Source of the DNA: a virus
Length of the DNA: 34,506 bases
IMG/VR virus record: IMGVR_UViG_3300025035_000001
Direction: 5' to 3' (one strand)
The notes below the pieces were generated by a model, which saw only the letters and a list, made by a program, of their open reading frames with translations, did no database searches and was not told the origin of the DNA. Within the stretch, counting starts at the first letter, position 1. The number at the start of each line of letters is the position of its first letter. This document shows positions 1 through 34,506 of the stretch, one piece after another. Position numbers and translations under genes: made by a program.

Positions 1-1506
1 TGTGGAAATTTAAGACTGAATACTACAGTTAATAAAACAACTCCTTATAGACATTCTATCGGCTTTTATATTACAGTAGGTTCACAGACAGTTCATTCTG
101 ATGATTGTTTTTATTATTTTTTTAAAGTACTTAATAATAAATTATATCGTCAAGAAGTAGCTAAGGAAGGAAATTCCTCACTAGGGAGTCTTAATGATAC
201 CGGTTTTGTTGTTCCTTTATTAGGTCAGATACCTGTTGGAGATATGGTGTTAATTGAAAATCTTTTATATTTATTTCCAATGGTATCTACGGATATTATT
301 GTAGTAGATATTACTAATTTTTCAATTGTTAAAACTATTCCTTTTGTGGATGCTAACGGTCCTGTTTATAAAGTTGGTAATTATATATATGCGTTTCCTA
401 AACAAGAAGGTTTAAATAAAAATATTACGTCGTTTGCCTACAAACCTTTAGGTGCAAACAGAATTGCTAAATTTGATACGATTAATGAGACTTTTAGTTT
501 GATTTCTTTAAACAGCGAATTTGAGTTTAATCAAGTAGAGCGATACAATGATTATCTTTATGCAAACGCTTCTGGTTCTAATAAGTTAATTCAGTTAGAT
601 ATTACTACTGATGTAGTGACTTACTTAGATAAATCCGTTGTTGCAGGAGCTTATGATTTACCAGGTTATCAAAGAGTTGTTGGAGACAGTTTGTTTTATC
701 CTGCAAATAACCGAGCGCACTTAGTGAGAAGAAACTTAATCACTCAAACTGATACACTTATTCCTACAGGCTTATCTCCAGACAATCTATGGGGAACATA
801 TAAGCCCCCTCTAATAAGAAGACCTCATTTAGCAGATAGTTACAAAGTAGGTGAAAAATATTATTTTACTGTTGACGATGCGGTAGGTGTGACCAATATA
901 CTTACCTATCAAGCTATAGAATTTGACCCTATATCAGATACTTTTAATATTGTTCCTTTTAGTCGAGACGTAATTCAATGTAAAACTAATTTAGTATCTA
1001 CTCCAGTTGGAGATTTTTGGGGAGATAGTGGAAAATATTTAAAACGTCCAAGCCTACCAAGAGCATGGCTATACAATTCTTTTCGAAGTACTAATAATGT
1101 AGAAACTAGAAATTTATATACCGTTAACTCAATTAGCTACCTCACCACAACGGCTTCTAATCAAATAGACATTAATAAATTAAACAATTTAAATATTTCT
1201 TTTAAAGAGGTTTTTACAAATGTGTCTACAAACATTGGAATTTTAATTTCGTTTGACGGTAGAAATAACTGGGGAGTATTAACAGATGAGAATACTTTTA
1301 ATATTGTAACAACTAATACCAATCTACCTAGTTACGATTGGTTTTCGACTGTTGGAGTAAGTAGTATGACTACTTCGAATTTACAAAGTTTTGTAGATAT
1401 TGATATAAGCAGTTATACTACTTTAGATATTGCGATTGGTATGTCAACTTCTTCAAATGTGGTATCTCCTAATTTAAAAGGTATAAATATAAACGCTACG
1501 CTATAA
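1..1506 (+). CDS. Putative tail fibre/receptor-binding or other virion structural protein, 5'-truncated by the window
   Basis: The frame of the listed ORF 244..1506 is open back to base 1 (CGNLRLNTTVNK...), so the true start lies upstream. It has beta-rich repeated strands of propeller-like character and lies in a structural gene run. Confidence 0.45.
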   Translation, partial: CGNLRLNTTVNKTTPYRHSIGFYITVGSQTVHSDDCFYYFFKVLNNKLYRQEVAKEGNSSLGSLNDTGFVVPLLGQIPVGDMVLIENLLYLFPMVSTDIIVVDITNFSIVKTIPFVDANGPVYKVGNYIYAFPKQEGLNKNITSFAYKPLGANRIAKFDTINETFSLISLNSEFEFNQVERYNDYLYANASGSNKLIQLDITTDVVTYLDKSVVAGAYDLPGYQRVVGDSLFYPANNRAHLVRRNLITQTDTLIPTGLSPDNLWGTYKPPLIRRPHLADSYKVGEKYYFTVDDAVGVTNILTYQAIEFDPISDTFNIVPFSRDVIQCKTNLVSTPVGDFWGDSGKYLKRPSLPRAWLYNSFRSTNNVETRNLYTVNSISYLTTTASNQIDINKLNNLNISFKEVFTNVSTNIGILISFDGRNNWGVLTDENTFNIVTTNTNLPSYDWFSTVGVSSMTTSNLQSFVDIDISSYTTLDIAIGMSTSSNVVSPNLKGININATL

Positions 1507-1531
1507 ATAGTGTTAAATCGGTTGAAAAAAA

Positions 1532-1548
1532 TTATATTAGTAACATGG
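1532..1548 (+). promoter_or_regulatory. Putative late promoter/translation start element TTATATTAGTAACATGG
   Basis: An identical 17-mer occurs at 30432-30448. In both copies TATATT begins 12 nt before the ATG. Confidence 0.5.
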
Positions 1549-2858
1549 CAATAATTATAGATGAAATATCGTCAATCGTACCGGGTTTTAACGTAACTAT
1601 AAGTGCTACATGGACACAAGTATCTTGTAGTTATGAACTTTTATTTACTGATACTAGTAGCCCTTCTGTTCAAACGTATGACAACGTCTTAATAGAATAT
1701 TATCAAGGTACAAAATTATTAGGTTCTACTAAAAAAGGTCAAACTTTTAATTATAACTTTGGTGAGACAGGTGTAAACGTAATTAGACAAGTTTATAGTA
1801 TTTATCAAGAAGATGTTAATCACACTAATTCTCGTGAAGTATTATTATACCAAGCAGATTATGAATTTAATGTATTAATACAAGAATGGCAACCAGAATT
1901 TAAATTTGGAAAAGGTTCTAAGTTTTTTCCTAAAGCAGAATTAGATATAACTCCTTCTATTGTAGAATTAAATAACAATGTTTGTGGAATTTTACCGAAC
2001 GCTAATTCGGGTTATAAAGCATCTTTAACACCTATAAACGGTTTTTACGATGGTAACTTTTATGCAAACTTTGATGTTTCTTTACAGACCCTTACTTACG
2101 AACTATTTTTGTACGATGTAGAAGTTTCTGACTTTTTAAAAGTGCCTGCTGCTACACAAAGTTTAATGGTGAGTACCGACAACCCTATTAATTACACTTT
2201 TAATTATGAAACATCTACACTTGGAGCTTATAAATTAAAAGGTAAACTACAAAACTGTTGTAATATTTCAGAAGATGAGATTATTTTTTCAACCGTAGAT
2301 ACGCTTAGGATTAAACGTAATTGTGAATCAGTTATTGAATGTAATGACTGCACCGGTTATACGATCTATAATGAGACATTAACTGATATTGAAGTTATCA
2401 TCTATGATCAGATTAAAAACAAAGAGATACATAGATTGCTTGTTCCTTCTTTATCGAATGTTCCTTATAGTTTTACAGATGATGGTGTTTATAGATTATC
2501 TTGGGACGACTTATTTGGAGTAAATATCAATACTATTATCGTAAATCAATGTGATATAGATAGTTGTTACATTAATTTACTTAAACTTTTATTGTGTAGA
2601 ACACAAGCGAAACCTTGTTGTAATGATGCTTATTTAGAAAGTCGATTAGCCAACGTTCAACCAATGTATCAAACATTTATAAGTTTAATTGAACCTTATG
2701 TAAACATAGAAAGACGTTATTCGTCTACTGATATAACCAAGCAATTACAAGATTTCTTAGACATTGGTGAAATAATTAATCAGTTGTTAGATTTTTGTGA
2801 TGTTTGTGAAAGAGGTTGTAGTTCATGTTTTGATTGGAATAAAGGAAGCTGCATATAA
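1545..2858 (+). CDS. Virion structural protein with Ig/PKD-like beta domains and a Cys-rich helical C-terminus (possible tail hub/fibre attachment)
   Basis: 437 aa ORF. The N-terminal two-thirds is beta-strand rich. The C-terminus has Cys clusters (CDIDSC...KPCC...FCDVCERGCSSC). TAATG overlap with the next gene. Confidence 0.45.
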   Translation: MAIIIDEISSIVPGFNVTISATWTQVSCSYELLFTDTSSPSVQTYDNVLIEYYQGTKLLGSTKKGQTFNYNFGETGVNVIRQVYSIYQEDVNHTNSREVLLYQADYEFNVLIQEWQPEFKFGKGSKFFPKAELDITPSIVELNNNVCGILPNANSGYKASLTPINGFYDGNFYANFDVSLQTLTYELFLYDVEVSDFLKVPAATQSLMVSTDNPINYTFNYETSTLGAYKLKGKLQNCCNISEDEIIFSTVDTLRIKRNCESVIECNDCTGYTIYNETLTDIEVIIYDQIKNKEIHRLLVPSLSNVPYSFTDDGVYRLSWDDLFGVNINTIIVNQCDIDSCYINLLKLLLCRTQAKPCCNDAYLESRLANVQPMYQTFISLIEPYVNIERRYSSTDITKQLQDFLDIGEIINQLLDFCDVCERGCSSCFDWNKGSCI

Positions 2859-4909
2859 TGGGATTAATACAATATACCACCATAGTAGATAAAGCTTGTT
2901 GTGGTGGAGTTTCTACCGAATATCAAATACCTATCGGTTCAACTCCTCACGAAATAGCTACTCTTACCGGTATGTCTATTCACAAAGCAATAGAGTTATC
3001 TGAAAGAGCAATTGAAAAAAACAAAGATATTTGTCCTACTCTTTATTTTAATGTTGAGATAACTGATTCTTTGCAGAAAAATAATTGTCAATATGGAGTA
3101 GGCGGTTCTGTATCTGTAACCATACCGGCAAACAAATACAGTTCTCAATTATCACAATTAGAAGCTAACCGTAAAGCACAAGAAGAGTTTGACAATACCG
3201 CTCAATCGATTGCTAATCAGTTAGGTACTTGTACAACATTTTGTAACGATAGTAACTGTCCTTCTGAAATTGTTAAAAGTATTAACGAATGTGGTGAATT
3301 TAGAAGAAAACAACGTTGTTTAAATGGAACTTGTATAGAGTTTGGAGATGTGTTTTTTATCTGTACGGGTAATTGCCGCAGTGAAATCTGTTTAGAACCT
3401 TGCACTACTTGCAGTACACAATGTCCAACAGGAGTATGTATAGAAAATCATACTTGTGTTAACGGTATTTGTGTTCCTAACTGTGAAGGTCAGCCTTGTT
3501 CAAGATTATGTAGAAACGGTTATTGCCCTCAAGGTTCAGACTGTATAAATGGGCAGTGTAGTGATATACCTATTTCGTGTACGGTGTGTAGTACATTATG
3601 TCCTACAGGTTCTTGCCCGAACGGTCAAACTTGTGTAAAAGGAATATGTACACCTAATTGTACAGGTCAACCTTGTTCAAGAACTTGTAGAAATGGTGAA
3701 TGTCCAACATGTTTTAATTGTCAAGAAGGTGAATGTGTAAGACCAAATTGTTCAACAGGACAAGTTTTGAATACAACGACTTGTAAATGTGAACCGATTC
3801 CTTGTGATCCAACATGTACAGAATATAGAAATTTTGACTTAGATACTGAATGTAGAATAGCCTTTACTTCGCAAAGATGTGTTAATAAAACTTGTGTTGA
3901 TGTAGTTACTCGATTTGAAAATAAACTTGACAACACTACTTGTACAGGAGGTATCTGTAATTCAGGAGCTTGTCAAACAGAATGTATACCTGACTGCGTA
4001 CAAAACAAATGGATTCAAGATACTGCAAAAGAATGTCAAGAAAGTCGACAAAAAATAGAATGTGTTAATGCTGTTTGTACACCAACAATTATTGAATTTA
4101 AAAATAAACCGAATGGTACATCTTGTATTGATGGAGAATGTCAAGAAGGTGTTTGTACGCCACCGCCTACCACTTCAACAATTTGTGGAATATATTCAGG
4201 AGGTGCTGCATCATCAGGTTTCGCAACTATAATTGATAGTGTTTTTCCTGCCACTTTTAAGGGCTATATAGTATTTCAATTTAGCACAGTAAGTAAAGGT
4301 AAATTCGAATTATTTAAAGCCACCTCTTATCCTGAGAATGGAGTACCTAACATAAATACATTTTCTATGCCGACATCAGGAAATGGAACGAGTACTTCAA
4401 GTGTAGGTACAATGGTTGCTACAACCGGACAGAAAATATATAACGGTTATGATAATCAAGGTACTTGCATTACTTTAAATAATAATGGAGTAGGTTGTGG
4501 CGGATTTGCTCAAAACAGAGTAGATATAAATACAGGTAAAACAATTTCTCAAAATATTAACACTATTCCTTTCACACCTGCTGGTGAAGGTAATGGGTTT
4601 TCTTTTTTTAGACAAGCGACGGGTAATGTAGATACAAGTGATTCTCGATTTATAGGTGTAGATTTAATATATGACAATCGAATTTTAGAATTACAAAAAG
4701 AAACCGGTATTGTTGGATCATTTTTATCGTCAATACCTTTTAATGTTGGAGGAACTCAACCAGGTAATAGCATTTATGTATCCCTTCAACAATTAGTTTA
4801 CACTAGAACAAACGGTTCAGTATCTAATCCTGAATTATTTATGTTTCGAAGTACAAAAGCAACAGCTTATACCTATAATATTTACTTAGTTCATTGTTTC
4901 CCTGACTGA
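2858..4909 (+). CDS. Cys-rich repeat protein with an N-terminal DUF5977-like domain (putative fibre/adhesin)
   Basis: YFNVEITDSLQKNNC...GGSVSVTIPANKYSSQLSQLEANRKAQEE...QSIANQLGTC resembles DUF5977 from memory. It is followed by about 50 Cys in about 310 aa of tandem repeats and a Gly/Thr-rich C-terminal globular region. Confidence 0.6.
   Translation: MGLIQYTTIVDKACCGGVSTEYQIPIGSTPHEIATLTGMSIHKAIELSERAIEKNKDICPTLYFNVEITDSLQKNNCQYGVGGSVSVTIPANKYSSQLSQLEANRKAQEEFDNTAQSIANQLGTCTTFCNDSNCPSEIVKSINECGEFRRKQRCLNGTCIEFGDVFFICTGNCRSEICLEPCTTCSTQCPTGVCIENHTCVNGICVPNCEGQPCSRLCRNGYCPQGSDCINGQCSDIPISCTVCSTLCPTGSCPNGQTCVKGICTPNCTGQPCSRTCRNGECPTCFNCQEGECVRPNCSTGQVLNTTTCKCEPIPCDPTCTEYRNFDLDTECRIAFTSQRCVNKTCVDVVTRFENKLDNTTCTGGICNSGACQTECIPDCVQNKWIQDTAKECQESRQKIECVNAVCTPTIIEFKNKPNGTSCIDGECQEGVCTPPPTTSTICGIYSGGAASSGFATIIDSVFPATFKGYIVFQFSTVSKGKFELFKATSYPENGVPNINTFSMPTSGNGTSTSSVGTMVATTGQKIYNGYDNQGTCITLNNNGVGCGGFAQNRVDINTGKTISQNINTIPFTPAGEGNGFSFFRQATGNVDTSDSRFIGVDLIYDNRILELQKETGIVGSFLSSIPFNVGGTQPGNSIYVSLQQLVYTRTNGSVSNPELFMFRSTKATAYTYNIYLVHCFPD
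3401..3754 (+). repeat. Tandem 59-codon (177 nt) Cys-rich coding repeat, 2 copies
   Basis: CTTCSTQCPTGVCIENHTCVNGICVPNCEGQPCSRLCRNGYCP (from 3401) vs CTVCSTLCPTGSCPNGQTCVKGICTPNCTGQPCSRTCRNGECP (from 3578). Confidence 0.9.
3803..4160 (+). repeat. Second type of Cys-rich coding repeat, 2 diverged copies of about 60 aa
   Basis: CDPTC...DTECR...RCVNKTC...FENKLDNTTCTGGICNSGAC vs CIPDC...KECQ...ECVNAVC...FKNKPNGTSCIDGECQEGVC. Confidence 0.8.
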
Positions 4910-4911
4910 AA

Positions 4912-6114
4912 ATGATACAATCTACACCATATCGAGTAAATACGAAATATGAGAAGTTAGCTAATGATGCTTTTCAAATTGTTCGCAAGGCAATAATGGA
5001 AGAACTGCGTGAAGCTAATGAATATTCAGAATTAGGTATTGAAATAACTAAGGCTAATATTGAAAGGTATTATTATCTAATTAATTACTTAATTTATATT
5101 CGTCAAGTAATTGATAATTGGCTTGAATCATCTGGAAATACTTGTTTATCTGAAAAAGATTATCAAAAAGTATTAGATGCCTATTTAATAAATTGTATTA
5201 TTAAAGATGGTATTTGTGATAAATATACCAATAATCTGATTAATTTAATTCTTAAAGTGCCTAAATGTGTTGAACCTTTTACTTATGTTTGGACAGGTTT
5301 AGGTATTTGTTCTCCTACTGGAGGTGAAAATTTAGTAGAACGAGTAAACTTATCTAAATATCAATCAGGTGTATATATTGAAACATTAGAAATACCTACA
5401 GAAATATCGTTGGAAGCGTTTAAGTTTTACGTACCTGAAGGAACACAAGAATTATTAGATGCACGCTTCATCTCAAGTTCACCAAATGATAACTGTTGTT
5501 TTGAAATAATTCCTGTATCACCAATTGTTATATTAGACGAAGTACGTAATAATGATTTTACTGCGACTTGGGATGGAGGAACAGTATATAATATAATACT
5601 GACTCGTGTTTCAGATAATGCAGAATTAGTAAATGAATTTACAACAGATACGGTAAGAACGTTTACCAATTTAGATATTTCAACATCTTATCAATTAAGT
5701 GTGATTTTAACAAATTGTGCAGGAACAAGTACTTCTTTTTTAGTGGTAACCACTTTACCTTATTATGTAAACATAAATATTTGCCCTAGTCTTTCATCAC
5801 AATTAACATTAACAAATGCTGTAGAAGGGTCAAATATTGTAGAAATTTACGGTGACACCTTTAGATTTAGGTTTGATGATTTAACAGAACCGTATTTTAC
5901 AGTAAATTCTGTAACCGTAAATAGTGTAGATTATTTAAATAGTGTTATATTCGATAAAAGTATAAGTACAGTAGACACTGGTGGTATTATTGAGATAGCG
6001 GGTATTACTGAAGATAAAACAGTAAATATTTGTGGTGTTCAAGGAAACGTTTGTAATGCAATTAGTTCTTTTTACGACGATTCAATTGAAACAATAACAA
6101 TGAGAGTGATATAA
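4912..6114 (+). CDS. Virion structural protein with a helical N-terminus and a fibronectin type III-like domain
   Basis: Central segment PVSPIVILDEVRNNDFTATWDGGTVYNIIL...RTFTNLDISTSYQLSV...VTTLP shows the FN3 pattern (W, Y, L-x-x-x-T-x-Y). Confidence 0.55.
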   Translation: MIQSTPYRVNTKYEKLANDAFQIVRKAIMEELREANEYSELGIEITKANIERYYYLINYLIYIRQVIDNWLESSGNTCLSEKDYQKVLDAYLINCIIKDGICDKYTNNLINLILKVPKCVEPFTYVWTGLGICSPTGGENLVERVNLSKYQSGVYIETLEIPTEISLEAFKFYVPEGTQELLDARFISSSPNDNCCFEIIPVSPIVILDEVRNNDFTATWDGGTVYNIILTRVSDNAELVNEFTTDTVRTFTNLDISTSYQLSVILTNCAGTSTSFLVVTTLPYYVNINICPSLSSQLTLTNAVEGSNIVEIYGDTFRFRFDDLTEPYFTVNSVTVNSVDYLNSVIFDKSISTVDTGGIIEIAGITEDKTVNICGVQGNVCNAISSFYDDSIETITMRVI

Positions 6115-6146
6115 AAGTAAATTAAATTTAATATAATTGACATAGT

Positions 6147-7124
6147 ATGGAAGAAAACATAGAAGAAATCCAAGATGACGGTGTAGGTTTTGAAGCCGTC
6201 GAATTACCTGAAGAGATTTTTAATGAACCTTTAGAATCTATTAAACCTAATACAAGTGGTTTTGATGAGATTGAATTCTTTAAAAGAGAATTAGGTACCG
6301 ATGTAATTTACACTGGTGAAAACGCTGATATTCCAAGAGCTATTGCGGAAATGACACCAAAAGAAAGACTTTCGGCATTGAAATATCATTATGAATCTAA
6401 ATCTCCTAAACTTAACGATGATGAGTTTGAGTTTTTAGAATTGGTAAGACAGGGTAATTATGAATCGTTGTATAACGAATTAGGAAACCATTTAGGTAAA
6501 AATGAAGGCATTAGTGAAAACTATTTACCTACTGAAATCGAAGATAACACAGCTATTATTTGGAAATTAAAAACGGACTTTCCTGATTTTACAGATGAAC
6601 AATTGTTAGATAGAATGGAAATGATTAAACAATCGGCAACGTATGATATAGAAGTTGATAATTATAAAAAACAATATTCTAATTATGCAAATGCTTATAA
6701 TCAGCAACTTGAAGAACAAGAACGAAATATTTTAAAACAAGAAATAGAGTCAAATCAAACATTATTTTTAGAAGCTGCAAATTCGATGACTGATATTTAT
6801 GGATTTAACATAAGTGACGATTTGAAAGAAAAAGCTTTAGCTGATATTTTAGAATTTAATGAAGACGGTATTTCACCGTTTGTAGAGTTTGTAGATAAAC
6901 CTGAAGGTATGTTATATGCAGCTACATTGCTTAGAGCATTACCTGAAATTTCTGATTATGTGGCTGCTCGTCACGATGAGATTGATATGTTAAAAAAAGA
7001 GATTGAAAAATTAAAGCCAGTAAACAACACACAAACTTACTTTGAACCTGAAACTAACGAGAGAGTTAAAAAAGAAGACTTTTTAGAAAGACTTTTAAAA
7101 TCTCCAAGTTTCGGAGACGTGTAA
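6147..7124 (+). CDS. Acidic coiled-coil protein, putative capsid scaffolding protein
   Basis: 325 aa, very Glu/Asp-rich and helical. It lies directly upstream of the major capsid gene, the position of a conserved acidic gene in crAss-like phages. Confidence 0.55.
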   Translation: MEENIEEIQDDGVGFEAVELPEEIFNEPLESIKPNTSGFDEIEFFKRELGTDVIYTGENADIPRAIAEMTPKERLSALKYHYESKSPKLNDDEFEFLELVRQGNYESLYNELGNHLGKNEGISENYLPTEIEDNTAIIWKLKTDFPDFTDEQLLDRMEMIKQSATYDIEVDNYKKQYSNYANAYNQQLEEQERNILKQEIESNQTLFLEAANSMTDIYGFNISDDLKEKALADILEFNEDGISPFVEFVDKPEGMLYAATLLRALPEISDYVAARHDEIDMLKKEIEKLKPVNNTQTYFEPETNERVKKEDFLERLLKSPSFGDV

Positions 7125-7140
7125 TAAATTTTAATAACTT

Positions 7141-8661
7141 ATGAAATTAGTACAAAAAAACGATATTGCTAGATTTAGCAATCAAGCCTTTTCAGTAGGC
7201 TCTATGATGGAATTAATGGGTCGTCAACCTCATCATATTGCAGGCTACATCAGACACAAAAAACAATATAAACAAGGTCTAATGGCGATTACCGAAGGTT
7301 TAGGTAATGTTTATGTTGAAAATGCCGCAGATATGAAAAAACTAGAGGATATTGATACCTTTAGTTTTACATGGGATGTTGAGACATCACAAATTCCAGT
7401 AATCACCATCACTCGTGATTTAACAGATGATGCGACAAGTGGTAACCCTGTTACTATTTACACAGAATCTAAATATTTTAGTAAATACGACATTTTTGCT
7501 TTAGAGAACACACAACAACTGTATGTACTTACCGAACCCGATAGAGTTGCACCGAACGAATATGCTTACACTTGTAAGCTAATAACTACCCCAAGAACAG
7601 GAACAGCTATTCAATTAGCTTTTGCTACTGAAGGTCGTACAGCTCGTTACCTATATAACGCTCACCCTGAGTGGTCTGAATTTGGTTCTATTAAGCATCA
7701 CTACAACACAGAACGTCATATTAACTGGTTAACTAAAATTCGTTCTGACCAGACTTATTCAAATGACTTTCGTGCTACACAAGATTTGTACTTCATGTCT
7801 GACTCGGATATTAAAAAAGCAGCAGATGTACGTGGAGGGACTTATAAAATCTTTAAATTAGATAGTGTTGAGCAAGGTGTGTTAGACCATTTTATCTTAT
7901 CCGCTAACAATCAACTTTTATTTGGGCGTAGTTTTATGGATGAAAAAACAGGTCGTTCTAACATCCAAGTAAACAATAACCAAGATGTAATTGCTGGTGA
8001 CGGTTTAATTGCTCAATATGAACGATATGCTTATTATATAGATTATAATAAATTATCAGTTCGTGATTTTCAAGATGCTATTGAGCATATCTCTGATAAA
8101 AGAGGTGAGTCACAAGGTAACCATATTACGGTAATTCATAACCGTAAATTTTCTCGTCAAAAAGCAAACGCTTTGCAATCAGCGATTCAGTTCTTCGCTC
8201 CTCAAAACAACGGAACTTGGTTCTTTGGACGTGATGATGAAAAATATGCAGATAACTATGATGGAATGGCGAGATATAGTTCACTCAAAAGAAAAACATA
8301 TCCTAATCCAGTTGCGGTAGGTGCTACTTTTAATACTTATATCTATGAAGGTAACACAATCACATTTGTAGAAGATGCTTCTTTGACTTCACATTATCAA
8401 GATAGAGGTTATGCTATTTTTGTAGATACTGGTATTTATGAAGACGAAAAAGGTCAAGTTCCAGGTATTCACTTAAAAACTTTAAAAGGTAGAGCACTTG
8501 TTAAATCTCACATTACAGGTATTGGTGGAATTGACGGTACTACATCAGGATTAGCTTCTAACGCTGCGGACGGTGGACGTTTTGTAGCTTTAGGATGGAG
8601 AGGACTTTGTGTAAGAAATCCTTACGCAGCGGTTATCTTTGAAGAAAACTTAGAGTATTAA
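7141..8661 (+). CDS. Major capsid protein (crAss-like, HK97 fold)
   Basis: 506 aa. Segments such as FTWDVET, YFSKYDIFALEN, HPEWSEFG...ERHINWLTKIR, QLLFGRS...GDGLIAQYER and GLCVRNPY resemble crAss-family MCPs. It is followed by a strong terminator. Confidence 0.85.
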   Translation: MKLVQKNDIARFSNQAFSVGSMMELMGRQPHHIAGYIRHKKQYKQGLMAITEGLGNVYVENAADMKKLEDIDTFSFTWDVETSQIPVITITRDLTDDATSGNPVTIYTESKYFSKYDIFALENTQQLYVLTEPDRVAPNEYAYTCKLITTPRTGTAIQLAFATEGRTARYLYNAHPEWSEFGSIKHHYNTERHINWLTKIRSDQTYSNDFRATQDLYFMSDSDIKKAADVRGGTYKIFKLDSVEQGVLDHFILSANNQLLFGRSFMDEKTGRSNIQVNNNQDVIAGDGLIAQYERYAYYIDYNKLSVRDFQDAIEHISDKRGESQGNHITVIHNRKFSRQKANALQSAIQFFAPQNNGTWFFGRDDEKYADNYDGMARYSSLKRKTYPNPVAVGATFNTYIYEGNTITFVEDASLTSHYQDRGYAIFVDTGIYEDEKGQVPGIHLKTLKGRALVKSHITGIGGIDGTTSGLASNAADGGRFVALGWRGLCVRNPYAAVIFEENLEY

Positions 8662-8666
8662 CCATT

Positions 8667-8706
8667 AAAGTAAGAGAGTTATTCTTTAATTTCTCTCTTA
8701 CTTTTT
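8667..8706 (+). terminator. Rho-independent terminator after the MCP gene
   Basis: Perfect 12-bp inverted repeat AAAGTAAGAGAG...CTCTCTTACTTT followed by a T-rich tract. Confidence 0.75.
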
Positions 8707-8743
8707 ATATTTTTTAATAAAGTTTGAATAAATATTATACAGT

Positions 8744-9703
8744 ATGATGACAGTAAACGAATCTCGTAAACTACGAGAAAAGAAGGTATTAGATATTTTA
8801 TCTAACAAATCAGGTCTTGTTGAATTTCGTTCTTATCATGGTAATACTACGCACCAACGTAAAGTAAAACCTATGATTGATAAAGCAACAGGTTGGTATA
8901 AAGGTGTTGAACGTTTATCGGAAGAACAAAAAAAATCAACAAGTAATCCTTTTGTAGACCCTGAAGATGAAAATAATTTATTATCTTCAGTGCGATTAAA
9001 ACATAAAGATACTTACGATTTATCTGTTGAAAAAGACAGATTGATTTTATCATGGTTACTTAGATGTGAAAGAACCGTAGCTTTAGATAGAGTGTCAGGA
9101 ATAAATGACCCGAAAATAACGTTTTATGTTCATAATCACTTAATTGAGGTAAGTACAAGAACTAACAATTTCTTAATTAAAGACAAAGCAGCTCAAACGT
9201 TAATGAATCTATCCTCAGATGATTTATATAAAGTATGTAGATTATTAAATTATTCGATTTCAAACAGTGAACCAAATGAGGTTCGTTTATTTATTAGAGA
9301 GCAGTTTGAAGATCCTAAAAAAGGTGCAAAAAATGCTGATAAGTTCTTAAAAGTATTAGAAGATAGAGAAGCAGATGTAAAAGACTTTATTTTAAGAGCT
9401 GTTAAAATGGGTATTATTGTAACAAAAAACTTTGGACATTCAGAAGTACATTACTATTATGGTGGAGACCCTGATAAAGTTCAAAATACTGTGTTTTTAG
9501 GGAACAATTTAACTAGAACTATTGCTTTCTTTAGAGAGACCGGTGCTAGAAATAGACACGTTTTATTAGATATTGAGTCTGAAATGGGACAACCGATACC
9601 GGGGAATAAGTTAGCTAGAGAACCTAAAGTAGAAGAAGAATCACAAGAAGTAACTACTCCAGATTCTCCAGCAAGAACAACTCGTCGAAAGACAACAAAA
9701 TAA
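8744..9703 (+). CDS. Conserved crAss-like protein following MCP (gene 75-like), function unknown
   Basis: 319 aa at the expected syntenic position. Motif LKHKDTYDLSVEKDRLILSWL, a helical C-terminal region and a low-complexity tail. Confidence 0.55.
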   Translation: MMTVNESRKLREKKVLDILSNKSGLVEFRSYHGNTTHQRKVKPMIDKATGWYKGVERLSEEQKKSTSNPFVDPEDENNLLSSVRLKHKDTYDLSVEKDRLILSWLLRCERTVALDRVSGINDPKITFYVHNHLIEVSTRTNNFLIKDKAAQTLMNLSSDDLYKVCRLLNYSISNSEPNEVRLFIREQFEDPKKGAKNADKFLKVLEDREADVKDFILRAVKMGIIVTKNFGHSEVHYYYGGDPDKVQNTVFLGNNLTRTIAFFRETGARNRHVLLDIESEMGQPIPGNKLAREPKVEEESQEVTTPDSPARTTRRKTTK

Positions 9704-9706
9704 AAT

Positions 9707-10474
9707 ATGACAACAAAAGAATTATATGAAGGAGTCCTTACCGAGGTAGCTAAAGAGCAATCACCACATATACAATTATATGAGTTTAATCATTATGCGA
9801 ATGAAGCGGTTAGTGATTTTGTAGACGACATTTACATCGCATTTGAAGCAAGTCAAAAATCATTAGATTATTTGAAAGCTATCAAACGTACAATAAATAT
9901 TACTACGGCAGGTGTACCAGACCCTGAAAACGCAACATTAACAATACAATTAAATCCGGGTGATTATCCTGATTCTAATCGCTTTGATTTACCTAGTAAT
10001 TATCGACATCTCACCAATTTAATTGTTAATTATAATGTATCTCAACCTATTTTTAACACTTGTTATGAAGTAGGTGATAGATTCCAGTACGGTTCTAAAA
10101 GATTAGATTCCGATAGGTATTCTTCGATTATTGCTGACCCTTGGAACAGACCTAGATATTTTAGAATTTATCATTCTATTTTAGACCAAGAATGTTATGT
10201 ATTTTCAGGTGTACATCCCGGATTAGATATTGAATCTGTTCAGATGGATTACTTAAAAACACCTAAAAGAATTAATATTACTTTACAACAGGCTTTTCAA
10301 GATACGATTGATAATTCAGAAGTACTTGAATTTGACGATATTGCAAGTCGGAAAATACTTGATAAAATTGTTCAAAAGATTTTAGAAAGAAATCAAGACC
10401 CAAGAACTTCTTCACATTCACAAATTAACCAATTACAACCCCCTGCGGATGTGATTCAGAACGTAAGACAATAA
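9707..10474 (+). CDS. Tail ring/adaptor protein (crAss gene 74-like)
   Basis: MTTKELYEGVLTEVAKEQSP...EFNHYANEAV, FDLPSNYRHL and DYLKTPKRINIT resemble crAss ring proteins. Synteny agrees. Confidence 0.65.
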   Translation: MTTKELYEGVLTEVAKEQSPHIQLYEFNHYANEAVSDFVDDIYIAFEASQKSLDYLKAIKRTINITTAGVPDPENATLTIQLNPGDYPDSNRFDLPSNYRHLTNLIVNYNVSQPIFNTCYEVGDRFQYGSKRLDSDRYSSIIADPWNRPRYFRIYHSILDQECYVFSGVHPGLDIESVQMDYLKTPKRINITLQQAFQDTIDNSEVLEFDDIASRKILDKIVQKILERNQDPRTSSHSQINQLQPPADVIQNVRQ

Positions 10475-10479
10475 AAAAT

Positions 10480-10546
10480 AAATCATTAAAGGGGCAGGAT
10501 GGTTTAAAAACCACCTCAAATGATTTTAATTTTTCGTAACTCCTGC
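10480..10546 (+). promoter_or_regulatory. Structured intergenic leader with possible alternative pairing or pseudoknot
   Basis: AAATCATT (10480-87) pairs with AATGATTT (10519-26). Inner hairpin TGGTTT/AAACCA (10500-13). GCAGGA (10494-99) is complementary to TCCTGC (10541-46). Confidence 0.4.
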
Positions 10547-10577
10547 ATTATTTTAACATATAAACAATTTTTAAATC

Positions 10578-11699
10578 ATGAGTGAATTTTTATTTCCGGA
10601 AAAAGTTCGTGTCATTAATGACCCTACGAGCTATCCAGTAACATTTAAAAATGCAGCAGGAGGAACAGTTGCAGCAGCAGCCGCTTTTGAAGCTGACATT
10701 CAATTTTTTGGTCAAGTAAAAACTCCTTTTTTAAGAAGAGCTACTTTGACTAGAGGTTTTTCTCCACAACCTGAAACATATAGCATTACCGCCGCAACAG
10801 CTACTGAGATTGCTTTAGCCGCTTCTATTCCTAACGGTACAAAAGCTGTGGTTGAAATCGAAGTGCGTACTACATCAAGAGCGATGGAATATGTACGTCC
10901 AGAGTATGTTTTTGGTGAAAATATTCGTTATTCAATTTCTATTGATGAGGCTGATACTCCGAATGTATTCTTATACAAATTATACAAAGCAATGACGTTA
11001 GCTTCTTATAGAGAAAGAGATTTTAAAATAGAAGCTACAGCAACTAATATTGATGATGTGGCAAGAACCATAGACAGTTTAACTATGGCGCTTACCGGGA
11101 GAGGTGCTTATGTACAGTCTTTTAAAGTGACTAACGAAGCTTCTGAAGTTTCTTCTGATGTTACCGTATTTGCACCAGCATTAGTAAAAAAAGGTTCTAA
11201 AGGTATTGGTTATGGTTTTGAATTAGAGTTCTTAGAAAAACTCCAATATAAAAATAACACTCCTTATTTCTTTGACGATGCTGAAAGATTCGATGAAAAA
11301 GCGTTATACACAATGATTTCTTTTGATACTGTAATTGGAAGACCTTCTCGTGAAGCAACTCCTTCGACTTATAGTGATTATAAACGTTTTGTTCTTTATA
11401 TTAAAGAAACAAATACGGCTTATATTGAAGATTTAGCCGATTTCTTTTTAACAACACCAGCTACTCGTTTTACGTCTTTAGATTCAAATGGATTAACCGT
11501 TGGATTTAACGATGCCGTATCTTTAACCAATACCAATGCTGCTTCTTCTGCAACTAATTTAGATTCTGACCACGGTATTCTTACCGCTCGTTATGGAACA
11601 CTTGCAGCAGTATCCTCTAAATATGTAGAGGCTCAAATGGTGGTTAATGATGATACCTTTGATAACTTCACATTACCTGGATTTAAGACTAACGCATAA
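10578..11699 (+). CDS. Putative auxiliary capsid (cement/decoration) protein
   Basis: 373 aa, Ala/Thr-rich beta protein with a GKGIGYG-like segment (KGSKGIGYG) near two-thirds of its length. It has its own leader and a strong terminator, implying high expression, and sits between ring genes as in crAss-like phages. Confidence 0.55.
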   Translation: MSEFLFPEKVRVINDPTSYPVTFKNAAGGTVAAAAAFEADIQFFGQVKTPFLRRATLTRGFSPQPETYSITAATATEIALAASIPNGTKAVVEIEVRTTSRAMEYVRPEYVFGENIRYSISIDEADTPNVFLYKLYKAMTLASYRERDFKIEATATNIDDVARTIDSLTMALTGRGAYVQSFKVTNEASEVSSDVTVFAPALVKKGSKGIGYGFELEFLEKLQYKNNTPYFFDDAERFDEKALYTMISFDTVIGRPSREATPSTYSDYKRFVLYIKETNTAYIEDLADFFLTTPATRFTSLDSNGLTVGFNDAVSLTNTNAASSATNLDSDHGILTARYGTLAAVSSKYVEAQMVVNDDTFDNFTLPGFKTNA

Positions 11700-11735
11700 T
11701 CTAATGCTGTTTTATACTCATTTTCATTTACAAAT

Positions 11736-11759
11736 ACCCCGGCATTGTCGGGGTTTTTT
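11736..11759 (+). terminator. Rho-independent terminator
   Basis: GC-rich stem ACCCCGGC-ATT-GTCGGGGT followed by TTTTT. Confidence 0.85.
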
Positions 11760-11793
11760 GTATATTTATTTTATATTAAAATTGTAATGAACA

Positions 11794-12480
11794 ATGCAAG
11801 AAGTAATTAGAGGTACATGGACTCTTCCAGGAATCACCTATGCGATTAAAAATAATCTTGAAGCAGGATTAAAAGGAACTGCTAATTTTCCTTTTTCAAT
11901 TGAACAATTAGAAGCCGAAGTGATTGCAGAAAGAAATGCAGTAGTAGAACAGTTGAAACAATCTAATCTTCTTGGTGCAAGTGAATTATTTCAAGAAATA
12001 AACTGTGTTTCTTTAGATTGTGAAGATTTTGGATTATGTTGTGAAACATCCACTAAACAACCAACACTTCATTTTAAAGTACCGGTATTTGTTATACAAA
12101 ACTACACCGGTTTAGCTACTCAAACAAAACCTTTTTATATATATGAAGTAGGTAATACCAATTATTTATATCAGGATTATAAATCAAGTTATACTTCTCG
12201 TAAACCATATGTAGTATATAGATTGTACAATGGTGAAATGCACGGATTTATTTTTAATCCCCCCACACCAAATCTTAAAAAAATATCAGTAAGAGCTATT
12301 TTTGAAAATCCTTTAGCTGTTAATGGTTTTAAATGTTGTAGTTATAATGTTGAAACAGATAGATTTCCTGCTCCTAATTTTGTAATTCAACAGATTATTG
12401 TGAATATCACAAATCGTTGGGCATCATGGTATTATAGATTTCAAGGTCAGAAACCTAATAGTCAAACTCCTCAAGTATAA
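11794..12480 (+). CDS. Tail ring/structural protein
   Basis: SIEQLEAEVIAER...LFQEINCVSLDC...KPYV...IFNPP...ISVRAIFENP resembles crAss ring proteins. Synteny agrees. Confidence 0.6.
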   Translation: MQEVIRGTWTLPGITYAIKNNLEAGLKGTANFPFSIEQLEAEVIAERNAVVEQLKQSNLLGASELFQEINCVSLDCEDFGLCCETSTKQPTLHFKVPVFVIQNYTGLATQTKPFYIYEVGNTNYLYQDYKSSYTSRKPYVVYRLYNGEMHGFIFNPPTPNLKKISVRAIFENPLAVNGFKCCSYNVETDRFPAPNFVIQQIIVNITNRWASWYYRFQGQKPNSQTPQV

Positions 12481-13223
12481 TGAATAGATTAGTTAAAAAT
12501 AGAAAAGATTACTTATTGTCAGAAGGTATGGGTAGATATGAAGCAGATGCTTCAGAAGTTACTATTCACGATAATAATTCAGTATACAATTACAAACCTT
12601 TCTTTACGGGTCTTGCTTTGATTAATACTTTAATCGGTAAGACACCTAACGAAGATGATTTTATAGAAGTAGGTGTAAACGCTTTAGAAAAAATAGGTAA
12701 TGTCCACACAGCTTATTATGGATTTATAGGAAGGACTGATAAAAAAGGAGAACTTTGTTTACCTACAGTTGCACAATCTATTGAATATGTATCAAACGGA
12801 CGTGAAGATTTTACTTCTTGGAGTAATGCTACAGATGTTAATCAGCTATATGCACCAGGTGGATACGTAGCGTATAAATTTTTAGGTGATAAAATTAAAA
12901 CTAATTACTTTGAGCAAACTCTTTCAGTACTTTATAAAACAACTCGTCTTGATGAAAAAGGCTTACCTGCGGTGACCCCTAGAGAAGCAGAAGCAATGGC
13001 ATATTGGTGGAATTATACTGATATTACAAGACGTTATTGGAGAGGTGAACAATTAGCAGAATCTCGAATGATGGAAGCTTTACGTTTAGCTAATATTAGA
13101 ATTAATCAAGCTAGAATACCTGAAAAATACTCTCAAAACTTTATTAATATGTTACATGATATTGTTTACAGTAGAGATGGAAAAATATATAATAAATCGT
13201 TAAAAATGATTAAAGGAGCATGA
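12480..13223 (+). CDS. Tail tubular/ring protein (P22 gp4-like position)
   Basis: DDFIEVGVNALEKIGN...LCLP...VLYKTTRLDEKGLP...EAEAMAYW...INQARIP...SRDGKIYNKSLK resembles the crAss tail tubular protein. It lies upstream of the muzzle gene. Confidence 0.65.
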   Translation: MNRLVKNRKDYLLSEGMGRYEADASEVTIHDNNSVYNYKPFFTGLALINTLIGKTPNEDDFIEVGVNALEKIGNVHTAYYGFIGRTDKKGELCLPTVAQSIEYVSNGREDFTSWSNATDVNQLYAPGGYVAYKFLGDKIKTNYFEQTLSVLYKTTRLDEKGLPAVTPREAEAMAYWWNYTDITRRYWRGEQLAESRMMEALRLANIRINQARIPEKYSQNFINMLHDIVYSRDGKIYNKSLKMIKGA

Positions 13224-13654
13224 GTCGTTTTCAAAAACCTAAATCGGCTATAGCAATAGGTGATATAGCCTTAACTATTGATTTTGAGTTTATTAAAACA
13301 CATAGAAGAGTGATGAAAGCAAAAGATAAGCGCAATATTGCGGTTAAAGTCTTTACTCGTTTTTATGAAATGATGATAACTGATGTGATTGAGAATAATG
13401 TTGAATTTCAAGCACCTACACGTAAATTGATGTTATTTTATGTAGCTGAAGATTTACCTGCTAGGACTAAACGATTGAATTATCACGAACCTGCTATTTT
13501 TGAGAAAAAATTTAAACAACATGTAGTATGGATGACCTATTACGCAAATAAAAATATTCGACATCGTTTTGTTTCAGTAAATAAGACACTGTATAAAAGA
13601 CTTGCAGAATTAGGTGTAACACATAAATATTTAGAAAAAAGAAGATATGCTTAA
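13220..13654 (+). CDS. Basic protein, putative divergent IHF/HU-like DNA-binding protein
   Basis: K/R-rich. A helix (VKVFTRFYEMMITDVIENN) is followed by beta strands (VEFQAP). crAss-like phages carry IHF-like genes at this location. Confidence 0.45.
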   Translation: MSRFQKPKSAIAIGDIALTIDFEFIKTHRRVMKAKDKRNIAVKVFTRFYEMMITDVIENNVEFQAPTRKLMLFYVAEDLPARTKRLNYHEPAIFEKKFKQHVVWMTYYANKNIRHRFVSVNKTLYKRLAELGVTHKYLEKRRYA

Positions 13655-13934
13655 AAAGAAAAGAACTATTGATTACAAGCAACAACTGCTTGAAGAATTT
13701 TATCCAATGACGTGGAAAGAAATATCTAAGTCATTACAGCTTATTTGGAAAGGGGTTTCTTCTAAAGTAGATGAAGGATTTTTAGTACAGGTAAGGCGTT
13801 CTAAAGGAGGAGGTTTTCATTCTATTATTGGTTTTGCAAAGAATCGAGAAAAAATAGAAGAAATACAAAAACAGCAATCAGAATATATTAAAGGTATGCG
13901 TGAAGCGTATCATTCTATGAATAAATACAGATAA
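13647..13934 (+). CDS. Small basic protein, putative IHF/HU-like
   Basis: 95 aa with a helix-helix-beta pattern (QLLEEFYPMTWKEISKSLQLIWKGV...GFLVQV). Synteny agrees. Confidence 0.4.
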   Translation: MLKKKRTIDYKQQLLEEFYPMTWKEISKSLQLIWKGVSSKVDEGFLVQVRRSKGGGFHSIIGFAKNREKIEEIQKQQSEYIKGMREAYHSMNKYR

Positions 13935-13937
13935 TAT

Positions 13938-16900
13938 ATGAGCGGTACAACCAATAGTTTTGAAGGAGGTTTACATTTAGATTATCCTGATTATCAAACA
14001 CCTAAAAATGTATATACTTTTGCCAACAATGCTACTTTTTTAACACATGAAGGGAATGAATTAATTTTGCAAAATGAAAAAGGTACAGTATATCAAAGTA
14101 GTCTTAAAGAAGATTACATAGCGGTTGCAGTAGCCGATTATACAGGTATTGCTTATATTATATCAGCACAAGTAATTAATAATGAATTTACAGGAAGAGG
14201 TGAAATAGGTACATTTCCAAGTCCTGATTATGCTAATAAAGTAGATGTTGATTGCACAGCTCAAGGGTGTAATTATGAAACAACGCTTATTCCTGAATAC
14301 CAAGCTTTTCAAAATTACAGTGGTGATAACGGTAATCCGATTAATTCTTTAATTGAAGTGGGTTATGGAGAATTTACTTCTGATTTGTTTAATTTTCAAA
14401 AAGATAAACCTGTTGAAATAGTCGCAACACAAACAAGTTATGATGGATCGGTAAATATCATTTTTACAGATAATTTTAATAAACCTAAACTTATAAACAG
14501 TCGATTTACAGTAAGACCTAATAATAAAGTTACTATTGTAAATAGAGCTGGTTCTAACGATACTAATTTATACGCTGTAGATAATTTTAATAATACACTT
14601 AATCACATCTTTAGTTCAAATAAATTAGCTACGGTTACCTTTGATGGTCAATCTACAGGTGGTGATTTAGCTACTGGACAATATCGTTATTTCTTTCAAT
14701 ATCTTACCGTAGACGGTAACGTAACTAATGTATTTGCTGAATCTTTCAACATTCCAGTATTTTTTGGTAATTCGGTTGCTACCACTCGTGGAGGATTACC
14801 AAATGAAAACACAGACAAAAGTAACAAATTAACGATTCATAATATTGACCAAGCTTATTCAAGTATTAGAGTATATTTTCAATATTCCGCAGGAACAGTA
14901 GGTGCGGATGCACAACAAACCGTTTATAAAATAGAGGAAGAATATGACATAAAAGGAACAGAAGTCACAATTACCCATAGTGGTTTTGAAACAATTACCG
15001 CAGTAGAAAACGCAGAACTTTCTTTAGATTTTTCTTTAATCAACACTTATAGAACAGGTTGTGAAATAAAAAGTAGATTAGCGGTTGGAAATATTAAACT
15101 TCGTCAGTACGATGTAAACATATTATTTGATTTCGCTAAAAAGATTAAAGTATTTGAAACCGAAAAGAAAATGACAATTCCTGGTTTTGATACGGATAAA
15201 AATCATTCTAACATTTATTCAAATATTGCTTATGATGCTGTTCAACGAGACACTTTTGTTGGGGGTTACTATAACCCTCGCAACGTACACGATAATCTTG
15301 GCTATTGGGGTGGTGAAACCTATATGTTTGGAGTCACATTTATATTCGAAGATGGAGCGTATTCTCCTGTTATTCCTATTCGGGGTATCGACAATTTTAA
15401 CAATAACGCTGTTTATAACGATGCTAACCTTTTTATAGATGATGATTTTGATAAGACTACAGGTGAAAACATAAGAGGTGTTTATCGCTTTTCTCGAAGA
15501 ACCAAAAAAAATTATATTGTTACTTCAGCTTCTTCTTATGTTAATGTTTTATTAGCTGAATTTGAAATACCTCAATTACCACAAACTATTTTAGATTTAG
15601 GGGTTGTGGGTTATCGTTTTCATAGAAGTAGACGTAAGTTAGACTGTATAGGTCAAGGGGTATTAATTAATACTGTAATCATACCTACCGATGATGGCTT
15701 TGATTTTAGAGAACCTAAAGTTAATCCTAATTCTTCATTAGCCACTTATTACAAAGCAGGTTTTGATGAACCTATTGAAGGGTATACTGAAAACAATTCA
15801 AGATATATTCCAAGTTTTAACTATTTACTTGAAACCATTTCAAGAAAGAATAAAAGAGATAAAGACGATTCGACAGGACCGCATTCACCCTCTGTGGACA
15901 ATCAAGGTATAGAACCTGTTCAAATGTATGCGGGTGGGTACAATGGAGCAATTGAAAAATTTTGGTTTAATAAGAAGTTCGCCTTCCTTAGTCCCGACTT
16001 TATAGGTAATCCTGTTAATAACTCAAGACTTTTTAGTACTGATAGTTTTAGTTTTGAAAAACTAGGTGAATTTTATTCTATTTACGCTGTTCCGACGACT
16101 GTTCCTTTTAAAGTAGAAACCACTACCAAAGCACCTTGGGCAGAAAGAGATGTTAATCATTTAAGATATTTTTCTTTAATTAAACCAACCTCTTTTTTAC
16201 AAACACCTCTTAGTCCTTTTATTAAATGCAGTGCGGAATATGTAACAGGAGAGGTTACTTCTACTACTTCTCAAGGTTTTTCTTCAGCTACGGATATTTA
16301 CGCTAAGTTTAGGTATCAATTAGGTGAAGGTATTGTATTTGACGGAAAAACAAATTCTGCGGACACGGTTGATTATGGGTTGTTAAATTATATCTTTAAT
16401 GATTATGTTGGAATAACTACTGAAAACCCTTTTATTATTAATCCTAATTATCCGACTACGCTTCCTGTAAGCTCTACTTTTGTTTCTATTAATCAAACCA
16501 CTTACGATTTAGGAGCTACTACAGGAGCAGGTACTAAAGTAGATGGAGGTAGAGTAAATACTTTTAATTTCACTAACAATGTTACTACAGGAGATTACGC
16601 TTCCGTTTTAATTAATGTTTATAGAGGTTCAGGACCTAGAAATTTAGAACAACTTTCAGTACTTTATCAACCTGAAGGTGAAGCGTTTTTTCCGATTACT
16701 CAACCGTTATATGAAACAAACGCTCTTGCGAACGCTGTACAAGCTTCAGGAGTCAATGGAATCCTTCAAACGAAGCAAAACCTATCTAACAGTAAAGGTC
16801 GCTTAGAAGCCGCTAATGGTGATTGTTTTATTAATCTCACACATAGACGATTATTTTATTCGGGTCTGGATAGAAATGACCCGGGAATAGAAGTAGGTGT

Positions 16901-18470
16901 TACAGGAACAAATGTAGGTTACACAATAGCTTTCATTGCTGAATCTAATTACAATGTTGCAGGGCGTTACGAAAACTTTGCCAATGTTGCAGAACAAGCT
17001 AGAACATTTTACCCTTTTGAAGCTAGAAATCATAAAATAGCGGTTTCCACCTCTTCAGTTAAAGGAGAAGATGATAAATGGAGAATTGCTAGATCACTTG
17101 AAACAAAGCAATACAATACCGGATATGATAGCTTTGAAGGGGGTCGTAACTACGTAGCTATTTCTTCAAGATTACCTTTTATACAAAATCAATTTAACAC
17201 AAGAGTTTGGATTTCAGAGCCTTACACTTCGGCAAGTTTTGAAAATCAATACAGATTCTTTTTACCTTTAGCTTATAAAGATTACTCTCAAGAGTTTGGT
17301 GAAATCGTAAGTCTTAAATCACAAGGCGATGTGATTATAATGATTCAAGAATTTGGTATAACCGTTATTCCTGTTTCTCAAAGAATTGCACAGCAAGGAG
17401 ATAGTGCTGGAGCAGTATTTTTTGCTTCTTCAGATGTATTAGCTTCTGTAGATAATTCAATGGTCATTTCTACGTTACATGGCTCTCAGTGGCAGTTTTC
17501 AATAGTGTCTACTGATAACTATACTTACGGTGTTGATTTAAACACGAGTAAGATATGGCGTACTAGAGGACAAAGTCTTGAGTTAATATCAGATGTAAAA
17601 ATTCAAAGTTTCTTGCGTAAAATTCGTAAACAATATGACAATCAAGAATATGAATGGTTTTTTAGACAAGTTCGTACCTACTACGACAAACGTAGAGGTG
17701 ATGTTATTTTCACATTTGCCGCTACCGCTGAAGGGGATGTTTGCGGTACTTCTATCATTACTATACCTTCACAGTGTATTAACATTAATGGAGATGAAAA
17801 CGGTATTATTCTTTCAGGAGGTGTACCTTTAAATACCGTAGAAGTACCTAATCTTTGTTATAATGATTCTATTTTCAATCTTGTGTATAATGAACAAATG
17901 AATCATTGGAAAACATTTAACAGTTGGTATCCTTCTAATATGTTTAGTATTTATGATGAAATATATAGTTTACCGCTTCTTGAAAAAAGAAATAAAATAT
18001 ATAAGCATTATGAAAACGATAAATACGCTTTTTATTACGACGAACAACATGATTTCATTGTTGAAATAAATGTAACATCGGATACAAAAATGCATCAAAC
18101 CTTTAATAACTTATTTCTTGTAACTAATGAGTTTTATCCTTATAAAATAGAATACACGACCAGTACTGGAACGGTTATTCAAGATATAAAACCTAGAAAC
18201 GTAGAGGGAAGAGGTGCTGAACCTTATCGGCAACAAGAATTAAACCCCATAGCCGTTTCTGATTTCGTATATAAAGAAGACCATTTATATGGTGAAATAA
18301 GACCGAATGATTGGAATCGACGAGAATATGTAGATAAATATGGTAACACCACATCTCTTCCTGAAAGAAGAGTAAGAGATAAATTTTGTAAAATTAGATT
18401 TTATTATAATACGAGCAATAATGTTTATATTCAACAGATTATAACTAACGTTAATCGAAGCTATAGTTGA
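13938..18470 (+). CDS. Muzzle / tail stabilisation protein (P22 gp10-like, crAss-type)
   Basis: 1510 aa. N-terminal NSFEGGLHLD...YTFANNATFLTHEGNELILQNEKG, then YDGSVNIIFTD...PKLINSRF, GYWGGETYMFGV, YKDYSQEFGEI and C-terminal RVRDKFCKIRFYY resemble the crAss stabilisation protein. Confidence 0.8.
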   Translation: MSGTTNSFEGGLHLDYPDYQTPKNVYTFANNATFLTHEGNELILQNEKGTVYQSSLKEDYIAVAVADYTGIAYIISAQVINNEFTGRGEIGTFPSPDYANKVDVDCTAQGCNYETTLIPEYQAFQNYSGDNGNPINSLIEVGYGEFTSDLFNFQKDKPVEIVATQTSYDGSVNIIFTDNFNKPKLINSRFTVRPNNKVTIVNRAGSNDTNLYAVDNFNNTLNHIFSSNKLATVTFDGQSTGGDLATGQYRYFFQYLTVDGNVTNVFAESFNIPVFFGNSVATTRGGLPNENTDKSNKLTIHNIDQAYSSIRVYFQYSAGTVGADAQQTVYKIEEEYDIKGTEVTITHSGFETITAVENAELSLDFSLINTYRTGCEIKSRLAVGNIKLRQYDVNILFDFAKKIKVFETEKKMTIPGFDTDKNHSNIYSNIAYDAVQRDTFVGGYYNPRNVHDNLGYWGGETYMFGVTFIFEDGAYSPVIPIRGIDNFNNNAVYNDANLFIDDDFDKTTGENIRGVYRFSRRTKKNYIVTSASSYVNVLLAEFEIPQLPQTILDLGVVGYRFHRSRRKLDCIGQGVLINTVIIPTDDGFDFREPKVNPNSSLATYYKAGFDEPIEGYTENNSRYIPSFNYLLETISRKNKRDKDDSTGPHSPSVDNQGIEPVQMYAGGYNGAIEKFWFNKKFAFLSPDFIGNPVNNSRLFSTDSFSFEKLGEFYSIYAVPTTVPFKVETTTKAPWAERDVNHLRYFSLIKPTSFLQTPLSPFIKCSAEYVTGEVTSTTSQGFSSATDIYAKFRYQLGEGIVFDGKTNSADTVDYGLLNYIFNDYVGITTENPFIINPNYPTTLPVSSTFVSINQTTYDLGATTGAGTKVDGGRVNTFNFTNNVTTGDYASVLINVYRGSGPRNLEQLSVLYQPEGEAFFPITQPLYETNALANAVQASGVNGILQTKQNLSNSKGRLEAANGDCFINLTHRRLFYSGLDRNDPGIEVGVTGTNVGYTIAFIAESNYNVAGRYENFANVAEQARTFYPFEARNHKIAVSTSSVKGEDDKWRIARSLETKQYNTGYDSFEGGRNYVAISSRLPFIQNQFNTRVWISEPYTSASFENQYRFFLPLAYKDYSQEFGEIVSLKSQGDVIIMIQEFGITVIPVSQRIAQQGDSAGAVFFASSDVLASVDNSMVISTLHGSQWQFSIVSTDNYTYGVDLNTSKIWRTRGQSLELISDVKIQSFLRKIRKQYDNQEYEWFFRQVRTYYDKRRGDVIFTFAATAEGDVCGTSIITIPSQCININGDENGIILSGGVPLNTVEVPNLCYNDSIFNLVYNEQMNHWKTFNSWYPSNMFSIYDEIYSLPLLEKRNKIYKHYENDKYAFYYDEQHDFIVEINVTSDTKMHQTFNNLFLVTNEFYPYKIEYTTSTGTVIQDIKPRNVEGRGAEPYRQQELNPIAVSDFVYKEDHLYGEIRPNDWNRREYVDKYGNTTSLPERRVRDKFCKIRFYYNTSNNVYIQQIITNVNRSYS

Positions 18471-18471
18471 T

Positions 18472-19248
18472 ATGTATAAAAAATATAAAAAAAGCAGAGC
18501 TAAATTCATTAAACGTTCTCCCGGTGGTTCTATGGGTGGTTCTGATGCTATATCTGCGGGTTTAAGTTTTCTTGGTGATATGATTCCTGAATCGGATGTT
18601 TTAGAAAAAACAGGTAAAAGTTCAGCGATTAGTGATACCGTTAATGCCGCAGCGGTTCAAGGTTTAAATACGATTTTACCCGGTTCAGGTACGGCTTTGA
18701 ATATGTTAACAAAGACCACAGGTAATCTTAGAAAAACAAATTGTGTACCTGACCCTTCTTCACCAACAGGTGAAAAATGTTTTGAAGATGAAAAAGGAGC
18801 AGGGGAGGTAGTCGCAAACATTTTTGACCCTGGTAAGACCGCAGGAGATATGGTAGATGGTTTTACAACACTTTTTAAAGACCCTAAACAAGGAGCTAAA
18901 AAACTAGTCGATACTTTTACTTTTGGAATAACAAATTTTGATAAGTCCGAGGAAGATGCGTATGCGGAAGCTTTAAAAGAAGATAATCAAAGGAAAAAAA
19001 ACGAAAGATTTTCTAAAGTAAATACTCAAGCAAATAAAGACAAAATACTAGGGCAACAGTTAGGTGCTGCTCAGTTTCAAAGAAACACTCAAACGTATGC
19101 TAAGAAAGGAGGTTCTTTATTTAATCGATTAAAAAAAGGTGGAACGGTTAAAGACCGTTGTTATTATAAATGTAAAGCATCGTATAAAGTGTTTCCTTCT
19201 GCGTATGCTTCAGGTTGTATTGCAAAATGTAGAAAAAATAAATCATAA
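18472..19248 (+). CDS. Putative cargo/ejection protein fused to a small C-terminal basic 'PSAYAS' module
   Basis: Follows the muzzle gene. It has Gly/Ala-rich amphipathic segments. The C-terminal KDRCYYKCKASYKVFPSAYASGCIAKCRK resembles a small module common in aquatic phages and is separated from the rest by two KKGG motifs. Confidence 0.55.
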   Translation: MYKKYKKSRAKFIKRSPGGSMGGSDAISAGLSFLGDMIPESDVLEKTGKSSAISDTVNAAAVQGLNTILPGSGTALNMLTKTTGNLRKTNCVPDPSSPTGEKCFEDEKGAGEVVANIFDPGKTAGDMVDGFTTLFKDPKQGAKKLVDTFTFGITNFDKSEEDAYAEALKEDNQRKKNERFSKVNTQANKDKILGQQLGAAQFQRNTQTYAKKGGSLFNRLKKGGTVKDRCYYKCKASYKVFPSAYASGCIAKCRKNKS

Positions 19249-20486
19249 TGGTTAGAAAAACAGAAAAAGGTCTAGCTTTAAAACGTTGGTTTAAAGAAAA
19301 TTGGAAAGATGAGAAAGGTAATCCTTGTGGTTCTGATAAAAATAAAGATATTAAGAAATGTAGACCTACTAAGAAAGTTTCTAAAGACACGCCTGAAACT
19401 TGGAGTTCCATAAATAAACGAGGTGTGAAAGATGAAATAGTTAAACAAAAGAAAAACACAGGTATGGGAAATAGAACAGACTCAAGTAAAAATATTAAAA
19501 ATAAACAAGGTGGTAAAATGAATAAATCATTACAAGACCTATATCTTCCTAAACGTAAATTACAAAATAGTGGTATAATACAACCTGTAATTTCTCCAGC
19601 TTTACGTAAAGCAATGGAAGAATCTAAAACTAAATCCAAAGTTGCTGGACATAAACTTCCAATATATGAAGAACATTTAAATAGTCCTAATTATAAAGCA
19701 GCTACTAAAAACGCTAAAGAAATACAACAAGGTATTGAAAAAGGTGAAGTAGAAGCTATTCAACAAAAAGATGGAACATACCGATATGTAAGTACAGGTA
19801 AAGCAATTCCCGACGATACTCACGAAATGATTGCTACTTTAGGTGTTGGTGCAGTGGGTAAATTAGCAGCTAAAGAGGCAGGGAAAAAAATCATACCTCG
19901 TTTGGTAGATGCTGGAAAAGAAGGTTTAGAAGCATTAAGTAAACATTATGCTCCTAGAGATTTTGGACAAGGAGTAGCGTTAGGTGCAGATGTTATTAAC
20001 GATGCAACTAAAGGAAAATTTGATTTAGAAAAAGCTGTAATGTCAGCATTACGTATGGCACAAGCAGGTGTACCTGTATCAGGAGCTTTTGATAATAAAA
20101 TCGCTCAAGGTTTAGCGGATGCTACTTTAGGAAACAATAATCCTATTATTAAATTACTTTTACAATTACCTCCTAAATCTTTAGAAAAACTACCTGCTAT
20201 TAATCGATTTCTAAGAGGTAGTGGTATCACAAGTCAAATGAGTGGAGAAGGACAAGGTTCAAGATTAGATAGACCGATAAAAGAATTTGACCCATACACT
20301 CCAAAAAGAAAGTCTGATTCAAATAAATCTTTTATAGAAAAAATGCGTGAAAGTGCTGCGGAGCTACAAGAAAGCTTTAAAACAAATAGGGAAAACGCTA
20401 GAAAACGTTTAAATCTTAAAAAAAATGGTGGAACAATTATTCGTCAAAGATTAAGGCAACCTTTAAAAAATATTTATGAAATTTGA
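19248..20486 (+). CDS. Basic multi-module protein: N-terminal DUF5872-like 'LKRWFKENW' module plus an Ala/Gly-rich helical region (putative internal virion protein)
   Basis: GLALKRWFKENWKDEKGNPCG...KCRPTKKVSKDTPETW. KQGG lies at the module boundary and KNGG near the C-terminus. Confidence 0.55.
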   Translation: MVRKTEKGLALKRWFKENWKDEKGNPCGSDKNKDIKKCRPTKKVSKDTPETWSSINKRGVKDEIVKQKKNTGMGNRTDSSKNIKNKQGGKMNKSLQDLYLPKRKLQNSGIIQPVISPALRKAMEESKTKSKVAGHKLPIYEEHLNSPNYKAATKNAKEIQQGIEKGEVEAIQQKDGTYRYVSTGKAIPDDTHEMIATLGVGAVGKLAAKEAGKKIIPRLVDAGKEGLEALSKHYAPRDFGQGVALGADVINDATKGKFDLEKAVMSALRMAQAGVPVSGAFDNKIAQGLADATLGNNNPIIKLLLQLPPKSLEKLPAINRFLRGSGITSQMSGEGQGSRLDRPIKEFDPYTPKRKSDSNKSFIEKMRESAAELQESFKTNRENARKRLNLKKNGGTIIRQRLRQPLKNIYEI

Positions 20487-21252
20487 AAAGTTTGATATTG
20501 AAGGAACAATGATTCCTTTTTTCGGTATTTCTGATTCGTCTATGGAAGTCAAATTTAATAGAGTGGCTAGAATCGCTTCTCGATTTAATATTTGGAAAGA
20601 ACAGATGCAAAACTACGTATTACAGAATAACTCATCACCTACTTCTCAAGAATATAATCTTTCTGTTGCTTTTTTAATCATTATGTCGACAGGAATTAGA
20701 GTAGGTAATGAGAGTTCCGCAGAAGGTTTTTATTCAGACTATAAAGAAAAAGGTAAAACGGTTTTCGCACATACGTATGGTTTAACAACTCTCTTACCTG
20801 AACACGTTAGTGTTAAAAACGAAATCGTGTATTTTAATTTTACAGGAAAGAAACACGTTCAAAATACTTTTGAGTTAAGTTCTGATTTAAGTAAATTAGT
20901 AATTCCGGTTATTGAAAGTGGTTATTCGACTGTATTTAATATGGAAGAACCAGAACTAACTCGATTTGTGAAGCAACATACTTCTAAACATTTAAGTACG
21001 AAAGACTTTAGAACCTTTAGAGCTAATGTGTATGCTTTTGAATTTGGAAGCACCCAACCTAAATATATGTCTAAATCTGAAAGAAAAGATAGAATTAAAG
21101 ATACTGTTGAAAAAGTATCCCAACAATTAAACAATACTCCCGGTGTGGTTAAATCTTCTTATGTAGATAAACGATTGTTAGATTATCTTTTTCCTGAAGA
21201 GTTAATACCAAAAAAGAAACATGGGGGATTACTTAAACTTTATAAATTATGA
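20476..21252 (+). CDS. Type IB DNA topoisomerase, catalytic domain only (bacterial/poxvirus-like)
   Basis: Catalytic pentad present: R75 (GIRVGN), K125 (FTGKK), R179 (KDFRT), N220 (LNNTP) and Y229 (SYVD), plus the YGLTTL motif. The N-Y spacing of 9 equals vaccinia H265-Y274. Confidence 0.9.
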   Translation: MKFEKFDIEGTMIPFFGISDSSMEVKFNRVARIASRFNIWKEQMQNYVLQNNSSPTSQEYNLSVAFLIIMSTGIRVGNESSAEGFYSDYKEKGKTVFAHTYGLTTLLPEHVSVKNEIVYFNFTGKKHVQNTFELSSDLSKLVIPVIESGYSTVFNMEEPELTRFVKQHTSKHLSTKDFRTFRANVYAFEFGSTQPKYMSKSERKDRIKDTVEKVSQQLNNTPGVVKSSYVDKRLLDYLFPEELIPKKKHGGLLKLYKL

Positions 21253-21539
21253 TGTCATTATTGGAATTATACGGTTTAAATCAACTTAAAAAAGGTGGAA
21301 CAGTTGATAAAAAATCAATACCTTGTAACAAACCTAAACGTTTAGTAGGACACCCGACAAAAAAATTTATTGTAAAAGGTTGCGAGAATGGAAACGAGTC
21401 TATAGTTAGATTTGGTGACGCAAATATGAAGATAAAAAAAAATAATCCTAGAAGAAGAAAGTCATTTAGAGCTAGACACAATTGCAGTAATCCGGGTTCT
21501 AAATTAAAAGCTCGTTATTGGTCTTGCAAAAACTGGTAA
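21249..21539 (+). CDS. Small very basic protein of the 'VRFGD...RRKSFRARHNC...ARYWSC' family (putative DNA-binding internal head protein)
   Basis: This motif is widespread in aquatic phages, from memory. N-terminal LKKGGTV. Confidence 0.65.
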   Translation: MMSLLELYGLNQLKKGGTVDKKSIPCNKPKRLVGHPTKKFIVKGCENGNESIVRFGDANMKIKKNNPRRRKSFRARHNCSNPGSKLKARYWSCKNW

Positions 21540-21615
21540 TTATTTTATTTTAAATTAACCAAAAGGTCTTATATTTATAAGAAGTTTTATTTCATATCTT
21601 TTTAAACATAACATT

Positions 21616-21879
21616 ATGATTGCAAGAGCTATAGTAATAACTAATTATGATGAAATCGTTAATGCTGATAAAGAAGCACAACGTTTAGGATTAGACAAAA
21701 TGGGAATAAAACCCATTGAAGAAATCAGTGAAATCGGTTTTAATCTTGCAGATGTTTCAAGGTATTTAGCAATTCCTGCTACTGGCAAAATTGTAGTAGT
21801 ATTTAAAGATAGAACAGAAGAAGAATTTGAATTAGATGAACAGTTGTTAACATTACTTAGAAGTAAATTTAAAATATGA
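21616..21879 (+). CDS. Hypothetical protein
   Basis: 87 aa ORF with an AT-rich leader. ATGA overlap with the next gene. Confidence 0.65.
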   Translation: MIARAIVITNYDEIVNADKEAQRLGLDKMGIKPIEEISEIGFNLADVSRYLAIPATGKIVVVFKDRTEEEFELDEQLLTLLRSKFKI

Positions 21880-22919
21880 AACTATACGCAAAATATTTAA
21901 AACGACAAGACGGTGGAGATACCAAACCTGCTACTGTTTATGATACGTTTCCTAAAAAAATTAAAAAAGCTCTTGAAAAATCAGATAATATAAGTAAAAG
22001 TGTTACTGATATTCCTAATGGTTTTAGAACCACAGTATCTACGGCTAGTGGTAAACCTGGAAAAATTCATGAGCAAAGTATTGACCCAAACTCTTTAAAA
22101 GGTTCAGGTAAATACATAGGTGGTTGTACTACTGAGATAATGCGACCCTTAATACAAGCTTCTAAATCAATAGAATTACAAAATAAATTAGTTGCTCAAG
22201 GTATTGCTAAAATTGAAGACTATGGGAGTAGAAAGGTTATTACAAGTGTAAAGAATCCTAATTGTAAAATACCTTTAGAAAAATTTCAAGAACCCGGTTC
22301 AAGAGAAAGTGCTTTATTTACCCAAGAAATGAAGTTCGCAGGTAAAAAAGATATTGAAATGCCTATAGATATACCTAAAGGTAAATTAAGAAGAATACCT
22401 ATGCCTAAAGGAGAAGATAAGATACCAATACCGCAAGGTGAGTCAATGGAAAAAGAGGTTAACATTAATGTTTGGTTTAATCTAAAAGTACCGCACATGA
22501 CTAAAGGTGTTAAAGATTTAGGTAAAAGACAAGTACCGGTTACATTCTTAGTTCAGGTAGATAGAAAAGCAAATGATTTTAATAATTTGACAAAAAAAGA
22601 TGTGAGAATAAAAGTGGCATCAGTAGGAGCGATTGAAGCAGTAGGTACTAATAATGCTGCCGCTGCTTATCAAAGTGGTGGAGCATCAATAGATGTTGGT
22701 GATTTTCCCCTTGGTACTGGTGCAGTTACCGAAGCTGAAATAAGAAGTAAAATGAACATTATAGGACCTTTTATATTAGCTAAAATAAACGACGGAACGA
22801 TTAAAGCACGTGTTGGAAACGTAAAAGGGAACATTCCTTCTTTTCAAGATAGATTAAACCAAATAAGAAACTCTCGTAAAAGAGGTGGGACATTATTAAC
22901 CAAATATTTAAGTCGATGA
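21876..22919 (+). CDS. Hypothetical basic protein with xxGG motifs at both termini (putative cargo)
   Basis: 347 aa. KRQDGGD at the N-terminus, RKRGGTLL at the C-terminus, and an internal short Pro-rich repeat (IDIPKG/IPMPKG/IPIPQG). Confidence 0.6.
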   Translation: MKLYAKYLKRQDGGDTKPATVYDTFPKKIKKALEKSDNISKSVTDIPNGFRTTVSTASGKPGKIHEQSIDPNSLKGSGKYIGGCTTEIMRPLIQASKSIELQNKLVAQGIAKIEDYGSRKVITSVKNPNCKIPLEKFQEPGSRESALFTQEMKFAGKKDIEMPIDIPKGKLRRIPMPKGEDKIPIPQGESMEKEVNINVWFNLKVPHMTKGVKDLGKRQVPVTFLVQVDRKANDFNNLTKKDVRIKVASVGAIEAVGTNNAAAAYQSGGASIDVGDFPLGTGAVTEAEIRSKMNIIGPFILAKINDGTIKARVGNVKGNIPSFQDRLNQIRNSRKRGGTLLTKYLSR

Positions 22920-23311
22920 ACATATATGGATTTTCAGCACAAAGGAATAGAAATACCTCAAAAGGAAGAACTTTAAAAGACGGTGGTATTATTGCTGGAG
23001 GTGTAGCACACGCTGAAAATAATAATATTGGCGATAAAGGTATTCCTGTGGTATCGATTGAATCTTATAACACCAACAATGGAAAATATATTAAGTCTGA
23101 TAAACAAGTAGAAGTAGAATCTGAAGAGATTGTTTTCAATGAGGAAACGTCTTTGAAGATTAATAAGTTAGTAGAAGAATATAATACGTGTAAATGCGAA
23201 GGTAAATTAAGATTATTAGGTCAAGTTATACTTGAAGCTACTCGTAATCTTGTCGATGAAACATGTAGAACCAGTTGCAAATTTGAATCTAAATTACAAA
23301 AAATAAAATGA
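22916..23311 (+). CDS. Conserved crAss-like virion/cargo-associated protein ('KGIPVV...EVESEEIVF' family)
   Basis: GVAHAENNNIGDKGIPVV...QVEVESEEIVF...LLGQVILE. N-terminal LKDGGII. Confidence 0.55.
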   Translation: MNIYGFSAQRNRNTSKGRTLKDGGIIAGGVAHAENNNIGDKGIPVVSIESYNTNNGKYIKSDKQVEVESEEIVFNEETSLKINKLVEEYNTCKCEGKLRLLGQVILEATRNLVDETCRTSCKFESKLQKIK

Positions 23312-24183
23312 ACAATTTAAGAATTAAAAACCTTCATAAACGCTTGTTAAAAGCGGGTGGTAAAATCGTAAAAGAAGATAGCTATTTATTTAAAAATAAA
23401 AGAGCTGACGGTGGTGAGGTTAAAACACCTCCAAGAAAGGCATTATACGCTTTAGCTAACAAATTAGCGGACCAAAAAGTAGCTAGAAATGGCGGTACAC
23501 GAAATGATTATTTTATGGAAGCGATTAAGCACATTAAGGCTAATCCTGAAAGGTATCGAGAAGAACTGAGTAAATATGTTGATGAAACACCTATTTCAGT
23601 AAATAATGATATAGAAGATCCTGAAATTGTTTCAGGTATGACTCGTGGTGATTATTTAAACGCTGACGACAACACCCGAAAAAACATGGAGGAGTATGTT
23701 AACTATGGGCAGTATGGTGAAAACAATCAAGGTGCTGTAGATAAGAAAATAAATATTAAAAAACGTCAGATAATTACTGCGGCTTATAATAGAGCTATTC
23801 GAGAAGCTACTATCGCTAATAATAATAAACCGTTAAGTACTAAACAAATGCAAGAGATTTATAAAAAATTAATGGAAAGTCAAGCTGTACCTTCTTTTAA
23901 TATGGGAGGTATTATGGGTGCTGTAGGAAACGTTATGCAGAATCCTAATACGATGAATATGATGGGAGATATGATGTCTCAACAAGCGGAACGTAGAAAT
24001 CAAGCGGTAATGGCTTTAGGTGGGCAATTACGAATGAGGAGATTAGGTGGTTCTATCATTGGAGAAACAATGTTTAAAATCGCTGATAAAAATGCGGATT
24101 GGATTTATAATAATATGCAAGATTTAATCGGTGACGCGGTTTATAAAAACAATTTAGAAAGATTGTCAAGATTATCTCTGTAA
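23308..24183 (+). CDS. Hypothetical protein with multiple xxGG motifs and a Met-rich segment (putative cargo polyprotein)
   Basis: Contains LKAGGKI, RADGGEV, ARNGGT, FNMGGIM, MALGGQL and RRLGGSI. Confidence 0.6.
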   Translation: MNNLRIKNLHKRLLKAGGKIVKEDSYLFKNKRADGGEVKTPPRKALYALANKLADQKVARNGGTRNDYFMEAIKHIKANPERYREELSKYVDETPISVNNDIEDPEIVSGMTRGDYLNADDNTRKNMEEYVNYGQYGENNQGAVDKKINIKKRQIITAAYNRAIREATIANNNKPLSTKQMQEIYKKLMESQAVPSFNMGGIMGAVGNVMQNPNTMNMMGDMMSQQAERRNQAVMALGGQLRMRRLGGSIIGETMFKIADKNADWIYNNMQDLIGDAVYKNNLERLSRLSL

Positions 24184-24184
24184 T

Positions 24185-24679
24185 ATGTTTTACATTGGCG
24201 ATTCTGAAATACAAGGAAAAGGTGTTTTTATAGACCAAGATGTACCAAAAGGAATATGTCTTGGTCTTGCTCACACTTTAGAAGGTAATAAATTAACTCG
24301 TATTACTAAATTGGGTAAATTTCATAATCATTCAGTTTTTCCTAATTGTAAATCATTTAAAATAGGCAATAACCGTTATTTATTTAGTCTTAGAGATTTA
24401 GTAAAAGGGGAAGAAATAACCGTTGATTATAGAAAACAACCCGAATTAGAACAACCTAAAGAAAATTGGGATATGGCAAGATTATTATTACTCGACCATA
24501 ACGGTCAACCTCAAATGAAACTTGGAGGTAGAGAAATTGTATTTTCAAGAGTTTCAACAAAAAAGATTTTAGATTTAGCTGAAAAAGCAAGTGATGGAGA
24601 TAATCGAGATATTTTAGCTTTAGGTAAGTTCGTTTATCAAGAAAGAATGAAACAAAAGAAAAGAGACAAAGAAATTTAA
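24185..24679 (+). CDS. Minimal SET-domain protein-lysine methyltransferase fused to a C-terminal 'EIVF' helical domain
   Basis: SET motifs: SEIQGKGVF (GxG), FHNHSVFPNC (NHS) and RDLVKGEEITVDY. No pre- or post-SET Cys clusters. Confidence 0.85.
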   Translation: MFYIGDSEIQGKGVFIDQDVPKGICLGLAHTLEGNKLTRITKLGKFHNHSVFPNCKSFKIGNNRYLFSLRDLVKGEEITVDYRKQPELEQPKENWDMARLLLLDHNGQPQMKLGGREIVFSRVSTKKILDLAEKASDGDNRDILALGKFVYQERMKQKKRDKEI

Positions 24680-24725
24680 TTTTTTGTATATTTAATTTAT
24701 ACAGTCACCTATAAAAACAACGATA

Positions 24726-25037
24726 ATGATTACGTTTAATAATAGAAACACAAATAAAGTTGTAATCCCAGCTAGAGTGCTAGGATTACGTCAAGAAGGA
24801 GGGGAGTTGATAGAATCAGGAGAACCTGCGGCTGCGGAAGCTCAAGACCCTATGATGGACATCTTAAATATGGCAATGCAAGCAGTGGAAGAGCAAGATC
24901 CTGAAACGGCTATGCAAGTTTGCGTAATGCTAGTAGAAATAGCAGGTGGAGGTGAAGAAGCTTCTATGGAAGAAGAATCAATGGAAGAAATGCCTACAGA
25001 TGAAGAAATGGGTTACGGTGGAATGATGGATTACTAG
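24726..25037 (+). CDS. Small acidic Met-rich protein (crAss-like conserved 'QDP...AMQVC' family), flanked by xxGG motifs
   Basis: RQEGGEL...QDPMMDILNMAMQAVEEQDPETAMQVC...MGYGGMM. Confidence 0.6.
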   Translation: MITFNNRNTNKVVIPARVLGLRQEGGELIESGEPAAAEAQDPMMDILNMAMQAVEEQDPETAMQVCVMLVEIAGGGEEASMEEESMEEMPTDEEMGYGGMMDY

Positions 25038-25042
25038 ATAGT

Positions 25043-25807
25043 ATGGAGGAGATTATAAAGCAACTAGATGGGCAGCTTATACTCCTTTATACTACATTTA
25101 TCGGTATTATAATTTTCTTTTTAAGAGACGGTTCAAAACTATTATTTTCTTTTTTAACGGATGTGTTAAAACATTGGTGGCATTTAAAAAAAGAAGAATT
25201 GACATTAGAAGCTAAAGTTAGAAATTCTAAAGTTGCAGCTTTTTCAGAGATGGAAATTCAAAGATTGAAAACTGAAACTCCGTTAATAAAAGATGTTATT
25301 TACCTAAGTGATACATTAAAGGAGCTTAGAGATTATTTAAACGCTTTTAGAATAACGATATATATATTCCATAACGGAACAGCTAAGTTTTTTAAAAATT
25401 ATTCAGGGAGACATCAAGATTGTAGAAATATTGTAGATAGACATTTAAGTAATTATCAAAATAAACCACTGTCTACTTTATATCCAATTATAAATTATTG
25501 TGTTAATCAAACAATTACCATATTTGATGAGAATACTGAATTTGAATATATAAGACATCTTATTCTTAATTCAAAAACTAAAATCAACGTTATTTTTTTA
25601 ATTATAATTGATTCTGAAAAAATTGAAAATTCTCATAATATAATAAGCGTTAAAACAAACAAAGGTATATCGATTCCTTTAGGGTTTGTAAGTATTGAAC
25701 TTGATGAAGATTCTTTAATGTTGACAGAGACCATTATAAGCTATATTAAGTCTTTTAAACAAACGATTGAAACATCATACACTAACTCGCCTGAAATATT
25801 CGGATGA
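25043..25807 (+). CDS. Putative holin (T4 T-like: one N-terminal TM helix plus a GAF-like domain)
   Basis: Hydrophobic LILLYTTFIGIIIFFL, then LKELRDYLNAFRITIYIFHNG...YQNKPLS...LGFVSIE. Confidence 0.6.
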   Translation: MEEIIKQLDGQLILLYTTFIGIIIFFLRDGSKLLFSFLTDVLKHWWHLKKEELTLEAKVRNSKVAAFSEMEIQRLKTETPLIKDVIYLSDTLKELRDYLNAFRITIYIFHNGTAKFFKNYSGRHQDCRNIVDRHLSNYQNKPLSTLYPIINYCVNQTITIFDENTEFEYIRHLILNSKTKINVIFLIIIDSEKIENSHNIISVKTNKGISIPLGFVSIELDEDSLMLTETIISYIKSFKQTIETSYTNSPEIFG

Positions 25808-25865
25808 AAACAAAAAAAACAAAACACACTGACGAAGATTGTGGGTGTAGCAAAAATAAAAACGT

Positions 25866-26282
25866 ATGGCAACAATACAACAATTAGATAGAACCAACGA
25901 TTTATTGTCGCAAATTTGGGTTAAATTAACGACAAATGAAGGTGAGTCATACCCTATACTTGTAGATATTGAAACAAACACTCAAACAACAGCGAGTAAT
26001 ACCACACAATCTGCTTCAGATATTACTGCAATTGCTTTAAATATCGACTCTATTAAAACAACAATTGAAGCTTTAAACGATAGACATATTTTAGAAAATT
26101 GGGATTTGATTGTAGGTAACAGTAAAGTAACTACTTATTATACAGGTGTTGCGGTTGGAAATCCCAGTGGTTCAACAGATAATGCTGAAACAATACAGTA
26201 TAATCAAGGAGCTTCTACCGTATTGACTCAGACTTATACATGGAATATTGATAATAAACCTATAAGTATAACAGCATCGTAA
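25866..26282 (+). CDS. Putative virion structural protein
   Basis: Thr-rich, with a short coiled coil and a C-terminal beta segment (TIQYNQGASTVLTQTYTW...ISIT). Confidence 0.5.
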   Translation: MATIQQLDRTNDLLSQIWVKLTTNEGESYPILVDIETNTQTTASNTTQSASDITAIALNIDSIKTTIEALNDRHILENWDLIVGNSKVTTYYTGVAVGNPSGSTDNAETIQYNQGASTVLTQTYTWNIDNKPISITAS

Positions 26283-26330
26283 ATGAAATTTTCTATAAAT
26301 TATACAACTAAAATTTAAAAAACCTGCAAA

Positions 26331-26988
26331 ATGTCAAACAAGTATAAGTATAACATATTTACTGGAAAGTTAGATTTAGTAGGACGAGAGTATCCTGAAT
26401 TAGAAGATTTTTTTAAAAACACAAATTGTTACATACACTATATATGAAATAATTATAGGAGATACCTTATCAGGAAGTGTTGCGGTGCAAACAGGAATTG
26501 AAATAATAAGAGATAGTTTTCAAGGAGCTGATTTAAATCTTTCTAAATTAGGTGGAGACCTTTTCCCTACTGGAGTAGGTGTTGAAGATACGTTAGGTAA
26601 TCCTGTTTTTGCAACATTTAACCCTATAGACACTCCACCAAATTGGCAAATTAATACTTCAGATACTAATGGAGAAGACTATGCTTTGATATTTAGAGTA
26701 AGAAGTACTAGAGGTAATCTTACTACTTATTTAAAAAATAACCCTGAATACTTTTTATCTAGTGAAACACAAACTATTGATAATGATACTACATGGATTG
26801 AATATGTTGCTAATTATGAACCTTCAATTCAAATTTCAATTACAGGAGGACTTGTGATTCAATATGATAATCAAAAAGAAACTGTTTATAGATTTGTACC
26901 TGACCCTTATATCTATAATCAAGATAGTATTTATAGAAATTTCAATGGGGTCAGTTTAACAAATTTAATCACCTCAAGAACTAATTAA
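26331..26988 (+). CDS. Fibre-associated structural gene split by a +1 frameshift at T7A5 (26408-26419); 38-aa upstream ORF 26331..26447 plus the downstream frame
   Basis: ATG at 26331 gives MSNKYKYNIFTGKLDLVG, a typical phage fibre N-terminal motif. The frame of the listed ORF 26485..26988 is open from 26404. Removing one T gives a continuous 218-aa protein (...ELEDFLKTQIVTY...). Confidence 0.65.
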
Positions 26989-26992
26989 AATT

Positions 26993-27382
26993 ATGATAAT
27001 TAATCAGACTATCTCAAATTTAAAAGAAAACGGGGTTGAGTTCAATCCACCTATTTATCGACAAGTAAAATCAGCAATGTTACAATGTTTTTATGATAAC
27101 GATAATGAAATAGCTGAAGTTATAGTTACTTGTGATGTAAGACATTATACGGATGTTGAAATGACTAAGGCTTGGGGATTTAATCCAAGAGTAGTAAAAA
27201 ATCTTCATATAAAAGATACTTTTACAGTAGATAAAACAACAGGTGTTAGAGCAACAGAAGACACCCTTGAAGAAAATAAAATGGGAGAGCTTACTTTCTT
27301 TGTAGACTATTCTCAAATGGTGATAAGACAAGGTGTAGCCGCAGGTGTTTACTTAGCTGATATTAACCATAGATTTGATTAA
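26993..27382 (+). CDS. Hypothetical protein, possible tail fibre assembly chaperone
   Basis: 129 aa ORF lying between fibre-like genes. Confidence 0.5.
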   Translation: MIINQTISNLKENGVEFNPPIYRQVKSAMLQCFYDNDNEIAEVIVTCDVRHYTDVEMTKAWGFNPRVVKNLHIKDTFTVDKTTGVRATEDTLEENKMGELTFFVDYSQMVIRQGVAAGVYLADINHRFD

Positions 27383-27384
27383 TT

Positions 27385-27927
27385 ATGGTAGCTACTCCAA
27401 TTTCTAAAGTAGTATCTCCTCAAATTATAGGAGATGTGAAATACGGATTTCAGACTTCTGATCATAACGGTTGGATAAAATTAGACGGTAGACCTTTTGA
27501 TCTACTAACTGATGGGTTAACACCTACTCAAAGAGATGCTGCTATCAGTATAGGTTTTTTTTCCGCATTACCGAACGCAACAAATTCTTTTCTACAACAA
27601 AATACTAATCCAATCGGTGAAGTATTTGGTAGCAACTCTAAAATTATAAATAGAGATAACTTACCCAATGTAACATTAAGCGGTACTACTAATGGATCTG
27701 GAGACCATGTTCATTCTTATGAGAGAAGAACTCAAAACAGAGATGTAAACGGTATAGGAGGTGTGGGAGTTAGTGGTCAAAGTACTTCTACTTTTAATAC
27801 TTCCGTAGCAGGAGGTCATACTCATACAATTACAACCGAAAGTTTAAATGGTAATATTACTCAAGAAGAACTTGACATAACTCCAAGAACATTATCAATA
27901 AATGTTTTTTTATTTTTAGGTGATTAA
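27385..27927 (+). CDS. Short tail fibre protein with a tail-collar domain and His-x-His tip motifs
   Basis: IIGDVKYG...DHNGWIKLDGR...LPN collar pattern; GDHVHS and GGHTHT metal-binding fibre motifs; C-terminal ITPRTLSINVFLFLG. Confidence 0.75.
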   Translation: MVATPISKVVSPQIIGDVKYGFQTSDHNGWIKLDGRPFDLLTDGLTPTQRDAAISIGFFSALPNATNSFLQQNTNPIGEVFGSNSKIINRDNLPNVTLSGTTNGSGDHVHSYERRTQNRDVNGIGGVGVSGQSTSTFNTSVAGGHTHTITTESLNGNITQEELDITPRTLSINVFLFLGD

Positions 27928-27938
27928 TATATTTTAAA

Positions 27939-29015
27939 ATGGCTAACGAATTAAACTATTACGGAAACCTAAGTCAAACAGGGCTTACAGTTATAGCAAG
28001 AGTATATGACGCAACAGGAACTCAAGTAGGCTTGGATATATCTTGTACTGAAGACACTGGTTCTTTAGCTATTTATTCTGGAGATATGCCTACTGCACCA
28101 TTAGGTGTATACGGGGTTCGTTTTTTTGATGGTTCTACTTTATTAGGTCAAGGAAGTATAAATTGGAGTGGTCTTAAAGAAACGGATTTAATTATTACTG
28201 ATAATGGACTTTTAAACAAAGTAATTTACTTTAATCCTTCAGCCTCTGTTAATGGTGACGGTACAAACAGTAATCCATTTAACAACCTTGCAGATGTTAT
28301 TACTAAATCTGACAATGAAGGCATTGAAACTATAAAAGTTACTTCTGGAAACTTTTTTACTCTTTCACAATCATGTATAGGTAAAAAATTTAAAGGAACA
28401 GGCTATGCTATAAACTTAGGTAATCAAGATATAACTGATTCAGAATTTGAAAATGCGTATATATCAGGCGTAGGAACAGCTACGTTAAATAGATTCGTTA
28501 CTTTTAGAGACTGTGTTTTAGGAAGAACTTTAACTTCTGCGAATATTACAACTATCCCAGCGGGTATTTTTTACAATTGTTCAATTGTTATTGTTAACAT
28601 ATCCTCTGTAGGTTTTTACGAATTTATTGATTGTTATAGTGGGAGAGGAGCTTCTCTACCTCTTATTAATTTTCTTTCTGTTTCAGGTATTACTGTTTCT
28701 CTTAGAAGATACTCTGGAAATATGTTTGCAAGAAATTTAGTCGCTGGGTCAGTTATCGTTTTAGATAGCACAAGTGGAGATGTTTTTAGAATTACTGGAA
28801 CGGGTGGAACAGCGATACTCACAGGTATGATTGGCAGAGTTGATGATTTTTCTGGAGGTAATGTAGGCATTGGTTCAAACTCTTTAGTGAATAAAGTTGA
28901 TTTAGCTTTAGAAACTACTCAAGTAGAGATGAAAGAAAATCAAATCACGTTAAACGAAGGAATTAAAAACAGTAGCTTATTAATCCCATATACTGATAAT
29001 TTACCAAATATTTAA
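27939..29015 (+). CDS. Putative tailspike-like protein with a beta-helix region
   Basis: IYFNPSASVNGDGTNSNPFNNLADVI is a typical beta-helix cap and is followed by short repeated beta strands (FRDC, FYNC, FIDC). Confidence 0.55.
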   Translation: MANELNYYGNLSQTGLTVIARVYDATGTQVGLDISCTEDTGSLAIYSGDMPTAPLGVYGVRFFDGSTLLGQGSINWSGLKETDLIITDNGLLNKVIYFNPSASVNGDGTNSNPFNNLADVITKSDNEGIETIKVTSGNFFTLSQSCIGKKFKGTGYAINLGNQDITDSEFENAYISGVGTATLNRFVTFRDCVLGRTLTSANITTIPAGIFYNCSIVIVNISSVGFYEFIDCYSGRGASLPLINFLSVSGITVSLRRYSGNMFARNLVAGSVIVLDSTSGDVFRITGTGGTAILTGMIGRVDDFSGGNVGIGSNSLVNKVDLALETTQVEMKENQITLNEGIKNSSLLIPYTDNLPNI

Positions 29016-29025
29016 TACAGTTAAA

Positions 29026-29976
29026 ATGGCTAGACAGCATAGATTATTTGATGTTGACGGTTTAGAAAAAAGAACCGATATTTTTGATGTTGTTAATGAC
29101 AAAGTAATTGTTGTTACAGATAAAGCCGGTCGTTTTGATAAGCAATATATGTTGTCAGTTCTTGAATTAATTGGAACAGGTAGTGGTAACGATATTTATC
29201 AAAAAGCTTCACCTACTACGGTTACAGTAGGTGGTTTACCTTCAGGTTCTAATATTTTTGGATTAACGGTATCAGAAATACTAGAACGTATTTTAGTACC
29301 TTCTTTACCGCCAACTTTTTCTTCATTTTCTATTCAAGGTCAATCGCAACTAATAGAGGTGGGTGTGACTTTTGACGGAGCTAAAAACTTTATATGGTCT
29401 ACCAGTAATTCACAAAACGTCAGATTGAATACTGTTTCTTTAGTAGATACTTCGGCGAATGTGATTTTATCAATGAATTTGGCAAATGATGGAAACGAAG
29501 TGTTAAATATAGTAGGTATAGATACTGAACTACCTTTTACTCAATCTTATGTAGCAAGAGCAATTAACGACTTAAATGGTTTACAAATACAATCCAACAC
29601 CTTTTCTGTACAAGGTATTTATCCTTATTTCTTTGGAACATCCGCTACATTACCTGTGATAGACCAAGCTTTAATTAATTCAGGAACTAAAGTGCTAAGT
29701 TCATCTAACGGTACGTTGAATATCACTTTTAATGCCGATATAGAATATTTATGGTTTGCTGTTCCTAATTCTGCACCTTTAAAAACACAATGGTTTGTAG
29801 ATACTTTAAACCAAGGTTCAATAGGCGGAGGTTCAGATTTATTTGCCTTACCTGTTAACTTAGTTACTAACTCTCCTTCTTCATTATGGTCTAATGTTAC
29901 TTATGAAATATATGTTAGTAATTTCGCAACCACTACAACAACAAATAGTACACCTGTAATGCAAATTAGAAACTAA
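29026..29976 (+). CDS. Virion structural/fibre protein
   Basis: Shares an N-terminal module with 30445..31179. Contains PTTVTVGGLPSGS...SEILERILVP and C-terminal YPYFFG...YLWFAVP. Confidence 0.55.
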   Translation: MARQHRLFDVDGLEKRTDIFDVVNDKVIVVTDKAGRFDKQYMLSVLELIGTGSGNDIYQKASPTTVTVGGLPSGSNIFGLTVSEILERILVPSLPPTFSSFSIQGQSQLIEVGVTFDGAKNFIWSTSNSQNVRLNTVSLVDTSANVILSMNLANDGNEVLNIVGIDTELPFTQSYVARAINDLNGLQIQSNTFSVQGIYPYFFGTSATLPVIDQALINSGTKVLSSSNGTLNITFNADIEYLWFAVPNSAPLKTQWFVDTLNQGSIGGGSDLFALPVNLVTNSPSSLWSNVTYEIYVSNFATTTTTNSTPVMQIRN

Positions 29977-30428
29977 TGGCTATAAATCTTAATGATAATA
30001 TTTATTCAGCGAGTCCTAAAGCATTAGATGCTAAATATTTACGATTCGATAATACACCTTATACCTCTATCACAGAAGTAAACACTACTATACCTCAAGC
30101 CTTTAGAAGTATTGGTTTAACGGTACTTGTAAATACAGAAGAATATTGGTATAGAAACGGTATATTTGATACCGATTTAATTTTAAAATCTAGTACTGGC
30201 GGAGGTTTAAAACAAATCTTTGTCATTAATGGAAACGGAGTAAATGACATATTTACAATAACACATACTTTAAACACCGAAGATATTTCTAATCCTGTAA
30301 TTAGAAGTGTTTTAACTGGAGAAATACAATATACCGGTAATACGGTTTTAAGTGTTACTCAATTTACAGTTGATTTCGGCTATATTCCTGCAATTGGAGA
30401 AGATTTTATAGTGATTGTTTTTGCGTAA
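29976..30428 (+). CDS. Virion structural protein
   Basis: MAINLNDNI...LDAKY...RSIGLTVLV...EYWY module plus a C-terminal 'GNGVNDIFTITHTLNT' beta module of the kind seen in phage fibre/decoration proteins. Confidence 0.55.
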   Translation: MAINLNDNIYSASPKALDAKYLRFDNTPYTSITEVNTTIPQAFRSIGLTVLVNTEEYWYRNGIFDTDLILKSSTGGGLKQIFVINGNGVNDIFTITHTLNTEDISNPVIRSVLTGEIQYTGNTVLSVTQFTVDFGYIPAIGEDFIVIVFA

Positions 30429-30431
30429 TGC

Positions 30432-30448
30432 TTATATTAGTAACATGG
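30432..30448 (+). promoter_or_regulatory. Second copy of TTATATTAGTAACATGG
   Basis: Identical to 1532-1548. It marks the ATG at 30445 as the real start. Confidence 0.5.
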
Positions 30449-31179
30449 AGAGATTATTTGATACCGATTCATTAGAGAAAAGAACCTCAATATTTGACGT
30501 TGATAACGACAAAGTTCTTGTAATTACTGATAAATCAGGTAGATTTGATAGACAATATCTTTTACCTATTACATCATTTTCTGGTGGAGCGTTTATTCCA
30601 ATCACTGAAAAAGGTCAATCTAATGGAGTAGTACCGTTAGATAGTAATGGTTTAATTCCTATTTCGTTTTTACCCTCTTTGAGTTCTTCTGAAATCAATG
30701 ATTCAATTATAACTTCGGTAACTACATGGTCTTCTTTTAAAATAGCACAAGAACTTGCTTTAAAAGGAGAAACTATTCATGCGTTAAATCATATTATAGG
30801 AGGTTCTGACGTAATCGACGGTGATAATATTCACATAACGTATATCCCTACCAATTATATTAGAGATAATATAAATACCGAAGGATTGACTTTAGAAGCT
30901 TTAGTAGCTCATTTAAAAGGTATTGATACAAAACTTATTAACGCTGGACAGAAGTTTGAAGAGGTTAGAGTGATTACGGGTTTAGAAGAAGCGACTAAAA
31001 GTTTAAATTTAACGTTCACAGTAAATAGTCCTACAAGAACAGAAATATTTCCTAAAAACGGCATTCGACAATTCTACGGTGATGATTTTATAGTATCTTT
31101 AAATACTATTTCGTGGTCAGGTTTAGGATTAGATGGGGTACTTGTGGCAGGAGATAAAATTTATATTACGTATCAATAA
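30445..31179 (+). CDS. Modular fibre/decoration protein (start reassigned from 30415 to ATG 30445)
   Basis: MERLFDTD aligns with MARQHRLFDVD of the 29026 gene. Contains the KGQSNGVVPLDSNGLIP fibre motif. Confidence 0.65.
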   Translation: MERLFDTDSLEKRTSIFDVDNDKVLVITDKSGRFDRQYLLPITSFSGGAFIPITEKGQSNGVVPLDSNGLIPISFLPSLSSSEINDSIITSVTTWSSFKIAQELALKGETIHALNHIIGGSDVIDGDNIHITYIPTNYIRDNINTEGLTLEALVAHLKGIDTKLINAGQKFEEVRVITGLEEATKSLNLTFTVNSPTRTEIFPKNGIRQFYGDDFIVSLNTISWSGLGLDGVLVAGDKIYITYQ

Positions 31180-31209
31180 CAACTTTCATTAAATTAAACG
31201 TTCACAAAA

Positions 31210-32553
31210 ATGTCTCAAATTAGAAAAAAGTTTATTGCCACAGATGCAATAGACGAATCAAAAATATTATTAAGTAATGATGGCGCATTAAGAGCAAGAA
31301 ACAACGCTGATAGTGCGGATGTTGAAATACTTAAATTAACAACTGCTGATGTTATTCAGTTCTTAAGTGTTCCTCAATCACCATCTCCTGCGGTCAACGC
31401 TAACGATTTGGTAATTCTTTCACAAATTCAATCACTGTTAGAGGGTTTAAAACCTAAAGAAGCTGTAAAAATCGCTACGACTGAAAATATTACACTTTCA
31501 GGTTTACAGACTATTGACGGTATTTTAACCGTAGCTGGAGATAGAGTTTTAGTCAAAAACCAAACAACGCAATCTCAAAACGGTATTTATACTGCGGCAA
31601 CAGGTGCTTGGGTGAGAGCTGATGATTTTGATTCTCTTACTCCTACAGATGAAATTAACGGTGCTTTAGTAGCCGTACAAGAAGGTACTGCAAACGCAGG
31701 TAAGATTCTTGTTCAAACGGGTAATGTTACCACTTTAGAAACGGATGCTATTATATTTGTATTTTTTAATTCTTCTACTACTTTAACAGGTGGAGATGGT
31801 ATCACGCTTACTTCAGGTACAGACATTGATATAGATTTAGCGACTAATTCAGGATTAGAATTAACAGCTAGTGATGGCACGGGGCAGTTAAGAATCAAAG
31901 GTCTTGCCGATTACTCTGCTACAGCATTACCTGACCAAGTGGCTATTGGTTATAATGCTACAGGTGAACTTATTTTAGACACTACTACAATCGCTTTAAC
32001 AGGAGGTGATGGTATTGATATAACTTCTGGTACAGTATCTATAGATTTAGTCGCTAATCGAGCTTTACAGTCTACTGGTGGACAACTTGATTTATTAATT
32101 GATGGTGTTTCATTAACTCAGTCAGCAACAGGTATTACGGTAGCCGTAGATGGGATTAAAGAAGCTGAAATTGATACTACCGTCGTAGATGCTGAGACAT
32201 TCTTAATTTCTACCGTTTATGACTCAAGCATTGCAACAGGTAATGTTACCGTAGGTGATACTGTTCAACAAGCAATTGAAAAAATAGAATCTAAAGTAGA
32301 TAATGTTGTAGGTGGTCAAATTCAACAAACTTTCACTCTTACAGCGGGTGATATTGTAAACGGATTTGTAACTCTTTCAGGAACACCTTTAAACGCAATT
32401 GCTACATTAATGGTACAAGGAGGTGGTGCACAATTACAAGGAATTGATTATACAATAGCTACTAACATATTAACTTTTGCAGGTGGTCTATCATCAGGAA
32501 CTGAAGCACTTGAATTAGGTAATGTGATTCAAGTTACTTATTTGACAGCATAA
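31210..32553 (+). CDS. Fibre/head-decoration protein
   Basis: KEAVKIATTENITLSGLQTIDG...GDRVLVKNQT...QNGIY...WVRADD domain, followed by T(A/G)GDGI-type shaft repeats. Confidence 0.7.
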   Translation: MSQIRKKFIATDAIDESKILLSNDGALRARNNADSADVEILKLTTADVIQFLSVPQSPSPAVNANDLVILSQIQSLLEGLKPKEAVKIATTENITLSGLQTIDGILTVAGDRVLVKNQTTQSQNGIYTAATGAWVRADDFDSLTPTDEINGALVAVQEGTANAGKILVQTGNVTTLETDAIIFVFFNSSTTLTGGDGITLTSGTDIDIDLATNSGLELTASDGTGQLRIKGLADYSATALPDQVAIGYNATGELILDTTTIALTGGDGIDITSGTVSIDLVANRALQSTGGQLDLLIDGVSLTQSATGITVAVDGIKEAEIDTTVVDAETFLISTVYDSSIATGNVTVGDTVQQAIEKIESKVDNVVGGQIQQTFTLTAGDIVNGFVTLSGTPLNAIATLMVQGGGAQLQGIDYTIATNILTFAGGLSSGTEALELGNVIQVTYLTA

Positions 32554-32562
32554 ACCGTATAG

Positions 32563-32600
32563 ATAGAGTCTGAGTAAATAACTTAGACTCTATTATATTT
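32563..32600 (+). terminator. Stem-loop, probable terminator or processing hairpin between paralogous fibre genes
   Basis: ATAGAGTCTGAGT-AAATA-ACTTAGACTCTAT, a 13-bp stem with one G-U pair, followed by TATATTT. Confidence 0.65.
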
Positions 32601-32620
32601 AACAAACTTAAAAACGAACT

Positions 32621-34506
32621 ATGTCAACAATCATTAAAAAGTACATTGGTAACGACCAAGTAGATGGGCAAAAGATATTATTGCTTAATGACCAAGAGTT
32701 TAGAGCCAAGTTGCAATTAGGTGGAACAACTGATTTGTTTAAGTTAGATACATCCAATGAATTACAATTTATTGAGATGATTAATCTTCCTACTATTGCA
32801 ACGCAATCAACTCATGCGGTTCGTTTTGACCAACTACAAGCTGCTTTAGAAGGACTTTCCGCAAAAGAAGCTGCTAGAGTCGCTACTACAAATAATATTA
32901 CCCTTTCAGGGCTTCAAACAATAGATGGAATCGTACTCGAAGATGGAGACCGAGTGTTAGTTAAAAATCAAACTACAGCTTCGCAAAACGGAATTTATGT
33001 AGCTTCCGCAGGAGTATGGTCAAGAAGTGCAGATGCTAATACTGAAGCTGAAATAACAAATGCTCACATCGCTATTCAAGAAGGAACGGATAATGCGGGA
33101 AAGTTTTACGTTCAAACAGGTCAAATAACTACATTAGATGTTGACCCTATAGTTTTCACATTTTTTAATTCTTCTTCTAATCTTGTAGGTGGTAACGGTA
33201 TTGACATTAGTGCCAATACTGTTACGGTAGGTTTAAAAACCGCAGGAGGACTTAAATTTGATTTAGGTGAACTTACATTAGAACCTACCGATATTGCAGG
33301 ATTTGGTTTAGAAGATGATGGTTCAGATAACCTCAGAGTCGCTTCAACAATAGCTGGAAACGGTCTTTCGGGTGGTTCAGGAACAGCTTTAACAGTAGTT
33401 TCGGATAATATAGGTTCAGCCAATATTGCTACTGCCATTTCAGTAACTACTGACGGTGTTGGTGTTAAAATAGACGGTGTTACTATTACAGAAAACGTAT
33501 CAGGACAATTACAAGTTGAATCTATTCCTTCTTCGGCGTTAGATGCTACTATTGCAGGAAAAGGTGTTTCTTTAAACGGAACGACAAATGCGATTGATGT
33601 TAATGTTGACGATGTAACCATTGAAATTGTAACAGATAATCTACAACTTAAAGACTTAGGTATTACAGGAGCTAAAATAGCTTCTGCAACTATTTCTGCT
33701 GATAAATTTACAGCTACTACTTTTGGCGCAGGACTTGTTCAAAATGTAAACGCAATTGATGTAAATGTTGATGGAACAACAATTCAGATTGTAGGTGATA
33801 CTCTTAGTGTAGTACCTAATTCTGTAACACCTGAATTACACGCAGACTCTCACGTTACCGGTGGTTCTGATATTATAGATGGTGATATTGTTGATATTAC
33901 TTACGTACCTTCTAATTATACAAGAAATATCACACCTTCTGAAGTAACACTAGTTACTGAATTAACCTCTCATTTAGCAGGTATAGACAATGCTTTAGCA
34001 GATGTTCAATCTTCTAATTTAGTAACGGAATATTTTACTTTATCCGCAGGAAATATTACAGATGGTTATGTTGACTTATCAAATAAAGCTGCTGGATTAG
34101 TAGAAGTAGTTGTTGAAGGTCTTGCACAACAGTTTATATCACAAGAGTTTACGTTAACCAACCCTTTAAACGGTAGAGTTACTTGGTCAGCAACCATAGC
34201 TAGTTTAATTACTGCTGGAGATAATATAGAGATACGGTATTTAACACAAGTGGGTATTGTAGGTTTAGCCGATGCTTCTATACAAATTAATACAACTGCC
34301 CCGTTAGCAGGAGGAGGAGATTTAACGAGTAATAGAACGTTATCTATTGATTCAACTGGAGCGAGTTCAGGAGATGTATTAAGCGCAGACGGTGTTGGTG
34401 GAGTTTCTTTTACAACACCTTCAAGTAGTTTAAACGATGTTACTGAAGGAACAGGTATCGCAGTAAATAAAACTATTCCTACCAATCCAGTAATTGCTTT
34501 AAACAA
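32621..34506 (+). CDS. Fibre/head-decoration protein, paralogue of 31210..32553, 3'-truncated (missing from the ORF track)
   Basis: ATG at 32621 gives MSTIIKKYIGNDQVDGQKILLLND...KEAARVATTNNITLSGLQTIDG...GDRVLVKNQTTASQNGIY. The frame is open to the window end. Confidence 0.85.
   Translation, partial: MSTIIKKYIGNDQVDGQKILLLNDQEFRAKLQLGGTTDLFKLDTSNELQFIEMINLPTIATQSTHAVRFDQLQAALEGLSAKEAARVATTNNITLSGLQTIDGIVLEDGDRVLVKNQTTASQNGIYVASAGVWSRSADANTEAEITNAHIAIQEGTDNAGKFYVQTGQITTLDVDPIVFTFFNSSSNLVGGNGIDISANTVTVGLKTAGGLKFDLGELTLEPTDIAGFGLEDDGSDNLRVASTIAGNGLSGGSGTALTVVSDNIGSANIATAISVTTDGVGVKIDGVTITENVSGQLQVESIPSSALDATIAGKGVSLNGTTNAIDVNVDDVTIEIVTDNLQLKDLGITGAKIASATISADKFTATTFGAGLVQNVNAIDVNVDGTTIQIVGDTLSVVPNSVTPELHADSHVTGGSDIIDGDIVDITYVPSNYTRNITPSEVTLVTELTSHLAGIDNALADVQSSNLVTEYFTLSAGNITDGYVDLSNKAAGLVEVVVEGLAQQFISQEFTLTNPLNGRVTWSATIASLITAGDNIEIRYLTQVGIVGLADASIQINTTAPLAGGGDLTSNRTLSIDSTGASSGDVLSADGVGGVSFTTPSSSLNDVTEGTGIAVNKTIPTNPVIALN

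Follow-up and report, generated by a model that had tools for sequence, protein, structure and literature searches.

The internal proteins of phage T4 carry an N-terminal capsid targeting sequence that is cut at Leu/Ile-x-Glu by the prohead protease gp21. This short portable peptide sends unrelated proteins into the head and in that respect is like the Gly-Gly tag described here, which is found in a short, T4-like N-terminal leader in six of the ten proteins of one gene block. However, the T4 signal is N-terminal only and has a known protease, whereas copies in the window (the whole 34,506-nucleotide stretch of DNA that was analysed) are also C-terminal and internal, and their cutting is a supposition. 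The cargo-loading peptides of encapsulins are short, disordered and uncut. Located at the C or N terminus of unrelated enzymes, to which they are joined by a flexible linker, they bind the inside of an HK97-fold shell. Their consensus differs from that of the tag, proteins usually bear a single copy, and the shell is no phage and ejects nothing; homology to the tag is not implied.

In phiKZ-like phages, gp175 processes inner-body and head proteins at Ser/Ala/Gly-x-Glu. As with the tag, one short motif is present on many unrelated internal proteins at N-terminal and internal positions, but its sequence is different, its cleavage is proven and the protease is identified. A Gly-Gly core after a hydrophobic residue, on proteins bound for a particle or for export, is also known from the adenovirus protease sites Met/Leu/Ile-x-Gly-Gly-x, the Gly-Gly-x sites of ASFV pS273R, and the double-glycine bacteriocin leaders cut by C39 peptidases. 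In the tag, by contrast, the hydrophobic residue is located one position further upstream, and there are copies at extreme C-termini as well. Polyvalent proteins of phages and conjugative elements, reportedly described by Iyer et al. in 2017, resemble the block in that exchangeable payload modules are strung together and travel with the DNA. However, that concept includes no conserved junction peptide, and in the window the string is broken into single genes.

The window is from a crAss-like phage, and two landmark genes are located upstream of the block:

11794..12480, + strand, tail ring protein 2 homologue (Pfam PF25702 CrAss_Ring_2, E 1.3e-10)
13938..18470, + strand, muzzle gene (tail gatekeeper), landmark directly 5' of the block (Pfam PF25731 crAss_MUZ, E 1.2e-45)

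The ring protein homologue confirms the presence of a crAss-type tail module. The muzzle gene product has 30% identity to that of the gut crAss-like phage MT835470 and 23% to that of Flavobacterium phage Fpv1 (tblastn). One base past the end of the muzzle gene begins a block of ten ORFs:

18472..19248, + strand, P1, 258 aa, GG at aa 18, 22, 213 and 223
19248..20486, + strand, P2, 412 aa, DUF5872 (PF19197) at aa 4-70, GG at aa 88 and 394
20476..21252, + strand, P3, 258 aa, type IB topoisomerase (PF01028, E 1.1e-17), GG at aa 250
21249..21539, + strand, P4, 96 aa, phrog_7595 at aa 21-96, GG at aa 16
21616..21879, + strand, P5, 87 aa, zero GG
21876..22919, + strand, P6, 347 aa, motif-type GG at aa 13 and 337 (both ends)
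22916..23311, + strand, P7, 131 aa, leader with tag, then a conserved module of about 100 aa
23308..24183, + strand, P8, 291 aa, six GG, at aa 17, 35, 62, 200, 238 and 247
24185..24679, + strand, P9, 164 aa, SET-domain protein (PF00856 at aa 36-82), GG at aa 114
24726..25037, + strand, P10, 103 aa, acidic, GG at aa 25 and 98

In Bacteroides phage crAss001, the genes downstream of the muzzle gene encode the virion cargo proteins C1 and C2 (PMC10172136). The best explanation for the ten post-muzzle ORFs is that they are a split version of a crAss-type cargo operon, and from gene position alone their products are probably packed inside the particle and injected. There is no match to Pfam cargo families among the ten proteins. 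The payload set predicted from sequence consists of a type IB topoisomerase, a SET methyltransferase, small basic Cys modules and proteins without assigned function.

The consensus order of the motif is basic, hydrophobic, basic, x, Gly, Gly, x, hydrophobic. Nine of the ten proteins are tagged, with one to four copies each, and the copies (eight residues, positions -4 to +2) are located as follows:

18511..18534, + strand, P1 N-terminal copy
19096..19119, + strand, P1 copy, first of double seam
19126..19149, + strand, P1 copy, immediately 5' of Cys module
19497..19520, + strand, P2 copy after DUF5872
20415..20438, + strand, P2 C-terminal copy
21211..21234, + strand, P3 topoisomerase C-terminal copy
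21282..21305, + strand, P4 N-terminal copy
21900..21923, + strand, P6 N-terminal copy
22872..22895, + strand, P6 C-terminal copy
22970..22993, + strand, P7 N-terminal copy
23344..23367, + strand, P8 N-terminal copy, first
23398..23421, + strand, P8 N-terminal copy, second
23893..23916, + strand, P8 internal copy, weaker, without basic residue
24007..24030, + strand, P8 copy, first of C-proximal double seam
24034..24057, + strand, P8 copy, second of C-proximal double seam
24512..24535, + strand, P9 copy, border of SET and C-terminal module
24786..24809, + strand, P10 N-terminal copy
25005..25028, + strand, P10 C-terminal copy

There are 25 GG dipeptides in the ten block proteins (2147 aa) versus 13.9 in composition-preserving shuffles (P=0.0008), and 54 versus 45.4 in the other 25 ORFs (8963 aa). 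The pattern [KR]-x(0-2)-GG-x-[ILVMFT] is observed 23 times in the block versus 1.9 expected, a count reached by none of 5000 shuffles, and four times versus 3.3 expected in the rest of the window. Because this pattern was picked post hoc, after inspection of the block, replication was sought in a related phage, G001 (105.6 kb). A pattern derived from the window is found 10 times in its post-muzzle block versus 1.28 expected (Poisson 1e-6), four times versus 1.6 in its giant-protein block, and four times versus 3.0 in its other 94 proteins; enrichment in G001 is confined to the post-muzzle block. Profiled by position, 120 GG sites from the cargo-type proteins of six phages exhibit hydrophobic residues at -3 (47%) and +2 (59%) versus a 30% background, and basic residues at -2 (31%) and -4 (28%) versus 16%. 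No such position pattern is present at 152 GG sites in neighbouring non-cargo proteins.

Eleven of the 18 copies are located within 40 aa of a terminus, where 37% would be expected (P=0.03), and the remaining copies mark borders between modules: downstream of DUF5872, in front of the Cys-rich module, and at the junction of SET with the C-terminal module. Compared all against all by BLAST, the ten proteins show no paralogy beyond the motif (best E 0.2). At the DNA level, similarity is limited to three copies (73-83% over 30 nt), and the Gly codons vary (GGT 21, GGA 9, GGG 4). The motif is real and portable, selection acts on the peptide, and the motif goes with the crAss-like cargo context, in which it occupies termini and the borders of modules. 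The 17 copies given by the sequence-only reading and the ambiguous one in the SET protein are all where it placed them. Its figure of nine tagged proteins in ten also stands (ORF 21616-21879 is the exception), as do the terminal or border placement, the conservation at the protein level on unrelated proteins, and the recurrence in other crAss-like phages.

P1 begins with a basic leader that holds a double GG and ends with a double seam followed by a Cys-rich module (aa 167-256, matching phrog_727 and phrog_38880), which in the related locus L006 is an ORF of its own with 52 aa that starts M-G-G. The N-terminal DUF5872 module of P2 is followed 18 aa downstream by a seam, and a second tag is C-terminal. 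The P3 tag lies 8 aa from the protein end, and the P4 tag closes a 17-aa leader in front of a small basic Cys module. P5, the sole block protein without a motif copy, has no family match and is preceded directly by the only intergenic gap in the block (76 nt). P6, whose GG at aa 82 and 268 fall outside the motif, gave no lead in Pfam, PHROG or ESM Atlas. In P8, two GG are located in the N-terminal leader and a double seam lies toward the C-end, and P10 carries one tag near its N terminus and the other 5 aa from its C-end; its orthologues retain the N-terminal copy in L006 and MT835470, and the C-terminal copy in L006.

Two families illustrate how modules and tags are combined. The P7 module was found in 16 relatives, either free-standing or as the C-terminal part of larger proteins, and in most members a hydrophobic-basic-x-GG peptide is located upstream of it, separated by a spacer of 0-18 variable residues. 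An AF2 model of P7 has pLDDT <50 for residues 1-29, followed by a folded module. In P9, the seam links the SET domain to a C-terminal module of about 50 aa. Residues 98-163 have two counterparts, a free-standing 80-aa ORF of L006 and the C-terminal end of a 188-aa MT835470 ORF, which has a different N-terminal part that reads by eye like DUF192; the GG is kept in all three.

The tag behaves as an add-on among homologues. Of the 30 closest type IB topoisomerases, 21 carry it at the N-end, the C-end or both, in contrast to none of 89 distant homologues. These terminal tags persist on either end at 44-64% identity, and some of the proteins end only 2-4 residues past the GG, which fits a self-contained terminal docking motif and would make cutting there pointless. 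Among the fetched loci, tags are confined to the crAss-like clade (the window and L004-L008), with none in about 95 others, a redundant set with fewer distinct sequences. The P4 module in Roseobacter phage CRP-235 and Pelagibacter phage Kolga is a bare 79 aa without leader or GG, and outside crAss-like phages the same modules have other linkers or none. The same enzymes are untagged outside the crAss-like cargo context, and such natural controls fit an added label. Fusion and fission also occur at seams. Seams flank the topoisomerase inside a 1044-aa protein of L005; in L004 it is the first part of a 764-aa fusion, whose neighbouring ORFs end in seams. In L006, one ORF stops exactly at GG and two begin M-G-G. 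The placement of the motif at termini and borders holds for fused and split modules alike, and its retention on single-module proteins indicates that it is more than a joint.

The cargo proteins C1 (gp45) and C2 (gp46) of crAss001 offer a structural comparison (Bayfield et al. 2023, PMC10172136; PDB 7QOG and others). Their genes are also directly 3' of the muzzle gene, and the first protein likewise has a basic N-terminal leader followed by GG. However, they have no detectable sequence or fold similarity to the block proteins, the cargo is two large proteins rather than ten small ORFs that include enzymes (TopIB, SET), and the motif flavour is Ala-Phe/Tyr-GG rather than Leu/basic-x-GG. Two structurally resolved pieces of gp45 are bracketed by GG seams. 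The portal-bound piece was modelled by cryo-EM as one continuous segment, 425-552, and its own seam (425-428), the one seam within resolved density in crAss001, therefore lies in that segment. The seam preceding the tail-bound helix (207-210) is absent from the density, such that ordered docking of the motif itself is not observed. In a peptide-mass re-reading of the 2018 crAss001 spectra, gp45 was undetected in ten gel bands above ~54 kDa, and the portal protein, of similar copy number, was detected. This hints weakly that gp45 might migrate at less than its full length, although the bands covered are blind to fragments.

Our tentatively favoured reading is that the tag may be an uncut peptide that serves as dock and hinge and directs varied payloads into the virion. 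It draws on the shuffle tests, the G001 replication and the cargo-only profile; on the block position right after the muzzle gene, as for the crAss001 cargo genes; on the add-on behaviour in the topoisomerase family, the fetched loci and the bare P4 module; on the continuous gp45 model across 425-428; on the disordered P7 tag region, as is usual for short linear motifs; on the lack of hits to four control-backed protease families in five related records; and on the location of fusion and fission points. The receptor and its binding are what we infer, the virion presence of the ten proteins is read from gene order alone, and a protease site would explain the conservation over about eight residues just as well.

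A processing site, as the sequence-only reading also proposed, now seems doubtful. An unrecognised phage protease, or a host protease, would cut at or beside GG, trim leaders and tails from the two ends, and divide fused cargo into its modules, much as T4 gp21 and phiKZ gp175 process internal head proteins and adenain cuts at x-G-G. The short conserved stretch agrees with this, as do leaders of 7-30 aa with the motif at their end, which resemble the targeting leaders of T4; double seams 5-18 aa apart would free short peptides, the L006 ORFs that end or start at GG are what a cleavage boundary might predict, modules function just as well when encoded separately, and full-size gp45 was not seen in the re-read bands. 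However, searches with a working control for Ulp1/C48, HK97 S78, C39 and ClpP proteases found none in the five related records, nor did searches for adenain C5 and T4 S77, which had no positive control, and no scanned window ORF matches a peptidase family. The hydrophobic residue is at P5, whereas adenain, PLpro and double-glycine leaders have it at P4, and neither the tags close to a C-end nor the continuous gp45 model favours cutting. An unlikely alternative is a passive joint, a preferred linker or turn connecting modules that fold independently, with no recognition partner and with terminal copies as remnants of gene fission. This would account for the coincidence of seams with fusion and fission points, the disorder in P7 and its family's variable spacers. 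Yet plain linkers are not expected to hold a fixed eight-residue pattern across phages at 23-50% protein identity, terminal copies persist in topoisomerases up to the very C-terminus, and elsewhere the same modules have other linkers or none.

It is quite improbable that short hydrophobic peptides past GG at facing gene ends pair with each other, such that separately made proteins (for example, through the P3 C-tail and P4 leader) leave the particle as one train. Similar Leu/Tyr-rich peptides do face each other at P3|P4, P5|P6 and P6|P7, but they may just be adjacent copies of the same motif; many junctions (P1|P2, P2|P3, P8|P9) have a tag on one side only, and some topoisomerases have N-only or C-only tags. 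An artefact of Lys/Gly-rich composition, a DNA repeat or Shine-Dalgarno-like GGNGG internal start signals is scarcely credible. Lys+Arg content is 14-25% in the block proteins except the acidic P10 (4%), three copies are alike as DNA, and four have Met at +2. However, this explanation is refuted by the shuffles, the DNA divergence of most copies, the replication in relatives, and the rarity of SD-like upstream sequences (2 of 35 genes), which indicates a phage that does not use such signals.

We found no published description of such a Gly-Gly tag, for which encapsulin cargo targeting peptides and the T4 capsid-targeting sequence are the nearest analogies. New here are the split of the block into separate genes that still keep the tag at their ends, the tagging of close but not of distant topoisomerase homologues, the leaderless P4 module of non-crAss phages, and the enrichment in the G001 post-muzzle block. 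The portability claimed by the sequence-only reading stands, given the add-on pattern in homologues, and the packaging that it proposed is probable from gene position. Perhaps the motif works uncut: a short peptide with a Gly-Gly hinge would dock onto an internal virion component that recognises it during assembly, with the portal, tail rings, muzzle and capsid inner face as candidate receptors. Any module bearing the motif would be recruited to the cargo zone, stay there as a flexible bead and be threaded out afterwards. The tag looks like a portable label of proteins that are packed and injected by the phage.

Judged by sequence, the window belongs to a crAss-like phage and includes a Crassvirales-type virion module, an assignment that comes from the matches of two of its genes to the muzzle family PF25731 and the tail ring family PF25702. 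The long ORFs are all located on the + strand and the G+C content is approximately 32%. The features that could be assigned are listed below.

Annotated features of the window and of the block products P1 to P10, which are numbered in gene order
11794-12480, + strand: tail ring protein 2, upstream of the muzzle gene (PF25702 CrAss_Ring_2, E 1.3e-10)
13938-18470, + strand: muzzle protein, crass fold (PF25731, E 1.2e-45)
P1, C-terminal end: small basic Cys-containing module, found in many marine phages
P2: N-terminal DUF5872
20476-21252: P3, type IB topoisomerase (catalytic core PF01028, E 1.1e-17)
P4, entire protein: small basic Cys-containing module, found in many marine phages
24185-24679: P9, SET domain

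The nearest catalogued relatives of the window are MT835470 from the gut and the group of Flavobacterium phage Fpv1, with a muzzle protein that is only 23-30% identical. There was no match when 13 kb of the window was compared with phage records by megablast, nor when the muzzle was used as a single-protein locus query against IMG/VR. A PHROGs search with the ten ORFs that open the window, ahead of the tail ring genes, gave 0 matches. An ORF at 2858-4909 encodes a Cys-rich protein of 683 aa with DUF5977 (PF19404, E 2.8e-18).

P1 starts at position 18472, one base past the muzzle stop, and thus occupies the same post-muzzle place as the cargo genes of crAss001. Past its muzzle gene, that phage encodes C1 and C2, which are cargo proteins, followed by its virion RNA polymerase (PMC10172136). 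In the window, the cargo position is filled by ten small ORFs (the block, 18472-25037), and there is no virion RNA polymerase gene directly after them. The ORFs past the block (25043-34504) are rich in Gly, Thr and Ser, contain repeated segments of the 'T-G-G-D-G-I' type, and are tail-fibre-like in look.

There is no family match for P5, P6, P7, P8 or P10, and the ESM Atlas yielded no lead for P6 or P8. Pfam cargo families do not match any block protein, even at E values up to 5, and neither does crAss001 gp45 (C1) by BLASTP or hhalign. The block therefore has its gene position in common with C1 and C2 whereas a sequence match is absent, and the word cargo refers here to gene position, basic composition and a shared motif, on which grounds the ten products are presumed cargo. 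Foldseek gives no match at E<=0.001 for an AF2 model of P7 (pLDDT 65), whose best VIA score (Z 4.2) is to unrelated helical chains. A by-eye likeness suggested that P7 is the portal-binding domain of gp45, an idea that had no support from BLASTP, hhalign, Foldseek or VIA-align, nor from a profile search of the PDB. Searches with two degenerate DNA patterns of the P7 core gave either no match or only chance matches and an already known contig.

Apart from a Gly-Gly peptide of about eight residues (the motif, also called the tag or seam), the ten block proteins are unrelated to one another. The sequence-only reading had placed this peptide on nine of them as a portable signal for capsid sorting, protease cutting or both, and every copy that it listed lies where it had been located. 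There are 25 GG dipeptides in the block compared with 13.9 in shuffles. The enrichment over shuffled sequence on which the earlier proposal depended also holds, since the pattern basic-x(0-2)-GG-x-hydrophobic occurs 23 times in the block versus 1.9 expected, and the other 25 ORFs equal expectation. Because this pattern was defined after inspection, it was retested as derived from the window on the 105.6-kb contig of L006, the closest architectural relative. It was found there 10 times in the post-muzzle block versus 1.28 expected, and 4 times versus 3.0 expected in the other 94 proteins.

A profile over 120 GG sites, pooled from the cargo-type proteins of six phages, reads basic (-4), hydrophobic (-3), basic (-2), any residue, G, G, any residue, hydrophobic (+2), with no conservation beyond these limits. 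At 152 GG sites in neighbouring proteins outside the cargo set there is no positional pattern. The motif lies in the first 35 aa of 6 of the 10 block proteins, which resembles the T4 capsid targeting sequence, likewise an N-terminal leader on unrelated internal proteins; the T4 leader is taken off by a prohead protease of the phage. Other copies are internal or C-terminal. We rejected an origin in DNA repeats, as the conservation is not at that level, and also one in Shine-Dalgarno-like internal starts, as SD-like sequence is found at only 2 of 35 genes. A literature search revealed no published account of the motif, nor of the processing of cargo in crAss-like phages. The motif is a real, conserved and portable stretch of eight residues that marks the presumed payload proteins of crAss-like phages.

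Several N-terminal leaders encoded at 15276-16968 of L006 have a longer common consensus ahead of the GG, consisting of Leu-Gly-Leu/Tyr and then aromatic-Gln-x-GG, and Leu-Gly-Leu is also present in the P10 leader (24726-24809 of the window), so that lineage-specific extended forms of the tag may exist. P5 (21540-21879 including the gap) is the sole untagged block protein and is preceded by the sole intergenic gap of the block, which is 76 nucleotides long. Its C-terminal residues are like the Leu-rich tails that follow the GG in neighbouring proteins, except that the GG is missing. P5 may be a non-cargo helper.

Homologues that carry the tag can be compared with homologues that do not. A search found 540 homologues of the P3 topoisomerase, with 35 invariant columns kept in their alignment. 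The motif is present at either or both termini in 21 of the 30 closest (44-64% identity), and in some the C-terminus is only two to four residues past the GG. None of 89 more distant homologues has it. Among the fetched topoisomerase loci, tags are confined to a crAss-like clade comprising the window and the related loci L004-L008, and a muzzle gene is near the tagged enzyme in the window, L006 and L007/L008. Approximately 95 other loci, a redundant set with fewer distinct sequences, include 0 that are tagged and 0 with a muzzle gene in view. A metagenome scan with the topoisomerase alignment found only distant, untagged homologues, which serve as controls, and no new cargo blocks. Similarly, Roseobacter phage CRP-235 and Pelagibacter phage Kolga encode P4 homologues of 79 aa that have no leader, and a leader with a seam-type GG precedes only 4 of the best 120 database homologues of P4, the window's own included. 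It follows that the tag is an add-on, accompanying the cargo context and kept by proteins of a single module.

At the N-terminus, many P4-type modules of other marine phages (database proteins P0142-P0167 and others) are extended in a different way, by an acidic amphipathic helix and a run of Lys after it. In P0148 this extension joins the Cys-rich 'SAYASG' module to that of the P4 type. It may represent a junction or tag of an analogous kind outside the crAss-like phages.

The same modules are fused in some phages and split in others. The topoisomerase of L005 is embedded in a protein of 1044 aa, flanked by seams at residues 544 and 819/831 and ahead of a P4-like end, and that of L004 is the head of a 764-aa fusion, while in L006 and L007, as in the window, the enzyme has a gene to itself. 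L006 encodes the C-terminal module of P9 as an ORF of its own, 80 aa long, and in MT835470 the module is joined to another N-terminal part; its GG is kept in all three, the window included. The P7 module either stands alone or forms the C-terminal part, in proteins of 116-518 aa, and the motif is nearly always ahead of it, with 0-18 variable residues between. Gene borders fall within or beside seams; in L006, two ORFs begin M-G-G and one ends exactly at G-G.

These observations permit three readings of the motif. It could be a passive joint between modules, as the position of gene borders might suggest, and this we consider rather improbable. The addition of the tag in a cargo context and its retention by single-module proteins point to a function in recognition and not to a plain joint. 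The most likely reading, which we adopt tentatively, is that the motif is an uncut peptide for addressing that also acts as a hinge. The seams of crAss001 gp45 are at 207-210, 330-333, 425-428 and 559-563, and its portal-bound piece is modelled as residues 425-552 (PMC10172136) and therefore runs through its own seam at 425-428. In the AF2 model of P7, the leader and tag are disordered, which is compatible with a cut or an uncut peptide.

That the motif is a protease site seems unlikely, even with a conservation that is short and asymmetric around the GG, a leader-like architecture, and the L006 ORF that ends at GG. Also in its favour is a re-reading of the published 2018 crAss001 gel by peptide-mass fingerprinting (spectra from PMC6235969 supplement file 14), in which gp45, at 91 kDa within the size range, was not identified in bands 1-10, all larger than the three smallest bands (11-13), where fragments might run. 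Bands 3-9 correspond to gp47/50, gp49, gp20, gp26/22, gp22/25, gp25 and gp23, and RNA polymerase subunits, muzzle, portal and tail proteins were identified at sensible sizes. Besides the gp45 model, cleavage is opposed by tags at extreme C-termini and by the hydrophobic peak at -3 from the first Gly. This is site position P5, with a basic residue at site position P4 (-2), whereas adenain and Ulp1-type sites have the hydrophobic residue at P4. Double-glycine leaders, which are cut by C39 proteases, are N-terminal only, whereas the motif is also internal and C-terminal. Protease families were searched for in five related phage records, which include the complete crAss001 and two others that are at least 95% complete. 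There was no match to C39, C48 (PF02902, clan CE), S78 or ClpP with working controls; searches for C5 (PF00770, also clan CE) and S77 in the same records were empty but lacked a positive control.

What is new from this window is the split-gene architecture together with the tagged and untagged enzyme controls, making it the clearest natural experiment so far, in which genes for single enzymes are tagged at their ends and the same enzymes elsewhere are not. One possibility, about which we remain doubtful, is that the Gly-Gly peptide is a loading code of crAss-like phages, with a stronger version in which an unrecognized protease also trims the tag. If there is such a code, any protein gaining an end of the form basic-hydrophobic-basic-x-GG-x-hydrophobic would be recruited into the particle and injected, which would explain the constant swapping of the topoisomerase, the SET methyltransferase and other payload enzymes in and out of the cargo operon. 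The stronger version would amount to an adenovirus-like Gly-Gly maturation system in tailed phages. P3 and P9, if packaged, would bring an enzyme that relaxes DNA and a lysine methyltransferase into the host alongside the phage DNA. crAss-like phages, the most abundant viruses of the human gut, are also common in marine waters. A portable cargo tag would make testable how they choose and load megadaltons of injected protein, would permit payload prediction from sequence alone, and would account for the rapid shuffling of modules in these operons.

Follow-up and report, generated by a model that had tools for sequence, protein, structure and literature searches.

The role of a type IB topoisomerase (TopIB) gene located within a phage virion module is the question addressed here. 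Textbooks describe type IB topoisomerases from eukaryotes, poxviruses and some bacteria; crassviruses are the most abundant gut phages. The DNA analysed, hereafter the window, is the whole 34,506-nt stretch of IMG/VR virus record IMGVR_UViG_3300025035_000001. A sequence-only reading had described the gene product as a TopIB with an intact active site, without the N-terminal DNA-clamp domain and with a C-terminal tag, and had proposed that it is a virion-packaged relaxase for genome ejection or early transcription, possibly with a small basic neighbour replacing the missing domain in trans. The features considered below are listed in Table 1.

Table 1. Features of the window around the TopIB gene
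Feature	Position	Strand	Evidence or description
Crassvirus tail ring protein 2	11794..12480	+	Pfam CrAss_Ring_2, E 1.3e-10
Crassvirus muzzle protein, 1510 aa	13938..18470	+	Pfam crAss_MUZ, E 1.2e-45; phrog_15100 virion structural protein
Two basic tagged proteins, 258 and 412 aa	18472..20486	+	Between the muzzle gene and TopIB
TopIB gene (product P0001)	20476..21252	+	Open ORF, 258 aa; predicted single-domain ('headless') type IB topoisomerase
N-terminal beta-hairpin of TopIB	Residues 4-15, 20485..20520	+	AF2 strands E4-8 and E11-15
Catalytic domain of TopIB	Residues 20-242, 20533..21201	+	VIA alignment to 3m4a residues 80-302
Codons of catalytic residues	R75 20698-20700; K125 20848-20850; K176 21001-21003; R179 21010-21012; N220 21133-21135; Y229 21160-21162	+	Y229 is the nucleophile
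C-terminal tag of TopIB	Residues 246-258, 21211..21249	+	KKKHGGLLKLYKL; basic-Gly-Gly-hydrophobic
96-aa basic Cys/Trp module	21249..21539	+	phrog_7595, DUF5754-like; N-terminal tag ending LKKGG
Five more tag-bearing proteins	21876..25037	+	Tag sites
SET-domain protein	24185-24679	+	Pfam SET, E 1.1e-7; one of the five tagged proteins at 21876..25037
Virion structural/tail-fibre-like proteins	31210..34504	+	PHROG E 1e-24 to 2e-32: virion structural protein, head decoration, tail fiber

Gene neighbourhood

Judged by its gene content, the window is crAss-like. The TopIB gene is placed inside the virion module, as had been claimed: genes of the ring and muzzle proteins precede it, and the structural genes with virion and tail-fibre PHROG matches at the far end close the bracket around the block of tagged proteins. 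TopIB is the third gene after the muzzle gene, with two genes in between; its ORF starts with an 11-nt overlap with the upstream gene, and its stop codon overlaps the next start (ATGA). The 412-aa upstream protein has a DUF5872 domain at its N-terminus. No terminator site with a T-run tail was found on the + strand from 11754 to 25037, and a sigma-70 promoter scan was at chance level, the consensus used being one that does not apply to Bacteroidota-type promoters. A cultured close relative appears to be absent, since a comparison of the muzzle protein with deposited phages returned only two unannotated records with 30% identity.

Identification of the type IB topoisomerase

The Pfam family Topoisom_I (PF01028) matches residues 26-227 of the protein with an E-value of 1.1e-17 and 64.6 bits (cut-off 23.7), and was assigned in all 83 relatives compared. 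A phmmer search against the PDB matched the Deinococcus radiodurans TopIB (2f4q, E 9e-9). With an AF2 model of the 258-aa protein (pLDDT 94) as a query, the best 22 Foldseek matches were all TopIBs (best E 3.5e-10), and VIA alignments gave a Z-score of 21.9 for D. radiodurans TopIB 3m4a, with an rmsd of 2.3 A over 206 residues, and 20.3 for variola TopIB 2h7f. Both the sequence and the modelled structure indicate that the product is almost certainly a type IB topoisomerase.

The catalytic fold is common to type IB topoisomerases and tyrosine recombinases, and the recombinases XerH and Cre reach VIA Z-scores of 12-14 with the model, but the ranges for the two families are separate, being 17-22 for TopIB chains versus 11-14 for tyrosine recombinases. 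The Foldseek E-values were 1e-10 to 1e-5 for TopIBs, 1.5e-2 or worse for recombinases, and 0.25 or worse for protelomerases. Position 176 is occupied by Lys, the TopIB state, where recombinases typically have His (PMC2666729), and the core-binding domain typical of recombinases is absent from the 258-aa protein. On the basis of the Z-scores, the E-values and Lys176, we rejected the scarcely credible alternative that a tyrosine recombinase or protelomerase was mistaken for a topoisomerase. A best structural match of that kind had been named in the sequence-only reading as grounds for abandoning it; this objection fails, because the top structural matches are TopIBs.

[quoted passage not shown]

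About 25 residues stand before the KFNRV motif (K26-V30), and a beta-hairpin, in which I8, F15 and G17 are conserved in the near clade (with G17 just after it), is the only structure preceding the catalytic domain. The hairpin remains outside the VIA alignments, which begin at model residues 17-25; with the variola enzyme, residues 24-245 of the model were aligned to residues 82-291. Canonical two-domain TopIBs have an N-terminal beta-sheet DNA-binding domain (vaccinia residues 1-80), which the window protein lacks: the N-domain families PF21338 and PF09266 were not found in it at E <= 0.1. Likewise, PF21338 and the poxviral N-domain family were detected in none of the 83 relatives at E <= 0.01. 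By contrast, PF21338 is present in all nine long fused TopIBs of other lineages. The headless state suggested previously is real and family-wide, since the model begins at reference residues 80-82 and the 83 relatives have no N-domain.

The proposal that the basic neighbour provides the missing head in trans was not supported, although the adjacency or fusion of this module to TopIB recurs among relatives. The 96-aa module belongs to a DUF5754-type family that is widespread in marine phages without a TopIB match; members are present in SIO1, CRP phages and pelagiphages, none of which was matched by the TopIB query, and marine metagenome proteins are 55-70% identical to the window's module. A Foldseek search of the PDB with the AF2 model of the module (pLDDT 81) gave a best E-value of 0.6, with no TopIB chain among the matches listed.

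Active site and predicted activity

The catalytic set sought comprised the equivalents of vaccinia R130, K167, R223, H265 and Y274, together with K220, and all are present, with His or Asn accepted at the fourth position. In the alignment to D. radiodurans 2f4q, K125, R179, N220 and Y229 correspond to K174, R239, N280 and Y289, and R75 is located within the invariant motif TGIR(I/V)GNE. R75, K125, R179 and Y229, as well as K176, are invariant across the 83 relatives, and N220 is kept in at least 90% of them, confirming that the five catalytic residues are intact. Conservation of these residues and K176 among relatives with only 29-64% identity indicates selection on catalysis, and the protein is likely an active enzyme, as far as can be predicted from its sequence and model.

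It is highly improbable that the protein is a catalytically dead or structural remnant, serving the cargo array as a DNA-binding filler or scaffold after its enzymatic function was lost along with the N-domain. Upon loss of the clamp domain, model enzymes do show lower affinity and cleavage rate (PMC2666729), and many neighbours of TopIB are merely basic proteins with pI of 9.3-10.5. However, this reading is at odds with the retained active site, and the headless fragments of the Pseudomonas aeruginosa (99-333) and vaccinia enzymes still relax DNA, although less efficiently (PMC2666729).

Relatives and distribution

TopIB is indeed uncommon in phages, the query having matched only one of 50,697 deposited phage records. 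This sole deposited relative is top1E of Bacteroides phage BS162P1 (OP172706.1, WAX08783.1), a 254-aa protein with 39% identity that is annotated as DNA topoisomerase 1B; it is also headless and belongs to the untagged clade, and no cultured relative has the tagged form. The headless family as a whole comprises at least 79 clusters (50% identity) at E <= 1e-30. A single-sequence pattern search of IMG/VR for close relatives returned none, although an alignment-based scan did find relatives, and a scan of metagenome contigs revealed distant TopIB loci only, with no more than 43% identity. A literature search on phage or crassvirus TopIB, including phage TopIB as cargo, returned nothing relevant.

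A near-clade subtree of 35 rows was compared with 48 other relatives, and five genomic contexts of the near clade were examined. The synteny of the muzzle and TopIB genes recurs in L004 and L005/L006. Pfam annotation of the large neighbours in L002 and L003 was informative only for a patatin and an M15 peptidase. Fusions of TopIB to Phage_portal_3 (P0208), to Phage_Mu_F (P0236, P0245) and to the counter-defence enzyme Acb1 (P0222, P0206) occur in other lineages.

Gly-Gly junction tag

The C-terminal tag noted previously is present: the protein terminates in KKKHGGLLKLYKL, a tag of the KKKHGG-hydrophobic type, which in the AF2 model forms a tail with pLDDT of 66-72 and no secondary structure. 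It belongs to a class of junction tags, not a published family, defined by a basic or aromatic-x-x-GG-hydrophobic pattern at protein ends or module joints in a block at the cargo position. In the two proteins encoded upstream, such tags occur at residues 18, 213 and 223 (258-aa protein) and 88 and 394 (412-aa protein). The tag is enriched in the muzzle-adjacent block, where 14 sites were found in 2147 aa versus 9 in 8953 aa (Fisher p 1.4e-5), and shuffling gave 4.05 +/- 2.06 sites. No protease was found in a search of the window.

Among the relatives, tagged TopIBs account for 22 of the 35 near-clade rows and for none of the 48 others, and all 22 fall within one subtree. Four large proteins of relatives, with 764, 935, 1000 and 1044 aa, have TopIB embedded in them; wherever the cassette is joined to another module, a tag borders it on that side (P0007, P0009, P0121-P0124). 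The adjacency of TopIB and the 96-aa module is also kept in several relatives: the module adjoins TopIB in L004, and in P0022, P0123 and P0124 it forms the downstream part of a fusion with TopIB.

Proposed role

Gene position, tag distribution and fusions suggest that TopIB is, on balance, probably a virion cargo protein. The packaging part of the sequence-only reading gained real if indirect support, from the cargo position, the tag shared with neighbours and with crAss001 gp45, the tag-bounded fusions and the portal and MuF fusions, while its trans-head part did not. A broader explanation, about which we are evenly divided, is that the minimal TopIB is one cassette of a tag-delimited cargo array encoded between the muzzle and tail-fibre genes.

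The location in a late structural operon could instead be incidental, the enzyme acting inside the cell, late and unpackaged, in replication, recombination, concatemer processing or genome packaging. Distant untagged phage TopIBs with 36-40% identity, found in BS162P1 and in gut contigs of about 85-90 kb, are encoded among small genes and upstream of large ones, away from any recognisable muzzle/cargo block; in BS162P1 the gene is not beside a muzzle gene. The ancestral role of headless phage TopIBs therefore need not involve the virion. Moreover, the tagged subtree has 34-35 members, and 12 of these, including the two closest relatives of the window TopIB, have no tag. At the 90% clustering level the near clade contains about 34 TopIBs, with P0002, P0003 and P0014 among those without the tag. 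However, an unpackaged enzyme would leave unexplained the in-frame fusion of TopIB to tag-delimited modules in the four large proteins, the confinement of the tag to the muzzle-adjacent block, and the fusions of TopIB to portal and MuF proteins in unrelated phages, and we consider this alternative unlikely.

If TopIB is packaged, its gene would belong to a late transcription unit together with those of the tail, muzzle and cargo, and the protein would join the particle along with the rest of the tagged proteins, with the tag as a docking handle, a joint or a cutting site. TopIB could then be ejected alongside the cargo and the virion RNA polymerase. Tyr229 would nick one strand via a 3'-phosphotyrosyl intermediate and let the DNA swivel without ATP, which would relieve torsional stress as the polymerase transcribes or pulls in the genome, the far end of which is still held by the capsid. 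Such a role as a swivel for early transcription or genome entry is proposed only tentatively.

An injected TopIB could also target the host, relaxing or nicking its chromosome and thereby collapsing negative supercoiling and host transcription, while the injected phage polymerase continues. This reading shares the cargo context with the viral swivel, and the presence of a SET-domain methyltransferase in the block, and of a patatin-like lipase and an M15 peptidase in the block of a relative, lets the array be read as an effector kit. The TopIB-Acb1 fusions of other lineages point the same way, and a headless enzyme is expected to be less site-selective (PMC2666729). Nevertheless, if a few dozen molecules are injected and the enzyme binds only weakly, a whole chromosome may remain unaffected, and the poxvirus precedent favours the viral template as the substrate, so that action on the host appears distinctly improbable.

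Returning to the viral template, one could hypothesise, with somewhat less than even confidence, that this lineage injects a single-domain TopIB together with the virion RNA polymerase. TopIB would be an exchangeable tag-delimited cassette beside basic modules of DNA-binding type and a SET methyltransferase, with the tag acting as a sorting or processing code, and the whole would be a poxvirus-like 'transcription-ready core' that arose independently.

In the window enzyme and its relatives, absence of the clamp domain is a natural and conserved state that had previously been produced only in the laboratory, and they therefore offer a ready minimal model of how DNA is located and gripped by an isolated catalytic domain. 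If TopIB is carried in the virion, crassviruses would deliver an RNA polymerase plus its swivel, in parallel to poxvirus cores, and the enzyme would provide a testable handle on transcription and uptake of a genome with one end remaining in the capsid. The tag-bounded TopIB cassette could also be used as an enzymatically assayable reporter for the function of the Gly-Gly junction tag in crassvirus cargo.

Comparison with known systems

In crAss001, the cargo proteins C1 and C2 (gp45, gp46), verified by mass spectrometry, come after the muzzle and are followed by RNA polymerase proteins (PMC10172136). Like the block in the window, their genes follow the muzzle gene immediately, and the two proteins encoded upstream of TopIB are positional counterparts of gp45 and gp46. 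Furthermore, gp45 contains 21 GG sites, many of them aromatic-x-x-GG, resembling the tag in the window. A BLASTP comparison restricted to gp45 revealed no homology with either upstream protein (E >= 0.3), and Pfam families of crAss cargo such as crAss_CARG1 were found neither in the window block nor in the fused proteins of relatives. The term 'cargo position' is therefore used in the sense of synteny alone. Unlike the window, crAss001 has no TopIB, and the presence of gp45 and gp46 in its virions has been established by mass spectrometry and cryo-EM.

Another parallel is provided by portal and MuF carriers, which are understood to bring effectors into the capsid (Iyer et al. 2017, PMC5512222); that paper makes no mention of TopIB. 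The effectors fused to portal or MuF proteins and the phage polyvalent proteins follow the same logic, an enzyme being tied to a capsid-internal carrier for delivery. The portal- and MuF-fused TopIBs differ in that they keep the PF21338 N-domain and have a covalent carrier, whereas the window type is headless and is free-standing or part of tag-delimited arrays.

Poxvirus TopIBs (vaccinia H6R, variola; 2h7f, 3igc, 1a41) are also small viral enzymes of the same fold. Vaccinia H6R is a late gene, and its product is a known virion enzyme (PMC11980589, PMC1540416); a virion that carries TopIB along with its own RNA polymerase offers a functional model for TopIB as cargo. However, the poxvirus enzyme is a two-domain protein whose N-domain confers CCCTT specificity; its fourth catalytic residue is His, and its packaging has been demonstrated experimentally, whereas here packaging is proposed from gene context.

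The best match in both sequence and structure, at about 24% identity, is with bacterial TopIBs (D. radiodurans 2f4q/3m4a and P. aeruginosa PAT), which share with the window enzyme the same R-K-R-N set plus Tyr; the fourth residue is Asn, where poxviruses have His. Whereas the window enzyme has only a 12-residue hairpin ahead of the catalytic domain, its bacterial counterparts carry a DNA-binding domain of about 80-98 aa at the N-terminus. In extent, the window protein is equivalent to vaccinia Topo(81-314) and P. aeruginosa PATCAT (99-333) (PMC2666729). These, however, were truncated in the laboratory and bind and react less well, whereas the single-domain form in the window is a conserved natural state.

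Identity and fold of the topoisomerase

The Pfam family Topoisom_I (PF01028) covers residues 26–227 of the TopIB open reading frame (E 1.1e-17; 64.6 bits, curated cut-off 23.7), and, among solved structures, its sequence matches the TopIBs of Deinococcus radiodurans (E 9e-9) and of vaccinia/variola (E 1e-4 and 7e-4). This class of enzyme is not new: relatives already carry the label DNA topoisomerase IB at JGI and GenBank. The sequence-only reading had numbered the catalytic residues R75, K125, R179, N220 and Y229, placed about 25 residues ahead of KFNRV and given the C-terminus as KKKHGGLLKLYKL, all of which is correct; the codon positions of the catalytic residues were checked on the DNA. 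Counted on the printed alignment, K125, R179, N220 and Y229 are equivalent to K174, R239, N280 and Y289 of 2f4q, while R75 lies within an invariant TGIR(I/V)GNE motif and K176 corresponds to vaccinia K220. In an alignment of 83 relatives (29–64% identity), R75, K125, K176, R179 and Y229 show no substitution, and at least 90% of the relatives keep N220; that the protein is a dead structural module appears very improbable.

An AlphaFold2 model built from this 83-sequence alignment (mean pLDDT 94, pTM 0.89) comprises a beta-hairpin (residues 4–15), the catalytic domain, and a tail that from about residue 240 has no secondary structure (pLDDT 66–72). In a Foldseek search against the PDB, the first 22 rows were all TopIBs (E 3.5e-10 to 1.2e-5), with tyrosine recombinases appearing from E 1.5e-2 and protelomerases from 0.25. 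VIA-align superimposed model residues 20–242 on residues 80–302 of D. radiodurans TopIB (Z 21.9, rmsd 2.3 A, 206 residues) and 24–245 on residues 82–291 of variola TopIB (Z 20.3), but gave only Z 12–14 for XerH and Cre, so that the chance of the protein being a recombinase or protelomerase is close to negligible.

Since these alignments start at reference residues 80–82, the window TopIB begins at the start of the references' catalytic domain. The N-terminal domain families PF21338 and PF09266 were found neither in it nor in any of the 83 relatives, while PF21338 is present in all nine long fused TopIBs of other lineages. The earlier claim that the enzyme is headless, i.e., lacks the N-terminal DNA-clamp domain of poxviral and bacterial TopIB, thus holds, and headlessness is confirmed as a trait of the whole phage family rather than of this gene alone. 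Laboratory-truncated enzymes offer a precedent that such a form can work: catalytic fragments of Pseudomonas aeruginosa TopIB (99–333) and vaccinia TopIB without the N-domain relax DNA, although they do so at reduced efficiency and bind sites more weakly (PMC2666729).

TopIB as a tag-delimited cassette

A profile search over 1.84 billion cluster representatives yielded 79 TopIB clusters at E <= 1e-30, most of them of 220–300 residues and beginning directly with the catalytic domain. The eight best clusters include proteins of 764, 935, 1000 and 1044 residues, in which TopIB occupies residues 4–252, 123–400, 73–359 and 544–828, respectively; Pfam searches of the loci confirmed two of these four fusions, the 1044-residue one also carrying a C-terminal DUF5754. 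Wherever TopIB is fused to another module, a basic-Gly-Gly-hydrophobic tag marks the junction.

Defining a tag site as GG with a basic residue at most 4 positions before and a hydrophobic one at most 3 after, we counted 14 sites in the block of ten proteins encoded at 18472–25037 (2147 residues in total), whereas the remaining 8953 residues of the window have 9 (Fisher p 1.4e-5) and shuffled block proteins 4.05 +/- 2.06; 12 of the 14 are no more than 50 residues from the end of a protein. Outside the block, the site most clearly of the tag type is RRSKGGGF in a 95-aa protein (13647–13934) just upstream of the muzzle gene. The verified cargo protein gp45 of crAss001 has 21 GG sites, many of the form aromatic-x-x-GG. 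No protease was seen in the window.

Among TopIB relatives, the tag precedes the hairpin and/or follows the last helix in 21 of the 30 closest (>=44% identity) and in none of the 53 more distant ones, typically as aromatic-K-x-GG-K-L on the N-side and KK-x-x-GG-hydrophobic on the C-side. A quick maximum-likelihood tree, with SH-aLRT as its only support measure, placed all 22 tagged TopIBs within one subtree of 34–35 rows. In the distant untagged clade, which takes in BS162P1 and many 85–90-kb gut contigs, TopIB is surrounded by small genes and is not near any recognisable cargo block. The simplest interpretation is that the tag-delimited array of a crAss-like lineage acquired a headless phage TopIB in a single recruitment.

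Two of the fusion loci hold further genes of note. In L002, the TopIB fusion is directly followed, within the tagged block (13309–14650), by genes for a patatin-like phospholipase (E 1.8e-11) and a Peptidase_M15_3 cell-wall hydrolase (E 6e-18); the tag of this lineage is GG-S/T-L-I-P-K-F/H-Q, with genes starting MLIPK... and finishing ...GGSLIPKK. In L003, a 250-aa ORF (11476–12228) directly after the gene for the 1044-aa fusion has LAGLIDADG-like motifs, read by eye, which suggest that a homing endonuclease gene has inserted there.

Gene neighbourhood

All genes of the window (about 32% G+C) lie on the + strand.

Annotated features around the TopIB gene
Feature	Coordinates	Strand	Evidence
Crassvirus tail ring protein 2	11794-12480	+	Pfam CrAss_Ring_2, E 1.3e-10
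Crassvirus muzzle protein	13938-18470	+	crAss_MUZ, E 1.2e-45
TopIB ORF	20476..21252	+	open, 258 residues
Basic Cys/Trp module, 96 residues	21249-21539	+	phrog_7595, E 5.5e-16
Virion structural / tail-fibre PHROG matches	31210-34504	+	E 1e-24 to 2e-32

TopIB is the third gene past the muzzle gene. It overlaps the end of the upstream gene by 11 nt, and its stop codon overlaps the start codon of the next gene. Between 11736–11754 and 25037, no + strand candidate with a T-run tail emerged from a terminator scan. The region's only strong intrinsic-terminator-like hairpin, at 11736–11754 (8 pairs, 6 G-C, then a T-run), sits ahead of the ring-2 gene and directly after a 373-aa gene (10578–11699), which suggests that the latter encodes a highly expressed structural protein.

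In Bacteroides phage crAss001, the muzzle gene gp44 is followed by gp45 and gp46 and then by the RNA-polymerase proteins; mass spectrometry found gp45 and gp46, the two cargo proteins, in virions, and cryo-EM showed parts of them (PMC10172136). Judged by synteny, the window TopIB occupies the cargo position. The two proteins between muzzle and TopIB have no detectable similarity to gp45, the one of the two cargo proteins with which they were compared. Five near-clade contexts were covered, the metagenome scan having added distant loci only: L004 has the same gene order as the window (ring 2, muzzle, two proteins, small Cys module, TopIB, DUF5754-type protein), in L005 and L006 the muzzle gene lies just downstream of TopIB, and L002 and L003 are the fusion loci. 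A late enzyme that stays unpackaged and serves replication or packaging is a possible but doubtful alternative.

Among deposited phages, the only matches to the muzzle protein are two faecal phage records without annotation, at 30% identity, so the window phage has no close cultured relative. Within 19144–19460, the N-terminus of a 412-aa protein matches only positions 49–112 of the 116-position Pfam DUF5872 (E 2.9e-11), and the preceding gene, joined to it by TAATG at 19246–19250, ends in a Cys-rich module ...FPSAYASGCIAKCRK that matches other PHROGs. The overlapping genes may each encode part of one small domain, or elsewhere the two modules may as a rule be fused. The tagged block also encodes a SET-domain protein (24185–24679; Pfam SET, E 1.1e-7) with the tag QMKLGG past the SET core, possibly a second enzymatic cargo cassette.

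The neighbouring basic module

The 96-residue module next to TopIB, which is preceded by its own tag, had been proposed to supply the missing head in trans. Its relatives (34–63% identity) occur in Roseobacter phage SIO1, CRP phages, pelagiphages and others, all of them without a match to the TopIB query, and the counterpart in L003 matches DUF5754 (E 6.6e-10). The DUF5754-like core of about 80 residues, 55–70% identical between marine metagenome proteins and the window copy, is a strongly constrained small phage protein. The AlphaFold2 model (pLDDT 81) shows a tag helix followed by a hairpin and two helices, and Foldseek found no match to it in the PDB. This distribution, the marine conservation and the lack of a fold match argue against a dedicated TopIB head, and the proposal is not upheld. 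The module adjoins TopIB in the window and L004 and is fused downstream of it in three relatives (P0022, P0123 and P0124); a looser functional link, e.g., DNA binding, is possible.

Proposed role and comparison with known systems

Long proteins from the profile search were scanned for fused domains. Phage_portal_3 (E 3.5e-115) is joined to a two-domain TopIB in P0208, Phage_Mu_F is joined to TopIB in P0236 and P0245, and the anti-CBASS enzyme Acb1 is fused to a two-domain TopIB in P0222 and P0206 (E 3e-36 and 2e-34). Between MuF and TopIB, P0245 has Hint/intein matches, weak and mostly under Pfam cut-offs, and DUF559/Vsr-type endonuclease matches. Portal or MuF fusion is an accepted signature of phage-packaged, phage-delivered enzymes (PMC5512222, where TopIB goes unmentioned), so phages seem to have evolved the delivery of TopIB in capsids repeatedly; in the case of the window, a smaller enzyme would be delivered by a third route.

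New here are a natural single-domain TopIB as a large phage family, TopIB as a cassette inside tag-delimited multi-module proteins, and its cargo-position context in crAss-like phages; literature searches on phage and crassvirus TopIB found no description of the single-domain family, the cassettes or this context.

We propose that TopIB would be produced late in infection, packed together with the tagged proteins and later ejected. On the incoming genome, it would serve as a swivel that needs no ATP during transcription by the virion RNA polymerase. This whole chain is the most likely reading, with about an even chance of being right; that an injected TopIB is directed at the host chromosome instead is rather improbable. 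Vaccinia TopIB (H6R) provides a parallel to the proposed crassvirus cargo: it is encoded by a late gene and is known as an enzyme of the virion, which contains the viral RNA polymerase as well (PMC11980589, PMC1540416). The difference is that packaging is known in vaccinia and inferred here.

Follow-up and report, generated by a model that had tools for sequence, protein, structure and literature searches.

The chlorovirus protein vSET has been called the smallest histone methyltransferase. It is the A612L product of PBCV-1 (PDB 1N3J and 3KMA), a chain of 119 amino acid residues that forms a dimer, has no Zn-binding pre-SET or post-SET module and targets Lys27 of histone H3 in its eukaryotic host. 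Among cellular SET proteins, RomA/LegAS4 of Legionella, NUE and cpnSET of Chlamydia and Go1-SET of Methanosarcina methylate chromatin or nucleoid proteins. PBCV-1 carries the viral enzyme in its virion and employs it on the host as infection begins (PMC7019647).

A different kind of packaged protein is described for the phage crAss001. Its muzzle protein gp44 is followed by the cargo proteins gp45 (C1) and gp46 (C2), which were found in virions by mass spectrometry, are stored in the capsid and the tail and are thought to be ejected first (Bayfield et al. 2023, PMC10172136). The gene presented here is of interest in relation to both systems. It is located in a virus DNA stretch of 34,506 nucleotides (IMG/VR record IMGVR_UViG_3300025035_000001), which is called the window below.

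Structure of the SET domain

The gene at 24185-24679 (+ strand) is found in the open reading frame list and by its Pfam SET match. It codes for a protein of 164 residues consisting of two modules, an N-terminal SET core and a C-terminal module designated EIVF. An identical copy of this protein is present on 48 public contigs, the longest of which has 118,917 bp. The match to the Pfam SET family PF00856 covers residues 36-82 with 32.6 bits (E 1.1e-7), the curated cut-off being 22.4 bits; two PHROGs of unknown function are matched as well. The core, residues 1-96 (24185-24472, +), was delimited by conservation, by the AlphaFold2 model and by structure matches. All three of its characteristic motifs can be read in the sequence on the + strand: Gly11-Lys-Gly13 (GKG, 24215-24223); Asn48-His49-Ser50 (24326-24334), followed by Pro53 and Asn54 as NHSxxPN; and EEITVDY (24410-24430), which runs from Glu76 to the catalytic Tyr82. 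The C-terminal flank QPELEQP..W95 (24437-24469, +) is specific to the family, as seen from its conservation. Since the 164-residue chain contains just two Cys residues, Cys25 and Cys55, the Zn-binding pre-SET and post-SET clusters are absent. The initial annotation, made from the sequence alone, had named a minimal SET domain with GxG, NHS and ExxxDY motifs and no Zn-binding modules, and it was right in each of these points.

Eight residues, Gly13, Gly27, Gly44, Asn48, His49, Glu77, Thr79 and Tyr82, are kept in at least 90% of the rows in an alignment of 46 short homologues, and they show no or almost no variation in 65 large homologues. In the large homologues the residues S, G, N, H, P, E, T and Y and the following sequence Q-P-x-L-E-Q-P are invariant, and Glu77, Thr79 and Tyr82 are invariant also in a further set of 11 homologues. 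Because the SAM-binding and catalytic residues are invariant in the homologues, an enzyme is expected here rather than a silent domain.

The AlphaFold2 model, for which the alignment of 46 homologues served as input, has pLDDT values of 94-98 over residues 1-90. Foldseek gives a probability of 1.0 for its similarity to MLL1, vSET, PFL0690c and S. pombe Set7. Over the SET structures compared by VIA-align, Z ranges from 11 to 13 and the rmsd from 1.5 to 2.3; the values are Z 13.0 and rmsd 2.1 with 92 aligned residues for EZH2, Z 11.8 for MLL1, and Z 11.3 and rmsd 1.8 with 81 aligned residues and 25% identity for vSET (3kma). In a comparison of the family profile with the PDB, MLL1 (5e-12) and vSET (1e-11) are matched. 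Residues 1-82 of the model span residues 5-105 of the vSET chain and residues 1-99 span 133 residues of MLL1, so that the core is shorter than vSET by about 19 residues and shorter than MLL1 by about 35. The missing residues map to the SET-I region, between the two segments of the profile. The SET-I insert is almost completely deleted, and the C-terminal flank QPELEQPxxW is acidic.

The product of 24185-24679 is a true and complete SET domain of unusually small size. It is predicted to be an active protein lysine methyltransferase that depends on SAM and belongs to a mini-SET family with a core of about 82-96 residues. The vSET-like architecture proposed earlier is borne out by the structural comparison: both are minimal viral SET proteins of the same fold without Zn-binding pre-SET and post-SET modules, the phage core being the smaller. 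The proteins differ in that the phage mini-SET has its own C-terminal flank, QPELEQPxxW/F, and is usually one module of a multidomain protein, and the inferred bacterial host would have no histone H3 that could be the substrate.

Genomic context

Every gene of the window is on the + strand, and the G+C content is about 32%. For most of the proteins no PHROG or Pfam family is matched. Two exceptions are the Crassvirus tail ring protein 2 (11794-12480, +; PF25702, E 1.3e-10) and the Crassvirus muzzle protein of 1510 residues (13938-18470, +; PF25731 crAss_MUZ, E 1.2e-45). The presence of both identifies the window as the virion module of a crAss-like phage, and a marine one. The nearest records of the muzzle protein, with about 30% identity, are from two gut crAss-like genomes, and weak matches to Flavobacterium phages are also found (23% identity, E 6e-6). 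Upstream in the virion module a Cys-rich protein of 683 residues (2858-4909) contains a DUF5977 domain (E 2.8e-18).

On its 3' side the muzzle gene adjoins a block of ten genes (18472-25037, +), which overlap or are closely packed. The SET gene lies inside this block and is co-oriented with the muzzle gene; a promoter and terminator scan at the SET gene gave nothing above shuffled background. The block also codes for a basic protein of 412 residues with an N-terminal DUF5872 domain (19248-20486, +; PF19197, E 2.9e-11) and for a type IB topoisomerase (20476-21252, +; PF01028, E 1.1e-17), which had been recognized correctly in the initial annotation. The latter ends with KKKHGG/LLKLYKL, where the slash marks the boundary after GG. 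A basic Cys/Trp protein of 96 residues (21249-21539, +; phrog_7595, weak DUF5754 match) has the N-terminal tag LNQLKKGG/T. An acidic protein of 103 residues with an LRQEGG tag (24726-25037, +) is 44% identical (BLASTP E 5e-7) to a protein of 106 residues in MT835470 and is syntenic with it. Poxviruses package a type IB topoisomerase in the virion, and the topoisomerase of the putative cargo block resembles this case.

The position of the block matches that of gp45-gp46 in crAss001, whose genes are likewise directly 3' of the muzzle gene, and for this reason the block is proposed as cargo. Sequence similarity between the two phages is not detectable in this region: the block proteins have no significant similarity to gp45 or gp46 in BLASTP, nor has the EIVF profile to gp45 in hhalign. 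A SET domain was found neither in crAss001 nor in MT835470. Moreover, the putative cargo of the window is divided among about ten small genes, in contrast to the cargo of crAss001.

Exchange of modules beside the muzzle gene

Among IMG/VR genomes, a giant protein headed by a SET domain is encoded directly 3' of the muzzle gene in G002, G006, G008 and G010, and directly 5' of it in G009. The protein of G002 (locus L014) has the SET domain at its start, followed by EQPDDFKKGG/SVPKLPKKK with the boundary again after GG. At another locus (L006) a different head takes the place of this SET domain, while the remainder of the protein is 82% identical, and both heads end at xKKGG. The SET-less counterpart of the L014 protein has a head of the form ITMQGV...MYPGGEYTF and continues with ELKKGG/TPKSLVKMPKPSKK. 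A SET domain is present in one of 18 distinct relatives of the L014 protein and is absent altogether from three of five related genomes.

Similar exchange is seen in front of the EIVF module. Two proteins that are 62-63% identical to the 164-residue protein, P0002 and P0003, consist of the SET domain and the EIVF module. In P0167 the EIVF module is 68% identical, and the head is GYKxNSPFK...ITM...MYPEKEY instead of SET. In MT835470 the gene carries DUF192 in front of the EIVF module, and the homologue of the acidic 103-residue protein comes next. The replacement of SET by other heads before the EIVF module suggests that SET is the payload and the module a small conserved carrier for it.

The alternative head has about 95 residues with the pattern GY[KR]xNSPFK ... 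ITMxGV ... MYPxxEYxF and belongs to no Pfam family. It replaces SET at the N-terminus of cargo polyproteins (L006, 9740-10099; L014, 10004-10300), and it precedes the EIVF module in P0167 and P0022. P0167 is located on a contig of 9257 bp, and a homologue of the product of ORF 22916, with 66% identity, is likewise on a contig of 9257 bp.

The C-terminal EIVF module

The EIVF module, residues 97-164 (24473-24676, +), is composed of a short β-segment (LLLLDHNGQPQMKLGGREIVF) and a helical hairpin. Its helices, residues 122-135 and 140-160, are modelled with pLDDT 85-93, while residues 91-120, which include the β-part, are of low confidence (pLDDT 59-65). The module occurs alone in proteins of 71 residues (P0042 and P0136), behind other heads (P0022, P0167 and P0168), and behind DUF192 at the syntenic place in the gut crAss-like genome MT835470 (E 5e-6 for the module and 1.2e-27 for DUF192). 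We conjecture that it is an adaptor or docking module for incorporation into the virion. Searches by hhalign, Foldseek, VIA-align and ESM Atlas did not connect it with any known docking domain by structure or by profile, and in ESM Atlas no score for the module was 0.9 or higher.

The pattern D-x-x-G-x-P ... G-x-E-[IV]-V ... F-S, seen by eye, had led to the idea that the EIVF module corresponds to the portal-bound domain of crAss001 gp45. This idea is not supported, as BLASTP is not significant and hhalign of the EIVF profile against gp45 residues 421-560 gives a probability of 0.25%. A separate observation concerns P0014, a SET protein of 98 residues, and P0042, each found on one ENA contig of 799 bp. 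The contig is possibly shared; if so, it would come from a relative in which SET and the EIVF module are split into adjacent genes.

A second protein of the block is of interest in this connection. The gene at 22916-23311 (+) codes for 131 residues with an N-terminal TLKDGG tag, as delimited in the family alignment. Members of its family share the invariant block GGIIAGGVxH..N..GD.GIP, the segment EVESEEIVF and four invariant Cys residues (CxC ... CxxxC), which possibly form a small metal site. Comparison with the EIVF profile gives hhalign E 1.2e-3 and a probability of 19%, and BLASTP has no significant match; these values are only suggestive, and the protein possibly carries a second copy of an EIVF-type module. 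Its model is poor (pLDDT 58.5), and Foldseek and VIA-align give no meaningful match to it, the best Z being 5.0.

The Gly-Gly motif

Peptides of the form xxGG are found near the ends of the products in nine of the ten genes of the block. The block has 17 sites of the basic-GG type in 2147 residues, compared with six in the other 8963 residues of the window (Fisher p=2e-8); shuffling each protein of the block gave 5.4 ± 2.2 sites, with a maximum of 14 in 2000 shuffles. The K/R-x-GG peptides noticed earlier in the neighbouring proteins are therefore real and above chance. Lys occupies position -2 in 10 of the 24 GG sites of the window. A larger sample is provided by the SET-bearing giant proteins. 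There position -3 is Tyr in 23%, Phe in 12% and Met in 7% of the sites (background 4.9% for Tyr and 3.5% for Phe); position -2 is Gln in 26%, Lys in 16% and Ala in 12% (background 4.7% for Gln); and position -1 is Lys, Asp, Glu or Asn, with Lys in 17%. The core of the motif is two Gly residues with a hydrophobic or aromatic residue at -3, and Lys is not conserved. The likeness to GKGG of the histone H4 tail, which had been pointed out earlier, is superficial.

In the cargo-type polyproteins the motif is located where domains or genes meet, and it occurs on both sides of SET. GG adjoins the SET core in 79 of 106 large homologues (75%), compared with 34% of random windows. It is equally frequent in 17 SET-less polyproteins, with Lys in 20% of the sites at -1 and 25% at -2. 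Cargo reading frames of MT835470 begin with RKYQTGG, IQKLQGG and RFMQQGG, and gp45 of crAss001 (MH675552; L002, 11988-14516) has about ten [FY]xxGG sites. As SET-less polyproteins, gp45 and MT835470 all carry the motif, it does not depend on SET. The initial annotation had suggested examining whether SET and xxGG-tagged blocks occur together across phages. They do so in the large homologues, and the motif is just as common in the SET-less relatives.

It is important to compare the motif with the structure of gp45, in which residues 214-245 are resolved in the tail barrel and residues 425-552 on the portal; the publication does not discuss the xxGG motif or any processing of gp45 (PMC10172136). 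The [FY]xxGG sites bracket exactly both segments resolved by cryo-EM. Motifs of one kind delimit the modules both in gp45 and in the block of the window. The site A425-F-G-G is probably uncut, because the published model starts there. If gp45 were cut at some of its xxGG sites, the two segments would not have to be bridged through the portal channel. The motif may serve for processing, for docking or as a hinge. A role of xxGG as a protease site found no support: Pfam gives no peptidase domain in about 80 SET-bearing proteins, and no Peptidase_C48 (Ulp-like) domain was found in five complete or nearly complete relatives. The sequence MKLGG of the SET protein itself was considered as a conserved tag and rejected; it lies within the EIVF module, and the homologues have HG, YG, TG or NG at this site (KLHG, KLYG, LTG, LNGG). 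Taken over these phages, the arrangement suggests that a short Gly-Gly motif separates the exchangeable modules of which Crassvirales cargo is built.

Distribution of the mini-SET family

Clustered at 50% identity, the family comprises 884 representatives at E<=1e-3 in an exhaustive HMMER search, of which 244 remain at E<=1e-10. The median length of the best 146 homologues is 483 residues. Among the best homologues, 136 have recognizable motifs, and 106 of these are longer than 200 residues; in proteins of up to 2377 residues the SET core is located at the extreme N-terminus or close to the C-terminus. The other 30 of the 136, about a fifth, are small, stand-alone and untagged, and belong to other phage types, in which they may not be packaged. 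Stand-alone mini-SETs are found, for example, in the Pelagibacter phage Kolga and in the T4-like cyanophages P-RSM6 and P-SSM7, and the reading frame in P-RSM6 adjoins baseplate genes.

The partner domains identified by Pfam in 80 SET proteins include Phage_lysozyme2 (six), YkuD (four), SLT (three) and ART-PolyVal (two), together with glucosaminidase, a transglycosylase, DUF5872, DUF5754, DUF192 and DUF6267. These partners are typical of ejected or polyvalent phage proteins. Examples are P0063 (SET+YkuD+ART-PolyVal) and P0015 (lysozyme+SET). A protein of 1510 residues (L048) carries SET, DUF5872 and DUF5754 in one chain, whereas in the window these three are encoded by separate genes.

Two further architectures were noted. 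Low-GC aquatic phages (L034-L060, L066 and others) have proteins of 650-750 residues with SET at about 480-540, followed by a conserved DGYRTYSPFKDLxYI, which is the motif of the alternative head module; in the two loci of this class that were searched, L040 and L050, no muzzle gene was found. A class of 770-1100 residues has Y[KQ]RGG immediately before SET and DUF6267 at the C-terminus.

The polyvalent proteins (Iyer et al. 2017, PMC5512222) offer a useful comparison. The SET homologues of 600-2400 residues are likewise multi-effector chains, and they too are encoded among late or virion genes. They differ in that no MPTase or other peptidase domain was found in about 80 SET-bearing proteins, and the SET protein of the window has two modules only. 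No mention of SET was found in that survey (PMC5512222).

In cells the family is almost absent. When the genomes of 185,579 prokaryotic species, one per species, were scanned with the family patterns, a single match was obtained, on a MAG contig of 4.4 kb. The same patterns give 115 loci in IMG/VR, including phages of 200 kb and one giant-virus MAG; a scan of IMG/VR with the window's own SET protein had no match, and it was the family alignment that gave these loci. The mini-SET family thus appears to be virus-restricted, and in this it differs from RomA/LegAS4, NUE, cpnSET and Go1-SET, which are cellular, larger and delivered by secretion. The giant-virus locus (L113, GVMAG-S-ERX556045-90, GC 25%) has a mini-SET at 8001-8294 with the flank QPDLEQPxxW. 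The closest predicted viral structures in BFVD include SET proteins of 100-128 residues from Catovirus and Marseillevirus. Phages and giant viruses seem to have the family in common.

Possible function

We propose, with a probability of roughly 0.55, that the SET domain is a cargo payload, that is, a packaged and ejected methyltransferase joined to a conserved C-terminal adaptor. Packaging is suggested by the position of the gene and by the company that the SET domain keeps. The mini-SET would be one of several interchangeable payload modules in cargo proteins encoded beside the muzzle gene, and in this phage the cargo set would be distributed over numerous small genes with coupled translation. 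The EIVF module would probably bring the SET payload into the virion. SAM is a cytoplasmic cofactor, so the protein would have to refold after ejection; it could then draw on the SAM of the host and methylate lysines of host proteins at an early stage of infection. Candidate targets are proteins of the nucleoid, of transcription, of translation or of defence. If SET travels as cargo, the analogy with vSET, which PBCV-1 carries in its virion, would extend from structure to function.

The explanation put forward in the initial annotation was that of a chromatin-like writer, in which SET methylates Lys of the KxGG tags on the co-packaged topoisomerase and basic mini-domains and so regulates condensation and decondensation of the phage DNA. 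Several observations would agree with it: SET and xxGG occur together in the window and in three quarters of the large homologues, Lys is frequent at -2 in the window, the acidic C-terminal flank of SET would suit basic substrates, and the basic DUF5872 and DUF5754 modules are found in the same polypeptides as SET. We nevertheless consider it improbable. The motif does not conserve Lys, and its Lys residues show no link to SET, which means that the tags are no mark dependent on SET; the motif marks domain and gene boundaries and flanks SET itself; the 17 SET-less polyproteins have it just as often and with as much Lys, and it occurs in gp45 and MT835470 too; and close relatives keep the tags when SET is exchanged for unrelated modules. 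In addition, the IHF-like genes that were part of the proposal could not be confirmed, as Pfam has no IHF/HU match for 13220-13934. An injected effector is a more likely role for the SET protein than the writing of a phage chromatin code. Action on a host protein after injection, mentioned earlier as a fallback, is the best fit to the crAss-like cargo context.

It is somewhat unlikely that SET is a late accessory enzyme which stays unpackaged and acts during assembly on host or phage proteins, for example by protecting lysines of virion proteins or by tuning host machinery. Its location in a late, structural operon, where no promoter or terminator signal of its own rises above background, and the stand-alone mini-SETs of unrelated phages such as Kolga, P-RSM6 and P-SSM7 speak for this. 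However, the family is mostly fused to proteins of the ejected type, such as peptidoglycan hydrolases and ART-PolyVal, and in crAss-like genomes SET heads the giant protein beside the muzzle gene; where the fusion partner has to travel in the virion, SET is carried along. A catalytically dead SET domain, serving as a structural or binding module of the cargo such as a plug or a binder of lysine peptides, is very improbable. The near loss of SET-I, the usual shaper of the substrate groove, would be in accord with such a role, but GxG, NHS and Tyr82 are invariant over hundreds of diverged homologues, as would be expected for an enzyme.

Packaging of SET as cargo can be placed in a broader scheme, which is put forward tentatively and may well prove too general. 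The mini-SETs would be lysine methyltransferase warheads, injected by crAss-like and other aquatic phages along with the cargo and exchanged as cassettes at [FYML]xxGG boundaries, within a general and so far undescribed grammar of Crassvirales cargo that includes gp45.

Implications

The first seconds of an infection are decided by the proteins that a phage injects. ADP-ribosyltransferases, RNA polymerases and anti-restriction proteins are known to be injected; in the literature searched, no description of a protein lysine methyltransferase injected by a phage was found. If this broader scheme is true, the mini-SET would be the phage counterpart of chlorovirus vSET and of the bacterial SET nucleomodulins, and host nucleoid, transcription or defence proteins would be rewired within seconds of infection. 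With a core smaller than that of vSET, it is an attractive minimal SET scaffold for structural work and enzymology, and it is a possible probe of lysine methylation in bacteria attacked by phages. The Gly-Gly module grammar would aid the annotation of many unassigned giant proteins in the abundant Crassvirales.
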